Part shown: in pieces, positions 1 to 64,000 of the stretch | Layout of the letters: each line of letters opens with the position of its first letter | How positions within the stretch are numbered: the stretch's first letter is position 1 | Assembly: GCA_964658305.1 (NCBI GenBank) | Contig: OZ210885.1 | Location: forward strand, 5,704,001-5,768,000 | Length of the DNA: 64,000 nucleotides | Source of the DNA: Leptogorgia sarmentosa | Taxonomy: Eukaryota | Reading direction: 5' to 3' | Notes under the pieces: model-generated | The model's input: the letters and a program-made list of their open reading frames with translations, nothing else | The model's database searches: none | Told to the model about the DNA's origin: nothing | Program-made: the position numbers and the translations under genes

Positions 1-150
1 CAGAATGTATAAAACTTGACTTGTGTCAGGGATGTAATATCCATCATTTATTTACTGATACAGAGGGAAACAGTGAGTTTTGTGCCCCAGAGACTAAAAC
101 ACTACATCCCCAGTAGAATGCCATAAAATCATATTGATTTACGGCTTAAA

Positions 151-405
151 AGGAATGTAAGTCAACTCGGCCCACATACCAACTCGGCCCACATATAAGT
201 CAACTCGGCCCAATATTAATATATGGCAATTCTCACTCTAAACAGAAAATATTGTCTTCTCTTTTTCTGAATATTGTCTAATCCAGGCCCAAACATTAAT
301 TCTGACCCTAACAACAAAATGTTGAGAAAAAAGCTTGAAAGAAATTGGGCCGACTGGACTTATATGTGGACCGAGTTGGTATGTGGGCCGAGTTGACTGG
401 TTACC
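151..405. mobile_element. MITE-like element in the PCLAF intron
   Basis: Inverted arms agtcaactcggcccacataccaactcgg / ccgagttggtatgtgggccgagttgact, with TTAA on both flanks. Confidence 0.7.
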
Positions 406-927
406 CTTAAAAGAGAGAATAGAGCTTAAGACAAATTAATATACTGTATGTATCATCCATTTCAATTATAACATATAATTTTGTTTATGTTGCATTTGTT
501 TTTCCCATAATGACTGCAGTACTAATTGCCAGAATTTTAGTTCAAGGTAGTTGTAATGAGTCCAATTTTTCTCATGTTGCTTTTTTGACCTTGTTTATAT
601 AAAAATTTTCTAATTCATAAATTACAGTATTGGTTCATTCCAGAAAACCACACCACCCCCAAAGAGGAGATAAAGGAACCCCCTAACCCTACCCCCTTTG
701 GATGCCCTAATATATTTACTATTAATTATCGCAATGTTTTCTCCCCTCCCTCTGAATGGCAGAAATTTCCTCCATGGGGAATTATACGTACATCTTTTCT
801 GAAATCACCCACTACAGATTCGCACTTTATTTGTGAACGTTGAACCCTGGCAAGAGCAATGGGCATACACCCACCTAGGACTTTTTTCTTATTATGTTTC
901 AGAATATCTCTACATTTTCTTTTGCAG

Positions 928-2009
928 TTGTTGGTGCTAAAGCTCCAAGGAAACAATTGGCTGGTGGTACCAGCATTAGTTCCCCCGGATCAAAAGACAA
1001 ACAGGGTGGGGGTAATCCAGTGAGGTGGACACCAACACCATCATGGCAAAAAGGTACAGTCAGTGGAGTTCATTTCAGAAAATGGGTGAAACATTCTTTA
1101 AATATATGGCTATAACATTTGGTCACAAGCCCAAGCCAATTAAACCCTGTGTAGTATATCAGCATCAAATTATTCCATGTTTTTAGTTATTGTTTAATAA
1201 TTGATAGCAAACTTGTATAAGTTACCTGCACAGGTAGCAGATAACAACATTAACAAGCAGTAAAAAATTTACTCCCCACCTAATAATACTACCTTATGAA
1301 ATTGGACATTTTGAGCAAAGGCCCATCCTTAGGAATTAGTGTGGGACACCTTTGCTTGAGATCTTGAATCTTATTGTACCATTAATTTCGCATTGAGTAC
1401 AAGTTTTCAGAGCCTTTTTGAGCATATTAATTATGGGGGGCAAAAGCCTGTGCACTCCCCCCCCCCCTCACCTGGTAATGTGTGCACTACCTGTGAGGGT
1501 TTCAGTAGAATAATGCTAAATTGGACATTAGAAAAAGAAGCCAATTTTGGAAGAAGTATATAATTTATTTATATCAATTTGAAAACCATATTTCTCACTC
1601 ATTTTGAGCAATGTTTAAATAACTTGATATTTTACACGGAGGAAGGTTAAACTCTTTTTGCAACTGTGGCCAAGGGCAAAAAATTGTTAGCCGGTCTGGC
1701 GGTCTGAGAGAAATGTCGCCATTTTCGAAACAAATTTATTGGCGGGAAATGATCACGTGATCGATATCTTCGCAAATCGCAAGTGAAGATATGGCAAATA
1801 TTTCACTGTGTGTTTTCGGTATCTCATCCTGTCTGCTATAATAAATAGGTACGTACCTTTCGTTTGCAGGTATTGGAAATTTCTTCCAAAAATGCAATGC
1901 ATCAAATGGTGAAAATTCAAACGAGCCAGAAAATGACACGACATCCGATAACCAGATAGCAACAACTGGACATGAGCCATCGTCTGAAATTACTTCGTTA
2001 GAAGAATGA
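928..2009 (+). CDS. PCLAF: PCNA-associated factor (PAF15/KIAA0101-like), last two coding exons; first exon not found in the window
   Basis: Exons 928-1053 (tttgcag|...CAAAAAG|gtacag) and 1870-2009 (ttgcag|GTATTGGAAATTTCTTC...TGA), phase 1. The spliced peptide VVGAKAPRKQLAGG...KQGGGNPVRWTPTPSWQKGIGNFF matches the PAF15 core (VVAARAPRKVLG...YAGGNPV..RPTPKWQKGIGEFF), including the PIP box QxxIxxFF. AATAAA near 2163. Confidence 0.9.
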
Positions 2010-3700
2010 AATTATACCAGTTATCCCGGAATCCGGATGTGAAGTGAACGACTAAATGGACTGTATTATACTCGGGCTGTAAAATATTTTAAAACTTTTA
2101 CTTACTGCATGTATCTCTGTTTTTTTGAGATATTTCGTTGTAGCTTTATATGTAGGAAAATGAATAAAAAAAGATTACATGGATTTGCAATTAAAATTAT
2201 GACAATATAACAGGATTACACAAATATAAAAATATTTTTGCAAATATGAAAAGGTTTGAGAGCAGAGGTCCGGCTAAGGTTAAATGGGATGGACGAGAGG
2301 TAGGTTTTAAAGACGTTCGGTTCAGTATTAATGCTGGTGTCAGGGTTAGAAACAGGTTTGGGGCCGGTAAGGTTTCGTGTAAGGTTTACGCTATCGCTAT
2401 AGCTAACAATGCATAGCATTGCATTTTAGGAATCTTGAAATATAGCAGCCATCTAGAAAGCTACCTCTCGTCCATTTCTTTTAACCACGACCAGAGCGAG
2501 GTTTTCTAGTATGTAAAAAACAGGTTTGATATTTTACAGTACAGACCGAACAAGAAAGGTTAGTAATCCATTTATTATATGGCTGAATTGAGTCTTTGAG
2601 CATATGCTCTTCCCGCAAATTAAATCGGCTATCATCAGTTTCACTTATACAATAGACACACAGTGGACATACATGTTCAATAAAAAACAATTTTGTTGTT
2701 TGAAATTTTTGTCAGTAGATGTTGAATTGGAAAATTGAAAAGCAAGGATCTTTTCTGTTTGCAAAGCGAAATTTCCCGCCAGATAAACCACATCCGGGAC
2801 CCCGATAAGGAAAATGTGGACCACGGTCCGGATATGGTTTTTATACGGACCGATTTATATGGTTTATCATGTACTACTAAAACAATATCTCATTTAGTTA
2901 AAGCACTGACGCCACAATTCTTATTGTCTCTTTGGAAAGAACATTCAATACTCTAAATAACTCCTTATCCTTCCTATATTACTTCTTTGCCTATCGTTTG
3001 TGAAACGAAATTTTCCTCCACACTATTCGATTGGAATGAAAATATCCGTTTTGAAATGGCAATAATTATCACTTTTTCTAGGGGCCAGTTGTGTAAAACT
3101 CTTAAATATGCGTTTATATTAAGAGTTTTATAAACCGGCCCACACAAAATTCGTTTCACAAACTTATAAATGATAAAAATATTCCATTTTTTCTAGCTAG
3201 TCAAGATGCTTATTAAAATGAAATAACTAAAAAAACAGGCAAATTGGCATGAAAATTTCGCAAAAACCTATTGAGTATTGAGGTAACAAGAATTAATAAT
3301 TATAGGCATTTGGGTACCAAATTGGAGAATTTCAAAGGACAGTTCTAATTTCAGACTGATTTAATCTAGGCAAGAAGAACAAAAGCCATATCACATTCAC
3401 AACAGCCACAATCCAGTCAAAACTTATTCTGACAACACACGCGCATCCAAATTCTTATGGAAATACTGCTTCTTCCCCTTAATCAATGTTGAATATTATA
3501 CAATTATTGGACGAGGCTGAGTAAAATGAAGTCAACTGCGCATGAGCAAACTATTATTTGAAGCTGAGTAAGTTTTGAACTAAATGCACATGCTCAGTAA
3601 ACTGCTTGCGCCAATTATTTGCAGTTGAAATGATATTTGCAGGCAGTTATTTGCAGGTAAATTAACCAATCAAAATTGAGTAAATAATAAACTGAATAAT

Positions 3701-4143
3701 AAACAATTATTGGATGAGGCTGAGCATGATATCAAGAATTATTCAGACCGAGGTCAATGTTATCTGCCGAAGCGAAGCTGAGGCGGATAACATTGACCGA
3801 GGTCTGAATAATTCTTGATATCATGCGAAAGCCGAATCCAATAATTGTTTTATTATACATTTAAAACAGAGTTCACTTTCATTCAGCGAAGCAAATCTCT
3901 ACAGGCCATTGTTTGTTTGTTTGTTTTTTCGCGCGCTTTTAGCTTCAAGCTTTTGACAGCGCTGGGGCTTGGGCACGAGAGAGTCCAATAATTTTTTTTT
4001 TGGATGCAAGTTCGATCCAAAAAAATAATTATTGGACGCTGATGACGTCATCGGCGGAAAATACTTAATAAGTACCGAATACTGGGAATTAGCCGGTGCT
4101 TTCTGACCAATCAGGAACGAGAATAAATTTTAAATGTATAATA
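3701..4143 (+). mobile_element. Non-autonomous hairpin-headed repeat element (class unresolved)
   Basis: 150-nt hairpin at 3701-3850 with a GCGAAGC loop, short inverted repeat attatacattt/aaatgtataat, and ccaatcag near the far end. Related fragments near 3500, 5625 and 13625. Confidence 0.7.
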
Positions 4144-4864
4144 ATAATAATTATGATGTCATTGTCAGAAAACATTTCATCAGCTACAAAATTGAAACGG
4201 GAGACGCGGGGAGAATGACTGATTGAATCTTAAAATGGCTGCGATGTACAGGGTGTGCACAAAAAAAAGGTAATGCAATTTTAGCGAACTTTAGCGAGTT
4301 AATATTCGTCAGTCATAATTACAGTTGTAATGGTTAAGGTTTGAATTGCTATATCAATAGAGTTACAGATTGACGTCCATCAACCTCAAATTTACGTCAA
4401 TTGAACCGCATTTAGATGTTTGCGGTTTGACGTGAAAATGAGAAAGTACTCCAGATTGATATTTGCTAGAACTGCAGATAACTGGCTGCGGATTGTATGT
4501 GAAAGCGCAAAAATTTAAAATGGTGACACAGGGCGTGCAAAACGATATTTTATAATTATTATTTAACAATGAAATCCAGGCGACAAAGCGCCATGTTTGT
4601 ATCCATGAGCAGTAATTAAAATGCACAAAATATTAAGAAGCTATTCTTCAGAAGTAACAACAAGCATTCTTTGTCATTAATTTACTAAGGAAACTTTACG
4701 GTATAATAACTCATTATTTAGTTTTATAACATTTCACGTTCAAAGATTGGATTTTTATTTTAAGGGGCTTTTCTACTTGGGCTGTGGTGATAGATTACAT
4801 TTTTTTCTTAAATGAAAATTTTATCAGAAAGCTGGAAACATTTATTGCTGTGATTGTTTAAAAA

Positions 4865-7800
4865 TTATTCTGTCATTCTATTTGTATACACCTCTACTTC
4901 ATGCAGAGCTATTGTAGTGGATCTTTCTACATACACGAACACGTATCTTCCCAGTATTCTTCGACCACACTGGATAACATTTGGTCCCTGTATTGCTGCA
5001 TATCTTTCGCCGCATTTACTATTGGAATTATAAACCCTCCCCCAACCTCCAAATACTCTTGCACGATAATCATCTCCCACATATACCTTGAAATCATTAA
5101 TCAGTGCAGCATCTTGAGTGGCTACCACGATTACTGTTGAAACATTGACCTGAATACATAAACAGATACAGTACAAATAAAATAGAATTTTGACTACACA
5201 CGGGCATTAAAATGGACAAATTATTGGAGTCTTCAAACAAGATGTAAAACGGATGTTGTCAAACCGATAAGTTCCGGACTTGCACAAAACTTTATTGTAA
5301 TCCTAACGATTGATGGACCTGACTGAAATCTAATCGGTTTTTAAAGATTAAAATTGCTGCATAAGTCGCTTAAACAATTCTACTCTAAGGCGAGGTTGCA
5401 TGCATCTCAGTAAATATAACTTTGCAATCACTAAGGGTATAAAAACCATGGGTGTCAAAACCGACATCATGCAAAATGTGTTCGAACTTGCTCAAGACTT
5501 CGTTTACACGCTATCAGGCGAGAACGTACATTATTGGTGTGTTGTGATGCTGCCTTACCCGAACTAGACGGATTTTCGGTTGCCTGAATTAATTGGTTGA
5601 TAAGGCGAGGGGTTGCTAAATATTAAACAATTATTGAATGAGGCCGAGTAGGATATGAGGAATTATTCAGGCCGAGGTTTGTGTTATCTGCCGAAGCCGA
5701 AGGCTGAGGTTATTATACTAATGACGTGCGTGCGTAACTGACAGTATTTGGTTATCAATTTAATTATGTTTCGGTGATTAAGGCAACGGGGAGATAATGG
5801 ACCAATTGCATAACAGGCAAATTTCATAAAATGTTCGATTAAATAGTAAAATTCATAACAACAGCGTTATACACCATCCCAAAATTACTAAAATGGCAAA
5901 GATTAGGTGCAAAATGTTGTAAAATACGGAAAATATAACCGTGCAAATTTTGTATTACGTGCGTGAATTGCTAACTAAATTAGTTACTTCATTTCGCACG
6001 TAATACAAATGTATACAAATTTGCCAATTTCGCAAGGTTATATTTTCCGTATTTTACAACATTTCGCACCCAAACTTTGCCATTTTACTAACTTTGGGAT
6101 GCTCTTTCACGCTATTGTTATGAATTGTACTATTTCGAACTTTTTAAAATTTTTGTCTATTATTAAGCAATTAGGTCCATTAATAGCGATGAATTCCTAT
6201 TGTACATTATTCCGAGACATCGGAAACAATATATAGCATCCCGTACGAAAAATACACATGTAAAAACCCACATGTGAAACACATGTGGTTCACATGTGGA
6301 ATTGGAACAATTCACATATGGTTCACATGTGATTCACATGTGTTTCACATGTGGGTTTTTACATGTGTTTCAGTTCACATGTGGTTCACATGTGAATCAT
6401 ATGTGAATCACATGTGATTGTTCCAATTCCACATGTGAACCACATGTGAAACACATGTGTATTTTTCATAAGGGATGGTTGACCTTTACAGATATAGGTA
6501 AGAAAAGGAGGCAATACCCTTTTTAGAAAATCAATTCTTATCCATTGATTACTTTGATAACGTGTCATAACAACATTTCCACTTCTATTACCATCAACTG
6601 CTTCACTTGGCGAGGCACTGAAAAGGTCCCACACTGATGACATGTAAACAGGTTTTCCAAGCGCTATGTTAGCATCTGCAGAAACACAACGCTCTATTAG
6701 TATCAGCATCTTAAAGAATCAGAATCTTAAAGTGCACATAAGATGATTTTTTTTACCTTCTCTACTTAAAATTATTAAATTTCAATAGTACCATGATATA
6801 GCTTAGCAATTTGAAACGTGTGTGTGGAAAATATTGTGAAGTCACGAAGTGGCTGAGTTCACTCCATGTTGTTCATATTTCCCGCACATGCTGCACAACT
6901 AATGACGTCATAAAAGGTGTTAGCGTGGCGTACAAAATGTCCGAAAATATTAGCTCCATTGCTGAAATTTAAACGCCAAAAAAAAGCCAAACGTGCGTTT
7001 TTGACCCCGTTCAAATTGCTAAGCTATATCATGGTACTATTGAAATAAGGTTAAAAAAGTCATGTTATGTGTACTTTAATGGACCTTACTGATGCATTGT
7101 GGTTCCACTCCATCCCACATTCCACTTTCGCTACACATTCTCCTACTAGAACCCACCATAGTCCATCTTAATGGACATGTGTATGTAGCTACAGCGTCAC
7201 ATTCTTGCGAGCTGTAAGACACTGTGACTTGGTTTGTGTCGCTGAGTGGAGGACACGTTATCACTTAAAGAAAGAGAAATATCCGTTATTGGCAGATTGT
7301 AGTAATGTAACGGCAGGGCTGATTGTAAATTCGGTGAAAATGATCGATAGCAATATAGCAAGACATAGCAAGTAATTCTAACGTGCGTACAATGAATAAA
7401 CATCATCTTTCGTGTCGAAATTTATAAAATAGCTTTCTAAAAACACGCGGGCGTTCATCAGTCGAAAGCTCAAAAAAACCGTGTTTCTATTTAACAATTA
7501 GACAACGAGGCCGAGTTGTCTAATTGTTTTAGTATACACTCTATGCCCATATTGCTCTCTGCAGTAGCCATATTGTTTTCCTTCGCTTTTTCGCGAACCG
7601 TGGTCTATCACAGATTAATAGAATCATACTCGTATACTATTGCAAATGCTGCAATTTGATTGGCTACTCTACTCGCTATCTATTCCTCGATAGATAGCGA
7701 GTAGCAAAATATGTGAATTTTCGTTTAAGAAAATGTCTTCTGAGACGCGATTTTAAATTATTTTTTGCAATATTTTCATGTTTGATCTCTGATTCTACTA

Positions 7801-10800
7801 AAACAATTAGATTACTCGCTCTCGATTTCTACGAGATGATAGTTGATTCGGGCTTCGCCCTCATCAACTATCACCTCATAGAAATCTCGAGCTCGTAATC
7901 TAATTGTTAAATATATACTTAGTTTCAGCACTGCACGCCACGACTGCGGAGTAGAAAGTCATTATATGGTACTTCACATTTTTGTACCCTTTGCGGTATA
8001 TATTTTACTCATAGTCTTTATTATATATCACTCAGTTTTAATTGATTCGCTGTGCGGTTGTGAAATACGTTTTTGTTGCGTTATCCTCAGCGACACAATT
8101 TTGTGAAAATTCAAAGTTCCTCGTCATAGAACGATGTTTATTTTCTGCATCAGCGATTGCAGGCATTAAAATAGTCGAATTTTTCATGTGCCGAACCTAA
8201 TGCAAGTGAACACATACAACGAAATAAAGGTAGTTCCTTCACGGCAGCCAGGTATAATATCACTCATGTCTTGTTCGCTACTCTGGTTTGTATAATTGAA
8301 TACAGAGCTCGATCCCTCGAGGTGTATTCACGACCCAACGTTTTAACACTCCAGTTTAATGTCTTCATCAGGGGTGATCTAAAGTTACAACGCAGCTTCT
8401 TATATACTCAAGGGATGACGTCATCTGCCAACAATAACTGCCGTCATCTCTGATGATTCAGATTAATATGCCGCGTTTCTAGGCATTAGCACTAGCAATC
8501 GCTATGGCCAACGACGTTGCCTAGAAGCGTGCATATTTATCATTTATAGACCCGGAGCGAGTGGAATTCGGCGTACACTGAGGGAAATATCGCCGAATCC
8601 CCCGAGCGGAGAGTCTATAAATGATATATTATACCGAAGAAAACATTTTTGCATCTTTGTTTTCAAGAATTCGATTTATTTCTTCGTCCGAGTCTTGCTC
8701 TCCCGCCATTTTCCACAGCTATGCTAAGCGCGTGTTGCCCACGCGTCACGCGTGAGCGTGGGATACTATAATATCCCACGGTGGATCTGCCGTGGGATAT
8801 TATAGTATCCCACGATCGATTGCGAAATCATGAATTTGAGTGGGTCACCTCGAGGGAGCTCTGTATTCATTTATACAAACCAGAGTAGCGAGCAAGACAA
8901 AAGTGTTATATACTGAATAAAGGCTTTGAAAGTGTTCTCGAGACTTATAAAGGCATTTCGGGCACGGAAAGTTTTTATTTCACCTCCTTGCCTTTCACAT
9001 ATCATAATATGCTTGACCACAGGCTAAGTATTGGTAAACCAATCACATTGAATTTTATAAGACGTCGGTCGTTTGATTGGCTGAGTTAATGCTAGCTCAT
9101 CGTTTCAAATTTCCCAGTTGCTTTGAGTGCTTTTATTTCACTGTACTTCGCCTGTGGTGGGTTGGCAGCAGATTTCGATATTGTAAATTCAAATCGCGGC
9201 TTTTTCATTAAAAATTTCAAATTTAGACATGAGTGGCATACAACGAAATGAACTCATTACCATTAGGTTCGGCACATGAAAACTTCGACGTCTGACCTTG
9301 GCGTACGATCGTGATTTGCAAAAGCGACAATGTAAACATGACTCACAAACACATTTTGGTTGGGTATGGCTCCACGTTGTATTTTTCAAGCACGTTCTGT
9401 TGGAATCACCAACCAAACGGTAGCAATGTTCACAAGTAAATGTGACCACGTCCCCCACAAAAGATAAACCATGTTTATAACCATTTTTTGGAATGCCAGG
9501 ATCAGGACAAGATTTTGCTGAAATATATACAAACAAAAACAGGTTAAACAACCAAGGATCCACAATGGATCTTATCAACTTATTTCAACTACCTACATGC
9601 CATATTCGGCATATTGTATACTTTTGTCCCATAGAAACATGCGACTAGACCCAGTTTTCTGCTCTATTCGGAATGGTTACTTTATTTTTTGTTTGCGCAT
9701 TTTATATGTAGATACAGAGATTTTATTATAAAACATAGTACAATCACAAGCCAGTTACCTTGTCATAAAACATATTATTTTGTGCATGCCGCTTTACAAC
9801 AACCGTACAGCATGATCAACATTTATTTTGTAGTTACATTTAGTTTCATTTACTCTTAAATCTTGATTCATAACAGAATTAAAACAAAACATCGAAAACA
9901 AAACTTTTTACGTTTGACTATATTCATAGAAAGTGTCTAAATAATGTTAACAACTGTGAAACTCAACACCATTGTGCAAGCGAAAAATACAAACGATTAC
10001 ATATATTTTTCCGCGTAACAATTAGTCAGATAACTAACGCTGTGTTGCATATAGTTGTACAAATTAAAATATGCGGCAAATAAAAAAAATAATATCAGTG
10101 AACACCACTTAAAAGGTTAATCAATAAAATAATGCTGAGATACATTCATCCTTCTCGAAAAAACTGTGCACATAATTACTGTATGTAGCAGCAATAAAAA
10201 CTCAATAGAAAGCGACAAAAATAAAACGACTAGTTAGGTTAAAGTGAGATAGAAAATATCGTGATTGAATTTGCTTATAAATCATCCTTCTGTCATTTGA
10301 TTGGACGAAACACTTTTCTCATTGACCAATGTGTCGTTGCGAAATGAGTTTTCACATAGGTAATATGTATTCGAAAAACATAGGATCTAGATAATCTATT
10401 TTTCATGAAACCATTGTTCAATGTCATCAGGGGCGTACTGAGCGTTCATATTTGCAGTTTTATCCACGAATCTCCCAACTCTGGAGGGTATCGCCCCCCC
10501 CCCTCACCACGCCCCTGTGAATAGTATTAGCGTTAGGGCGCAGGCCACGAGTGAATGAAGCTACCGACCATCAAGATTGCCACAGACTGTCTACAGAAAA
10601 GAATTGCGTCGGCACTTACCTACACAAGACAGCTCCCTCACGTTTCTCCATATGGGCTTAGCACACAGAAAAAAGCCTGCAGCTAAAGTCAGGTAATTTT
10701 CGTCGCATTGAACAAACAACACATTCTTTCCAAGAAAACTCACTCTTGCTTTGGGTGGGAGGAAAACATTACCACAAGGTGAGTCTAAAAAATTAACTTT

Positions 10801-13800
10801 GTTAACGGGATATCAATAATTAAGGTAAACGTAGTAAAGTGAGGTAATTGAAAAAATGTGTACTACATTCTCGTCACCAGTCTTTTTCTCTCCGATCCTC
10901 GTGGAAAATGAGGCTCTGGAATCGATGGCGAAAAAGAGATATCTAATTGGGTGTTCAGTATAACTGTTGATTGCTTAAAATGTGCAACTATTCATTTCAG
11001 TGACACAGAACCAGCAAGGATTTCATACCGATATCTTTTCAAATGTATGAATAATTCATTTCATACTCCTAGAACCTGTTCATTCGCAACCAAGCGCACA
11101 TTGTAAACTAGTCCAGAAAATGTGCACTTGCGGAATGATCAATTCCGGGGCCTTTATTTAGACGCGGATTGGGGACAAGGATTGTACTACATATGATGCT
11201 GAGGTCAGTGAGAAAGGTCAGCTTACCAATGGGTGAGGTATGTGAAAAACGTTTACTATTTGAGAAGACAGTGAGAAAGTTTTACCATATGTGAGTGTAG
11301 TGGAAAATTAGTAGAAATGCAAAGTTTGGGTGCGAAATGTTGTAAAATGTGCAAGATATATGACCCTATAAAATGTGCAAATTTTGTATATTTTAGTATT
11401 ACGCGCGGCAAATTGATACCGTGAAAAGGGTATCAATTTTGCGTGCGTAACACTAAAATATACAAAATTTGCAAACTTCACAGGGGTATATTTTTCGCAT
11501 TTCACAACATTTCAAAGCTGTTATTATGAATTGTACTATTTAGAACTTTCAACATCATCTACTACATGTTAGGTCAATGAAAAATGTTTGGCATAATGGA
11601 ATACAAAATGGAATACAATACATTCAGTACCATGTAATCAACCTCGTAACTGCTAATCTGTTTGGAAGGTTTGAAAAAAGGTGGGAAAAAGTTTTGCTGA
11701 TTAACGATAATATACATTGTCCATACTGATGACATTTTGTTGCGTTGCGTGGATACAACTACCAAGATGGTTTGCGTGTACTTTTTAGGTTTTCTATCAC
11801 GATTCTCGTATGGCATGCTGTGGTAGAAGTAGTCACGAAGCGCGACTAGACGTTATGATGAAACGTGAAAAATATTGAAATTCTCGTCACTTACTTGTAA
11901 CAATTGATGTGCGAAATTGGTCAGAGCTAGAGTTGGAAGTTGTGCTGATAGTTTTGGCTGTCGCATTGACCATTATAGTGCTTCTTTGAAGCTCCGTGCT
12001 GTTCGTTGGAGTTGCTCTGACAACTGGAATTGGAAATCGTATGTGTTACCTAATATTAGCGGAGGAGTAACCTCATCTCGTTTAGACTTAAAGATTTGCT
12101 GAATTGAAAAATCCCCATAAATAATGTTTAGTGTTTACATTACATCGTTGTTTACCGGCTTATAGGCCTGCGCTAAAAAATAGTTTATTGTCGTCTCCGT
12201 TTATGCCTTAAACTCACAATATATCCACGTTTATTAAACTTTTTATTAACTCATCGACCGAGAAACATTGTACCTTGGATTCTCCTAGAAATCTCGACCT
12301 ATGGGCTTGGTATCGACTTTCTCGGTACAGACATTGTGCTTGGTCGTTAAGAACCTATTCTCAGACAATCCAGCAAGCGGTCGTTTTATAAACACATTAA
12401 AACTTACCGACACAGGTTGGGCTCGCTGCCGACCATTTTCCGTCACTCTGACAAGTTATCCTTCTTGAGCCCACTAGCTGATAACCAGCGTAACAAATAA
12501 ACTCTGTTGGTTCTCTTCCACAGTAAGTCGAATAAGAAATTATTCTTCCATTTACAGGGTGTTTCAAAGTGCTGCATTTTATAACTAAATAAAGATATAT
12601 TTCAATAAACATGGCCGGAATATTGTGAAACTGGGGCCGGTTCTATCAAAGGTGTTTAGCTTAAACGGCGAATAAGTAAAATTTTAAAAACACCCCTCCT
12701 ATTCGTTTTGTAAATAATTGAACCTAAATTATATCAACTAAATGTTCTTAGCATAGCTGTCATTTTAGACAGAAAAGTTTAGTTTCCGTTTATCACATAG
12801 TTTAATTAACTTGTTCGATATTTTTTATTTATCCACCGTTTAAGCTAAACGCCTTTGGTAAAACCGGCCCCTAGACGTTTTCCAGTCTCTAAACTACAAA
12901 GCTCCCCGGTAATAATATGGTTTTTCACTTGGTATTGTTTTATTTAACAGGTTTCTGCTCTTAATTACTTTGTCTTCTGAAATAAGGTAAAGATGTTGGA
13001 AATGTAGAGTTAACGTACCATGACCTCGTGATTTTAATATAACCGTTAATAATTATAGTATTAGTATATTAGCTGTGAACTAGTTTATATAGACTAAGAA
13101 TTTCTTTAATCCCAACCCAAACCCTAAATACTAACCCTGACCATAGAGGTCGGCAAAATATCGAGGAAAAAAAGTTTTAACTTGAAATCGCCAACGCGAA
13201 AGAAAAGTGTCTCACCGGGGCTTGAACTCTAAAACAGCAACGCAAGCACCGCGTACCTAACCTACTGAGCTAATTTCGAGCTCGCTGAATACTGTCGTCA
13301 AAAACATTTTATAGAGAAAACTCCGTTAATAATAAAATTCTGACGTCATGGTACGTCTATATGATCTAACACTAACCCATCTTCAAACAATAGTTTGCTC
13401 ATGCGCAGTTGACTTCATATGTTTGCGTCCGAGTACTGGTTAGATAAACATGGCTCGTTTTGCAGTATGTTTTCCAGTATATTTCAAGAGTATTAATTTT
13501 ATAATTTAAAAGAACGAAATTTGCAGCTAAACGACTTATTGGCGTCCAAAAGTAAGCTTTCTGTCGTGGACTCGTGATCGGGAAATTTTAAGCCAGTGAC
13601 AAAAGATCGTGAATAATAAACTGAATAATAAAACAATTATTGAACTCGGCTGTCGCAAAATATAACTTCGGCGCCTCTGATCTTCTCGCCACTGATAAAT
13701 CACAATATTTTGCTCAGCCTCGTCCAATAATTGCATATTATTTTGAAGACTGAAGTTAATAATAAATGAAATTTTGCTGCGTATATAGGACACCGAAAAC

Positions 13801-16800
13801 AATCCCAACATTAAAAAAAGTCCACGCTGTAAATCGCGTTAACTTTACTCGTTCCATTGTAAAAATTGGTGCAAAAGCTGTAAGTTTTGCTTTTGATCTA
13901 TATAAAACCGTCAAAAATGTCTCAACCTGACAATAAGCCATCTAATACCCGCCAATTTTGAGTTACCTGACATCTCATTTTGAAACGAAATTCACAGAAC
14001 GTACCAGTACATGTAGGTTCACGACCAGTCCACGTTAGATCAGACAGACATGTTCTAGTTGAGCTACCTCTCAGTTGGTAGCAGTGAGCGCACGAAAAAA
14101 TGAGCTTTCGTCCCACTTGCAGAGTTCCGTTCTGGCTACCTCCCCATGGTGTACCACCCGGATCTTTGCAGCTTCTCACTGTAACGAAATCGCTTCAGGA
14201 TTTAGTGGTCCTATTACAGAATAATTGCGAAGCTTAGTAACCGTAACTTAAACGGCATGGAAACGCGGTTTGCTGAGGTCTTGGTTTCGTTCTATTGCTG
14301 CTTTAATCAAAGTGTGAGGGCCCATGTGTTGTACCAATTTTGAATCGATTTCGCATACCCTTTCTCCATTAAACATCACTTTAGCTCAATAAAATTGTAC
14401 TAGCTTAGGTAATTTCATTGAACTCTAAATGACCTGGAATTTTTTGTAAAATTAACGTTTTTGTAACGTGTCATCACCTCTACGCTGTTCAGAACAATGG
14501 GACCACTATAATTATGACTGATTTGTACACCCTGTACAGATCTGTGTAATTTATTTTGAACGAGATAATGCTTGATAGGTTTAATTAATTTTTAACTTTG
14601 AATAAATAAACAAGCATCGTTATTAGGCTGCCTATGGTGAAATCGATATTTAGAGGCAGTCTGACAAAATCCGATTAAGTACATACTATGTAGTAAAATC
14701 TACCTTCGCAAACTGGCTCGTTACCACTCCACGTGCCATTGATCTGACAGCGTCTCATTGAGGATCCATTCAACTGGTAGCCATGGTCACAGTAGTATTG
14801 CACAATACTGTCATACTCTTGTGATGTGGAGGTTGCACGTACATAGCCGTTGATTGGTTTTTGAAGCAAGCTACATGTGACAGCTGTAAGAAACCAAAAT
14901 TGTTATATTAGCACGGTAAATGCCATTCGTGATTGATCAATTTGTGGTCACGTGGCGTCCATTCTTTTCCTGCAGATAAATTACTTGTTGGCACAATTAA
15001 AATGCTGCCGTACAAAGTTTTGTACATTCACTTTTTACAGCCGGCTTTCTATTAAAGTCATCAAGATATTTCATCAAGATATTCCATCTTGAAGGCATAA
15101 ATTGAAATAGTTTCTGCTTCATTTAAACTTTTATTTAAGTGAAATTGTATACTAGGAAAGGGAATTGCGCGAATCGAAAAGTAACAATGTATATTTTCGT
15201 TGTTTAAACGTTGACATTAATTTACAGAAACTAAATATTTTAGTATTGTTTTTAGTTGTTTTTAAGCCATGTAACTAGCTATATACTGAGTAACCTTACC
15301 TTCGCAGACTGGCTCGTTGCCAGTCCATGTGCCATTTTTCTGACAGCGTCTCAGAGACGACCCATTTAATTGGTAGCCATGGTCACAGTAGTATTGTACA
15401 ATACTACCAAAATGATGCGAATTGGAGGTTAGATAGCCGTTGATTGGATTTTGAAGCAAGGTACAATTGACAGCTATAAGGCACCAAAAATATTGTTATG
15501 ACAAACTAGACTAAGTTAGGGTAAGCGCATTCGTGATTGGCTGTTTTGTGATCATGTAGCTTCGCATGATGTTCTCAAAGGATATATGTAAATGAAATGA
15601 TACAATGTTTCTTTCGCGACTGCAAGATACTGTATTATCATTTATCATATTATGCCCACATATTCAATTTCACGATGTAAGTTGGATGGCTACAAGTGGA
15701 ATTTGTTTTAATAATTTCAATAACCGCAGAATTATCGACGTATTTATATAGTGTTGCTATATCTCATTGACAATGATGAGAAAAACAAACTGCCCAACTT
15801 CGTGCCAGCATGACTAGTAAAAATCATGCCCAAATTGCAGGAAATCAAGTCTTGGGAGCTCAAAAACGCAAATGTTTTCATGGGGAGAGTCCACGGACCT
15901 CTAGGATTTATTCCGGAAAAGGTCCGGGATTTATTAGTTCGGTTGTAATGGAAAATTTCCATCGTTTCACTCCCCACAGAAAGGAAATGAAAGTATATTA
16001 GTGGCATCTCAAGCGTATCTATAATAATATACATAAATCTATTCCTCGACTTTCTCTAATCAATGCATTCTTTGTAATCTTTGCAATGGCTTTCAACGAA
16101 AAATTTTGAAAAAAAAACCTTTGTTGTATAAACACATTAAAATTTACCGACACAGGTTGGGCTCGCTGCTGACCATTTTCCGTCACTCTGACAAGTTATC
16201 CTTCTAGAGCCTTCCAGCTGATAACCAGCGTAACAGATAAACTCAGCAGGTTCTCCCCCACAGTAACTGGAATTAGATATTGTTTTTCCATTCACAGGAT
16301 CTTGTAACGTGCTGCATTTTATTACTAAATAGAGCAAATAGGTTAAATCAACATAACCTCACGGTAACTTTATGAGATTTGCTCAACTAATTCCCGAGCT
16401 GTATTTTTCTCCTCACTCTACATTTTTTCGTACTTGGTATTATTTTAATTGCACCAGGTTTGTTGTTCTTTCCGCACTATTTTGAGAATAATTTTAAAAC
16501 GTCAACGATGATATCCTTCGATTGCAAGCTGATAATTCATAATGCCATTTCGGCAGGGCCGGATTAACAAATTTTGGGACAGGTGTGACGCGAAATTTAT
16601 GACCTGCGAAATTTATGACTATTGTAGTTCTGCACATGCGCAAAGGGTGCGCATGATTGACATCCGGTCAGAAATTTCGCAATCCTTCGAACTGGGATAC
16701 ACGTGGACTTTCGATAACTGTTTTCAAGTCGTAGTTTCTAAAATATTTTTGTAAAAATGTCCTTTAATACTGCATCGAGTGGTAACCCTAGCTGCGCTGG

Positions 16801-19800
16801 ATGAATACAATTTCAGAAAACTTATGCAACAAGTTTTAGGCCTGTTACTTAGAAGTCATGTAACCCAAAGAAAATTGTTATTTTTCAATAATAATGCGTC
16901 ACCACCTTAAATAACACTTAGCAAAACTATACAAAATATTGCATATAAACGTTGGGAACTAACATCAGTAATGTTTCAGTTTTGAGTGATACTCTATACT
17001 ATGTTGGGAAACAAGGAGCAAAGGTTCATTATAACCAGTCTGAAGGAAGGAGGATCAAGGTTTTATTTACGAGGGAAGAGGTTGGTAACATTGAATAATG
17101 TGGTCAGTTATCACTTATAAAAAAACTTTAAAAACAAGTGAACAATTGTTGAAATATACATTAATGCTCAGGATTTTTTCTCGTGGCAGTGGAAGAAACA
17201 CAGCAGTATGCAAAATTTGCAAAAACGATGACGGCGATGACTGGCTCGGTTGCGACAAATGTGGGCAATTTTTTCACGCCAATTGCAGGGGTGTAATTAA
17301 TTTTTTGACAGCCCTCTCTCAAACCTTTTATTGTTAGGACTGTTGTGTAAATTATGGCTGTACATACTGTATATACCTATTCAATGTTTAAAATAGTTAT
17401 GTAAATATGGAGTGAAAAAATATGTAAATATGGAGGGAAAAAATAATTCGTGTTATTTCCTGAATTTCCCCGCAGATTTGTTAACGTAAATATGCCAACT
17501 CACACAACACATTCATCTATATCAATTTGTATTAAAGTATGCCCCATCCAATGTGCTCAGTATCGGGTAATGCCTTTTCCACTGATAAACGTTTTTAACA
17601 ATGACCTTAATACTAATAATCTTGCTATTATATGAAAAAAATTTAGAAATGATTTTTAGGGTTATTTTCAATATTTGAAATAAACATTAACAATTCCCTG
17701 GTTGAAATCTTGAACAGGATCCTGACAGGATCCTAACAAGATCCTACCTAGGATCTTAATTGGATCCTAGGCAGGATCTTACAAAAGATCAACAGGATCC
17801 TGTACAGGATCCTCTCAGGATCCTATAGGATCCTACAAGATCTTATGCAAGATCCTGTAGGATCCTACAGAATCTCGTACAAGATCCTAGCCAGGATCCT
17901 GAATGGCTTTTGTATGATCCTACAAGATCCTAGCCAGGATCCTGAATGGCTTTTGTAGGATCCTACAAGATCCTAGCTAGGATCCTGAATGGCTTTGTAG
18001 GATCCTACAAGATCCTAGCTAGGATCCTGAATGGCTTTTGTATGATCCTACAAGATCCTAGCCAGGATCCTGAATGGCTTTTGTAGGATCCTACAAGATC
18101 CTAGCCAGGATCCTGAATGGCTTTTGTAGGATCCTACAAGATCCTAGCTAGGATCCTGAATGGCTTTTGTAGGATCCTACAAGATCCTAGCTAGGATCCT
18201 GAATGGCTTTGTAGGATCCTACAAGACCTATTGATTATTAGGTAAGACGATTTGTTAGTCGATCTTGTTGGAATGAAAATAACGAAAACCAGTGTTTTGT
18301 GTTTTATTCAAGTTTGATAATTAACATCAAAACGAACACTGGTGTAGCTTTCCTTGATTTTGCTGCAGTAAATTTCTTTATTATTACTGGCAATTAAGGA
18401 CCTGTTTTTCGTTGGGGCCTGGAGCTGTAGTCCCATCCGCCCCTAGTGTTAATCCGGGCCTGTATTTCGGCAACAACTATATGTAAGTGTACCCTAACTT
18501 TTTCCACGTCCAAGAGAGTTTTTAAATCCTAAATAAGCATTTGAAACAGTCTCTCTCTTGTTTAAATGCGTTTAAAAAAACATCCACGGAACTTACTAGT
18601 GCATGTAGGTTGATGACCAGTCCACGTTAGATCAGACAGACATGTTCTACTTGAGCTGCCTCTGAGCTGGTAGCACTGAGCGCATGAAAACAGGAGTGTT
18701 CCTCCAACCTCTAGAGTGCCGTTTTTGCTACCATTACGCGGTGTACCAGGATCTTGGCAGTTCATAACTGTAGAAAATGGCGGGAAGATTTAGTGGTCAT
18801 AATAACCTAAACAATTACTTTATAGTTTCTGAGTTTGGATGGCCTGATCCAAACACGCGAGAATGTTGCGAGAGTTATGAAAAGCGCGCGAAATCACGAG
18901 CCAAAGGCGGGCCAATTTGCGCGCCTTTCTCCACTCGAGCAACATTCTCAAGTGTTTGGATCAGACCATTCAAACACGGAAACCATAAAGTACAATTGTT
19001 TTATAAAATAACAACAACAGAGTCAGACGCGTTTAAAATTCCCGCGAAGGCACTTTAAATTTCAGTGTTTGGATGGCTTGATCCAAACACGGGTTTCGAC
19101 CAATCAGAGCACGCGTTATATACATGTTCCTTTATGATATATGTTACATATCAATTTGCGAAATTTTGTAACCGCCTAGCTCTTCCACAAAATGAAAACG
19201 AGGCTTGCCAAAATATTGGTTCTATTGTATGTTTTTTCAAGTTCAAAATATGATTCGGCCTTTCACTGTCTATGGGGAGAAACGCTGGGGAGTCAACTGT
19301 ATATTCGATAACCTTACCTTGACAGACTGGTTCGTGACCAGTCCACGCGGCATTTCTCTGACAACGTCTCTGAGGTGATCCAATTAACTTGTAGCCATAG
19401 TCACAGTGGTATTGTACAATACTGTCATACTCTTGTGAATTGGAAGTTAGATAACCGTTGACTGGATTTTGAAGCAAGCTACATTTGACAGCTGTAATAT
19501 GCCAAGAGTATGATATACGAATAATGAAAACTTGTTATATAGCAAGGGTATGTGTCATTCGTAAATGATCAATTTGTGATCACGTGGCTTCGTTAAAGGA
19601 TGTAATGTATCCCATCAGATGACAAGCAAAAATTCCCCCCCTGGCTACACACATTAAAAAAAAGAGCTAAATCTTGAAATTTCACGTTTGCCACAATCGT
19701 TGACTATCAATCCCCAGCAATGTTCAGGATTTTTAAATTTACGACTGATTTTTATACTTTTTCTTTGCCCCTCCCCCGAAAAAAAAATAAAGACAAACAC

Positions 19801-22800
19801 CATTGAAATAATAATATTAACCTTCCCAACGGTTAATCGTATTCTAGTTAAAACACAACACAAACAATAATATCGAAGATTAATCATCGGAAATTTACGA
19901 TATTGGCATTACCTATATCGGCCGGGTGAATTATTCGTTTGCTTTTAAGGATTTGCCGGCGAAGCAAAATCCTTTATGTCATCGGATAGTGTAAGTGCGT
20001 AAGTGCGTAACAATAGAATGGCGATCAGTTCCGACTACTCCAAATCTCGTGATATGTCGGTGGTTGTGTGCGCCATTACTTTTGACGATATATCGGCATA
20101 TGAAATATGTTTTATTCCCTGGGCTGTAGCCTGTATATTATTTAAAAATAGGCTCTTGTATTAACTTAAAAAAAACCATTGCAGGTTATGAAATGCAAAG
20201 GAAAGTCGATCAAATGTCGACAAGTGGAACTTTATATATATTACAATGTCTCCACTGTTGATTATTGTTTCTCCCGTAAATTACACAGAATTTTTTTGCC
20301 AGCGTTCCGCCAGAGCGAGTTTACAATACAATGGCTGTAAATATCGCAAATCCTTACGCACTGTCACAGTGCCTATTTTTATGTCTGGGATAAAATCACT
20401 TCCGATGTATTCGCACGCGACATGAAAACACTGCCTCTTTTTGAAGAATTTTTTACCTATCGCCGCGTAACAGAGACCGTGGAGTTGGGTGAAGCCAGGG
20501 GGGGGGCATGCCCCCCCTCACCTTTTGGCACATGAAGTTCAGTAAATGTTCAGCGCAGCTGATCGTCGGGCAATGCAGAGTAGTTCGACGTAGACGCCTG
20601 CAACTGTGACGCAGAGAATTGGATAAAAACCCGTTTTCCTTAGTTTGCTCATTACTGCAAAGTCAGCTCAAAGCTATTATACACATGCATTGCACACTTT
20701 ATGCTCTCGTGCAATGCACTAACGCTCAGATTTTCAGATGACTATTTATCGTGGGTACTTAGCGATTGAGCACTGAAACGATTCAAATTTTTCCTATCCG
20801 CAGAACTCAATCCACATGCCTGTTCATGCAAGGCTGTCCTCTGCATTAGTTTTAGATTGGTTGCGCAGGGACATAAAGTGTGAGAGAGATGGGGCTGGAA
20901 CACCCCCTCCCCATTATCGTCGTCTGTAAAATTCACTAACTCGGTCCCTTATTTATTTGCGTAAATTTAAATACGGAAAATATAGCCCTGCGAAGTTGGC
21001 AAATTTGTATACATTTGTATTACGCGCGAAATGAAGTAACTAATTTAGCTAGCAATTCACGCACGTAACACAAAAGTATACAAATTTTGCCTACTTTCTA
21101 CGGCTATATTTTCGGCTATATTTTCCGTATTTTACAACATTTTTGCCCCCAAACTTTGCAATTTTACTAATTTTGGGATGGTCTTTAACGCTATTGATAT
21201 GAATTGTACTATTTCGAACTTTTTATGAATTTTGTCTATCATGCAATTGGCCATTCCAGAATGGGTTTATGCGTTGTAAATGCGAGCGTATCAAAGTTTT
21301 TATTGTTGCAAAATATTAAAAAATTCTGCATGTAAAAGAACACGGGTGACAATTGGCTTGAAATAGTTTATAAACCCTGAAAGGTTTAATAGACCTCTAC
21401 AGATTGTGCTAGTAAATTTCAAAAAAGTTGCTCCAAAAACTGCTCCAAAGTTGCTCAAAAGTTGCCGGAAAATTGGAAAAGTTGCTGTTAAATTTGAAAA
21501 GTTGCTATTAGTTGCTAGGATATTTCATGAATGTTCATAGTTCGTACAAAAAAACATATCCATGAGTCATTTACAGGCATTGTGATTGTTGAACAAAGAA
21601 ACCAAACAACATGGCGGTCGCGTGAGTCACGAGATCACGCGAGTCGCGAGATCCTTTATGAATAACCGCTGAAAACCTCACGCATCGCAACGAGTCACGG
21701 GCGCATAAATAGGACGCTCTTTTCGATTATTTTGTTGATCCAGAGATCTAAATATGTTTATAGTGATATGATCAAGATTTTATTCAATAATTTGTGACGA
21801 ATTAGCAGTGTGGAATGTGTAAAAGCCTAAAAGTTGCTTACTGTTGCTCAAAAAAGTAAATTAAGTTGCTCCAAGTTGCTCGAAACCAGAAAAGTTGCTC
21901 GAAACTAGAAAAGTTGCTCAAAAGTTGCCGAGCATAATCTGTAGAGGCCTAAGGTTTAAAACTTGATATAACTCGTAAATTACGTCGAACACTGTTAATA
22001 GGCATTCTAAACTCGTGGATTTGTTTCCAATATAAATTACATGAAAATAATATGTATTCACTCACCGTCGCAGGTTGGAATCGCTGCAGACCATTTTCCG
22101 TTGCTTTGACAAGTTATTCTCTTTGAACCAGTTAACTGGTAACCAGAAAAACACTTGAATTTCGTCGGTCTTTCGGTACAGAATCTTGAATATACAGCAA
22201 TTCGTCCATTTCTTGGGTGTTGTAAAGAGCCACACACCACGGCTAAACATTGAAGAAATACTTGAGCAAAATTAAAGGCAGAAGGTAAATCTAAATTTAA
22301 TGATTCGAGCCCAGGCCCTGCCGTGTCGAGTCAGTACGGGCAAAGGTCATTCATGGGGAATTGGTCTTACTCATTGATATATAGCAATTAGCAAGACTGG
22401 ATAGTGCATCTGCTATGAATAAATGAAGCCGGCTGGCGGTCATATTGCATGGCCCCACTCAAATCTATTCTGGTGTTGGGGAGATGTCTAATAAGTTTCT
22501 ATTTAACAATTAGTCGCCGAAGGCGAGGTGATTACAAGCTCATATTAGCTCTAGTTGCTGATGCTAATGTAAAAACATTTTTCAGATAATTTCTTATCAG
22601 TGGTTGGTCTTATTTCGTCTTAAATTTGCCAATGAATAAGTAATCCAATATATGTCTAATTTTTACTCATTTTTCCTCGTTTTAATCTTTTCCCTTGTTT
22701 TACTTTTTATTCCGCGTTTCATCCTATATTCCGCGTTCACTCTCTATTCCGTTTCCGAAATTCCGTTTCCGCCGTTCCTTTTCTTTAATTCCGTTTCCGC

Positions 22801-23979
22801 ATTTTACCCTTATTAATTTTTCGCGCGTTTATTATAAACAGCGCGCGATTGCGAAGTTGTATTGCCAATCTTAGAAAATCGACTCTATAGGTAAGTCATT
22901 TCGCTCTTTCGCTTTTAATCGGTGTTGCCTCTAGTCTATCCTCTGATGTTTGGGGAGAACTGAGAACAAATATATAATTCGAACGCGTGCGAACATTACA
23001 GACATGCTTAATTGCATATGATCCATGAAACTTACCGGTACATACAGGTTGACGACCCGACCACGTTAGATCAGGGAGACATGTTCTAGTTGAGCTGCCT
23101 CTGAGCTGATAGCACTGAGCGCATGAAAAATGGAGTGTTCTTCCAACTTGTAGAGTTCCGTTCTTGCTTCCATTACGCGGTGTACCAGGATCTTCGCAGC
23201 TCTTACCTGTAAGAATGAACTATCTTAATCATTTCAGCATTTCAGCTTTCCTTTCCCATATTGGTCTCCAAAAAGATTTGCCCACACAAACACAATATTA
23301 AATACAGATATCCACCAGTAAAAAACAGACTCAGTCCAGTCACTTGATGAAACAAATTCCATCGTCTGCTATGTATAAATGAAGCCACTGGCGGCCATTT
23401 TCGATGGCCCGACTCAAGTCTATTTTGATGTAGGGAAGATGTCTAAAAGGTTTCTATACGTTTCTAGTTGCTGGTGCAAATGGAAAAACATTTTCCAAAT
23501 AATAATAGTTACTAGTCTTATTTCTTCCTAAATTTGCCAATGAATAAGCAATTGGGGCCATCCAAAATGTCTGCCAAAAGCCTCATTATGTGGTGTTTAA
23601 AAAGTACTAAGGCTAATATTACGAAATATTTGGGGCTGTATTTCGCAAGTTACATCGAAAAAGATGTTTGCTCATACAGTAGCCTAACTAATTTAGAAAG
23701 CAAGCGCTTTGGCCTAGTCCAAAATTTGACACATTTATAAACCGAACTTCATTAAAAATATTCTGGCTTCAAAATTGAGTCACTGAACACAATAGGATGT
23801 TCGAACCAGTATTAGAATAGATCAGTGGGCTACCTACATATATAAGCTGGCCACAATGATTGACCTTTTTTCACGAAAGAAATGTGAGGCTATGCTAACC
23901 TCTTACCTTGAACTGAATATGCTGCGAACCTAAGACACAACACTATGGCCAGAAATGTCTTGAACAGACAAGGATTCAT
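4865..23979 (-). CDS. Secreted multi-CCP (Sushi) protein with a C-terminal F-type lectin (fucolectin)-like domain; 16 exons, 909 aa
   Basis: Exons 5'->3': 23979-23907 (signal peptide MNPCLFKTFLAIVLCLRFAAYSVQG); 23206-23036, 22242-22066, 19491-19318, 18767-18597, 16324-16148, 15473-15300, 14883-14704, 14178-14005, 12584-12408 (9 CCP); 12023-11895 (S/T linker); 10784-10620, 9517-9347, 7263-7090 (3 CCP); 6675-6518 and 5149-4865 (NIALGKP..SS..AVDG..W.RID..GRYV..EVEVY). All GT-AG, phases compatible, 2730 nt total. No TM segment. Confidence 0.88.
5797..6181. mobile_element. MITE; partial copies at ~11305-11550 and ~20965-21255
   Basis: Termini aatggaccaattgc / gcaattaggtccatt. The internal palindromic aaatgttgtaaaatacggaaaatata motif is shared with the other copies. 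Confidence 0.75.
6240..6474. mobile_element. CCC...GGG MITE with 2-bp TSD (AT), CACTA/EnSpm-like, filled with CACATGTG repeats
   Basis: at|cccgtacgaaaaatacacatgt ... acatgtgtatttttcataaggg|at. Confidence 0.75.
6779..7046. mobile_element. MITE with ~37-bp perfect inverted ends
   Basis: atttcaatagtaccatgatatagcttagcaatttgaa and its exact reverse complement at 7010-7046. Confidence 0.8.
7640..7910 (-). mobile_element. Hairpin-headed repeat element
   Basis: Hairpin at 7802-7908 with a GCGAAGC loop on the minus strand; gattggc near the opposite end. Confidence 0.65.
12634..12870. mobile_element. PIF/Harbinger-like MITE
   Basis: TIR gggccggtt...gtttagcttaaacgg / ccgtttaagctaaac...aaccggccc; 3-bp flanks CTG/CTA. 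Confidence 0.7.
13013..13356. mobile_element. MITE with an internal tRNA-derived segment
   Basis: TIR acgtaccatgac / gtcatggtacgt; interior similar to the elements at 45802 and 53594. Confidence 0.65.
17209..17343 (+). pseudogene. PHD finger fragment (C4HC3), probably transposon-derived
   Basis: CKIC..DDWLGCDKC..FFHANC..FYC*DC, with a TAG between the last two cysteines. Confidence 0.7.
17877..18226. repeat. 43-bp minisatellite, ~8 copies (GGATCCT-rich), preceded by degenerate GATCCT repeats from ~17716
   Basis: tgaatggctt recurs at 17900, 17943, 17986, 18028, 18071, 18114, 18157 and 18200. Confidence 0.95.
18812..19140 (+). mobile_element. Hairpin-headed repeat element
   Basis: Long imperfect hairpin (actttatagtttc...gaaaccataaagt) with accaatcagag near the distal end. 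Confidence 0.6.
21390..21951. mobile_element. hAT-like MITE, 8-bp TSD AGGTTTAA, subterminal AAGTTGCT repeats
   Basis: aggtttaa|tagacctctacagattgtgct ... agcataatctgtagaggccta|aggtttaa. Confidence 0.85.
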
Positions 23980-26900
23980 TCTCCCCCAAAAATGAATAAA
24001 AAGATAGTCCAAAAAAGGTTGTAGTTGACTTCGAAAAAAGTTGTCCTTCACTTAAAAACAGTTCTCCTTTTCCAACCAATATGAAGAGCAGAATGAGCCA
24101 AATGCGCATTCTGTTACAGATTTATGTCGCCACGTTTACGTCAGTAAGTCATCTTAAATCATCAATCGATACACCCGATAATTGCAGGAAGTTTTAGTAT
24201 TGTTATTATGAAACCAATAATTCCTTTCATCGTTACCACAAATCCGAAGTTTAATTACACAAATCTTGAAGATCTGTCACCATGAGATCAATTTTTTGTG
24301 CTGCGATAAGCACAAAAGTGAAACGCTAATAGAAACGATTATGACAATATGAATGTGTGTATTATACATATAACGCACACGCCTGTTTATTAAGTTTTAT
24401 TGTTATTCAGTTTTCGTAAACTAATGCTCTGATTGGTAGGTTTGTACCACGTGCATTATAGCCGTGCATGGACATTTCATATATCGCACTGCAAGATGGC
24501 CGCCGAGTGTGAAAAGTTTTTAGAATTGTCCTACGCCAACGAATACAAAGACAGCCACAGCGAGGGACGTCTCTTGAGGAGAGCGTGGGGGGTGGAACAA
24601 ACTGTACCCCCACCCAACTTCACCGACTCGGCAAATTTCGGCTTCAATCGGGCGAGTCAGAGCATAGTAAAAGCTCTTGACATCTTAGCGCGCTACTCCA
24701 AGTTTAAACTAAGTTAACTATACATAGCTAAAGGCCAAACGGTTTTGGCTAAAGAATTGGCAAACATTTATTGTAATTATCCGGATTTATAGTTATATTT
24801 TGGGTCGTCTAAATGCGAATAAACTATATAACACTATTTGCAATATTTCAACCCAACTGCCGACTGACCGGACTAAGCCTTGCCTTTAATCATTATTACA
24901 TCAAAGTGTCGAAACTCTAAAAATTTCGCTGATCGCCACACACAGAAACACAAAACGTTCCCGTTTCCGCCCAGACATGCGATTGACGCAAATATTTCTA
25001 ACCGATTTCAATTGTCACCAAAAACGAAAGATAAGCTATAGTCTTGAACCTCTGAGTCCATCGAACAGCCATGCCCAAAAATGAGACAATATAATGTCAA
25101 ATGCAATATTATGTGACGTAATGCAATACGTCACGAGTTAATTTGCTGAAAGTTCGATACATCATCGGTAGAGATAACAACGTTTGAGTGTTAGTGTTTA
25201 CCTTGAGAGCTCGTGACGTCAAAATACGTCATATTTGTGGAACAAACACAGCCTGTCTGCATGCCAGAAATTTTACGCTTACATAGCCTCTACGTTGCTT
25301 AGCAACGTAGACTTAACGTAGACGCAAAAATTTAAAATGATCCAGACTCTGAGGCTAGATAGGCCAACTATGTTCAGCTTCTTCGCCCCCCCCCCCCAAA
25401 TTGAAATCGTTCCTACGTCCCTATGGTCGTAGGAGATAGCGACGGGAGTGTGATTGTGATCATAAATAATTTTGAAAAGGTGACTTGTATAATGGTGGCA
25501 GAATATTCACTAAATTTATAATAAACCACTCTTGCGTCACGGTCTGCATTTTGTTGTAGAATGTATAATAAGGCAATTATCGAATTCGGATTTTCAAGGT
25601 CTCGAGATCACCTTCGTTGACACTTACCTCAACCTTCATAGTTGATAAGTCGGGATATCACAAACACCTATATAATCATATTATATATAAAAGACAGAAT
25701 TATTAACATCTGACAAGTTAGTAACCTTCTTTAACCTTCTTCATTACACAAATCTTGAGAACAACGGTGCACGACGCACTTTTCAATGAATTTTATGTTC
25801 ATTCGAACAATACTGTTCAAAACTAGCCTAATTAATTTTAGTATCTCCTTTTAGACTGCACAAATTATGCCATACATTACGGAACCACAGGCAATTTTTG
25901 TAAAATACAAAACAATAAACACTCAGCTTTTTTATTAATTAATAACTTACTGACTGAGAGTGAGGACTGTGCGAGAAAAGATCAACTGAGGTCTTGTTGT
26001 ATTCAAAGCGAGGTTTGATATTTTCCCGTACAGCCCGAACAGTGGAAGTCAGTAAGTTTTTTATTATATGGCATAGGTGCGTTTCGAAATGAGCTCAGAC
26101 GACATACTGTCAACACCAATAAACCAAATATTTATACTATACTTCGTTTAACTGACAAAAAACAATTTCGTACCCTTCATTTTCAACCACTGAGCAATAA
26201 AATCAACAGCGTCTCGGGGACACAAAACTCACTGTTTCCCTCTGTTTCCGTAAATAAATGATACTGAATAATGAATTTATACCACGGAACGCATTGAATC
26301 AAACTTTGCAGTTGATTTGCAAATTTAATTGACTATTATTTCAACAGTTTCTTAAGTGGTAGATTAGTAAAAAGGGATTTGACATCAAAGGAAATTAATA
26401 ATGCGTCACGATGAAACACATTAATAATCTGCCACGCAATTCTTCGTGAACGGATGGTGGAGAAGACAACCCCACAATTTGAATTTGTTCATGTTTTATC
26501 ATATTTCTTTCTTTCGAAGTTGATTGTTTCCATGGCCTTTAGACGTAAAAAACAGAATGACCACTCCACTGGCTATAGATCTATTTCTTTCTTATACATA
26601 TTTTCAAATGACAATAACACTTAATCGAATTTACAGATCTAATAAAAACTAATCTAGCTGAAAACAAAGTTTTATTTCTTCCTGCCATTATAGGGATTAT
26701 AGATAAATGGATTTAGATAAACGTAATTTAGTCCCAGGAATTTCCCTGGCTGCTGCTTTTCATCTCGGTTCCCGCAGAGATTCGACTGTCATCTAGTACT
26801 CTAATTAAAAACTTAAATCAACCACAAAATTGTGCGAATTGAAGTTTTTTGTAGGATTTAGTAACTAGTGATTGCTTACTTTGTGAAGTTAGCATTAGCA

Positions 26901-28863
26901 GCATAGACAACATTGTATGAAAGTGGATCATATGTTGAAAAGGTTCCCACGTCCCTATTCAATGAAATCAACCATACGTTTTCGAAATCAGGCAAGAGAA
27001 CCATGCAACTATCTGAAATACTTCCAGAGTTTGCTCAAGTAATAATAAATTCGTACCAGCCGCATGCTGTTCTGCGCAACGTTAATTCAGTTCCTTCGCC
27101 GAATGGAAACATACCTACGGAGGCCTGATTTCGAGAACTTCTGGTTGATTTCATTGAATAGGGACGTGGGAACGTTTTCAACATTCGGGGGCGGCTGCGA
27201 ACCTCACGCCACAAGAAAAAAATTATATCTCGATTCTCGACCAAGTTGAGTTTTGAGCGGTAGATACATGCATGGCATTCTTCGTCCTAATACTGTAGTT
27301 CCTAATAAGAATATAATTATGCAATATCTATGAAATGTCATGAACGTACTGTATAGCCGCTTTGCCGAGTAAACGAAAAATTGTTGAAAATAATGAGTCA
27401 CTGCAAGCATAAACATCTATGTGATTTTTGAACGAATGATAACAGTTTCCGTGACTAGCGTGTAACCACAGCAGGTTTCCTTTTCTGTTAGCTAAAAATA
27501 GTGTTAATATTAACTATGCTTTTAAAAAGTTGGGTTATGCTAATCTGCGGCCTGTGATTTGTTTTGCCTCATCAACTTGTCGCGGCAATGAATTAGTTCC
27601 ATTTTGCTGCGACCCGATTCATTTTCCCATGCGATAGAGGCTAAGCTATGCTGAAGACTTGCTTCAAAGTAAAGTAAAAAATTAGAGAAGTATAAACTCG
27701 AAAAAATATAAAATGCTCGGAAATGCCATTTCCTTCGATTTGGGCATTGACCAATAACTCCAATAGGTGTCATAACTTGGCAGAAGTGGCATGTAAATAA
27801 ATGATTAATCAGAAATTTGCTCTTATATGGAGGGTTATAGTTGCATTTTGCAGTTACAGTTGAAATTGCATAAATCTGAGAGTAAACGGGATTTTCGTGC
27901 ACACGTCATTTGCGCATGCTCAAAAATTTGGCAAGGAAATTACATACATTGTTATGGAGTTTTTATCAAATACAAACTAACACTTTGTGCGATGTCGCTT
28001 CAACATTTGTCCTGGCGCTAGAGGGTAGGTTGATATGTCGTGATTGAAGATTTGATGTTTTTATTTGGGTAGATGTATCGTGCACCTGTATTTTTCCATT
28101 GAATTTTGACTTGTTTTCGCCATAAAAATGTATTAACTGAGTCTTATTTACGTCCAATATGTGAATTTGGACCATCGTATTTGTTCTCCTGTTGAACTAT
28201 CCAACCTTGCCCTGATGCCTTTGAAAAGACAAAAAATACTACATTTCCATTTTATAGGTTTCGCATGAAATCGATGTTTTACAGCCCAGCTGCATTTCGT
28301 CTGTGAATCTCAGTTATCTGATAAAATCACAACAACAGTTCGTGTTTGCTGCAATCGTTGCTACTTTACATAAGATATTTGAGGTTTTTTCGATTCAACC
28401 AAACCACAATGTGTTTGGTACGAAAATCTATATACTGTATAGCCTATATGTTTTCCGTACAATATACTATCAAGCCGAGTTTAAATTTAAAATGCTTCTA
28501 TGCACTTCAACGGCATTTAAACATCATATATATACTGCAAGTCAAAGTGAACAGATTAAATTTTGAAGATATTTTAATAGATCAAATATTTACATGTATA
28601 TTTACTGTAAAGATACTCCGTGCGATAATGGTGCTCCGTGCGAATAAACCTAAACCGTGACGAATGAGATTTTTGGTTTTCAATAATTTATTGTCTGTAT
28701 TGTTCACAATTCTGCATAAATGGTCTCATCAGTCATCAGCCACTATCACTTCCTGGCGTAAATGTTGCATTATAAAAAATCCTTGAAAATAGTAAGTTAG
28801 TGTGCAATAAATAAAAATGTTCATTTACCAACCCAACACATTTTTCAAACCTTCGTTCTGACC

Positions 28864-30951
28864 TCAGACCGACATCGGATTGCTCTTCACTTCGCGCTCG
28901 GTGCGTCTCGGTCCCGACGTTGGACGACGGTTTATCACAGGGAAAAACTCCTTCAATCTTTCGCGTGTTTTCCAATCACCAGGACTCTCTCTGATGATTT
29001 GATGAACTACAAGCGGCAGTGTAGGAAACTTCTGACAAAAATATTCGTCGATGGAGGTAACGCTACCCGTAGCTCCCAATGGTCGAGGTTTATCACCCCA
29101 ATGTTGACGGAGGTTTCTCATGAGTCGAAGACAGTGGGTATAACGGTTACCATTATATTTTGATGGAGTCGATCCACCATGACATAGCGCAGTGAGTTCT
29201 GGATTGATAACTGCTTTCCAATCATTGGGTAACAATGGATTTCGAGGTTTTAATGGATCAGAGGCGTCCAGCTGATTCGAAACATCGCAGTTGGGATGTT
29301 TCGTGGAATTCTTGATCTCAGGTTGATTGCCTACAGCTTCTAAGAATCTCATCTGTTCTTCGGATGAGAGAAAGTAGGGGTGCTTTAAGGCTTGCTCCAC
29401 ATACGGTCGTTTTTTGGGGTCCTTAGCCAACATCTGAGAGAGCAGATCTTTGACCACAGGATCACTGAGCTCACTTAATCCTACTGGTTTGTCATCATGT
29501 AAATTTATCAGTCGATGTATTTCAGCGCCAAAAGGATGCTTTCCTTTTGTCAAGATGTAGAATGCCAGCATACCTGCCACTTGGATATCTGATGCTTCTT
29601 TGCACTTGAGCTGTACTGATGCATCTGATGGGCCTCTCACCTCATCGGAGTATAATTTACCCCAGTCAATGCATTCATGTGGAATCCAGTCTTTTGATCC
29701 ACATTCGTTATTAGTATTATAGGTACTTGCACCTGGAAAGGAGAAAAAGCCGTTTTAAATTGTTCTTACGATTCCCGGTTTTTCTTTTTGATGGACGTGA
29801 ATTAGTGGATTACTAACAAATGCGCTGAGTTCATTAATTTCCACTTCTAAACATCCATAGCTCACCTTAACAACATTCTCACGAACGCATGTATCAGATC
29901 ACGTAAAATTTTAGATATATACTACTATATATATATATAGCTTAATTCCTAAAAGACTTATGTTTACAGTCAATTCTGTGAGGTGAAAGTGAACGAATGC
30001 GATTTTCACCAATATTTTTTATCCAACTCGTATTTGCTCATTTTGCCCGATTTTGTACAAAACGTATGTCATTCGACAGCTACAAACCTGATTTTTCTTA
30101 ATATCAACAAATTACGTATAGTTATCAAGCAATTTTCACACAGTAACTTGCCAAAGATGGGCTCGGTTTTTTTGAGATACCCTGTATATATGTAGCTATT
30201 AAGCAAACTGCCAAAGACCTGTTTGTGATATTCTTATCACTTATGTGTATTGTGTGGTATCTTTAGGGGAAATATTTGTGTTATGTTTAGATCTTGAGAT
30301 AATACCTTCTTCTGGGAAAAAGCGTCCAATTCCAAAATCAGACAAAACTAAATCACCATTCACATCAATAAGTATATTAGTAGGCTTTAAGTCTCGGTGT
30401 AAAATCCTAGGCTCTCTACTATGTAGCGCTTTCAGCCCTTCCAACACTTGGCTTATCATTTTTCGAGCACGGGGTTCTGTTATGAAATCACCTTCTTTCT
30501 TAACAAACTCTTCAAGATTTTGCTCATATAAATTCAGAATCAAGTAACCAAAGTCAGGGTTCGATATGTCATCATAGAAGTGATAATTTACAACTCGTGG
30601 TGACTCGACAGCATTTCGCGAAGCCAAAATGTCTCGCTCGTTCTTCAGCAATTTACAAACGTCTTTTGGCAAACGTTTTATCGCACGTTCTATGCCATCT
30701 GATCCTAAGCAAACATACACCTTCGTGCCGTAACTACCACTGCCGATTACGAAGTCTTCTCGAAAACATACGCCGTTGTCGTTAATAATAGTAATTTCCC
30801 GATCCCTTTCCTCGTTGCTCCATACGTTTGAAAGAAGTTCGAACTTTTCTCTGTGCTTCACGGAGACTTTTTTCCAATCTTTGGGTTTCATGGCTGCGTT
30901 AAGTATTTTATTGTTATTCAAAACTCTTGACGGTCCTCTTATTCCTGCCAT
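28864..30951 (-). CDS. IRE1/RNase L-family kinase-KEN endoribonuclease, copy 1 (2 coding exons, 504 aa)
   Basis: Exons 30951-30306 and 29732-28864, phase 1. Kinase motifs GSGSYG, AIK, HRDLKPTNIL, DFG and YILTKGKHPFG. KEN motifs Y..LRLMRNLRQHW and YFCQKFPTL. Confidence 0.9.
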
Positions 30952-33900
30952 GTTGAAAATTCCTCTTTGTTCAAACGAATTTGACGCAATTGTATTGGTT
31001 TGTCTATTTACTTGGAGTTCAAAGATATGACAACTTCCTGCAAAACTGACATTTAAAGTGCTCTTTGCTAGTTGCGATGATGAACAGGAACGTGAGAATG
31101 AATCTCCTAGCTAATTCATTGGCGTCGCTACTAGTTGATGAAGCAAAACAAATCTGTGGCCACAAAAATTTGCATAAATCATAGCAGTATTTTTAGCTAG
31201 CTAGCAGGAAAGAAAACCTGCTGTGGTTGCAATACACTATGCAACCTCAAACTACTCCACACGCTAGGAAAACTGTTGTTATTCGTGCATGAATCAAAGA
31301 GATTTTTATGTTCTTCAATATAACTTATTGTTTTCGACAATATTTTGTTAACTCCGACACTGTTAGTACCCTTGTAACATTTCAGTGATATTGCATGCGT
31401 GCTTAACAGGGATTATTAATAACGCTAACAGGTGGTCATGGCCATAAAAACAAAATTATGATGTTTCATCGTCTTTTCTTCGTTATTTCCCTTGAAATCC
31501 TGTTTTCATGGTGGTTCCACTACGGCACATTCAACTGTTTATTTCATCCCCACTTATAAGACCTAATGTTTAGAACACTAACAGGTTGCTCACCGAGCTA
31601 GAGGGTCGCGACTTACTATCTTGACTATATGATAAAAAAGGATGAAATAATACGCATATATATACTGTAAGCCTGGTGCAACATTTGTTTATGGGGAGAT
31701 ACATGTAATCTGCAACCTGTGCAAGAAAAGAAAATTTATACAACAAATTTTGGCGATTTTTTTGTGCTTTTCTACTTTGTGCAACTATTGTACAACTATT
31801 GTCAATAAATCATCTATTACTGTGTTTTACTCTATTTTTTTACATTATACTGCAATGCATGTGATGTTATCATAAGCGTACGGGACCGGTAAATTTGGAG
31901 AGGCGCGGGAGCCTTTTTGCAAAAAAATTCCGTATTGGCCAAAGAAATTAATTTTTTTTGACAACTAACTATATACAAATTCTGCTGTTCTGTACTATAC
32001 AACTATATAATTGCGTTCGTTACGACCAATGTATATCACGCAATTGAAATGTGCACAGAAAAAGTAACTGCTTCTTCCCTTTCTGCTGCCAAATCTGTCA
32101 GTAATAAGATCAATCTCATCACCCATGACTGTGCTTGCATAATTATGCCCTCTCTTTTAATGCGATGCTGTTCACCCGCGTTTGATTGCTCGTGTTGCGG
32201 AGGTATGTTTCCATTCGGCGAAGGCCACTGAATTAACGTTGCGCGGAACAGCATGCGGCTGGTACGAATTTATTATTACTTGAGCAAATTCTGGAAGTAT
32301 TTCAGATAGTTGCATGTTTCTCTTGCCTGATTTCGAGGACTTATGGTTGATTTCATTGAATAAGGACGTGGGAACGTTTTCAACTTTCGGGAGCGGCTGC
32401 GAACCTCACGCCACAAGAAAAGAATTATATCTCGACCAACTTGAGTTTTGAGCGGTAGATGCATGTATGGCATTCTTCGTCCTAATACTGTAGTTCCTAA
32501 TAAAAATATAATTATGCAATATCTATGTCATGATGAACGTACTGTATAGCCACTTTGCCGAGTAAACGAAAAATTGTTGAAAATAATGAGTCACTGCAAG
32601 CATAAATATCTATGTGATTTTTGAACGAATGATAACAGTTTCCGTGACAAGCGTGTAACCACAGCAGGTTTCCTTTTCTGTTGGCTAAAATTAGTTTATT
32701 ATGCTCTTAAAAGTTGGGTTATGCTATTAAATTTGCGGCCTGTAATTTGTTTTGCCTCATCAACTTGTGGCGGCAATGAATTAGTTTCATTTTGCTGCGA
32801 CCCGATTCATTTTCCCATGCGAGAAAGAGGCTAAGCTATGCTGAAGACTTGCTTCATAGGGAATGTAGAAAATTAGAGAAGACTAAACTCGAAAAAATAT
32901 AAAATGCTCGGAAATGCCATTTCCTTAATTCCTTCGATTTGGGCATTGACCAATAGGTGTCATAACTTGCCAGAAGTGGCATGTAAATAAATGATTAATC
33001 ACAAATCTGCTCTTATATGGAAGGTTATAGGTGCGAGCTAACAGACAACATGAATTTGAAATTGCATAAATCTTAGAGTAAGCGGGATTCTGGTGGACAC
33101 GTTTTTTGCGCATGCTCAAATATTTGGCAAGGAAATTACATACATTGTTATGGAGTTTTGTACTGTAAACGTATAAAATACAAAATAACGCTTTGTGCGA
33201 TGTTGCTTCAACATTTGCCATGGCGCTAGAGGGTAGGTTGATATCTCGTGATTATATTGAAGATTTGATGTTTTTATTTGGGTAGATGTATCGTGCACCT
33301 GTATTTTTCGATTGAATTTTGACTTGTTTTCGCCATAAAAAATGTATGAACTGAGTCTTATTTACGTCCGATATGTGAATTTGGACCAACGTAATTGTTC
33401 TCCTGTTGAACTATGCAACCTTGCCTAGCTGATGACTTTGGAAAGACCAAAAATACTACATTTCCATTTTAAAGGTTTCACATGAAATCGATGTTTTACA
33501 GCCCAGGTGTATTTCGTCTGTGAATCTCAGTTAACTGATAAAATCAGAACAACGGTTCATGTTTGTTGCAATCGTTGCTACTTTACATAAGATATTTGAG
33601 GTATTTTCGATTTAACCAAACCACAATGTAAACTGTATAGCCTATATGTTTTCCGTACAATATAATATCAAGCCGAGTTTAAATTTAAATTGCTTCTATA
33701 CACTTCAACGGCATTTAAACATCATACTGTAAGTCAAAGTGGACAGATTAAATTTTTAAGATATTTTAATATATCGAATATTTACATGTATTACTGTAAA
33801 GATGCCTGTGTGCATTGTTTATAGCAAGTAGTTGTTGGCGTGCTTGGCAAATGGTGCTCCGTGCGAATAAACTTAAACCGTGACGAGTGAGATTTTGGTT

Positions 33901-34112
33901 TTCAATAATTTATTGTCTGTATTGTTCACAAATCTGCATAAATGGTCTCATCAGTCATCAGCCACTATTACTTCCTAGCGTATAAAAAATCCGGGAAAAT
34001 AGTAAGTTAGTGTGCAATAAATAAAATGTTCATTTACCAACCCAACACATTTTGCAAACCTTCGTTCTGACCTCAGACCGACATCGGATTGCTCTTCACT
34101 TCGTGCTCGGTG

Positions 34113-36186
34113 CTAACGTCTCGGTCCCGACGTTGGGCGACGGTTTATCACAGGGAAAAACTCCTTCAATCTTTCGCGTGTTTTCCAATCACCAGGACTC
34201 TCTCTGATGATTTGATGAACTACAAGCGGCAGTGTAGGAAACTTCTGACAAAAATATTCGTCGATGGAGGTAACGCTACCCGTAGCTCCCAATGGTCGAG
34301 GTTTATCACCCCAATGTTGACGGAGGTTTCTCATGAGTCGAAGACAGTGGGTATAACGGTTACCATTAAATTTTGATGGAGTCGATCCACCATCACAAAG
34401 CGCAGTGAATTCTGGATTGATAACTGCTTTCCAATCATTTGGTAACAATGGATTTCGAGGTTTTAATGGATCAGAGGCGTCCAGCTGATTCGAAACATCG
34501 CAGTTGGGATGTTTCGTGGGATTCTTGATCTCAGGTTGATTGCCTATAGCTTCTAAGAATCTCATCTGTTCTTCGGTTGAGAGAAAGTAGGGGTGCTTTA
34601 AGGCTTGCTCCACATACGGTCGTTTTTTTAGGTCCTTAGCCAACATCTGGGAGAGCAGATCTTTGACCACAGGATCACTGAGCTCACTTAATCCTACTGG
34701 TTTGTCATCATGTAAATTTATCAGTCGATGTATTTCAGCGCCAAAAGGATGCTTTCCTTTTGTCAAGATGTAGAATGCCAGCATACCTGCCACTTGGATA
34801 TCTGATGCTTCTTTGCACTTGAGCTGTACTGATGCATCTGATGGGCCTCTCACCTCATCGGAGTATAATTTAGCCCAGTCAATGCATTCATGTGCAATCC
34901 AGTCTTTTGATCCACATTCGCTATAAGTATTATAGGTACTTGCACCTGGAAAGGAGAAAAAGCCGTTTAAAATTGCTCTTACGATTTCCGGTTTTTCTTT
35001 TTGGAGTGAATTAGCGGATTCACCAAATGCGATGAGTACAATTTCCACATCTAAACATCCATGTATAGTTCTCCTTAACAACATTCTCACGAACGCACGT
35101 ATCAGATCACGTAAAATTCTCATATAATTATATAATTTATATAATTATATCATAGCTTAATTCCCAAAAGACTTATGTTTACAATCAATTCTGCGAGGAA
35201 TGCGATTTTCACCAATATTTTTTATCCAACTCGTATTTGCTCATTTTGCCCGATTTTGTACAAAACGTATGTCATTCGACAGCTACAAACCTGATTTTTT
35301 TTAATATCAACAAATTACGTATAGTTATCAAGCAATTTTCACACAGTAACTTGCCAAAGATGGGCTCGGTTTTTTTGAGATACCCTGTATATATGTAGCT
35401 ATTAAGCAAACTGCCAAATACCTGTTTATGCTATTCTTATCACTTATGTGTGGTATCTTTAGGGGAAATATTTGTGTGATGTTTAGAACTTGAGATAATA
35501 CCTTGTTCTGGGAAAAAGCGTCCAATTCCAAAATCAGACAAAACTAAATCACCATTCACATCAATAAGTATATTAGTAGGCTTTAAGTCTCGGTGTAAAA
35601 TCCTAGGCTCTCTACTATGTAACGCTTTCAGCCCTTCCAACACTTGGCTTATCATTTTTCGAGCACGGGGTTCTGTTATGAAATCACCTTCTTTCTCAAC
35701 AAACTCTTCAAGATTTTGCTCATATAAATTCAGAATCAAGTAACCAAAACCAGGGTCGGATCTGTCATCATAGAAGTGATAATTTACAACTCGTGGTGAC
35801 TCGACAACATTGGGCGAAGTCAAAATATCTCGCTCGTTCTTCAGCAATTTACAAACGTCTTTTGGCAAACGTTTTATCGCACGTTCTATGCCATCTGATC
35901 CTAAGCAAACATACACCTTCGTGCCATAACTACCACTGCCGATTACGAAGTCTTCTCGAAAACATACGCCGTTGTCGTTAATGATAGTAATTTTCCAATC
36001 CTTATTTAGGTGCTCGTTTTTCGCTTGGGATCTCCACACATTTGAAAGAAGTTCGAATTTTTTTCTGTGCTTCACGGAGACTTTTTTCCGATCTTTGGGT
36101 CTCATGGCTACGATACGTATATTATTGTCATTCAAAACTCTTCGACTATTGATAAACGTCGTTGAAACGGGTGCAGTTTTATTCAT
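34113..36186 (-). CDS. IRE1/RNase L-family kinase-KEN endoribonuclease, copy 2 (2 coding exons, 505 aa)
   Basis: Exons 36186-35502 and 34945-34113, phase 1. Same kinase and KEN motifs as copy 1 and near-identical sequence. An in-frame TGA lies about 25 codons upstream of the ATG. Confidence 0.9.
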
Positions 36187-37189
36187 GTTAGTGTGGGTTG
36201 AAGGGTTCCGGCACTGCCAGGTCTTCTTATTCCTGCTATGTTGAAAATTCCTCTTCGTTCACACAAATTTATCCCAATTGCATTGGTTTCTCTACTTTCT
36301 TCGAGTTCAAAGAAATGACAACTTCCTGGGAAACTGACAATTAAAGTGCTCTTTGCTAGTTGTGATGATGAACAGGAACGTGAGAATGAACCTAGCTAAT
36401 TCATTGGCGTCGCTACTAGTTGATGAAGCAAAACAAATCTGTGGCCACAAAAGTATTATTATTAGGCCTATAGCAGTATTTTTAGCTAGCTAGCAGGAAC
36501 GAAAACCTGCTGTGGTTGCAACACACTATGCAACCTCAAACTACTCTTCACGCTAGGAAAACTGTTGTTATTTGTGCATATATAAAATACAGAACAATGG
36601 ACACTCCGAAAAAGGTTTTCATTTTGATTCTTCATAAAATTACTTAGTGGTAACCGTAATTTGTGCATATATCAAAAAGATCTTTATGTTCGTCGGTATA
36701 ACTTATTGTTTTCGACAATATTTTGTTAACTCCGACACTGTTAGTACCCTTGTAACATTTCAGTGATATTGCATGCGTGCTTAACAGGGATTATCAATAA
36801 CGCTAACAGGTGGTCATGGCAAAAAAAAAAAACAAAGCATGATTTTTCATCGTCATTTCTTCGTTATTTCCCTTGAAATCTTGTCTGCATGCATGGTGGT
36901 TCCACTACGGCACATTCCAACATTTCCTAATGTTTAGAACACTAACAGGTTGCTCACCCAGCTAGAGGGTCGCCAGTTACTATCTTGACTATATGATAGA
37001 AAGGATGAAATAATACGCATATATACTGTAAGCCTGGTGCAACATTTGTTTAGGGGGACATACATGTAATCTGCAATCTGTGCAAGAAAATGAAATTTAT
37101 ACAACAAATTTTCGCGATTCTTTTGTGCTTTTCCTTGCTCACAAGCTAGCATTCATTACTCACATCATTACCTTCTGGTTCATTCATAG

Positions 37190-37510
37190 GATGAATTTAT
37201 CATCCGTCTCGAGACAGGGCTGAACAATGTCCCTTTTTTGAAGGCCCCAGATGTCCTCACGTACCACGTGCGTCAAAAACATGAGAAGAGTTTTCTCCAA
37301 AGAGTTTCAGATTTCTTCTTAACAAGTCGAACAGACGACGTGTTGGACGGAAGCAAGGAGAGTAATAAAAACGAACTTGAAACGGAGTTGAAGTTTCTGG
37401 ATTATCAGGTGGAAAAGGCGCTTGAAGTGAAGTTGGAAAATCTCCATTCGAAGTTACAACGCGAGCTCGGCGCAATCCGTGATGGGTTGAAAAAGTTGGA
37501 AAAACAATAG
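37190..37510 (+). pseudogene. Orphan terminal coding exon with a C-terminal coiled coil (possibly the tail of a TRP-type channel or other membrane protein)
   Basis: ttcatag|GAT acceptor, then 106 open codons DEFIIRLETGL...VEKALEVKLENLHSKLQRELGAIRDGLKKLEKQ* with heptad character. No upstream partner exons found. Family assignment is tentative. Confidence 0.45.
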
Positions 37511-38808
37511 CGAAGTTAAAGTGAATTAAACGATCAAGAATTTGACGTTTAGTGACAAAAAATCTGGTTGAGCGGCGCGGAGGATAGAAGGATTGTGGCC
37601 GTCAATCTCACTTATATATAAACATTGTTGTATTAGCAGAATCATATTAGTATACTATTACAAACGCTGAAATTTCATTGGCTGCTGCACTCGCTATCGA
37701 ATAAATAATTTGAACAGATTGTCGATGAGCGCGATCCCCAATTGTCACGTGATCATCATTTAAAATCGGACTCTTACTTTTAGAAGTCGCAAGCCACAAT
37801 TTGCAGTTTTTTGTCTTTTTGGGATATCTTATTGAAATTCTACTGAAACATTTGGCAAACCAAACGTTTTTCGCCGTCATGTTGTATTGTATTTGCTGCT
37901 ATAGTAGGCTATATTTGTATTTGGTTTATATAATATTAGATAGCGAGCACCATAACAAGTGGATTTTTGTCAAAGGAAATGTTCCTGGCCCGCGGTTTAA
38001 ATAATTTTGAATTGTGCAATATTTCATAATTATTTGATCTCTGATTATCCAGGAGTTCTTTTGATTTCCGTGGATAATAAAAACGTATATCCAAAATTCC
38101 GGCGCAAACTTAAGTCTGTATTTGATATAAATACTGACTGTATTTTCCGTTTACGATATTTCCAAGACAGGTGATGTACTTTATTTGAAAGCACTAGTCA
38201 CTAGACTAGGTACTCTTTCTGGTGTTTCTTTAGAACTCCCTGAATGAATGAATTGAATTCTCATCAACTTTCATCTTTGTTTTTTCCGGACTTTAAATCA
38301 AGAATAAAAATCTGCAAACGTGGCAAGTGAAGGTAAGGGATCAAAACAATAAACAGCAAATAAGATACAATACAATATTATAAGATTCGATGTTCCTAAA
38401 AACCTTTCGAGCGCTAGACGTCTTGAAGCGTTCCTCGTCCCCAAGCCCCGAGGATTCCAAACGTCGAATCCTATTGTATACATTATACAATATAAGATTC
38501 GTTATATATATATTTACGTATATAAAAACATTAATATAATAATTATACATGTTTACGTAGTGAGTAAAAGTGAGTAAAACCTTCGCTGTTGTTTGCTCTT
38601 AATCAATATTTCAATAACAAATTAGTGAAGGACGCTGTTCAAGTTTTTGTTTTAGTATATAATGCAAAACAGCACGCAGACTTAAGTGTTAAACCATTTC
38701 TAAAGTGCACATTAGATGGCAGCTGCCAATCATACTGTATTTGTACATGTGCGGATGCATGGGCGTACGGGCCGGGGGGGGGCACAGCCTCCTAAACGTT
38801 TCACTGTC

Positions 38809-39024
38809 GGGCAAGTGGGCAAGTGGGCAAGTGGGCAAGTGGGCAAATGGGCAAGTGGGCAAGTGGGCAAATGGGCAAGTGGGCAAGTGGGCAAGTGGGC
38901 AAGTGGGCAAGTGGGCAAGTGGGCAAGTGGGCAAGTGGGCAAGTGGGCAAGTGGGCAAGTGGGCAAGTGGGCAAGTGGGCAAGTGGGCAAGTGGGCAAGT
39001 GGGCAAGTGGGCAAGTGAGCAAGT
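38809..39024. repeat. (GGGCAAGT)x27 tandem repeat
   Basis: Read directly; three units carry single substitutions. Confidence 0.97.
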
Positions 39025-39573
39025 GTCGTTCGGGAAAACATAATTCCATCATAGTTGATAAAATATTAACTTTATTAGACAATATAACATGAATAATACG
39101 ATGAAAATCATTATCCTCTAAAACATCCTATAAGTTATGAAGTATTCCAATTCCAAAAGCACAAGTATTTCAGATCGAATATGTATTACACAACGAAAGA
39201 GGTATAACATGAGACCTAGAAAATGCCATTTTCGACGATCTAGAGACCCGAAATTTTCAAAATATTCACGCTCGGCGCCAACCCCGGTGGCGCCTCGTGA
39301 GCTTCATTCCCCCAGTATTTGTCAGCTTCCCACTTCAAATTTGGTTCCGTCAGCTTTGTGAGGCAAACGATGATTTGTCGACCACCCAAACAAGACAGGG
39401 CAAACAAAGCGTGGTTTCCCAAACTCGTGTGCAAATTTAAATCCTTAATAAGTGCATATATTTTTCGCTTCATTGATTATTATAGTGATCGTGCGGGAAT
39501 ACAGCAACCACCAAAGTGACAGCATAAGATTTAGGTCGTGCATGCTCTTTCAGTATTCAAATTCAGCGACAAA

Positions 39574-42500
39574 ATGTCGAAGCTTTTCAATCGTTGGCTC
39601 TCTGTTTTTGGAATATGTTTACTGGTGGTTGAAAGTAAGTGTAATCCGCTATAGTATATTATTTAGTACAGCAACAATACAATATCTCATTACGCAAATT
39701 GCCCACGAATACCGATTATAGGTACTCAAATACATGTTTATCAGCTTTCATTGATAGACGTTATAGTTTGTATGTATCCATTGTTTGAACATCAATAGCT
39801 GGGTTTTTTAAAGAAATGCTGATAGCATAGTTAATTAGTTACAGCGGAATAACAATCTTGTTTGATCCCATATATAATAGAAACAGGACTATTAATAATT
39901 TGATCAAATATCGAACATACTTGAGTAGTTGGCGCAAAGACACGCAAACTATATAATACACAAACTGTGAATATTTAGGTTTCAAAATAACAGATTACTA
40001 CCTTCACTATATCTCAAAATCTAGAACCCGTATCCTAATCCTGACCCTAACCCTGACCCTAACCCTAAGCCTCAACCTAATCTTTTTCCAAACTCTGGTG
40101 CTAACGCATTCATATATCGTATTTAAAAATAGGAGAGTTGAGGCTCGTTTCGGCCCTGTTTACCTTGAAACATTTATGATATGTTTTACATGTCGTTTCC
40201 GGACTTACCGCATATCGAAATTGACCACAATTTCAATTCAGGGATTAAAATAAGAAGCGACGTGCATTACCGAGGTAAAATACATAAACAAACAAGACCC
40301 TTGTAACTATTGATCATATCATAATTGAGGTAGCTACATATATAATGAGTCACATGACTTCTACTTTAGTTGTGTTAAGAGCAAAGAAAAAGTTTATGTT
40401 AAAATATTGAGACAAATTGAAACAGGTTAAAAATTAATTTTTGTGGTCGTAATAAATATACCTGATGGGCTTTGCCAGCACGTTCTACATCCTTCATGCA
40501 AAACACTACAACTTCAGAAATATCTACATTTCTTTCGTTTCAACATTTGTCGCCATTTTGAAAGCTCTGACAATGACAATGTTTATCGCGTACGGATGGT
40601 ATGTGGGGCTTTACGAAGTGAAAATGGTCTTTCTTTTCTTGTTCATGCTGATAATGTGCACAGTTGTATAATTAAACATTATCACTAATTTCTACGGTAT
40701 ACGTATTTTCAATACTGAGTACTTCTTCTCTATTAATTTGATATACGTATAATCTCTAGCTACCATCATGGACTGATACTTTTTAGAAATAATCTAATTG
40801 ATTCGTCATTTTTGCTCTTATTTTCATGTGGACCAGGAAGTGACCCACTGAACAAACCGACTAGCATACGAAGTAACGTTAGAGAATACATTCAAAGAGT
40901 TCCACAGAACCAATGTTGATAACGTTAAAGCCGTTTGCATCAACTAGAGAAAACCTCCCATTGATCTTACTAATGTTAAATGGCGTTACAGTCTCTTGCG
41001 CGATATACAGCCTTTGTTTACAAATACACTTTATCTTTTTGTGTAACTCGTTGAATAAACAGTTTTTACCACAAGGACCAGCATTTAAAAGATTTACAAT
41101 TGACGTAACTTCTATAAATCATGCAAGTTTGATGTTCTCAACTGAGAAAGGCTGCCAAACTGAAGCGTGGTCCACAATTGTTTAAATTTTTGAGACATGC
41201 TCACAAGTAACTGTAACCTGTCTTTAATTTTAAAAAGTATGTGCTTTTATAAGCTGCCAGCCATTTCATAGTCTCGAACGACAGTTTACCCAAACCCTCC
41301 ATTAAAGAAGTGCACGTTTCGCCCCTGATTCGATTGCAAAATAATCCCTTGTTATCCTTATTTTCTACTTTGAAAGTCAGTACAATGAGATACAGTGAAA
41401 GCAACAATCTTTTTTCATATCGAAAAATAAAGCTACGCAGCTAAAATCTTCCCTCATGCAGGACGTTAAAACTCACAAAGCTTACTAGATCTAGTATGAT
41501 ATTAGATACATGCATGGCGTTTGGGACCTTCTAATATTTAGTAATAAATTATGTCTAAAAAATTAATCAAATATTTTTTAAATATAAAATATACTCGAAT
41601 ACAACACTCATATAACAAATTAGTGACACCAAACCTCACTCAAATCTATTGATTTACGTCGTTGTGTTTAGGTTGTCAAAGTTTTTTCCTGAGGCATACT
41701 CAGACTGGAAAGTGTATCACAGTATCGGAAGAACTCGTGTACAACTTCCCAGACCATGCATTTCCTTACTTTGTTGTTATGACTGACAACTGCTTGGACG
41801 AAAAATCACAATTTCGTTATCTTAACAGTGAACTTTTACACAATATTGAAAAGGAGGGCACGCTGGTGTATTCATCAACATCTACCTATCGCGCTCGTTG
41901 GGCTCTATACAAAGCTGTATCATTAAACGGAAAACGTTATCAAAACGATGCACAACATCGTTTGAAACAGACCGATGGGGGATCTTTATTCTTTTACAAG
42001 AGAGACGACCGTGTTTGTGCGGAACCTTCGTCACAGTATTTATTAGGGAAGACGTACTGTGACAGAGCAAACCAAACCTTTACTTTCGGTAAGTGGAATG
42101 TTCAGGAAAAATTCTAAAATTTTGTAAAAGTATTGAGAGATACTGGAAACCTTTTAAATGTAGCTAATAACTGATAATTAACAAGCTTTTGCTATCCTAC
42201 TAGCAACCCATCATGACGGACGATATATCAACTATAGCCATACGAGAAATACGGTAGAGGATTTACAGTCCACATCGGCAGCGTAGGCATGGGCGTACCG
42301 GGCGGGGGGGCGGCAGCCCCCCCCAGTTTGTTGGGCAAACAAGGCCAGTCGGACAATATTCGCCTCACAGTCGGGTAAATGATTGTCGTACACACTGATA
42401 TTACATGATAAATTAACTTGTGAATGTATTATGTATACGTATTAATTAAATTTAACGGGAATATGAGTATCAATTACAAAATAAAAGTCGGACAATTTTC

Positions 42501-45500
42501 TAGATAGCCGGGCAAATTGCCGAACGCCCCCCTGAAAAATGTTGGCCGGTACGCCCATGAGCGTAGGTAGCACTTCAGGATAACGAACAACAGCAGGTCG
42601 CGCACATTTATATACTTTAATTTGAAAAGTAACGTGCGAATAAATAACAGAATCATTTGATATTTCCCATTGAAGTCAAGGTGGACTGTAAATCGGACGA
42701 AGGCCCTTCGGTCGAAACGTCGAATTTGTTTTATCGTTTAGGTAGTGAGATTATTCTTCCTGCTCTTGTTCTGTTATTTGAAACTGTTTTTTTCTGTGCG
42801 CGACATAAACATTAAAACCGATAAACGCAGGATATACTTTGAACAAGAAAAGTGTGTATTTGTCCGAAAAACGCTAAATTTGGTCACTTGAGATCAACAT
42901 AATTTTCCATAGCAGTAATGGTGGATTTAACCATCCATCGTTTTGAAATGTTAGTATGCGATGAAAATGCATGGGTTCAGGAGATCATTCTGATGGTAAG
43001 GCTAATTCTGTTTTTCAGGCTCAGTGACGGCTTTCAACGCTTCAATGGAAAATGTTAGTTGCTCTCCAGTACAACATATGGTGGTGAAAAGTGCGGATTG
43101 TGGAGATTTTAATGTGCAAGGCAACTTTAATGACGACAAAAATATTGATACACAATGCAGCCAACTTGCCAATTGTCAGGTGAAATCTCTTTGTGGCGGG
43201 AAAACATCTTGCGAGCTGACAATGAACAACGCTCTATTGGCATCAAAATATCGCTCTGATAGCTCAAAACAAATATATACCAAGTACACTTGTGTGGATA
43301 GCTACAACTCTTCCGCTATAACTACAGGTAATAATTGTACTGGGGTCACTGGGTACCGATAGATTATTCATTTCCCCTGTTCTATTACAACTAATTACTG
43401 GTTGTTTAAATAGCTTCAGTCACGACTAACTTAGAATAGATAGGGTTGGTTATCCGGCTGTAGCTTAAAATTTACACTGTGTGAGTGTGACCTAAGTAAT
43501 TTTGACCACATGCTTTTGTAAGGTGAAATACCCCCCCCCCCTTCCATGCAATCTCGTGGCTCAGCTAATTCCCCTGTACGGCATAAAGTCTGATTTTTAA
43601 CGTTTTAGCTCCCAATATTAGACTGACAAGCCAAAGCCAAGGACTCATTGAAATAAAAGATGGTTCAGCTTGGAGGAAAGTTGTTGAAACTGGCTGGGAT
43701 AGGATTCGTCAGAAAATGCTGTGTCAGCACTTGGGATTTGAAGAAACTAGTGAAAATAGAATTGAAACTTTATCATTAAAATCTCAGACTACACAAATAA
43801 AGATTGCCACTGGGGACCTGATATGCTATAACAAACAATTGAATGGAACATCCTGTTGCGTCCATCTTGAACCTTCAACAGCCACAACAATTGCTATGGC
43901 TCCATATGTGACGTGTAAGTAGGCATACACAAACTGATAACAAATATAGTTATAGAATGCCAAAAATGTTCATTGTTTTAAATTATTTCAGTTAAGTTTA
44001 CGATTTACAAACTGAAACTGAAACATATGAATTGCCGCGTACGTTGTAATTGTAACAATTTAACAGTACTTCATGCTGCTAGAATATAGTTGCATTTATT
44101 CGGGATCATAGTTACATTCTTGGTTAGTTCCCTTTCAATGGAAAATACTCGGTTCTCGATACTCTAGCGCATGCATGTTTACTATTATTGAATTAATTTT
44201 CATAAAACTTAACATATAGAATCTGATTATTTTTACCGCAAACAAAGTCGAAGCTATAGATTATAATTATGTACGCGTACATATATTAGAAAAGTATTAC
44301 CTAAAATATAAAAATCCTTCAAAACAAGGGGAAATACACTGATCTCTTTTTCATCCTCACAACAGGCCAAATATGTAACAGCCCACTACTCCAAAACGAA
44401 AATACGTTTCCCGACTCCGCGTTTTCTGGCAGTGGTGATTCAAGTAATAAATACAAAGACGCGAGGATTACTAAAAGTGGCTGGTGTCCATCTGGGTCTG
44501 GTAGTGCATACCTCTTGCTTGATCTCCAGAAAGAATATCACATTACTCAAGTTGTGGTTATGGCTAACAAGGAACAAACAAAATGGAGCGGCTCATATTC
44601 CATAAACTACAGCGTTGATACTTCTTATAAAAATTCTGCGCAGGTATATATAAGTTTTGGAAATAATTGGAATTTAAAAAAAAACCCCGCCTCTTGGAAA
44701 CATTCAGATGATCTCGTATTCGTGTTTCAGCCAATCAGCGCTCAGAAAGGGTTGCCCGAATAGAAATCCATTTTGCTATATTCACACGATTACGTATATC
44801 TTTCGTCATTCTGTACGAAACAAGTTGAAATTTTGTAATTATGTTTGGTTATGAGAACTATACTCTGACTATAATATGGAATCGAAATAAAGTATATTAT
44901 GAGAGATATTCAGTTGTTTCGGTCGAAAAATGGATTTCTATTTGACAGCTAGTCCCAGTACTTTTCCGTGTATCGAGATCACCTGGATAGTTTAACTTAT
45001 GTAATTTTGGGGATACATATGATTTGAAGATTTCAATAAAGAAAAGTTGAAGAGTAACAATTTTTTTCTCTTTTTCAGATTTCGGGAAACCTGGACGGTT
45101 ACCAAGCATCAAGAACAAGCCTAAATATTTATAATGTTCGTCACGTGAAGTTAGCATCCACTGGGAACAGAAACTTTTGTCTAAGAGTAGAATTCTGTGG
45201 AGAGGGTATGACTTTGATTATCCTGTTTCTATGAAGGTTTTCCAGAAAAATTTTAGATTGTAGCATGCGCCCTTGGGATGACGCAACAACGTGTAGAGCC
45301 CTCCCCTATTTTCAGCTTCGAAGAGGTCGCCCCCCCCCCAAAAAAAAAGTCCTGGATTTCAAGTCCCTGGTACATTTAATGCCTTATTCATAAAATCATA
45401 AGTCATTTGATTATCAATGCACTGTATTTAGTTCAAAGGCCAGCTCCAGTGTCCAATATCATCGTTTCACCATCCCAGTACGTTGCACGTTTGACGTGGG

Positions 45501-48500
45501 AAATATCCACATCCAGTGAGGATTCCAGCTTCATAACACAGATCGTCATATATCTTAACAACAAGGAACTCCAGACTATATCCCGCGGAACTGAATTTAC
45601 TCTTGATGGACTTTCATCGAACACTTGGTATACTGTGGGAATACAAACTAAAGATGGTTCTTCACAAAAGAGTCAAATAGTTAAAAATACCTTCATGACC
45701 AGAAAAGGAGGTAAAAATATAGACATCTCTCATGCAAAAAGATCGCACCTGTGTTAGAAATAGTCAATATAATTATCGTTTGATTTGCTAGTCTCTTAAA
45801 TCAGCCGTTGAACAAAGACCTCAATGGGTAGTACCCAATATTTCTCAATTGAGAACACGGGTAATGCCCACGCTGGACTATCGCCTAAGATTGCTGGTCG
45901 GCGTTTCGGTATTACTCTTGATATAGTTATATTAGTGTTAGATGTAAACCATTTTTCTATATACTAAGAATTTCCTTAATCCCAACCCAAGCCCTAGAAT
46001 CCTAACCCTGACCATTGTGATCAGAAAAATATTGAAGAAAAAAAATTTTCATCACTAACGCTGAAAAAATGTGTCCAACTTGGGCTTGAACTATGGAACT
46101 GTAACGCACGCACCGCGTGCCTTACCATTTGAGCTAAATCGAGCCCGCTGCTCTCCACTCTGGCCTGGCTTAATGCATATGATTATAGACCCGGGCAATC
46201 ACTGTTCATAATTTACCAGGCCAGGCTACTTAGACGATAGTCCAGCGTGGGAATTACCCATGTTTTCAATTGAGAAATATCGGGTACTACCCGTTGAGGT
46301 ATTTGTTTAACGGGTGCTTAAATAACCTCACATTATCGCAACAATTGACTGAGATGAGAGCATAAAGTAAAAGCTACCCAGCGAGTGGTTGGATTATGAA
46401 TTATATATTATGTACGCCTGGCTCATCAGAGGTAATGGCAGATACGTGAAATGTACAAAAAAAATTAAACATAAACTTCCTCTTCTTCATTGTAGTCTCT
46501 ACCGGACCTCCGTTGAAGGTTACCTTAACATCACGAGGGAAAAACACACTGCACGTTTCTTGGGAAGCTCCACAAACGCTCAATGGCGAACTGAAAGGAT
46601 ATCAAGTTTGCTATTCTGCCCTAGAAAGCTCAAGTAGCGGTAATTGCAGTGAGCCAACTGAGTCATTTTCATACACCATCTCTCCACTTCTACCATCCAC
46701 AAAGTACACCGTAACGGTTTCGGCTGTTACAAGTGCTGGTTTGGGGCCGAAGAGTTCGAAAGTCAGTAAAATAACAAATGGAGGTGAATATTGATCTTAT
46801 TATTGTAGTGCTCAGCGGTAATACGTTAAGGACTACCCATGAGACATTTCGGGGGAAATACAGTCAAAATCTTTACGATCTGAGCGTTTATTTTGATTTA
46901 TTATAGGATTTTTACAATAATAAGTTTTGATTTTCTACTGCTTCCGAAAGACATTACAGTCAGGACCGGATTTAGGGGTGGGGCCAAGCCCCCCTCCCCC
47001 CCCCCTCCTCCACCCACCCACCACCAAAAGGTGGCCATGCACTCACCAAATCGGTTGACCTTTATAATTATACTGTATAAAAGAAAGTCTGTGACATGTT
47101 TGTGCTCTGCATCTAGAGCAGTGGAGTAGGCCACCCATATAGTTTTTTCGCTTTATCATTATTACGGCAAAATTCCAATACCACAGAACAAAAGTATTCC
47201 ACATTGAATACCAATTAATCAACGAAAGAGGTATATGAGACCTCGAAAATGCCATTTCCGGCCATCTAGAGATCCCAAATTCCAAAGATTGGTTTTTATT
47301 TTTTAGAGCCAATTAAATTCGTTGCAACGCTATATTACAGTCTCATTTTAAATATACCGAAACAAGAAGATTATATCAGGTACGTGTTACTCCAATGATG
47401 CAATACTTGGAGATTGCTAGGTTCAAATAAAAAACACACGTGATATGGTATGGGAGAGTAAAGCCCGAGTACCGAAGCTGTTAGCCAGATACAGCCGAGG
47501 CTCGAGGGTTTAACTGAATTTTTATATGATTGACAAGATTTTCTCTAGAAAAAAGTTTGAAATACGCTATGCACATATGAGAGTAGCTATGTGTTTGATT
47601 TTCTTGTGTTTCTATGATTGAATTAGGTGCGTCCTTATAAATCCACGGGCTTTATACAGATAAATCCCGTGAATTTATAAACAGATATTTATGCTATATA
47701 CAGGTCTATGAATAACAAAGAAAACCGCGTCAATCATAATATAATAAAGTAAGGTTGAACTTCGGCACTTGCTATATAAATATAACAATATAACATGTTA
47801 CTTTTCAGAGATGTGTTGATAATTGTTCAAAGTGCTACGAACAATCCAACATCAAGTGGTAACCTGAGGACAAGCAATCTTAAACCTTATCAAAAAAATA
47901 TCAAAGATCCGTACGTTACTGCTTATTTGAAAGCGAATGATTTACCCCGCACGTTTGTGATCGGCGATGGCAAGAAGTATAATTCAGAAAAAGAAACATA
48001 TCTGAACCGGCTGTTAAGACAGAACTCCAATTATATTGTCTTTGTCAGATTTCTTGAAAATGAGGTACTGTAAATGACTTTAGAAATATATGTTATTTAC
48101 CGCCTGGGAGGTCCGGATAGAAAAATATTTTGTCGAGGTCTCGATATATATTGCATTTTTTGCCATTAAAACAAAAATAAAAAAAAAATTTATATACTTC
48201 GGCCATTACTTATTTATAATTCCGAACTGTGGTCAAGATGACATAAAATTCCGGCCGCTGCAGCAGCCAATCAGATTGCAGAAAACGCTAGGAGTCCGCC
48301 TGCTGCTGATTTACAAAAAAATAAATGGACAATATTTTCTAATTTTGCTACGTTCCAAATAATGTGCTACATTGCTTCATTTCAATATGAAACTGATCTC
48401 ATTCGAGACTGGATAATGACAAAGTTAATTATATGATCATGACTTTTGTATTTTCGTCCAGGATTCCTATTACTCTACAGAATGGAGTGGACATGTTAAA

Positions 48501-49806
48501 ACAAAAATACTGGCTCCAGGTAAATCATTTTCTTGGTGGTTTATTTATTCTGTTCATGAAATCAAAATACCGTTGAGAAAATGTTGGGATGAACAAGTAA
48601 TATTCTGAATTCTTGTATTATAGACGGTCAAGATGCGAAGCAATCCAGTTGTGACAAAATCCAAATAGATCTCCTGATTCCTCTGGTTATTTTTGTTCTT
48701 TGTTTTCTGCTGTCACTTGGTGTAATCATATATCAACGTCGTCTCATTCAAAATTTTAAAAATATATCTCGTCGCGGGTACGAGGTTCCACAACAGGCAG
48801 AGGCAGAGCAAATGATTAAATCCAGTAGGTATTTAATTCATTCAGTTAAGTTATTCTATTAACGTTCAATTAAATTTGTTAATTTGTCAACAGTATTCTG
48901 TGGTACATGAAAACGCAAATCCTAAAATATATCTTGCTTCTTGATCTACAACCTACCTCTTGTTTAAACTGGTTGCAAGACATTTTTATTTTAATATTCA
49001 GTCTTTGGGTTAGAACTTAGAAGTAATATTAATCAGGGAGAAATGCATAAACATGGCACGGGTTCTAAAACTCAGCCTCAAACGAAATGGCCTTTTGGGA
49101 CCTGCCCGTTCCAGAATCCTTCGGTTGATGAACATTTGTTTGGCCAAAAAGCACACAAAAGAGTCATGTTTCATCTAGTATATAAGATACTTCTCAAATC
49201 ATAATTCTCAGGGACCGCGAAAGATCGATAATTGAGGGGGGGGGGCTCATATTCATATATTCGTGTTAACAGACCTTGACAACAATTGATTTGAAAAGAA
49301 ATAAGTGATGGAAAACAAGAATATATAAATACTAGCTCTCTTTCCCCCCAATTATTGATCTTCCGTGGTCGCTGAGTTCAACCCATGACAGTCTGTTGTA
49401 TATTGCATGTCCGCTAAGATTATCTGCAGCGCTGTACGTTTCCTGTAGGTGTGCTGACAATGATAACTAATTATCAATGATCAAAATACAAGAGATGCAC
49501 CAACACTTTTATAATTCCATTCCAGCTCTGGAAGGTAACAACAAAACTGTGAAAGCCGTCAAAGCCGCTACCGGCAGTGATTTGTACATGAATGATGAAT
49601 ATGAATCACCTGACTGCTTTGCTAAAGAGAAGAAGCAAAATGAAACTGAATCTCAACAACATCTTTCTGCTGCAGAAGAATCCTCGACCTACATGTCTTT
49701 GAAAAACCGCAAAGATCCTGAGAACGTTTATCAATCGCTACAATACCCCAATATTCAGACCGTGGAGTATGAAAATCCCACATTTGCGTCCAAAGGGCAA
49801 ATGTAG
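39574..49806 (+). CDS. Type I multi-lectin transmembrane receptor (beta-trefoil, SUEL lectin, SRCR, F5/8C, 2xFN3, RPTP-like juxtamembrane domain, TM, Tyr-motif tail); 13 exons, 977 aa
   Basis: Exons 39574-39634 (signal peptide), 41672-42088, 43019-43327, 43609-43914, 44366-44643, 45079-45205, 45432-45710, 46496-46783, 47307-47379, 47809-48064, 48462-48519, 48624-48824 (TM LLIPLVIFVLCFLLSLGVIIY followed by QRR), 49526-49806. All GT-AG, phases consistent, 2934 nt. Domains recognised by motif, e.g. IRL..G.IEI..W..W..LCQHLGF, CGGKTSC..KYTC, W.P..LDL..LRVEFCG and FVIGDGK.Y..Y.N..L. Confidence 0.85.
42288..42559. mobile_element. hAT-like MITE, 8-bp TSD AGCGTAGG
   Basis: agcgtagg|catgggcgtaccgg ... 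ccggtacgcccatg|agcgtagg. A related left end occurs at 38758. Confidence 0.88.
44704..44986. mobile_element. MITE with 2-bp TSD (AT); second copy at 62541-62820
   Basis: TIR cagatgatctcgta / tatcgagatcacctg; the two copies align over their full length. Confidence 0.85.
45802..46316. mobile_element. Non-autonomous DNA transposon with ~80-bp TIRs and 7-bp TSD (P-element-like), tRNA-derived interior
   Basis: cttaaat|cagccgttgaacaaagacctc ... tttgtttaacgggtg|cttaaat. Confidence 0.88.
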
Positions 49807-51277
49807 ATTCAACAAAAGCCTCTAGTCGAAGATGATTTTGTAGTGACTGGAAATTTTGCTGCATGTAGAGTGGCCAGAGTGCAATTTCCTCGAATATTTG
49901 TAAGCGGGTTTATAACCACACATCTTTATTTATATTTTAACGAGGGCCGTAGAGTGTTAATTGGGGAGAGGGTGCCTATGCATATATTCCTGTTCTGGGT
50001 TAGGGTTTTTATCAAAATCTGTTTTTTTTAAATAAAGGAAATCTGTCGGGGAGAACATGAGTACATACGAGCACCTTCCCCCCCCCCCCCCCCAACCCCC
50101 CTATTAGCGTTCTAGCTACCGCCCTGATTGTGACAATTTTAAGGATTTGCAAAAATGCATGAATTAGCCTATAGCATTTAATACCATTTTACTCCATATT
50201 ATAATTAACTTTGTTGGGAACTGACGGAACAGATAAGACATTTGCTTTAATTAAATTACGTAATGGGGTATCATATAACATTTAGGGATGGGTATAACTA
50301 AGGGAGACTGGTGAAAATGAGCACACTTTTGCACAGGTGTGAGGCTTAGCGAGACTGAGACAGCGAACGAGCAATGTGATTACTTTAAACTCTATATTAT
50401 TAAATAAAATTGGAAAACGTATTGTGACTTGTCAAGGACTACAGTTTACGGAGGCAAACATTCTCGACAAACTTAACCGCGCGTATTTAATACTTTTTAG
50501 GCACAACATAATCATGAGTGAAATACACACATTAGAGTGAAAGCGAAAAAGTTACAAATAGTGTAGGTATTTTGGTACATGCATATCTATGTTGGATATT
50601 TGTATTGTTGAAAAACAGTTACATTGTATTTCTTCATATTAACGTTATTAGCCTACATGTAGTTCTTTGAAAATGCTGTGGAAATGATCCAATAGCATAG
50701 ATATTTCTCTGAAAACATTACGTATAGTTTGTATTGAAAAATAAATTCTTTTTTTTTCATTTTTCATTTCATTTTTTTCATTTTTCTCTTGTAGCTACGT
50801 ATATAGTCTACCTGATTTTGAAAATACAAATGACATTTCATTCATTGAAAAATAATGATAGTATAAGTTATAATATATATAATATATAATAATATATATT
50901 TAACAATTAGACAACGAGGCCGAGTTGTCTATGAGCGAATAGTTTTGATTTAATTCAAGAGTTTTGAATTATTCATATGAGGAATAATTCCCCATATCCT
51001 ACGAAGACCGAATTCAATAATTGTTTAATTATTTATTTGTATATAGCGCTTGCAAAAACACGCAATTTTGCAAAAACACGCAATTGCAAGGTACTGGAAA
51101 TAAACAAAAATTAAATCAAACAAATTTATTTCAACTCAATATATTAAACGTTTGGAAGAACCTTTCCTTTGAGGAAGCCATTTGTATTTTCCACTATTTT
51201 TCCGCTTTTGGCATATGCAGAATAAATTAGTCGACGTCATAATGTCGTATAATTTTCATTATTACATACACAAGCGC

Positions 51278-51688
51278 TGGATATGAGCTATTCTGCTATC
51301 TGATTGGTTCTCTACTAGCAGGATATTAGCTCATATCCTGCTAGTAGAGAAAAACAAACAAAATGGCGGAAAGAGCGAAGCCGGAATTGAAGTTTTCAAC
51401 AGTTAAAAACGTCTTTGCGATCGATTAAAAGAATAAAATTCAAGAAGTTTAGTCAGTAAATGTTAATTGTGCAGTTTTTAATCTGGAAAACCGGACTCGA
51501 CGCTGTAAAATTCATCGCTTGACTGAGTTGGATCGCTTTGCTGTTTGTTGACATTTTACAACTATAAAAAACTTTCAAATGCAGAAAAACTCACTCTCGT
51601 CGTATATGACTGATAGTCGACTCGGCGCTACGCGCCTCGTCGACTATCAGCGCATATACGACTCGAGTTCGCAGAATAACTGTTAATT
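51278..51688 (-). mobile_element. Hairpin-headed repeat element
   Basis: Hairpin at ~51591-51672 with a GC-GTA-GC loop on the minus strand; ctgattgg near the opposite end. Confidence 0.65.
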
Positions 51689-52203
51689 ATACGACATGAT
51701 TACGTCATAATGTCGTATATGAAGATTTAATCCACTGCTCTTAGCCAATCAAAACTCTTGAATTGTTTGAAATAAATAATAATACCTCATATCCTACTCG
51801 GCCTCATTCAATAATTGTTTAATATATTACCCCTGGAAGCGCCGTCCGGGTGTCAGCCCGGGGCGAGAGTAATAATTCCGCACGGCTATTTACACCCGGG
51901 TAAAGGAGAGCATAGCGGAGTCGAAAGTCATTTCGCCGCCGTTTTGGGTCATGGTAGTAAGGGTGGTTATCACTGATCTCAAAAATATGGCGGACTGTCA
52001 TACCGATGTTGTTCAGCTAATTTAATTTGCTCTAAATAGAGAGAGTATAATTAATGGCTTTGTGGAATGTCCAATGAACTTCCTTCCTTGGGTGTAGAAT
52101 GTCAAACGAGGCTATTATTCTTTTCCGTCATCCTGTTTCAGCTCGCTGTTGAAAGGTTTTATCTATAGTTCTCTGTGAAGCGTTTTATATTATCGGGGGT
52201 AAA

Positions 52204-55200
52204 ATGGATCCCTATTTGTTCAAGACGATTCTCATTATATTGTTGTGCCTAGGTTACACATCGTACTCAGTTGAAGGTAAATGATATATTTGTATACTTG
52301 TATGATTGCTATTTGATTGCTGTGTTTACAATGTAACAAATTTCGTCCACAAGGTCAAAGGCCGTACTTCAATGTTTTCTCTAGGATTTAATAATTCAAT
52401 AGATATTTATACTTTCATTACTTTCCACCGTGTTAAAATACATACCATCCGCATACATGCGCATGTGTCGGCGTTTACGCCTCATCAATGCAGCTTTGTA
52501 TACGTGTAATTACGTGATAACTCGACATTTAACCATATAAGAGTGCTCACAGACAGCAGACGCACATGTCACAACACCGAGACATTAAAACATCCACACA
52601 TGCGCAGAGAGTTGTGGGTGCTCAAACAACCTATACAGTGCTCTCACTTCTAAGGATTTTTCCTCAGAAATAGGAATTTAGCAAAGTTTTAAGGATTTTT
52701 TAAGGAATTCAATTTTTAAGGAATTTTCTAAGGAATTTTAATATTTCGAGAAAAGCCACTCTCTCCAGTAAATTCTTTAGCTCAGTGAGAAAAGCCTTTG
52801 GTAAAATGCCCTGAGCTAAAGAATTACTAATTAATAATAAGGTAATTCTTTATCTTAGTGGTAAAATGCCTGTGAAACACATGTCACAGCAAACTAAAAT
52901 TTAAAAAATGGTGATTATAGTTAATTTACATAATTATAGTTTCTGATAAATTGCGCGAATGTGCGCTTCCGGTCCGGCTTAGGAGATGATAAGTCGCTCA
53001 TTCTATCCCATTTTATCTTGTATATACTTTAGTAAGCTCAGGTACCTCACAAATTGTGTTTATTAACGATTTTGAAACTATTTGAGACTTTGAGTCTTGT
53101 TTTTAAAACAAGAGGCAAAAGAACGGGATTGCAGGGTACTTTGGGGGTAGTTGCAAGGATAAACAAGTCATTTAAGGAATTTTGGGAATATCTGAGGAAT
53201 TCCGGAGCTCACGCTAAGGAATTTTGAAAATTCGTTGTGAGAGCGCTGAACCTATACTTAATTACTTATAATTATTATAAAGCTGATTGAAAAAATGTTG
53301 TTGTTCCATAACCTTAAACGATAAACTATGAGCGTGCAAGGGATGCCGGTTGTCGCTCATTCAAACTTCAAAGCCGTTGAAGTGGACAAATCAAGCTTAG
53401 TAAAAATACTAGCCTCATATTTTTCCATATTCATAATATGTCGCAATGTAAAATGCCCTTGGTTTGTGGCTCTACATAGAAATTAACCAGGTTCCCTTCC
53501 ACGCTCATATAATGCAGTTGTGACAAGTTTTTTATACAATATCAATAGGTCTTATAAAACAGACATGCAATCTCATCATATGAAGTCCCTCCCCAGCCGT
53601 TGAACAAAGACCTCAACGGGTAGTACCCAATATTTCTCAATTGAGAACACGGGTAATGCCCACGCTGGACTATCGCCTAAGCTTGCTGGTCGGCGTTTCA
53701 GTATTACTCTTGATATAGTTATATTGGTGTTAGATATAAACCATTTTCCTATATACTAAGAATTTCCTTAATCCCAACCCAAACCCTAGAATCCTAACCC
53801 TGACCATTGTGGTCAGAAAAATATTGAAGAAAAAAAAGTTTTCATCACTAACGCTGAAAAAATGTGTCGAACTGGGGCTTGAACTATCAAACTGCAACGC
53901 ACGCACCGCGTGGCTTACCACTTGAGCTAAATCGGGCTCGCTGCTCACCACTCTGGCCTGGCTAAATGCATTTGATTATAGACCCGGGCAATCACTGTTC
54001 ATAATTTACCAGGCCAGGCTACTTAGACGATAGTCCAGCGTGGGCATTACCCATGTTCTCATTTGAGAAATATCGGGTACTACCCGTTGAGGTCTTTGTT
54101 TAACGGGTGCCCTCCCGCCTGAATGCCAATCTAAATCTAATGTACCGTCAGTACTAAAAATAAAGTGTCAAATGTCACAGCAGTGTTTAAGGTTTTGGTG
54201 GACAACCGTTTTTGAAACAGTTGTATACTGTGTGGTTATGAACTCTAGGATGTTTTTATTTCTTGGTGGGTTGGCAAACATCAATGTGTGGCAATTGTAG
54301 GTAGCATATACGGCCAGTTCTACTCACAACCTAAACGATACGATATAAAATTTGACGTTTCGATCGAGGAAAGGACTTTCGTCGAGATTTAAATGAAATG
54401 CTGGATCTTGTATCGTTCAAGTAGTAGGTGGAACTTTTGCTGCGCGTCGGTAACAAATCGACCAACTCACGCATTTAATGTAAAGCGTTGTCATGAATTT
54501 TGCAAACACTGTTTATTAGAAATATTTATCAGTTACATACCTACCACGAGCTAGCTAGGGGCAGGGAAAATTAATTTTTCTCCAATACCCCAAGATGCAG
54601 GTATGTAACTGATATATTATACCAAACAAAAATACATCTTTTCACATGCAAATAAGCACAAGAAAATGTGATCTTTAATTTATGCGAGCAATATAGGGAA
54701 GTTCGAGCGGGATATTACAAAGTCGAATACCATGCCCCGGAGAAAAACGAAGGGTATAAAGTTCCCATAGCATGATATTCGCTAAAAATGTTGCGGACAC
54801 GTGGTACAAATGTAAGCTTTTGATTGGACAATGTGAATGTGAGGTATAATAATGTACATATATAATGTATCGAGTTACAAAAAGTAATTTTGCGGATTTC
54901 GTAGCGCAACTCTGTAGAAAATGTAAAAATTCTAAAATCAGAAGTTGTTACAAATCGGTTAATGAAATACTAGTGGAATTGACGGTGTGATTATGCCCCA
55001 GATTTTTGCAGCCGCAAACACAAAGTAGCTACCTAAGTTTGCAGTAAAGCAAAGCTGGCCTTTGTACCGCGCGAGTCAATTTTGATGTTTAAAGATGAAG
55101 AGCGTCTGCCGGTATAATTGCGGCCATATTGGTCTTACAAAATCTTTCTTATCGCGATACGAAGCTGAGAGATCAAACAAAGATGGTTTATCTTTACAGT

Positions 55201-58200
55201 CAAAAGCTGTCATGATCCTGGTACACCATGGAAAGGTGGAAAGATAGGAGAGCTGCAAATTGGAGAAACGCTCTATTTTTCTTGCCCTCCATGTCACCAG
55301 CTCAGAGGTAGCGCAACAAGAACATGTTTATCTAATTTGACTTGGTCTGGTCATCAACCAACATGCACGGGTAAGTTCTGTGATTTCAATTTCCTCGAAA
55401 TTCGATTCAGTATAGAAAATCGAAAGACCACTGTAATTCTAAGACCTAATACCCCAAACACCGTGGCTTTCATTCTCACTGGATTGTATACTTGTTTTCC
55501 GGCTAAGGTGAAAATCAGCTTTGTTACAATGTCTGTTTACAACTTTTGTTATTAAAGCTTGTTTGTATCATTATGAGGGATGTTCTACATAAATATTTGC
55601 AAGTGGACAAACGTTTTTAGCAAGCGTGGTCAAGAAATTACTGAATTATGCACGTTATTTTACTTCGCGATTAATTCTGTCAGTGTGCGCTGTATGCTTA
55701 CGTTTAACACTACAGACTATAAAAAAAAAACACGCCCAGCGCCTGCCGTCAGTTTGATAAAGTATAGGAAGAAAAAAATTTCGTCATAAAAGTCATCTTT
55801 ATAACCAAACCGGAACATTGTTCATTTTACTCGTATATGTCTTGCAAAAGACGTTTTCGGGTTATTTAGGCGTATTTTGCAGCTCTCTACAACACCCTAG
55901 AAATGGAAGAATGATTGGATATTCGAGATTCTGTTCGGGCACAAGAACAAAGTTTGAGTGTTTCCCCGGTTACCAGTTGATTGGCTCAAGGAGAATAACT
56001 TGTCAAAGTAACGGAAAGTGGTCTGCAGCGATTCCAACCTGTGTCGGTAAATTAGTAAACATTACTTAATGCTTTTCGTTCAAAAATATTAAGATATTCA
56101 TAATCTATTCAGCTGTCGAATGTAGTTTACTTCAAAATCCAACCAACGGTTATCTAACCTCCAATTCACGACAGTATGATAGCGTTGTACAATATCGCTG
56201 TGACGATGGTTACCAGTTAAATGGATCGCCTCACAGACATTGTCAGAGAAATGGCACGTGGACTGGTAACGACCCAGCCTGTGAAAGTAAGATAAAGATT
56301 ACTGAAGGAAACTTATTTGGCTTATTTTACTTCAGCATAATTAATTGCGTAACGCTTAAAGCCATTATTACTGCAGTTAAAAGCTGTCAAGATCCTGGCA
56401 CACCATGGAGAGGTAGCAAGAATGGAAATCTGCAAGTTGGACAAACGCTGTATTTTTCATGCGCTCAGTGCTACCGGATCAGAGGCAGCTCAACTAGAAC
56501 TTGTTTATCTAATCTAATGTGGTCTGGTCGTCGGCCAACTTGTGCTGGTAAGTTCCATTTGGTTGTAATTTCTGATCCCAGTAAGTCGATAAATGCTGTC
56601 CAGAGGGCTAAACTACAATATTGTCCAGTATAGGCAGAGGACCACCCGTTAAACAAAGACCTCAACGGGTAGTACCCGATATTTCTCAATTGAGAACATG
56701 GGTAATGCCCACGCTGGACTATCGTCTAAGTAGCCTGGCCTGGTAAATTATGAACAGTGATTGCCCGGGTCTATAATCATATGCATTTAGCCAGGCCAGA
56801 GTGGTGAGCAGCGAGCTCGATTTAGCTCAAGCGGTCTTTGTTCAACGGCTGAGAGGACAACAACACCAAATGAGAACAAATGTCGTACTTAACGAAATTA
56901 AACGTCGCATCTTTGTATAGTTGTATCGTTTATGTAGTGAGTAAATTTTGATGCCTTCTCACTTTCCAGCCGTCTTCTATTTCAGATTTGTTTAGATTTT
57001 TGAACGGCTTGTTTTTATTCTGACACACTTTTGACGGTTTTGTTTTGTGTTATTTCCTCTCTGTGTTTAGAATTCACCTATATCCCCCCCCCCCCCCCCT
57101 CCAACGCTTTTTTACCTGTTCCAATATAAATCCTTAAATCAGATTTGAGAGTATAGGACAAAACAAAGTTGAGAAAATATCAGCTTGATAAATTCCATTA
57201 TATGGAAGAATATAATTTAAGTTTGTAAATCCAGTTGTGCATGAGACTAAACAGTTATCGGTGTGAGTATTATATACTATGTTGTTTCCATATCCTACTG
57301 ACAAGAACACAAACAATTTTGTAAAAAGGTCTCACTAGTGGCACACCGTCCCCATAATCAAAGATGTATCGAAATTTTACATGGCAAAACTGAATTTGAA
57401 GAAGGGGGGTGAGGGCCGAGGGGAGAAGTGTTACAACAACTTCTGTCCAACATTGTAGATCTTGACCTAATTCATTTTTCACATAGCCTTGCAGAAATGT
57501 GTATGCTCCTCTGGGCATTAATTAGGTTAATCAGAGAACAACATGATCATTATCAAGCAACAAAATTTCCCGTAAGTGTATAAAACGACCGCGTCAGTTA
57601 AATGGCAACTGGCAGTGCGCACAGCTACAAACATAGTGTAATCAAGGTTACACTCTATACGTCTTAGATATACAGTTGGACATTTGTTGTACTAAACAGC
57701 ACAGAGTACAAAACAATACAGAGGTGCCATGTTATATAGTCTGGACATAAATTAATTTTAGATCTTTTTCAGAAATGAAGTATCCCATGGGCGAAACTTT
57801 ACGAAATCAATTCCAGGTTTTATTAAAATGTTTTATTTAGCTGTGAGATGCGGTACTTTACGACACCCTAGAAATGGAAGAATTGTTTCTCATTCGAGTT
57901 ACTGTGGTGGAAAACCAACACAGTTTATTTGTTACGCTGGTTATCAGCTAGTGGGCTCAAGAAGGATAACTTGTCAGAGTAATGGAAAATGGTCTGCAGC
58001 GATTCCAACCTGCGTCGGTAGGTTTTAAAGTGCCTATACCGCGAAATTTTCACCAACATTTCGTTGATCGCATTGTAGTGACGACTCAAAATGTCTTATA
58101 GCTTCTCTGGTAGAATTTTTAAAACGCTCTTTCCTGTTGAATCATGATATTCAAGTTCATCGATCAATAGAATATAACCAAAAAACATAAAACAATTTTT

Positions 58201-61200
58201 ATGAGTAAAAGTACAGTACCATTAAGCAGAGATTTTTTACAAAATCAAGCATTGGCAATCGGATGCAAACATGGCGGCCAGATTTTATATTATATGGGTA
58301 CTTCACTACATGTTTTTACACGGAAGCAGTCCGATTCTCATTTAATTTTCTCCAATAACACAAATATGTTAGTGGAAAATTGAAGTGGAAAATTCAGAAA
58401 CAGGATGAATTAAACAGTGATGCGCTGCAGTGTTACTCAATCTGCATTGGAAGCCTGGCCAACTATTAATGTGGCTTAGTGATGCAGCCTCGCTGCATCA
58501 CTATATGCATGTGCTTACTGAAATAATATATATGTATATATAGTTGTTGTGATGACAACTCATCCAGTCTACCTATAGAGCTCAGTGATTAAATTGCCTG
58601 TTACCAAGTTTTGAGCGTTTTGAGAAAAAATTACGCGATTTTGTAAAAAAATCTCCTCCTAATTTATATGATTGGCATAATATTTTACACAAGTTTACCA
58701 ATGCGCCGGTAATTAATAAAATTCCAGTTTCACGAATACCATTTGAATCAAAAGTGGCGAAACTAGATCGTTAATTGGGGACAGGGTGGGGGGATATTTA
58801 TATTTTCGTGTTTTGCCACGAATGAATTAATTCAAGAACAACTGAAGATTTTAAAAGAAATCCGTCGGGCAGAACACGAATATATGAATATCCCCACCCC
58901 CAATCAACGTTTTGGTTTCGCCCGTGCTTGTCTGTCGGCATTTCTAGTAACCTCTTTCTTGGAACTTCCGATAAATATAATCGGATCGAAAAAAAATTTT
59001 TTCCACTGCAGTGTTGTTAGCCGGCAAAGAACATATCTATTTTCGGCCTTTCCTGTTAAAATTGGAATTTCTAAAGAAAAATATTAATTGAATCTCGGAA
59101 AACAAATTTTTCCAATGAAATCCAGCCGGCCAGACAACATATACGCATGTGGTCAAGTCAATTATTCATTTTGTAATTCTTAGACGGTATTTGAACCTCT
59201 GCTTATAATATAAGGTAACATATTCTAATTCCGATTTTAGCTGTTACGACAACTCCAACGAGGAGCAAAATACTCCAACAAAGCACTATGTTTGCCACTG
59301 CCACACCTGAAATTCACAGCAGCATTTCCAGCTTGAGCTCCAATCAATTTGGTACAACTCTTGCTGCAGGTAGAATATTACAAGAATTAATTACGTTTAA
59401 TATGAAAAATCTGCTTCAATGTAAACAGTCATGTTTTCAAGACTTTCTAACTCATTAGTAGTTATCAATTCTATACTGCTAAGCTCCATGGTATTGATTA
59501 AAGCGCTCTACTTTGTACCATATATACTAATGCCCCTTTTACACGACCAAATTTTCCTTGATAAATTTCTGGTGTCATATACATTTGCACAGAAGCTAAC
59601 TAACCAGTTTTGAAACACATGCATTTGTCAAAATAAATTTAGCGAATATTATCGATATACATATACGGTCAATATGAAATATGAAATTTGTCAAAGAAAA
59701 TTTTTTCCTCTAGAAAGGGCTTGAATTGATAAACTGCCGTGAACATTTCTAAGTGTCCTAGCTAAAACTTTTTTTCACCAACTTCACATAATAGTAAACC
59801 TTCCTAGTTACCTCATATAATACAAACCTTTTACACTGACCATACATATGGTAAACCTTGCTCATTGACTTCACATATGGTAAACCTTGCTCATTGACCT
59901 CACATATGGTAAACCTTGCTCATTGACTTCACATATGGTAAACCTTGCTCATTGACCTCACATATGGTAAACCTTGCTCATTGACTTCACATATGGTAAA
60001 CCTTTCTCATTGACCTCACATATGGTTATTAACCTTTCTTATCGACTTCACATATGGTAAACCTTCCTCAGTTAACTCACATATGGTTATTAACCTTTCT
60101 TATTGACTTCACATATGGTAAACCTTCCTCAGTTAACTCACATATGGTTATTAACCTTTCTCATGCATTGACTTCACATATGGTAAACCTTTCTTACTAA
60201 ACTCACATATGGTTATTAACCTTTCTTATTGACCTCACCTCATGCTCACTGATCTCACATGTAGTAAACCTTAATCGCGAAGTTTATTCTTTAGGTTCTT
60301 CTTGTGGCAATCCGGTCCTCCCATCGAAAGCAAAAATTAGTTATCTCAGGAAGAATGTTTTGGTAATTCGTTGTAAAGAAAATTATGTGACTGTAACAGC
60401 CGGGTTCATGTTGTGTACTAGACATATATGGAGAAGCGTTACAGAGCTTTCTTGCATAGGTACGTGTAAGATTTGAACGTTTTGAAATGATTCATTAAAG
60501 CACACGGACTTTGAAATCAAGGGTTCCAACTCTAATTGGCCTTCGAGGCCTCCAGGGGCCGGGGGGGGGGGGGGGGGGGTCCGGACCCCCCACCCCCATT
60601 TTTGTTCAAAACATGTCTTTCAATTCCTTCAAAATCAAGTAAAAAAGCGGATATAAGCAATATCGGGTACGCCTCCTCATAGTCTAATCACCATTGCATT
60701 CTCAACATTTGATTAATATATTATTTGATTAATATACACACACATTAGGCTGTTTTGCTTAAGGTGCCCTTATGAAACATGTGTTATTTTCAAGTTCATA
60801 ACATCCCCGCCTAAAATACATGAAATACGTTTGGACATATTTGTATGCGGAGTATAACTGTATATGATCTACTGGATCTGGATGAATAGACCCCCTCACT
60901 TTTGTAGGGCTGGCTACGCCCCTGGAAACCTCTCCAGATTTCAACAAGTTATTTCAAACCTTAGACATTTTCAATGTGCTTTATGGAAAGTCCTAGAATT
61001 CTTGGTTTCAAAACTCTTTTAAAATATTAACTGAATTAGAGAATAACCATTCAGTGCTTAATTAGGTCGTGAATAGAACGTTTGCTGTTTCCTCATTCTG
61101 CTTTCTAACTTGTTTTTGTATGCATTTTCAGGAAAATATTGTACCGATCCTGGTAATCCTAGAAATGGATATAAACATGGTTCATCCTATTTGGCTGGTG

Positions 61201-62468
61201 ACGTGGTGACATTTACATGTAATGATTGCTACCGATTGGTTGGTCCTTCCAAGATAACGTGTTTGACAAGTGAATTTGGAGTCACATTATACCAAGATGT
61301 GCTTGTAAGTCATCTACACATTGTTGATGTTTGAAGATCAAAATATTTATTGTGATATGCAATATTTATTGATAGAGAGACAATATATTTCGAGCATTTA
61401 TTGAGGAGCATTTATTTTTACGCATCTTTTGAATGAGATGTTTCCACAGTCTGCAAAGGTCAAAACAAGTAACTTTAATGTATAATAGGTTGATGAGTTA
61501 TTTGTGCTTCTAAACGTCTCATTCAAACAGGTAGACGACATCCGGGACACCGGTCCAGATACGGGAAATACGGACCACGGTCCGGATATGGGTTTTTACG
61601 GACCGCTTGTCAACCAATCAGAATAGAGAATTTTGAAAGCCATATAATAAAACGGATTATCTCGACTTTCAAACAAAAACAGCGAAATTAATATGAAAGG
61701 TTCTATGCGATGATAACATTGGAAAACGTCTTTCAAATTGCGAATCTAGTGTCGTGTAACTGTGTTGTATATCACTGGGGCAATTTTCTATGACCACCAT
61801 TTACATAACCAGCACCAGAATCACCTCATTATGAATATCATTCTTTCTTTCAAGTGAAAATGTGTCCTCCACTCAGGAACACAAGGCAAGCCACCGTATC
61901 TTACGTCTCGGTAACATGTAACGCTGTAGCCACATACACATGTAAAGATACCAAACTGACTATGGTGGGTTCAGGAAAGAAAATATGTAACAAAAGGGGA
62001 ATGTGGGAGGGAGCAGAACCGCATTGTATCAGTAAGTTTCATTATTCAGTCATTGACTTTTGTTGTTTGTTGTTTGACCACATTTTGAAAAATACAATAC
62101 ACACAATACACACAATACACACAATACACACAATACACGCATGAGCATGAACCGACTATTTCTGCAAAAAGGAATCAGAAACCTAAATCTATTAATATTG
62201 TGTCTCATAATCTCATTCAATTCAACCTATTTCCTTACGTATACATATTTCAGGAAAATCTTGTACTGATCCTGGTATTCCAAGAAATGGATATAAACAT
62301 GGTTCATCCTATTTGGCTGGTGACGTGGTGACATTTACATGTAATGATTGCTACCGTTTGGTTGGTCCTTCCAAGATAACGTGTTTGACAAGTGGAAGTT
62401 GGAGTCACACTAAACCAAGATGTCAAATACTGTCTGGTCCATTGGGATACGGGTGCGACTTTGATTAA
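52204..62468 (+). CDS. Paralog of the secreted multi-CCP protein; carries a 1-nt frameshift in exon 9, so possibly a pseudogene; 3' end uncertain
   Basis: Exons 52204-52276 (signal peptide MDPYLFKTILIILLCLGYTSYSVEG), 55200-55370, 55870-56046, 56113-56286, 56377-56547, 57841-58017, 59241-59369 (linker), 60295-60459, 61132-61304 (173 nt, frameshifted), 61855-62031 and 62254-62468 (no donor at the expected position, runs to TAA). Exon-by-exon homology to the minus-strand gene. Confidence 0.8.
52636..53248. mobile_element. hAT-like MITE, 8-bp TSD AACCTATA, subterminal TAAGGAATT repeats
   Basis: aacctata|cagtgctctcac ... gtgagagcgctg|aacctata. Confidence 0.88.
53594..54109. mobile_element. Second copy of the 7-bp-TSD element
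   Basis: ccctccc|cagccgttgaac ... tttaacgggtg|ccctccc. Confidence 0.9.
56643..56851. mobile_element. Internally deleted, inverted third copy of the 7-bp-TSD element
   Basis: agaggac|cacccgttaaac ... ttcaacggctg|agaggac. Confidence 0.88.
59780..60272. repeat. 29-bp minisatellite (CACATATGGTAAACCTTGCTCATTGACYT) with 33-bp variants
   Basis: cacatatggt recurs at 59872, 59901, 59930 and onward. Confidence 0.93.
62092..62138. repeat. 9-bp tandem repeat (ACAATACAC) x~5
   Basis: Read directly. Confidence 0.9.
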
Positions 62469-62540
62469 AATGCTCTTTGGCGCCCCTATTTTGGAATTTT
62501 TTGGATAATTTATATGTTATTTTGAAGGAAATGATACAAC

Positions 62541-62820
62541 CCAGATGATCTCGTACTCGTGTTTCAGCCAATCAGCGCTCAGAAAGGGTTGTCCGAATAG
62601 AAATCCATTTTGCTATATTCACACGATTATATCTTTCGTTATTCTGTACGAAACTACTTGAAATTTTGTAAATATGTTTGGTTATGAGAACTATAGCTCT
62701 GACAAAAATTTGGAATCGAAATAAAGTATATTACGGGATATATTCAGTTGTTTCGGTCGGAAAATGGATTTCTATTTGACAGCTAGTCCCAGTCCTTTTC
62801 CGTGTATCCAGATCACCTGG
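62541..62820. mobile_element. MITE with 2-bp TSD (AC), same family as 44704-44986
   Basis: ac|ccagatgatctcg ... gatcacctgg|ac. Confidence 0.85.
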
Positions 62821-63276
62821 ACCATTGAAGTAAAATAATGAGAGAAGATGATTTTGAGTATAACAAGTTGAGCGCAAGAAGAAATTTTTTTAACAAAGTG
62901 GAAGCAATATATTTTTTAAAACAAGAAAAATGATTTTTCAAATCTTTATATTTACATTGGTTTTTAATATGTTGGGTTGGAAATTATGTACTACACAGTT
63001 TGCAATGATTTAAATGGCAAGGCCGTCGGAAATGGGGGGGGGGGGCGGGGGGGCTTGAGTTTACATGTACAAAACAAACCAAAACAAAACACTCAGACTA
63101 GAAAAATTGCGAACCTGATCTTCAGAATTCTAAAATATGTACTTCCCAAAACGCTGGAAATCCTATTTTCGGGGGTTCTAGATTTCAAAATTTTCTACGG
63201 GGGGCATACCCCCTAGCAGCGCGAACGCCTTCGGTATTCGCCTAGTGCTGAGGCTTCTGGCGAGCCCCCCAATGTA

Positions 63277-63862
63277 CAGGGTGTCTCAAAAAAAAGGTAA
63301 TCCAACTTTGGCATGCCATTGTGCGTTAATTACTGGGTGTACAAACGTGATTTTTGCATGGTCATAAAGATCAAGGTCTTAGCAGTTGAATGACATATTT
63401 CTTGTACGATATGGAAGAAAATCAGGCAAATGCAAGCGTGTTGAAAAATCTCGGTGAAAAACGCATTCTTTCACCTCTGTGCCTAATTAAAGCAGTGCAT
63501 AACAAAAGAAAAATGCAATTCATCATGAATGTGTCATGGTAACAAAGATTTTATCAGGATTATGAATAATTATGCATAATCAGGTCGATTGTTGAAGGGA
63601 AGGTCGTCATCTTCGAGTCCCAGAGGGAGTTAATTTTGAATAAGTTTAGCTGCAATTCTCAGAGGTGAAAGAATGCGTTTTTCACCGAGATTTTTCAACA
63701 CGCTTGCATTTGCCTGATTTTCTTCCATATCGTACAACAAATATGTCATTCAACTGCTAAGACCTTGATCTTTATGACCATGCAAAAATCACGTTCGTAC
63801 ACCCAGTAATTAACGCACAATGGCATGCCAAAGTTGGATTACCTTTTTTTTGAGACACCCTG
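63277..63862. mobile_element. Tc1/mariner-type MITE with ~200-bp near-perfect TIRs and TA TSD, nested in an older TIR element (63018-63885)
   Basis: ta|cagggtgtctcaaaaaaaaggtaatccaactttggc ... gccaaagttggattaccttttttttgagacaccctg|ta; outer caaggccgtcggaa / ttccgacggccttg. Confidence 0.9.
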
Positions 63863-64000
63863 TATATTTGCTTCCGACGGCCTTGCATGTAATCGCATTT
63901 TATCGACAATGTAATCGCATTTTAATCGACTTATCTTCAATAAGTATAAAGTAATAATCTTCAATATGATTAACATGTAATCGCATTTTGTCCTTGTAAA

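What the first reader, a model, noticed from the sequence alone, without database searches (positions are those of the whole stretch)
28864..36186. Tandem pair of sensor-less kinase-KEN ribonucleases (IRE1/RNase L family) inside an immune-type cluster
Seen: two ~505-aa proteins made of a short basic N-terminus, a kinase with intact GxGxxG/K/HRD/DFG motifs and a KEN RNase with RNLRQH. There is no signal peptide, TM helix, luminal domain or ankyrin repeat, and an in-frame stop upstream of the copy-2 ATG argues against more N-terminal coding sequence. Established: IRE1 has a luminal sensor, TM and RNKKHH; RNase L has ankyrin repeats, a pseudokinase and RNLGEH; both need dimerisation to cleave RNA. 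Luminal-less IRE1-like kinases are known elsewhere (e.g. plant IRE1C), so the architecture is not unprecedented. Inference: a cytosolic RNase L-like effector with an active kinase, triggered by something other than 2-5A or ER stress, possibly antiviral or cell-death related.
Basis: partly seen in the sequence, partly recalled or inferred. Interest (0 to 1): 0.85.

Follow-up and report, generated by a model that had tools for sequence, protein, structure and literature searches.

The report
Sensor-free coral cousins of RNase L
Two neighbouring duplicate genes, likely from a soft coral, encode intact, spliced kinase-plus-RNA-cutting proteins with no sensor part; they belong to a little-studied animal family from which the vertebrate antiviral enzyme RNase L likely arose, and they are predicted to act as defensive RNA cutters, which nobody has tested.

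Summary
Observation confirmed. Two minus-strand, two-exon genes (504 and 505 aa, 92% identical) encode kinase + KEN RNase with no signal, membrane, luminal or ankyrin part. A public contig joins across the intron, and another runs unspliced past copy 1's upstream in-frame stop. The nearest named relatives are octocoral. The genes are neither IRE1 nor RNase L. They sit in a separate animal clade (corals, brachiopod, hemichordates, amphioxus, fish) that RNase L resembles more than it resembles IRE1, and that shares RNase L's pre-kinase linker segment. Relatives carry swappable N-terminal modules (TPR, RING-TRAF zinc finger, ankyrin, HEPN, CARD, PYRIN); these two copies carry none. All four IRE1 catalytic residues are present in copy 1; copy 2 has Tyr-to-Phe at one. 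Chu et al. 2023 already list such kinase-RNase proteins as RNase L's source stock, without testing their function. Best reading: a latent cytosolic defence RNase switched on by dimerisation, likely with sensor-bearing paralogues or after induction. Activity, trigger and immune role are untested. The 'immune cluster' is not supported. The scan noted related kinase-KEN genes in other genomes.

The parts
30306..30951 (-). Copy 1 exon 1: start codon, pre-kinase segment, kinase up to just past DFG
29733..30305 (-). Copy 1 intron, 573 nt, GT-AG, phase 1
   Evidence: a contig of run X4 skips 573 nt here
28864..29732 (-). Copy 1 exon 2: kinase C-lobe, KEN RNase, stop codon
30817..30891 (-). Copy 1 residues 21-45: conserved pre-kinase motif W-x3-S-x2-H-x2-K-F-x2-L, predicted helix, aligned to the RNase L ANK-kinase linker
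29101..29157 (-). Copy 1 KEN active site Y408, R421, N422, H426 (yeast Ire1 Y1043, R1056, N1057, H1061)
   Evidence: alignment; residue roles from PMC3149027
31111..31113 (-). In-frame TAG upstream of the copy 1 ATG
   Evidence: covered without a joint by a 274-nt contig of run X4 spanning 30851-31124
35502..36186 (-). Copy 2 exon 1; its ATG lies in a stretch of about 74 nt absent from copy 1, and the codon matching copy 1's ATG reads ATA
34946..35501 (-). Copy 2 intron, 556 nt, GT-AG
   Evidence: the spliced X4 contig carries copy 2 letters on both sides of the joint
34113..34945 (-). Copy 2 exon 2; a 4-nt insertion near the end brings an earlier stop (12 residues shorter tail)
34314..34370 (-). 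Copy 2 KEN active site F421 (Tyr in copy 1), R434, N435, H439
27123..31772 (.). Duplicated unit 1 (gene plus flanks)
   Evidence: self-BLAST, 87-90% identity to unit 2
32325..37133 (.). Duplicated unit 2

Best explanation
These are two recently duplicated, intact members of an animal family of cytosolic kinase-KEN proteins that is distinct from IRE1 and is likely the stock from which RNase L arose; they likely work as latent RNA-cutting defence effectors that would switch on when two molecules dimerise. Shown: gene structure, domains, motifs, splicing, family placement apart from IRE1, and swappable N-terminal modules on relatives. Inferred from IRE1 and RNase L: the kinase binds nucleotide and may autophosphorylate, two KEN domains pair to form one active site, and His/Tyr/Arg/Asn cut single-stranded RNA. 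Inferred more weakly: since these copies have no sensor, the trigger is likely supplied from outside, by pairing with a sensor-bearing paralogue (TPR, RING-TRAF or ankyrin type) or by induced expression, with the conserved pre-kinase helix as the likely control surface. Copy 2 would be a weaker nuclease (Tyr-to-Phe).
For: Pfam domains and motifs. R-N-x-x-x-H is intact in 109 of 120 listed relatives. Copy-to-copy dN/dS is 0.44 in the kinase and 0.43 in KEN, on few changes. Spliced contig and unspliced 5' contig in run X4; a related spliced contig L001 has an in-frame stop before its ATG. Tree: both copies lie among 43 rows split from 18 IRE1-side rows, SH-aLRT 99. RNase L structures score 200 and 178 bits against an ankyrin-free profile of this family and 132 and 118 against an IRE1 profile. 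A model of a 71%-identical relative aligns to RNase L from model residue 18-21 (chain 331-336); that linker takes part in 2-5A binding and interdomain contacts in RNase L (PMC4718504). The pre-kinase profile scores below 0 bits or misses in 18 of 18 IRE1-side rows and 12 bits or more in 12 of 20 held-out relatives. N-terminal TPR, ankyrin, HEPN, CARD, PYRIN, UEV, ubiquitin and GT4-conflict modules occur in relatives; TPR and RING-TRAF modules occur in proteins 65-78% identical to exon 1. 13 of 120 hits share one contig length, implying a large tandem array. Ire1 heterodimers with one dead subunit are active (PMC3149027).
Against: No activity, ligand, induction or phenotype data exist here. By raw score and fold the proteins are closer to IRE1 than to RNase L (profile 268-281 against 178-200 bits; Z 29-34 against 27-28). 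RNase L itself was not in my tree. The IRE1 N-lobe dimer salt-bridge residues R594, D620, R627 (PMC4536996) map to I, N, N in the family profile, so IRE1-type dimerisation cannot be assumed. Several CARD, PYRIN and UEV relatives lack a Pfam KEN hit, so the kinase may matter more than the nuclease in part of the clade. Contig depth on these copies is low (about 3-5). Some long fusions in databases are probably gene-model joins.
Confidence: 0.55

Rival explanations
1. Active RNases used in a non-immune stress or developmental RNA-decay role, in the manner of IRE1-dependent decay or luminal-less plant IRE1C.
For: Fold and sequence are closest to IRE1. A luminal-less IRE1 isoform functions in plant gametogenesis (PMC6883098 abstract).
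Against: No membrane anchor; separate clade from IRE1; lineage-specific arrays and CARD, PYRIN, TRAF, HEPN modules on relatives are typical of immune genes (established knowledge).
Confidence: 0.15
2. Signalling kinases or scaffolds in which the KEN domain is of minor use.
For: Kinase motifs are nearly invariant; several relatives have lost a detectable KEN domain; copy 2 has Tyr-to-Phe.
Against: R-N-x-x-x-H is kept in 109 of 120 close relatives, and KEN dN/dS equals that of the kinase; Y1043F lowers Ire1 cleavage only about tenfold.
Confidence: 0.12
3. Truncated by-products of a birth-and-death gene family: copies that lost their sensor exon and are drifting, still transcribed.
For: The closest relatives include sensor-bearing forms; N-termini differ by indels and dN/dS there is 0.79; copy 2 has W26R, P321L, Y408F and a changed start and stop; low contig depth.
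Against: Both frames are open over 500 codons with intact splice sites; short-N-terminus proteins of 440-560 aa recur across octocorals and in fish clusters; dN/dS is under 0.5 in both domains.
Confidence: 0.13
4. The genes are 3' parts of longer genes whose upstream sensor or membrane exons lie further away.
For: A candidate splice acceptor lies in the 5' region of both copies (31038 and 36326).
Against: The X4 contig runs colinearly 86 nt past copy 1's candidate acceptor and through the stop. In copy 2 an in-frame stop lies between that acceptor and the ATG. TPR, ankyrin, RING and IRE1 luminal N-termini of relatives find no match in the window. L001 is a spliced relative with a closed 5' end.
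Confidence: 0.05

Closest known systems
RNase L (human 4OAV/4OAU, pig 4O1O)
   Same: Cytosolic kinase-fold + KEN; R-N-x-x-x-H site; the pre-kinase linker segment aligns structurally; RNase L scores better against this family than against IRE1.
   Different: No ankyrin repeats, so no known 2-5A pocket; kinase keeps HRD and DFG, whereas RNase L is a pseudokinase (PMC4718504); found outside jawed vertebrates.
IRE1 (yeast Ire1p, human ERN1)
   Same: Best sequence and fold match; intact kinase; catalytic Y/R/N/H spacing identical in copy 1.
   Different: No signal peptide, luminal domain or membrane helix; RNLRQH instead of RNKKHH; N-lobe dimer salt-bridge residues not kept; extra pre-kinase motif; separate branch in the tree.
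Non-RNase L kinase-RNase homologues of Chu et al. 2023 (PMC10400998; clades C1-C4, D, E)
   Same: Kinase + RNase proteins outside RNase L, some with independently gained ankyrins, proposed as the stock of RNase L.
   Different: That paper tested none of them in the text I read, and that text does not describe octocoral arrays or the range of N-terminal modules. I could not see its figure or supplement, so clade assignment is open.
Arabidopsis IRE1C (PMC6883098)
   Same: Kinase-RNase lacking a luminal sensor.
   Different: A plant IRE1 isoform tied to IRE1B in gametogenesis; a separate origin (inferred; not in my tree).

Membership tests
Kinase-KEN (IRE1/RNase L) superfamily | Protein kinase domain followed by a KEN/Ribonuc_2-5A domain | tested here: met
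Kinase-KEN (IRE1/RNase L) superfamily | R-N-x3-H catalytic motif with upstream Tyr | tested here: met
   Copy 1 complete; copy 2 keeps R, N, H but has Phe for Tyr
Kinase-KEN (IRE1/RNase L) superfamily | Dimer-dependent endoribonuclease activity | not testable with these tools
   Needs biochemistry; the complex predictor was not available
IRE1 | Signal peptide, luminal sensor and transmembrane helix | tested here: not met
   Hydropathy, upstream stops, contig, no luminal match in the window
IRE1 | Groups with canonical IRE1 in a tree | tested here: not met
   (quick tree, SH-aLRT 99, midpoint root)
IRE1 | Intact kinase motifs | tested here: met
RNase L | N-terminal ankyrin repeats that bind 2-5A | tested here: not met
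RNase L | Pseudokinase | tested here: not met
   HRD and DFG intact; catalytic activity itself untested
RNase L | Structured linker before the kinase N-lobe | tested here: met
   Model of a relative aligns to RNase L residues 331-336 onward; motif census
RNase L | Nested in or sister to the RNase L clade in a tree | tested here: inconclusive
   No RNase L sequence was available for the tree; only the profile asymmetry
Chu et al. 2023 clades C1-C4, D, E | Placement in one of their clades | not testable with these tools
   Figure and supplement not readable

The most novel reading that the evidence does not exclude
Animals have a third, ancient kinase-RNase immune platform beside IRE1 and RNase L: a modular effector cassette (linker helix + active kinase + KEN) onto which lineages bolt different sensors, massively expanded in octocorals, with sensor-less copies such as these acting as helper nucleases for sensor-bearing paralogues. 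It would be the living form of the RNase L precursor and a candidate RNA-destroying arm of invertebrate and fish antiviral defence, where RNase L is absent.
Probability: 0.3. Interest if true: 0.85.

Novelty: new variant of a known kind. Interest (0 to 1): 0.55.

Why it matters
What RNase L's ancestor did before it gained ankyrin repeats, and which nuclease serves antiviral RNA decay in animals without RNase L, are open questions. These minimal, soluble, 500-residue proteins with an apparently live kinase are simple test objects for both, for example in the yeast growth and RNA-decay assay already used for RNase L. The locus itself is one of many similar copies, so the value lies at family level.

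Tried and rejected
No whole genome is held, so copy number in this organism and synteny were not tested; the metagenome scan gave one locus, a spliced contig (119 pattern matches, 1 confirmed). No RNA holder is listed for the stretch; run X4 is taken as RNA only because a contig skips the intron. X4 and X5 show little or no cover in the intron and flanks, which is no proof of anything. The careful tree did not finish in two runs, so support is SH-aLRT only; 22 of 83 full-length domain rows were left out (isoforms and redundant multi-domain Xenia models), and the 18-row IRE1-side group was fixed after seeing the first tree (14 chosen beforehand, 4 added). The fold match to IRE1 starts at model residue 50, but IRE1 crystal chains begin there, so that alone does not show absence of the linker helix. 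A Maf-bZIP-like N-terminus in one relative is weak (E 0.008, below cut-off). A transposon-cassette reading of the flanking inverted repeat was dropped: arms are 64% alike, lie inside the duplicated unit and show no target-site duplication by eye. A search of the Nematostella antiviral paper for IRE1-like genes found nothing in text or in 4 supplementary files held; its large data tables may not be among them. Nine literature searches found no functional study of this family; the library lacks most subscription papers.

Full report
On the minus strand lie two genes of two exons each: copy 1 from ATG 30951 to stop 28864 (504 aa, 573-nt intron) and copy 2 from ATG 36186 to stop 34113 (505 aa, 556-nt intron), with GT-AG ends. 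They are 91.8% identical over 490 residues and sit in a tandem duplication of about 4.7 kb, 27123-31772 and 32325-37133, at 87-90% DNA identity. Pfam finds Pkinase and Ribonuc_2-5A in both. The P-loop, beta3 Lys, alphaC Glu, HRDLKPTN and DFG are intact.

The genes appear complete and transcribed. No hydrophobic segment precedes the kinase. In-frame stops lie 54 and 25 codons upstream. Of four public runs laid on copy 1, run X4 holds a 355-nt contig that skips exactly the 573-nt intron; its three differing letters are those of copy 2. X4 also holds a gap-free 274-nt contig over 30851-31124, which is copy 1-type, passes the candidate splice acceptor at 31038 and includes the upstream stop. The run's kind is not on record, so RNA is inferred from the joint, and depth is low. 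A related 2462-nt spliced contig, L001, has an in-frame stop before its ATG. N-terminal extensions of relatives, including IRE1 luminal, TPR, ankyrin and RING parts, have no match in the window.

The organism is likely an octocoral: the closest named relatives are from Paramuricea, Dendronephthya and Xenia. Exon 2 found 129 relatives among 539 candidates of 158-504 aa and 18 among 1462 longer ones. 13 of the 120 listed share one contig length, which implies a large tandem array. R-N-x-x-x-H is intact in 109 of these 120. By the alignment to yeast Ire1, copy 1 Y408, R421, N422 and H426 match Y1043, R1056, N1057 and H1061, the catalytic residues defined in PMC3149027 (passages read). Copy 2 has Phe for the Tyr; in Ire1 that change costs about tenfold. 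dN/dS between the copies is 0.44 (kinase), 0.43 (KEN) and 0.79 (N-terminus), on only 17 synonymous and 36 replacement changes.

A profile search of 1.84 billion representatives extended the family. Named members among the 30 looked up come from lungfish, several teleosts, amphioxus, two hemichordates, a brachiopod, a sea anemone and octocorals; the atlas lists three kinase + KEN clusters of 459-523 aa as nearest, two mostly chordate. A quick maximum-likelihood tree of 61 kinase-KEN rows (22 of 83 left out) separates 18 IRE1-side rows from 43 rows that include both copies, SH-aLRT 99. RNase L was not in the tree. As a substitute, RNase L structures score 200 and 178 bits against a profile of 15 ankyrin-free family members and 132 and 118 against a profile of 14 IRE1-like proteins. 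Against this, IRE1 structures score higher still on the family profile (268-281 bits). An AlphaFold model of a 71%-identical relative (pLDDT 90.8) matches IRE1 at Z 29-34 and RNase L at Z 27-28; the RNase L alignments begin at model residue 18-21 and chain residue 331-336. That segment carries a conserved W-x3-S-x2-H/W-x2-K-x3-L motif. A profile of it scores under 0 bits or misses in 18 of 18 IRE1-side rows and scores 12 bits or more in 12 of 20 held-out relatives. In RNase L the ankyrin-kinase linker takes part in 2-5A binding and interdomain contacts (PMC4718504, passages).

Relatives carry changing N-terminal modules. Among 62 proteins scanned (59 chosen from the 150 hits, plus 3 earlier hits) there are TPR, ankyrin, HEPN_DZIP3, CARD, PYRIN (one with a caspase), UEV, ubiquitin-like and GT4-conflict domains. 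Several CARD, PYRIN and UEV forms lack a Pfam KEN hit, and asparaginase, PALP and multi-kinase fusions are probably gene-model joins. In the closest tier, 65-78% identical to exon 1, TPR and RING plus TRAF-type zinc fingers occur in one reading frame with the kinase. Swappable sensors on a fixed effector, with lineage-specific arrays, is the usual pattern of innate immune genes (established knowledge). The two window copies are the bare form.

Mechanism. By analogy with IRE1 and RNase L, which both need a dimer to form the RNase site (PMC4536996, passages), I infer a latent cytosolic RNase switched on by dimerisation. The IRE1 N-lobe salt-bridge residues map to I, N, N in the family, so the dimer is likely controlled differently, and the linker helix is the best candidate. 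With no sensor of their own, these copies would be triggered by pairing with sensor-bearing paralogues or by induced expression; Ire1 dimers with one dead subunit remain active, so mixed dimers are feasible. I put the defence-RNase reading at 0.55; the specific trigger is weaker than that.

The neighbours hold sushi, F5/8, SRCR, FN3 and weak lectin domains (11 of 15 ORFs with hits). These are common extracellular domains, and no synteny test was possible, so the immune-cluster argument adds nothing.

Prior knowledge. Chu et al. 2023 (PMC10400998; parts 1-3 of 6 read, figure and supplement not seen) report kinase + RNase homologues across eukaryotes in ten clades, derive RNase L from such a protein by ankyrin gain, and note independent ankyrin gains; the text read tests only OAS with RNase L. 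Anantharaman et al. 2013 (PMC3710099, passages) note KEN expansions in Oikopleura and monocots. Public databases label the octocoral and fish proteins 'IRE1-like'. Nine searches found no functional study of this clade. Earlier notes of this scan describe related kinase-KEN genes in sea squirts and a protist, one fused to a RIG-I-type helicase; I did not check them.

Verdict: a real, intact, likely expressed pair; not IRE1 and not RNase L by membership, RNase L-like by ancestry and predicted working. It is a variant of a known kind, already catalogued in outline but functionally unstudied. Interest 0.55.

Noticed in passing
window 27319-27626 and 31094-31396 (and 32560-32784 with 36396-36520): Each gene is bracketed by a degenerate inverted repeat of about 300 bp (64% alike; alignment score 185 against a shuffle maximum of 51). 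One arm is the gene's immediate 5' flank, the other lies 1.2 kb past the stop. Possibly the remnant promoter of a lost inverted paralogue; unexplained.
   Followed up: partly
window 26932-27184 and 32198-32384: A 253-bp element with 62-bp inverted ends marks the left edge of unit 1; a partial copy in the opposite orientation marks the left edge of unit 2, suggesting template switching at the duplication junction.
   Followed up: partly
window 37190-37510 (+): A 106-codon open frame after a splice-acceptor-like site, ending in a coiled-coil-like tail; looks like the last exon of a plus-strand gene whose upstream exons I did not find. No Pfam hit.
   Followed up: partly
window 4865-23219 (-) and 55169-62430 (+): Two sushi-repeat genes with matching exons in opposite orientation flank the region.
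   Followed up: no
window 41653-49806 (+): A probable receptor gene with lectin, SRCR, F5/8 and FN3 domains and a tyrosine-rich tail.
   Followed up: no
window 38689-39127: An 8-bp tandem repeat that gives spurious repetitive open frames.
   Followed up: no
window 31052, 31119, 36283 (-): Upstream ATGs in the 5' regions of both copies could form short upstream frames that limit translation.
   Followed up: no
proteins P0245, P0230, P0254, P0151: Striking architectures in relatives: PYRIN-kinase-caspase (fish), GT4-conflict glycosyltransferase-kinase-KEN (hemichordates), HEPN-kinase-KEN (Xenia).
   Followed up: partly

What the first reader, a model, noticed from the sequence alone, without database searches (positions are those of the whole stretch)
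39574..49806. Four different recognition modules on an RPTP-type stalk, with an ITAM-like tail instead of a phosphatase
Seen: a clean 13-exon model of signal peptide, beta-trefoil (ricin B-like), SUEL/rhamnose-type lectin, SRCR, F5/8C, 2 FN3, the FVIGDGK.Y..Y.N..L...Y..F.R..Y..WS juxtamembrane domain typical of receptor tyrosine phosphatases, TM, and a ~120-aa non-catalytic tail ending at a stop. The domain exons are mostly bounded by phase-1 introns, consistent with exon shuffling. I do not recognise this architecture from a named family. Inference: a glycan/pattern-recognition receptor (immunity, phagocytosis, symbiont or allorecognition) built on an RPTP chassis.
Basis: partly seen in the sequence, partly recalled or inferred. 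Interest (0 to 1): 0.8.

Follow-up and report, generated by a model that had tools for sequence, protein, structure and literature searches.

The report
Soft-coral paired receptor with ITAM tail
This gene, whose named relatives are all from soft corals, encodes a surface receptor with four recognition-type domains on a receptor-phosphatase stalk and a conserved immune-activation (ITAM) motif in place of the phosphatase; its relatives include close pairs ending in either this tail or a phosphatase, likely on/off receptor pairs.

Summary
The gene model is real: 13 exons, 977 aa, 9 of 12 introns phase 1. The domains hold up: beta-trefoil (model pLDDT 97, Z 15.6), SUEL, SRCR, F5/8C, two FN3, a PTPRU-type membrane-proximal domain, TM and a 123-aa tail. 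The window holds no phosphatase exon. Assembled contigs join several exons, and an intron-free full-length relative also stops after the tail.

The gene is not a one-off. Relatives in Dendronephthya and Paramuricea carry the same ectodomain with one of two ends: this TM and tail (YExP, YMSL-x9-YQSL, YENPxF; 11 of 19 proteins) or another TM with tandem phosphatase domains (7 of 19). In Dendronephthya three ITAM-type and three phosphatase-type proteins form sister pairs, 78-86% identical outside the cell, apparently on one contig. A single phosphatase clade is rejected (p-AU 5e-7).

Best reading: the activating arm of a paired-receptor family whose opposing arm is itself a phosphatase. Ligand, Syk/Shark binding and opposition are untested, sugar binding is doubtful, and this gene's own phosphatase sister was not found. 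Ten literature searches found no description.

The parts
39574..39634 (+). Exon 1, coding part: signal peptide (aa 1-20)
   Evidence: Hydrophobic N-terminus, same start in relatives. Contigs X4 record 10 and X6 record 24 carry 140 and 137 letters before exon 2, and the depth in bin 39300-39680 fits these letters lying there (inferred).
41672..42088 (+). Exon 2: beta-trefoil domain (aa 21-159)
   Evidence: Model from 56 sequences, pLDDT 97.4; Foldseek hits are R-type lectin and trefoil domains; best Z 15.6, rmsd 2.0 over 112 residues; Atlas 0.94. No meaningful Pfam hit.
43019..43327 (+). Exon 3: SUEL/rhamnose-binding-lectin-type domain, degenerate (aa 160-262)
   Evidence: Pfam 1e-3, below cut-off; relatives at 64-73% identity score 8e-7 to 5e-8; CSL3 E 0.006. 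Exon 2-3 joint in X6 record 24.
43609..43914 (+). Exon 4: SRCR domain (aa 263-364)
   Evidence: Pfam PF00530 2e-8, above cut-off.
44366..44643 (+). Exon 5: F5/8 type C domain, first part (aa 365-457)
   Evidence: Pfam PF00754 2e-7, above cut-off.
45079..45205 (+). Exon 6: F5/8 type C domain, second part (aa 458-499)
   Evidence: X5 record 21 matches exons 5 and 7 with no differences and has 129 letters between them, the length the model predicts; 80% DNA identity to L001.
45432..45710 (+). Exon 7: FN3 a (aa 500-592)
   Evidence: Pfam fn3 2.5e-5, just below cut-off; exon 7-8 joint in X6 record 26.
46496..46783 (+). Exon 8: FN3 b (aa 593-688)
   Evidence: Pfam fn3 2e-18.
47307..47379 (+). Exon 9: start of the PTPRU-type membrane-proximal FN3 domain (aa 689-712)
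   Evidence: Aligns in frame with relatives, 55-60% over exons 9-11.
47809..48064 (+). Exon 10: core of the membrane-proximal domain with FVIGDGK (aa 713-798)
   Evidence: No Pfam hit alone; relative P0006 passes PF23144 Fn3_PTPRU; Atlas 0.93, 195 shared features.
48462..48519 (+). Exon 11: end of the membrane-proximal domain (aa 799-817)
   Evidence: STEWS motif aligns with relatives.
48624..48824 (+). Exon 12: transmembrane helix (about aa 834-854, no charged residue) and start of tail
   Evidence: Hydropathy; 71-90% identical to the TM of four ITAM-type relatives; no D/E/K/R in any of 12 aligned TMs.
49526..49806 (+). Exon 13, coding part: tail with Y910 (YESP), ITAM Y940-x9-Y953 and Y966 (YENPTF); stop codon
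   Evidence: Y910 12 of 12, Y940 11 of 12, Y953 12 of 12, Y966 9 of 12 aligned tails. The intron-free relative L001 stops after the same motifs.

Best explanation
The gene encodes a single-pass receptor with an RPTP-derived ectodomain and a conserved ITAM-bearing tail, and is likely the activating arm of an octocoral paired-receptor family whose likely opposing arm carries a close copy of the ectodomain on a tyrosine phosphatase. Inferred mechanism: a multivalent surface ligand (microbe, damaged cell or neighbouring colony) clusters the receptor; a Src-family kinase phosphorylates the tail; the ITAM (Y940/Y953) recruits a tandem-SH2 kinase of the Syk/Shark type; YESP and YENPTF recruit SH2 or PTB adaptors for uptake. 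The phosphatase sister, engaging a similar ligand, would erase the signal without needing an ITIM or SHP. Recombination at phase-1 introns would swap a TM-tail cassette onto different ectodomains and keep sisters alike. Shown: architecture, motif conservation, two tail types, sister pairing in Dendronephthya. Inferred: ligand, kinase, opposition, co-expression, and a sister for this gene.
For: Of 19 proteins from three searches, 11 have this TM type, 7 have another TM plus phosphatase, 1 is partial. Six of the 7 keep the D1 motif HCSAGVGRTG. The ITAM is in register in 11 of 12 aligned tails while most of the tail varies; 0.8% of 20,000 shuffles of the tail give the pattern. Three ITAM/phosphatase sister pairs at 100/100 support, and a phosphatase clade is rejected, p-AU 5.5e-7. 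Pair identity outside the cell is 85.6%, 80.6% and 77.6%; P0011 follows its phosphatase sister at 91-96% over aa 201-600, against 57-82% for the two other paralogues compared, and after about aa 1040 aligns with the ITAM-type P0012 at 85-91%. All six have the same longest-contig length, and five have near-consecutive accessions. An intron-free 884-aa relative ends after the tail. Syk and Shark homologues are reported in Hydractinia and Hydra (10.1101/2022.03.04.482883, passages).
Against: No binding, signalling or co-expression data. No phosphatase sister was found for this gene: none in the window, no genome held, and its nearest row in the tree is an ITAM-type protein. In Paramuricea the two phosphatase forms in the concatenated tree group with each other; cross-type pairing there appears only in single-domain trees. 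The beta-trefoil does not follow the pairing: P0016 is closest to P0019, both phosphatases, at 83%. Phosphatase-type proteins are genome annotations; I saw no transcript joining this ectodomain to a phosphatase. The 12 tails are not independent (P0006/P0101 are isoforms, P0007/P0081 near-copies); P0012, dropped by my TM pattern, has YQAF in the second half, and P0005 has lost the first tyrosine. YMSL and YQSL also fit YxxPhi sorting signals and STYMSL fits an ITIM. Receptor phosphatases can also prime Src kinases (recalled). Tandem genes homogenise without selection.
Confidence: 0.55

Rival explanations
1. A stand-alone engulfment or scavenging receptor working like Draper/MEGF10. Its likeness to phosphatase genes is a by-product of unequal crossing-over in a tandem cluster, with no functional pairing.
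For: ITAM plus an NPxF motif resembles the ITAM plus NPxY of Draper and Megf10 (PMC8092387, passages). Several ITAM-type genes (P0005, P0009, P0010) lie on other contigs with no sampled phosphatase sister.
Against: Three separate 1:1 cross-type pairs, each fully supported, on what appears to be one contig. No EMI/EGF domains.
Confidence: 0.2
2. A decoy, co-receptor or substrate of the phosphatase sisters. It competes for their ligand or assembles with them, and the tail tyrosines serve sorting and endocytosis; or the phosphatase primes Src and the two cooperate.
For: Some ITAM-type members keep the whole phosphatase-type ectodomain, including its RRRKRE basic site. The TM is more conserved (71-90%) than most other parts, which may reflect a partner. 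YENPTF resembles an endocytic PTB-binding motif (recalled).
Against: The spacing of exactly nine residues between the two YxxL halves is kept across two named species and unnamed relatives; sorting signals do not need fixed spacing (inference).
Confidence: 0.15
3. A cell-adhesion or developmental receptor with protein ligands and no immune role.
For: FN3 hits are to Dscam, Robo, contactins and LAR-type phosphatases; the SUEL sugar motifs are degenerate.
Against: Many paralogues with mosaic, shuffled domains are more typical of host-defence families (inference).
Confidence: 0.07
4. A decaying copy or a modelling artefact: a truncated phosphatase gene with a chance terminal exon.
For: This copy alone among 17 SUEL rows has lost one cysteine and gained another. 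The joint of exons 12 and 13 was not shown for this copy (output was cut).
Against: Open frame over 13 exons; contigs with no differences cover exons 2, 3, 4, 5, 7, 8 and 10 in runs X4/X5; the tail is conserved in relatives and present in intron-free L001.
Confidence: 0.03

Closest known systems
[quoted passage not shown]
   Same: Linked genes, closely similar ectodomains, different cytoplasmic outputs, signs of sequence exchange (definition from PMC13358205, passages).
   Different: There the inhibitory member has ITIMs and recruits SHP phosphatases, and the activating member borrows DAP12. Here one member has its own ITAM and an uncharged TM, the other is itself a tandem-domain phosphatase, and the ectodomain is neither Ig nor C-type lectin. 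Opposition is untested.
Receptor tyrosine phosphatases R2A/R2B/R4 (PTPRS/F, PTPRU/T/K/M, PTPRA/E)
   Same: FN3 stalk and PTPRU-type membrane-proximal domain; the sisters' D1-D2 region is closest to PTPRS, PTPRF, PTPRA and PTPRE.
   Different: This gene has no phosphatase domain and a different TM; the family has trefoil-SUEL-SRCR-F5/8C in place of Ig or MAM domains.
Draper / CED-1 / MEGF10 engulfment receptors
   Same: Single-pass receptor with an ITAM and an NPx-aromatic motif in the tail.
   Different: No EMI or EGF/NIM domains; NPxF and not NPxY, placed after the ITAM.
Hydractinia Alr family; Botryllus FF/FcoR
   Same: Clustered invertebrate receptor families with ITAM- or ITIM-type tails and exon shuffling.
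   Different: Those are Ig-superfamily proteins; in the passages read, no member carries its own phosphatase.

Membership tests
Receptor protein tyrosine phosphatase | Cytoplasmic PTP domain(s) in the same polypeptide | tested here: not met
   Stop at 49806; no PTP-like exon in the window; intron-free relative L001 stops after the tail.
Receptor protein tyrosine phosphatase | FN3 stalk with RPTP-type membrane-proximal domain and one TM | tested here: met
   fn3 hits; PF23144 above cut-off in relative P0006, 60% identical; Atlas 0.93. The window's exon 10 alone has no Pfam hit.
ITAM-bearing receptor | Yxx[IL]-x6-9-Yxx[LI] in the cytoplasmic tail, conserved | tested here: met
   Y940-x9-Y953; in register in 11 of 12 aligned tails; consensus.
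ITAM-bearing receptor | Phosphorylation and binding of Syk/Shark tandem SH2 domains | not testable with these tools
   Needs experiment; octocoral Syk/Shark were not searched.
Paired receptors | Closely similar ectodomains with different cytoplasmic outputs | tested here: met
   Met for three Dendronephthya pairs; for the window gene itself no sister was found.
Paired receptors | Close genetic linkage | tested here: inconclusive
   Same longest-contig length and near-consecutive accessions; the DNA itself was not available.
Paired receptors | Inhibitory member signals through ITIMs; activating member through an adaptor such as DAP12 | tested here: not met
   Sister carries PTP D1-D2; this TM has no charged residue and the tail has its own ITAM.
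Paired receptors | Opposing function on a shared ligand | not testable with these tools
   Needs experiment.
Paired receptors | Gene conversion between partners | tested here: inconclusive
   Protein-level mosaic with a switch near aa 1040 of P0011; no DNA-level test.
Draper/CED-1/MEGF10 | EMI plus EGF/NIM ectodomain | tested here: not met
   No such Pfam hit in the exons or relatives scanned.
Draper/CED-1/MEGF10 | NPxY motif | tested here: not met
   The motif is YENPTF, i.e. NPxF.
R-type (ricin B-like) lectin domain | Beta-trefoil fold | tested here: met
R-type (ricin B-like) lectin domain | Sugar-binding site residues | not tested
   7-17% identity to solved trefoils; sites were not mapped on the model; the sequence has no QxW repeat (motif recalled).
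Rhamnose-binding lectin (SUEL) | DPC and KYL ligand motifs (role recalled) | tested here: not met
   CSL3's DPC and KYL align with KYR and KQI.
Hydractinia Alr | V-set/I-set Ig-like ectodomain | tested here: not met
   All ectodomain exons are assigned to other folds.

The most novel reading that the evidence does not exclude
Octocorals have a clustered, recombining paired-receptor system in which each ITAM receptor has a twin whose inhibitory output is a built-in tyrosine phosphatase, so no ITIM or SHP is needed; it is a candidate for their microbe-sorting or allorecognition locus and shows one route from an RPTP to an immunoreceptor.
Probability: 0.35. Interest if true: 0.85.

Novelty: new variant of a known kind. 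Interest (0 to 1): 0.7.

Why it matters
Activating/inhibitory receptor pairs are described mainly from vertebrates, with ITIM-based inhibition, and more recently from Botryllus and Hydractinia. A pair built from an ITAM tail and a whole receptor phosphatase would be a different solution, in a cnidarian class with few known immune receptors. The 1:1 pairs make the idea directly testable by tail swaps, SH2 pull-downs and single-cell co-expression. Databases hide the family: several ITAM-type members are named phosphatase-like or DSCAM although they have no phosphatase domain.

Tried and rejected
No genome is held for the window, so no search for this gene's sister. First last-exon acceptor (49449) gave a stop and was dropped. 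Sequence searches of solved structures with exon 10, exon 2 and the exon-2 profile gave only chance hits. The first fold of exon 2 with six sequences failed (pLDDT 40). The run search listed no holder on record as RNA; this says nothing on expression. Contig depths were not used as copy number. The joints of exons 3-4, 4-5, 8-9, 9-10 and 12-13 are not in the part that was shown. Continuation into downstream phosphatase exons was rejected within the window: the next coding exons on + are sushi repeats from 55169. Earlier findings of this scan: none. Literature: ten searches listed no paper on this family; the library lacks most subscription journals, and I read no supplements, where domain tables of octocoral genome papers could list it. 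The wide VIA fold search was not run. No complex prediction was run, as no direct binding is claimed.
Full report
Observation. The region 39574-49806 holds 13 coding exons on the + strand that splice through GT-AG introns to a 977-aa frame. The order is signal peptide, beta-trefoil, SUEL, SRCR, F5/8C (two exons), FN3, FN3, membrane-proximal domain (three exons), TM, 123-aa tail. Nine of 12 introns are phase 1 and the other three lie inside domains. Pfam passes SRCR, F5/8C and the second FN3; the first FN3 and SUEL are below cut-off; exon 2, exon 10 and the tail have no meaningful hit.

Domain calls that Pfam missed. Exon 2 was folded twice. With six sequences the model failed (pLDDT 40). With 55 of the 61 hits of a whole-library search added it reached pLDDT 97.4. 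Foldseek's hits are trefoils such as GalNAc-T lectin domains, actinohivin, CBM13 and the mannose-receptor cysteine-rich domain; the second aligner gives Z 15.6, rmsd 2.0 over 112 residues, with many tied rows. The fold is secure, the function is not. The FVIGDGK domain of relative P0006, 60% identical to exons 9-11, passes Pfam Fn3_PTPRU and has that family as best Atlas hit (0.93). The SUEL domain aligns with CSL3 (E 0.006) but replaces its DPC and KYL motifs (their role in rhamnose binding is recalled), so rhamnose binding is doubtful.

Splicing. Four runs were laid on 39300-50700. Contigs of X4-X6 behave as spliced sequence: X6 record 24 joins exon 2 to 3, X6 record 26 joins 7 to 8, and X5 record 21 links exons 5 and 7 with the 129 letters that exon 6 predicts. 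Some contigs match this copy exactly; others differ by up to about 5%, so alleles or close paralogues exist. A 3047-base contig from another source, L001, encodes an intron-free 884-aa relative with the same order less one FN3, a stop after the tail and about 340 bases beyond; it matches ten window exons at 67-85%. No phosphatase exon lies in the window.

A family with two ends. Three searches returned 19 proteins; all 18 named ones are from Paramuricea clavata or Dendronephthya gigantea, which places the window in octocorals by inference. Eleven have this gene's TM type (one, P0008, is a chimeric model with a cut tail), seven have another TM followed by phosphatase domains (six with the intact D1 motif; P0017 is truncated), and one is partial. 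A further protein, P0083, has the distal ectodomain with a third TM and two ITAM-like motifs. The 61 unnamed hits do not settle whether the family is confined to octocorals.

The tail. In 12 aligned tails (P0012 dropped by my TM pattern, P0083 of another type, P0008 left out; two rows are near-duplicates) the conserved islands are YExP (Y910, 12 of 12), YMSL-x9-YQ[SAP]L (Y940 11 of 12, Y953 12 of 12) and Y[EQ]NPxF (Y966, 9 of 12); three other tyrosines are kept in 1, 3 and 5 of 12. The middle motif fits the ITAM consensus used for Hydractinia Alr proteins (10.1101/2022.03.04.482883, passages). It arises in 0.8% of 20,000 shuffles, but the pattern was chosen after seeing the sequence, so conservation is the stronger evidence. 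The first half also fits an ITIM in some members and both halves fit sorting signals.

Pairing. Single-domain trees put ITAM-type and phosphatase-type proteins side by side. A tree of SUEL, SRCR, F5/8C and FN3a for the 14 proteins with all four (P0003, P0006, P0008, P0014, P0015 and P0017 left out) gives P0011-P0018, P0012-P0016 and P0013-P0019 each at 100/100 and rejects one phosphatase clade (p-AU 5.5e-7, LG+G4). The group was defined by tail type, though I had seen the single-domain trees first. The pairs are 85.6%, 80.6% and 77.6% identical over 858-1050 aa. P0011 keeps the whole phosphatase-type ectodomain, then switches near aa 1040 to an FN3-stalk-TM-tail cassette 85-91% identical to that of P0012. 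The three phosphatases are distinct genes (77-89% identical in the catalytic region). All six share one longest-contig length and five have near-consecutive accessions, which suggests a cluster. Against a tidy picture: the trefoil does not follow the pairs, the two Paramuricea phosphatases in the concatenated tree group together, and the window protein's nearest row is ITAM-type P0007.

Mechanism. The best-supported reading is an activating receptor: ligand clustering, Src-family phosphorylation, Syk/Shark binding at the ITAM and adaptor binding at the two other tyrosines, as in the writer-reader-eraser scheme for Draper and Megf10 (PMC8092387, passages). The phosphatase sister would be the eraser brought by a similar ligand. 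All of these steps are inferred. Rivals are a stand-alone engulfment receptor, a decoy or cooperating partner of the phosphatases, an adhesion receptor, and a decaying copy.

Comparison and novelty. The gene is not an RPTP, not a Draper homologue and not an Alr. The family meets the sequence criteria for paired receptors (PMC13358205, passages) but not their ITIM/adaptor mechanism. Passages read in surveys of cnidarian scavenger receptors, pattern-recognition receptors and immunity (PMC5119243, PMC8260672, PMC7563517) have no occurrence of ITAM and show no such architecture; the Botryllus paper (PMC12582321, passages) describes Ig-type pairs. Ten searches of the held library found no description; subscription papers and supplements were not seen. 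Verdict: a real, conserved, apparently undescribed family; new variant of a known kind; interest 0.7.

Noticed in passing
window 27123-37133, - strand: A tandem duplication at about 90% identity holding two two-exon genes for a kinase plus Ribonuc_2-5A (KEN) domain, RNase L/IRE1-like (ORFs 28864-31110 and 34113-36258). No ankyrin or TM domain in the frames scanned; kinase motifs look intact.
   Followed up: partly
window about 4865-23200 (mostly -) and 55169-62468 (+): Sushi/CCP-repeat exons on both sides, 74-85% alike in inverted orientation; two exons at the left gene's far end may be galactose-binding or fucolectin-like (weak Pfam hit; otherwise recalled).
   Followed up: partly
window 43099-43101 and 43252-43254: This copy's SUEL domain has Cys187 where relatives have Tyr, and Arg237 where all 16 other rows have Cys. 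Other contigs of X4-X6 have the Cys codon at 43252, while X5 record 19 matches the window.
   Followed up: partly
window 44705-44987 and 45802-46317: Intronic repeats with copies at 62542-62821 (93%) and 53594-54110 (95%), very deep in run X1; probably small non-autonomous transposons.
   Followed up: no
window 38808-39025: Tandem array of a 9-base unit about 0.55 kb upstream of the start codon.
   Followed up: no
window 37190-37510, + strand: A 106-aa frame with a coiled-coil-like end and no Pfam hit; it looks like the last exon of a TRP-type channel gene (recalled).
   Followed up: no
P0083 (Dendronephthya LOC114533438): Same distal ectodomain with a third TM and a tail with two ITAM-like motifs, spacers 10 and 9.
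   Followed up: partly
P0010, P0014, P0004: Family members with repeated ectodomain blocks, e.g. two trefoil-SUEL-SRCR-F5/8C sets in P0010; may be real shuffling or fused models.
   Followed up: no
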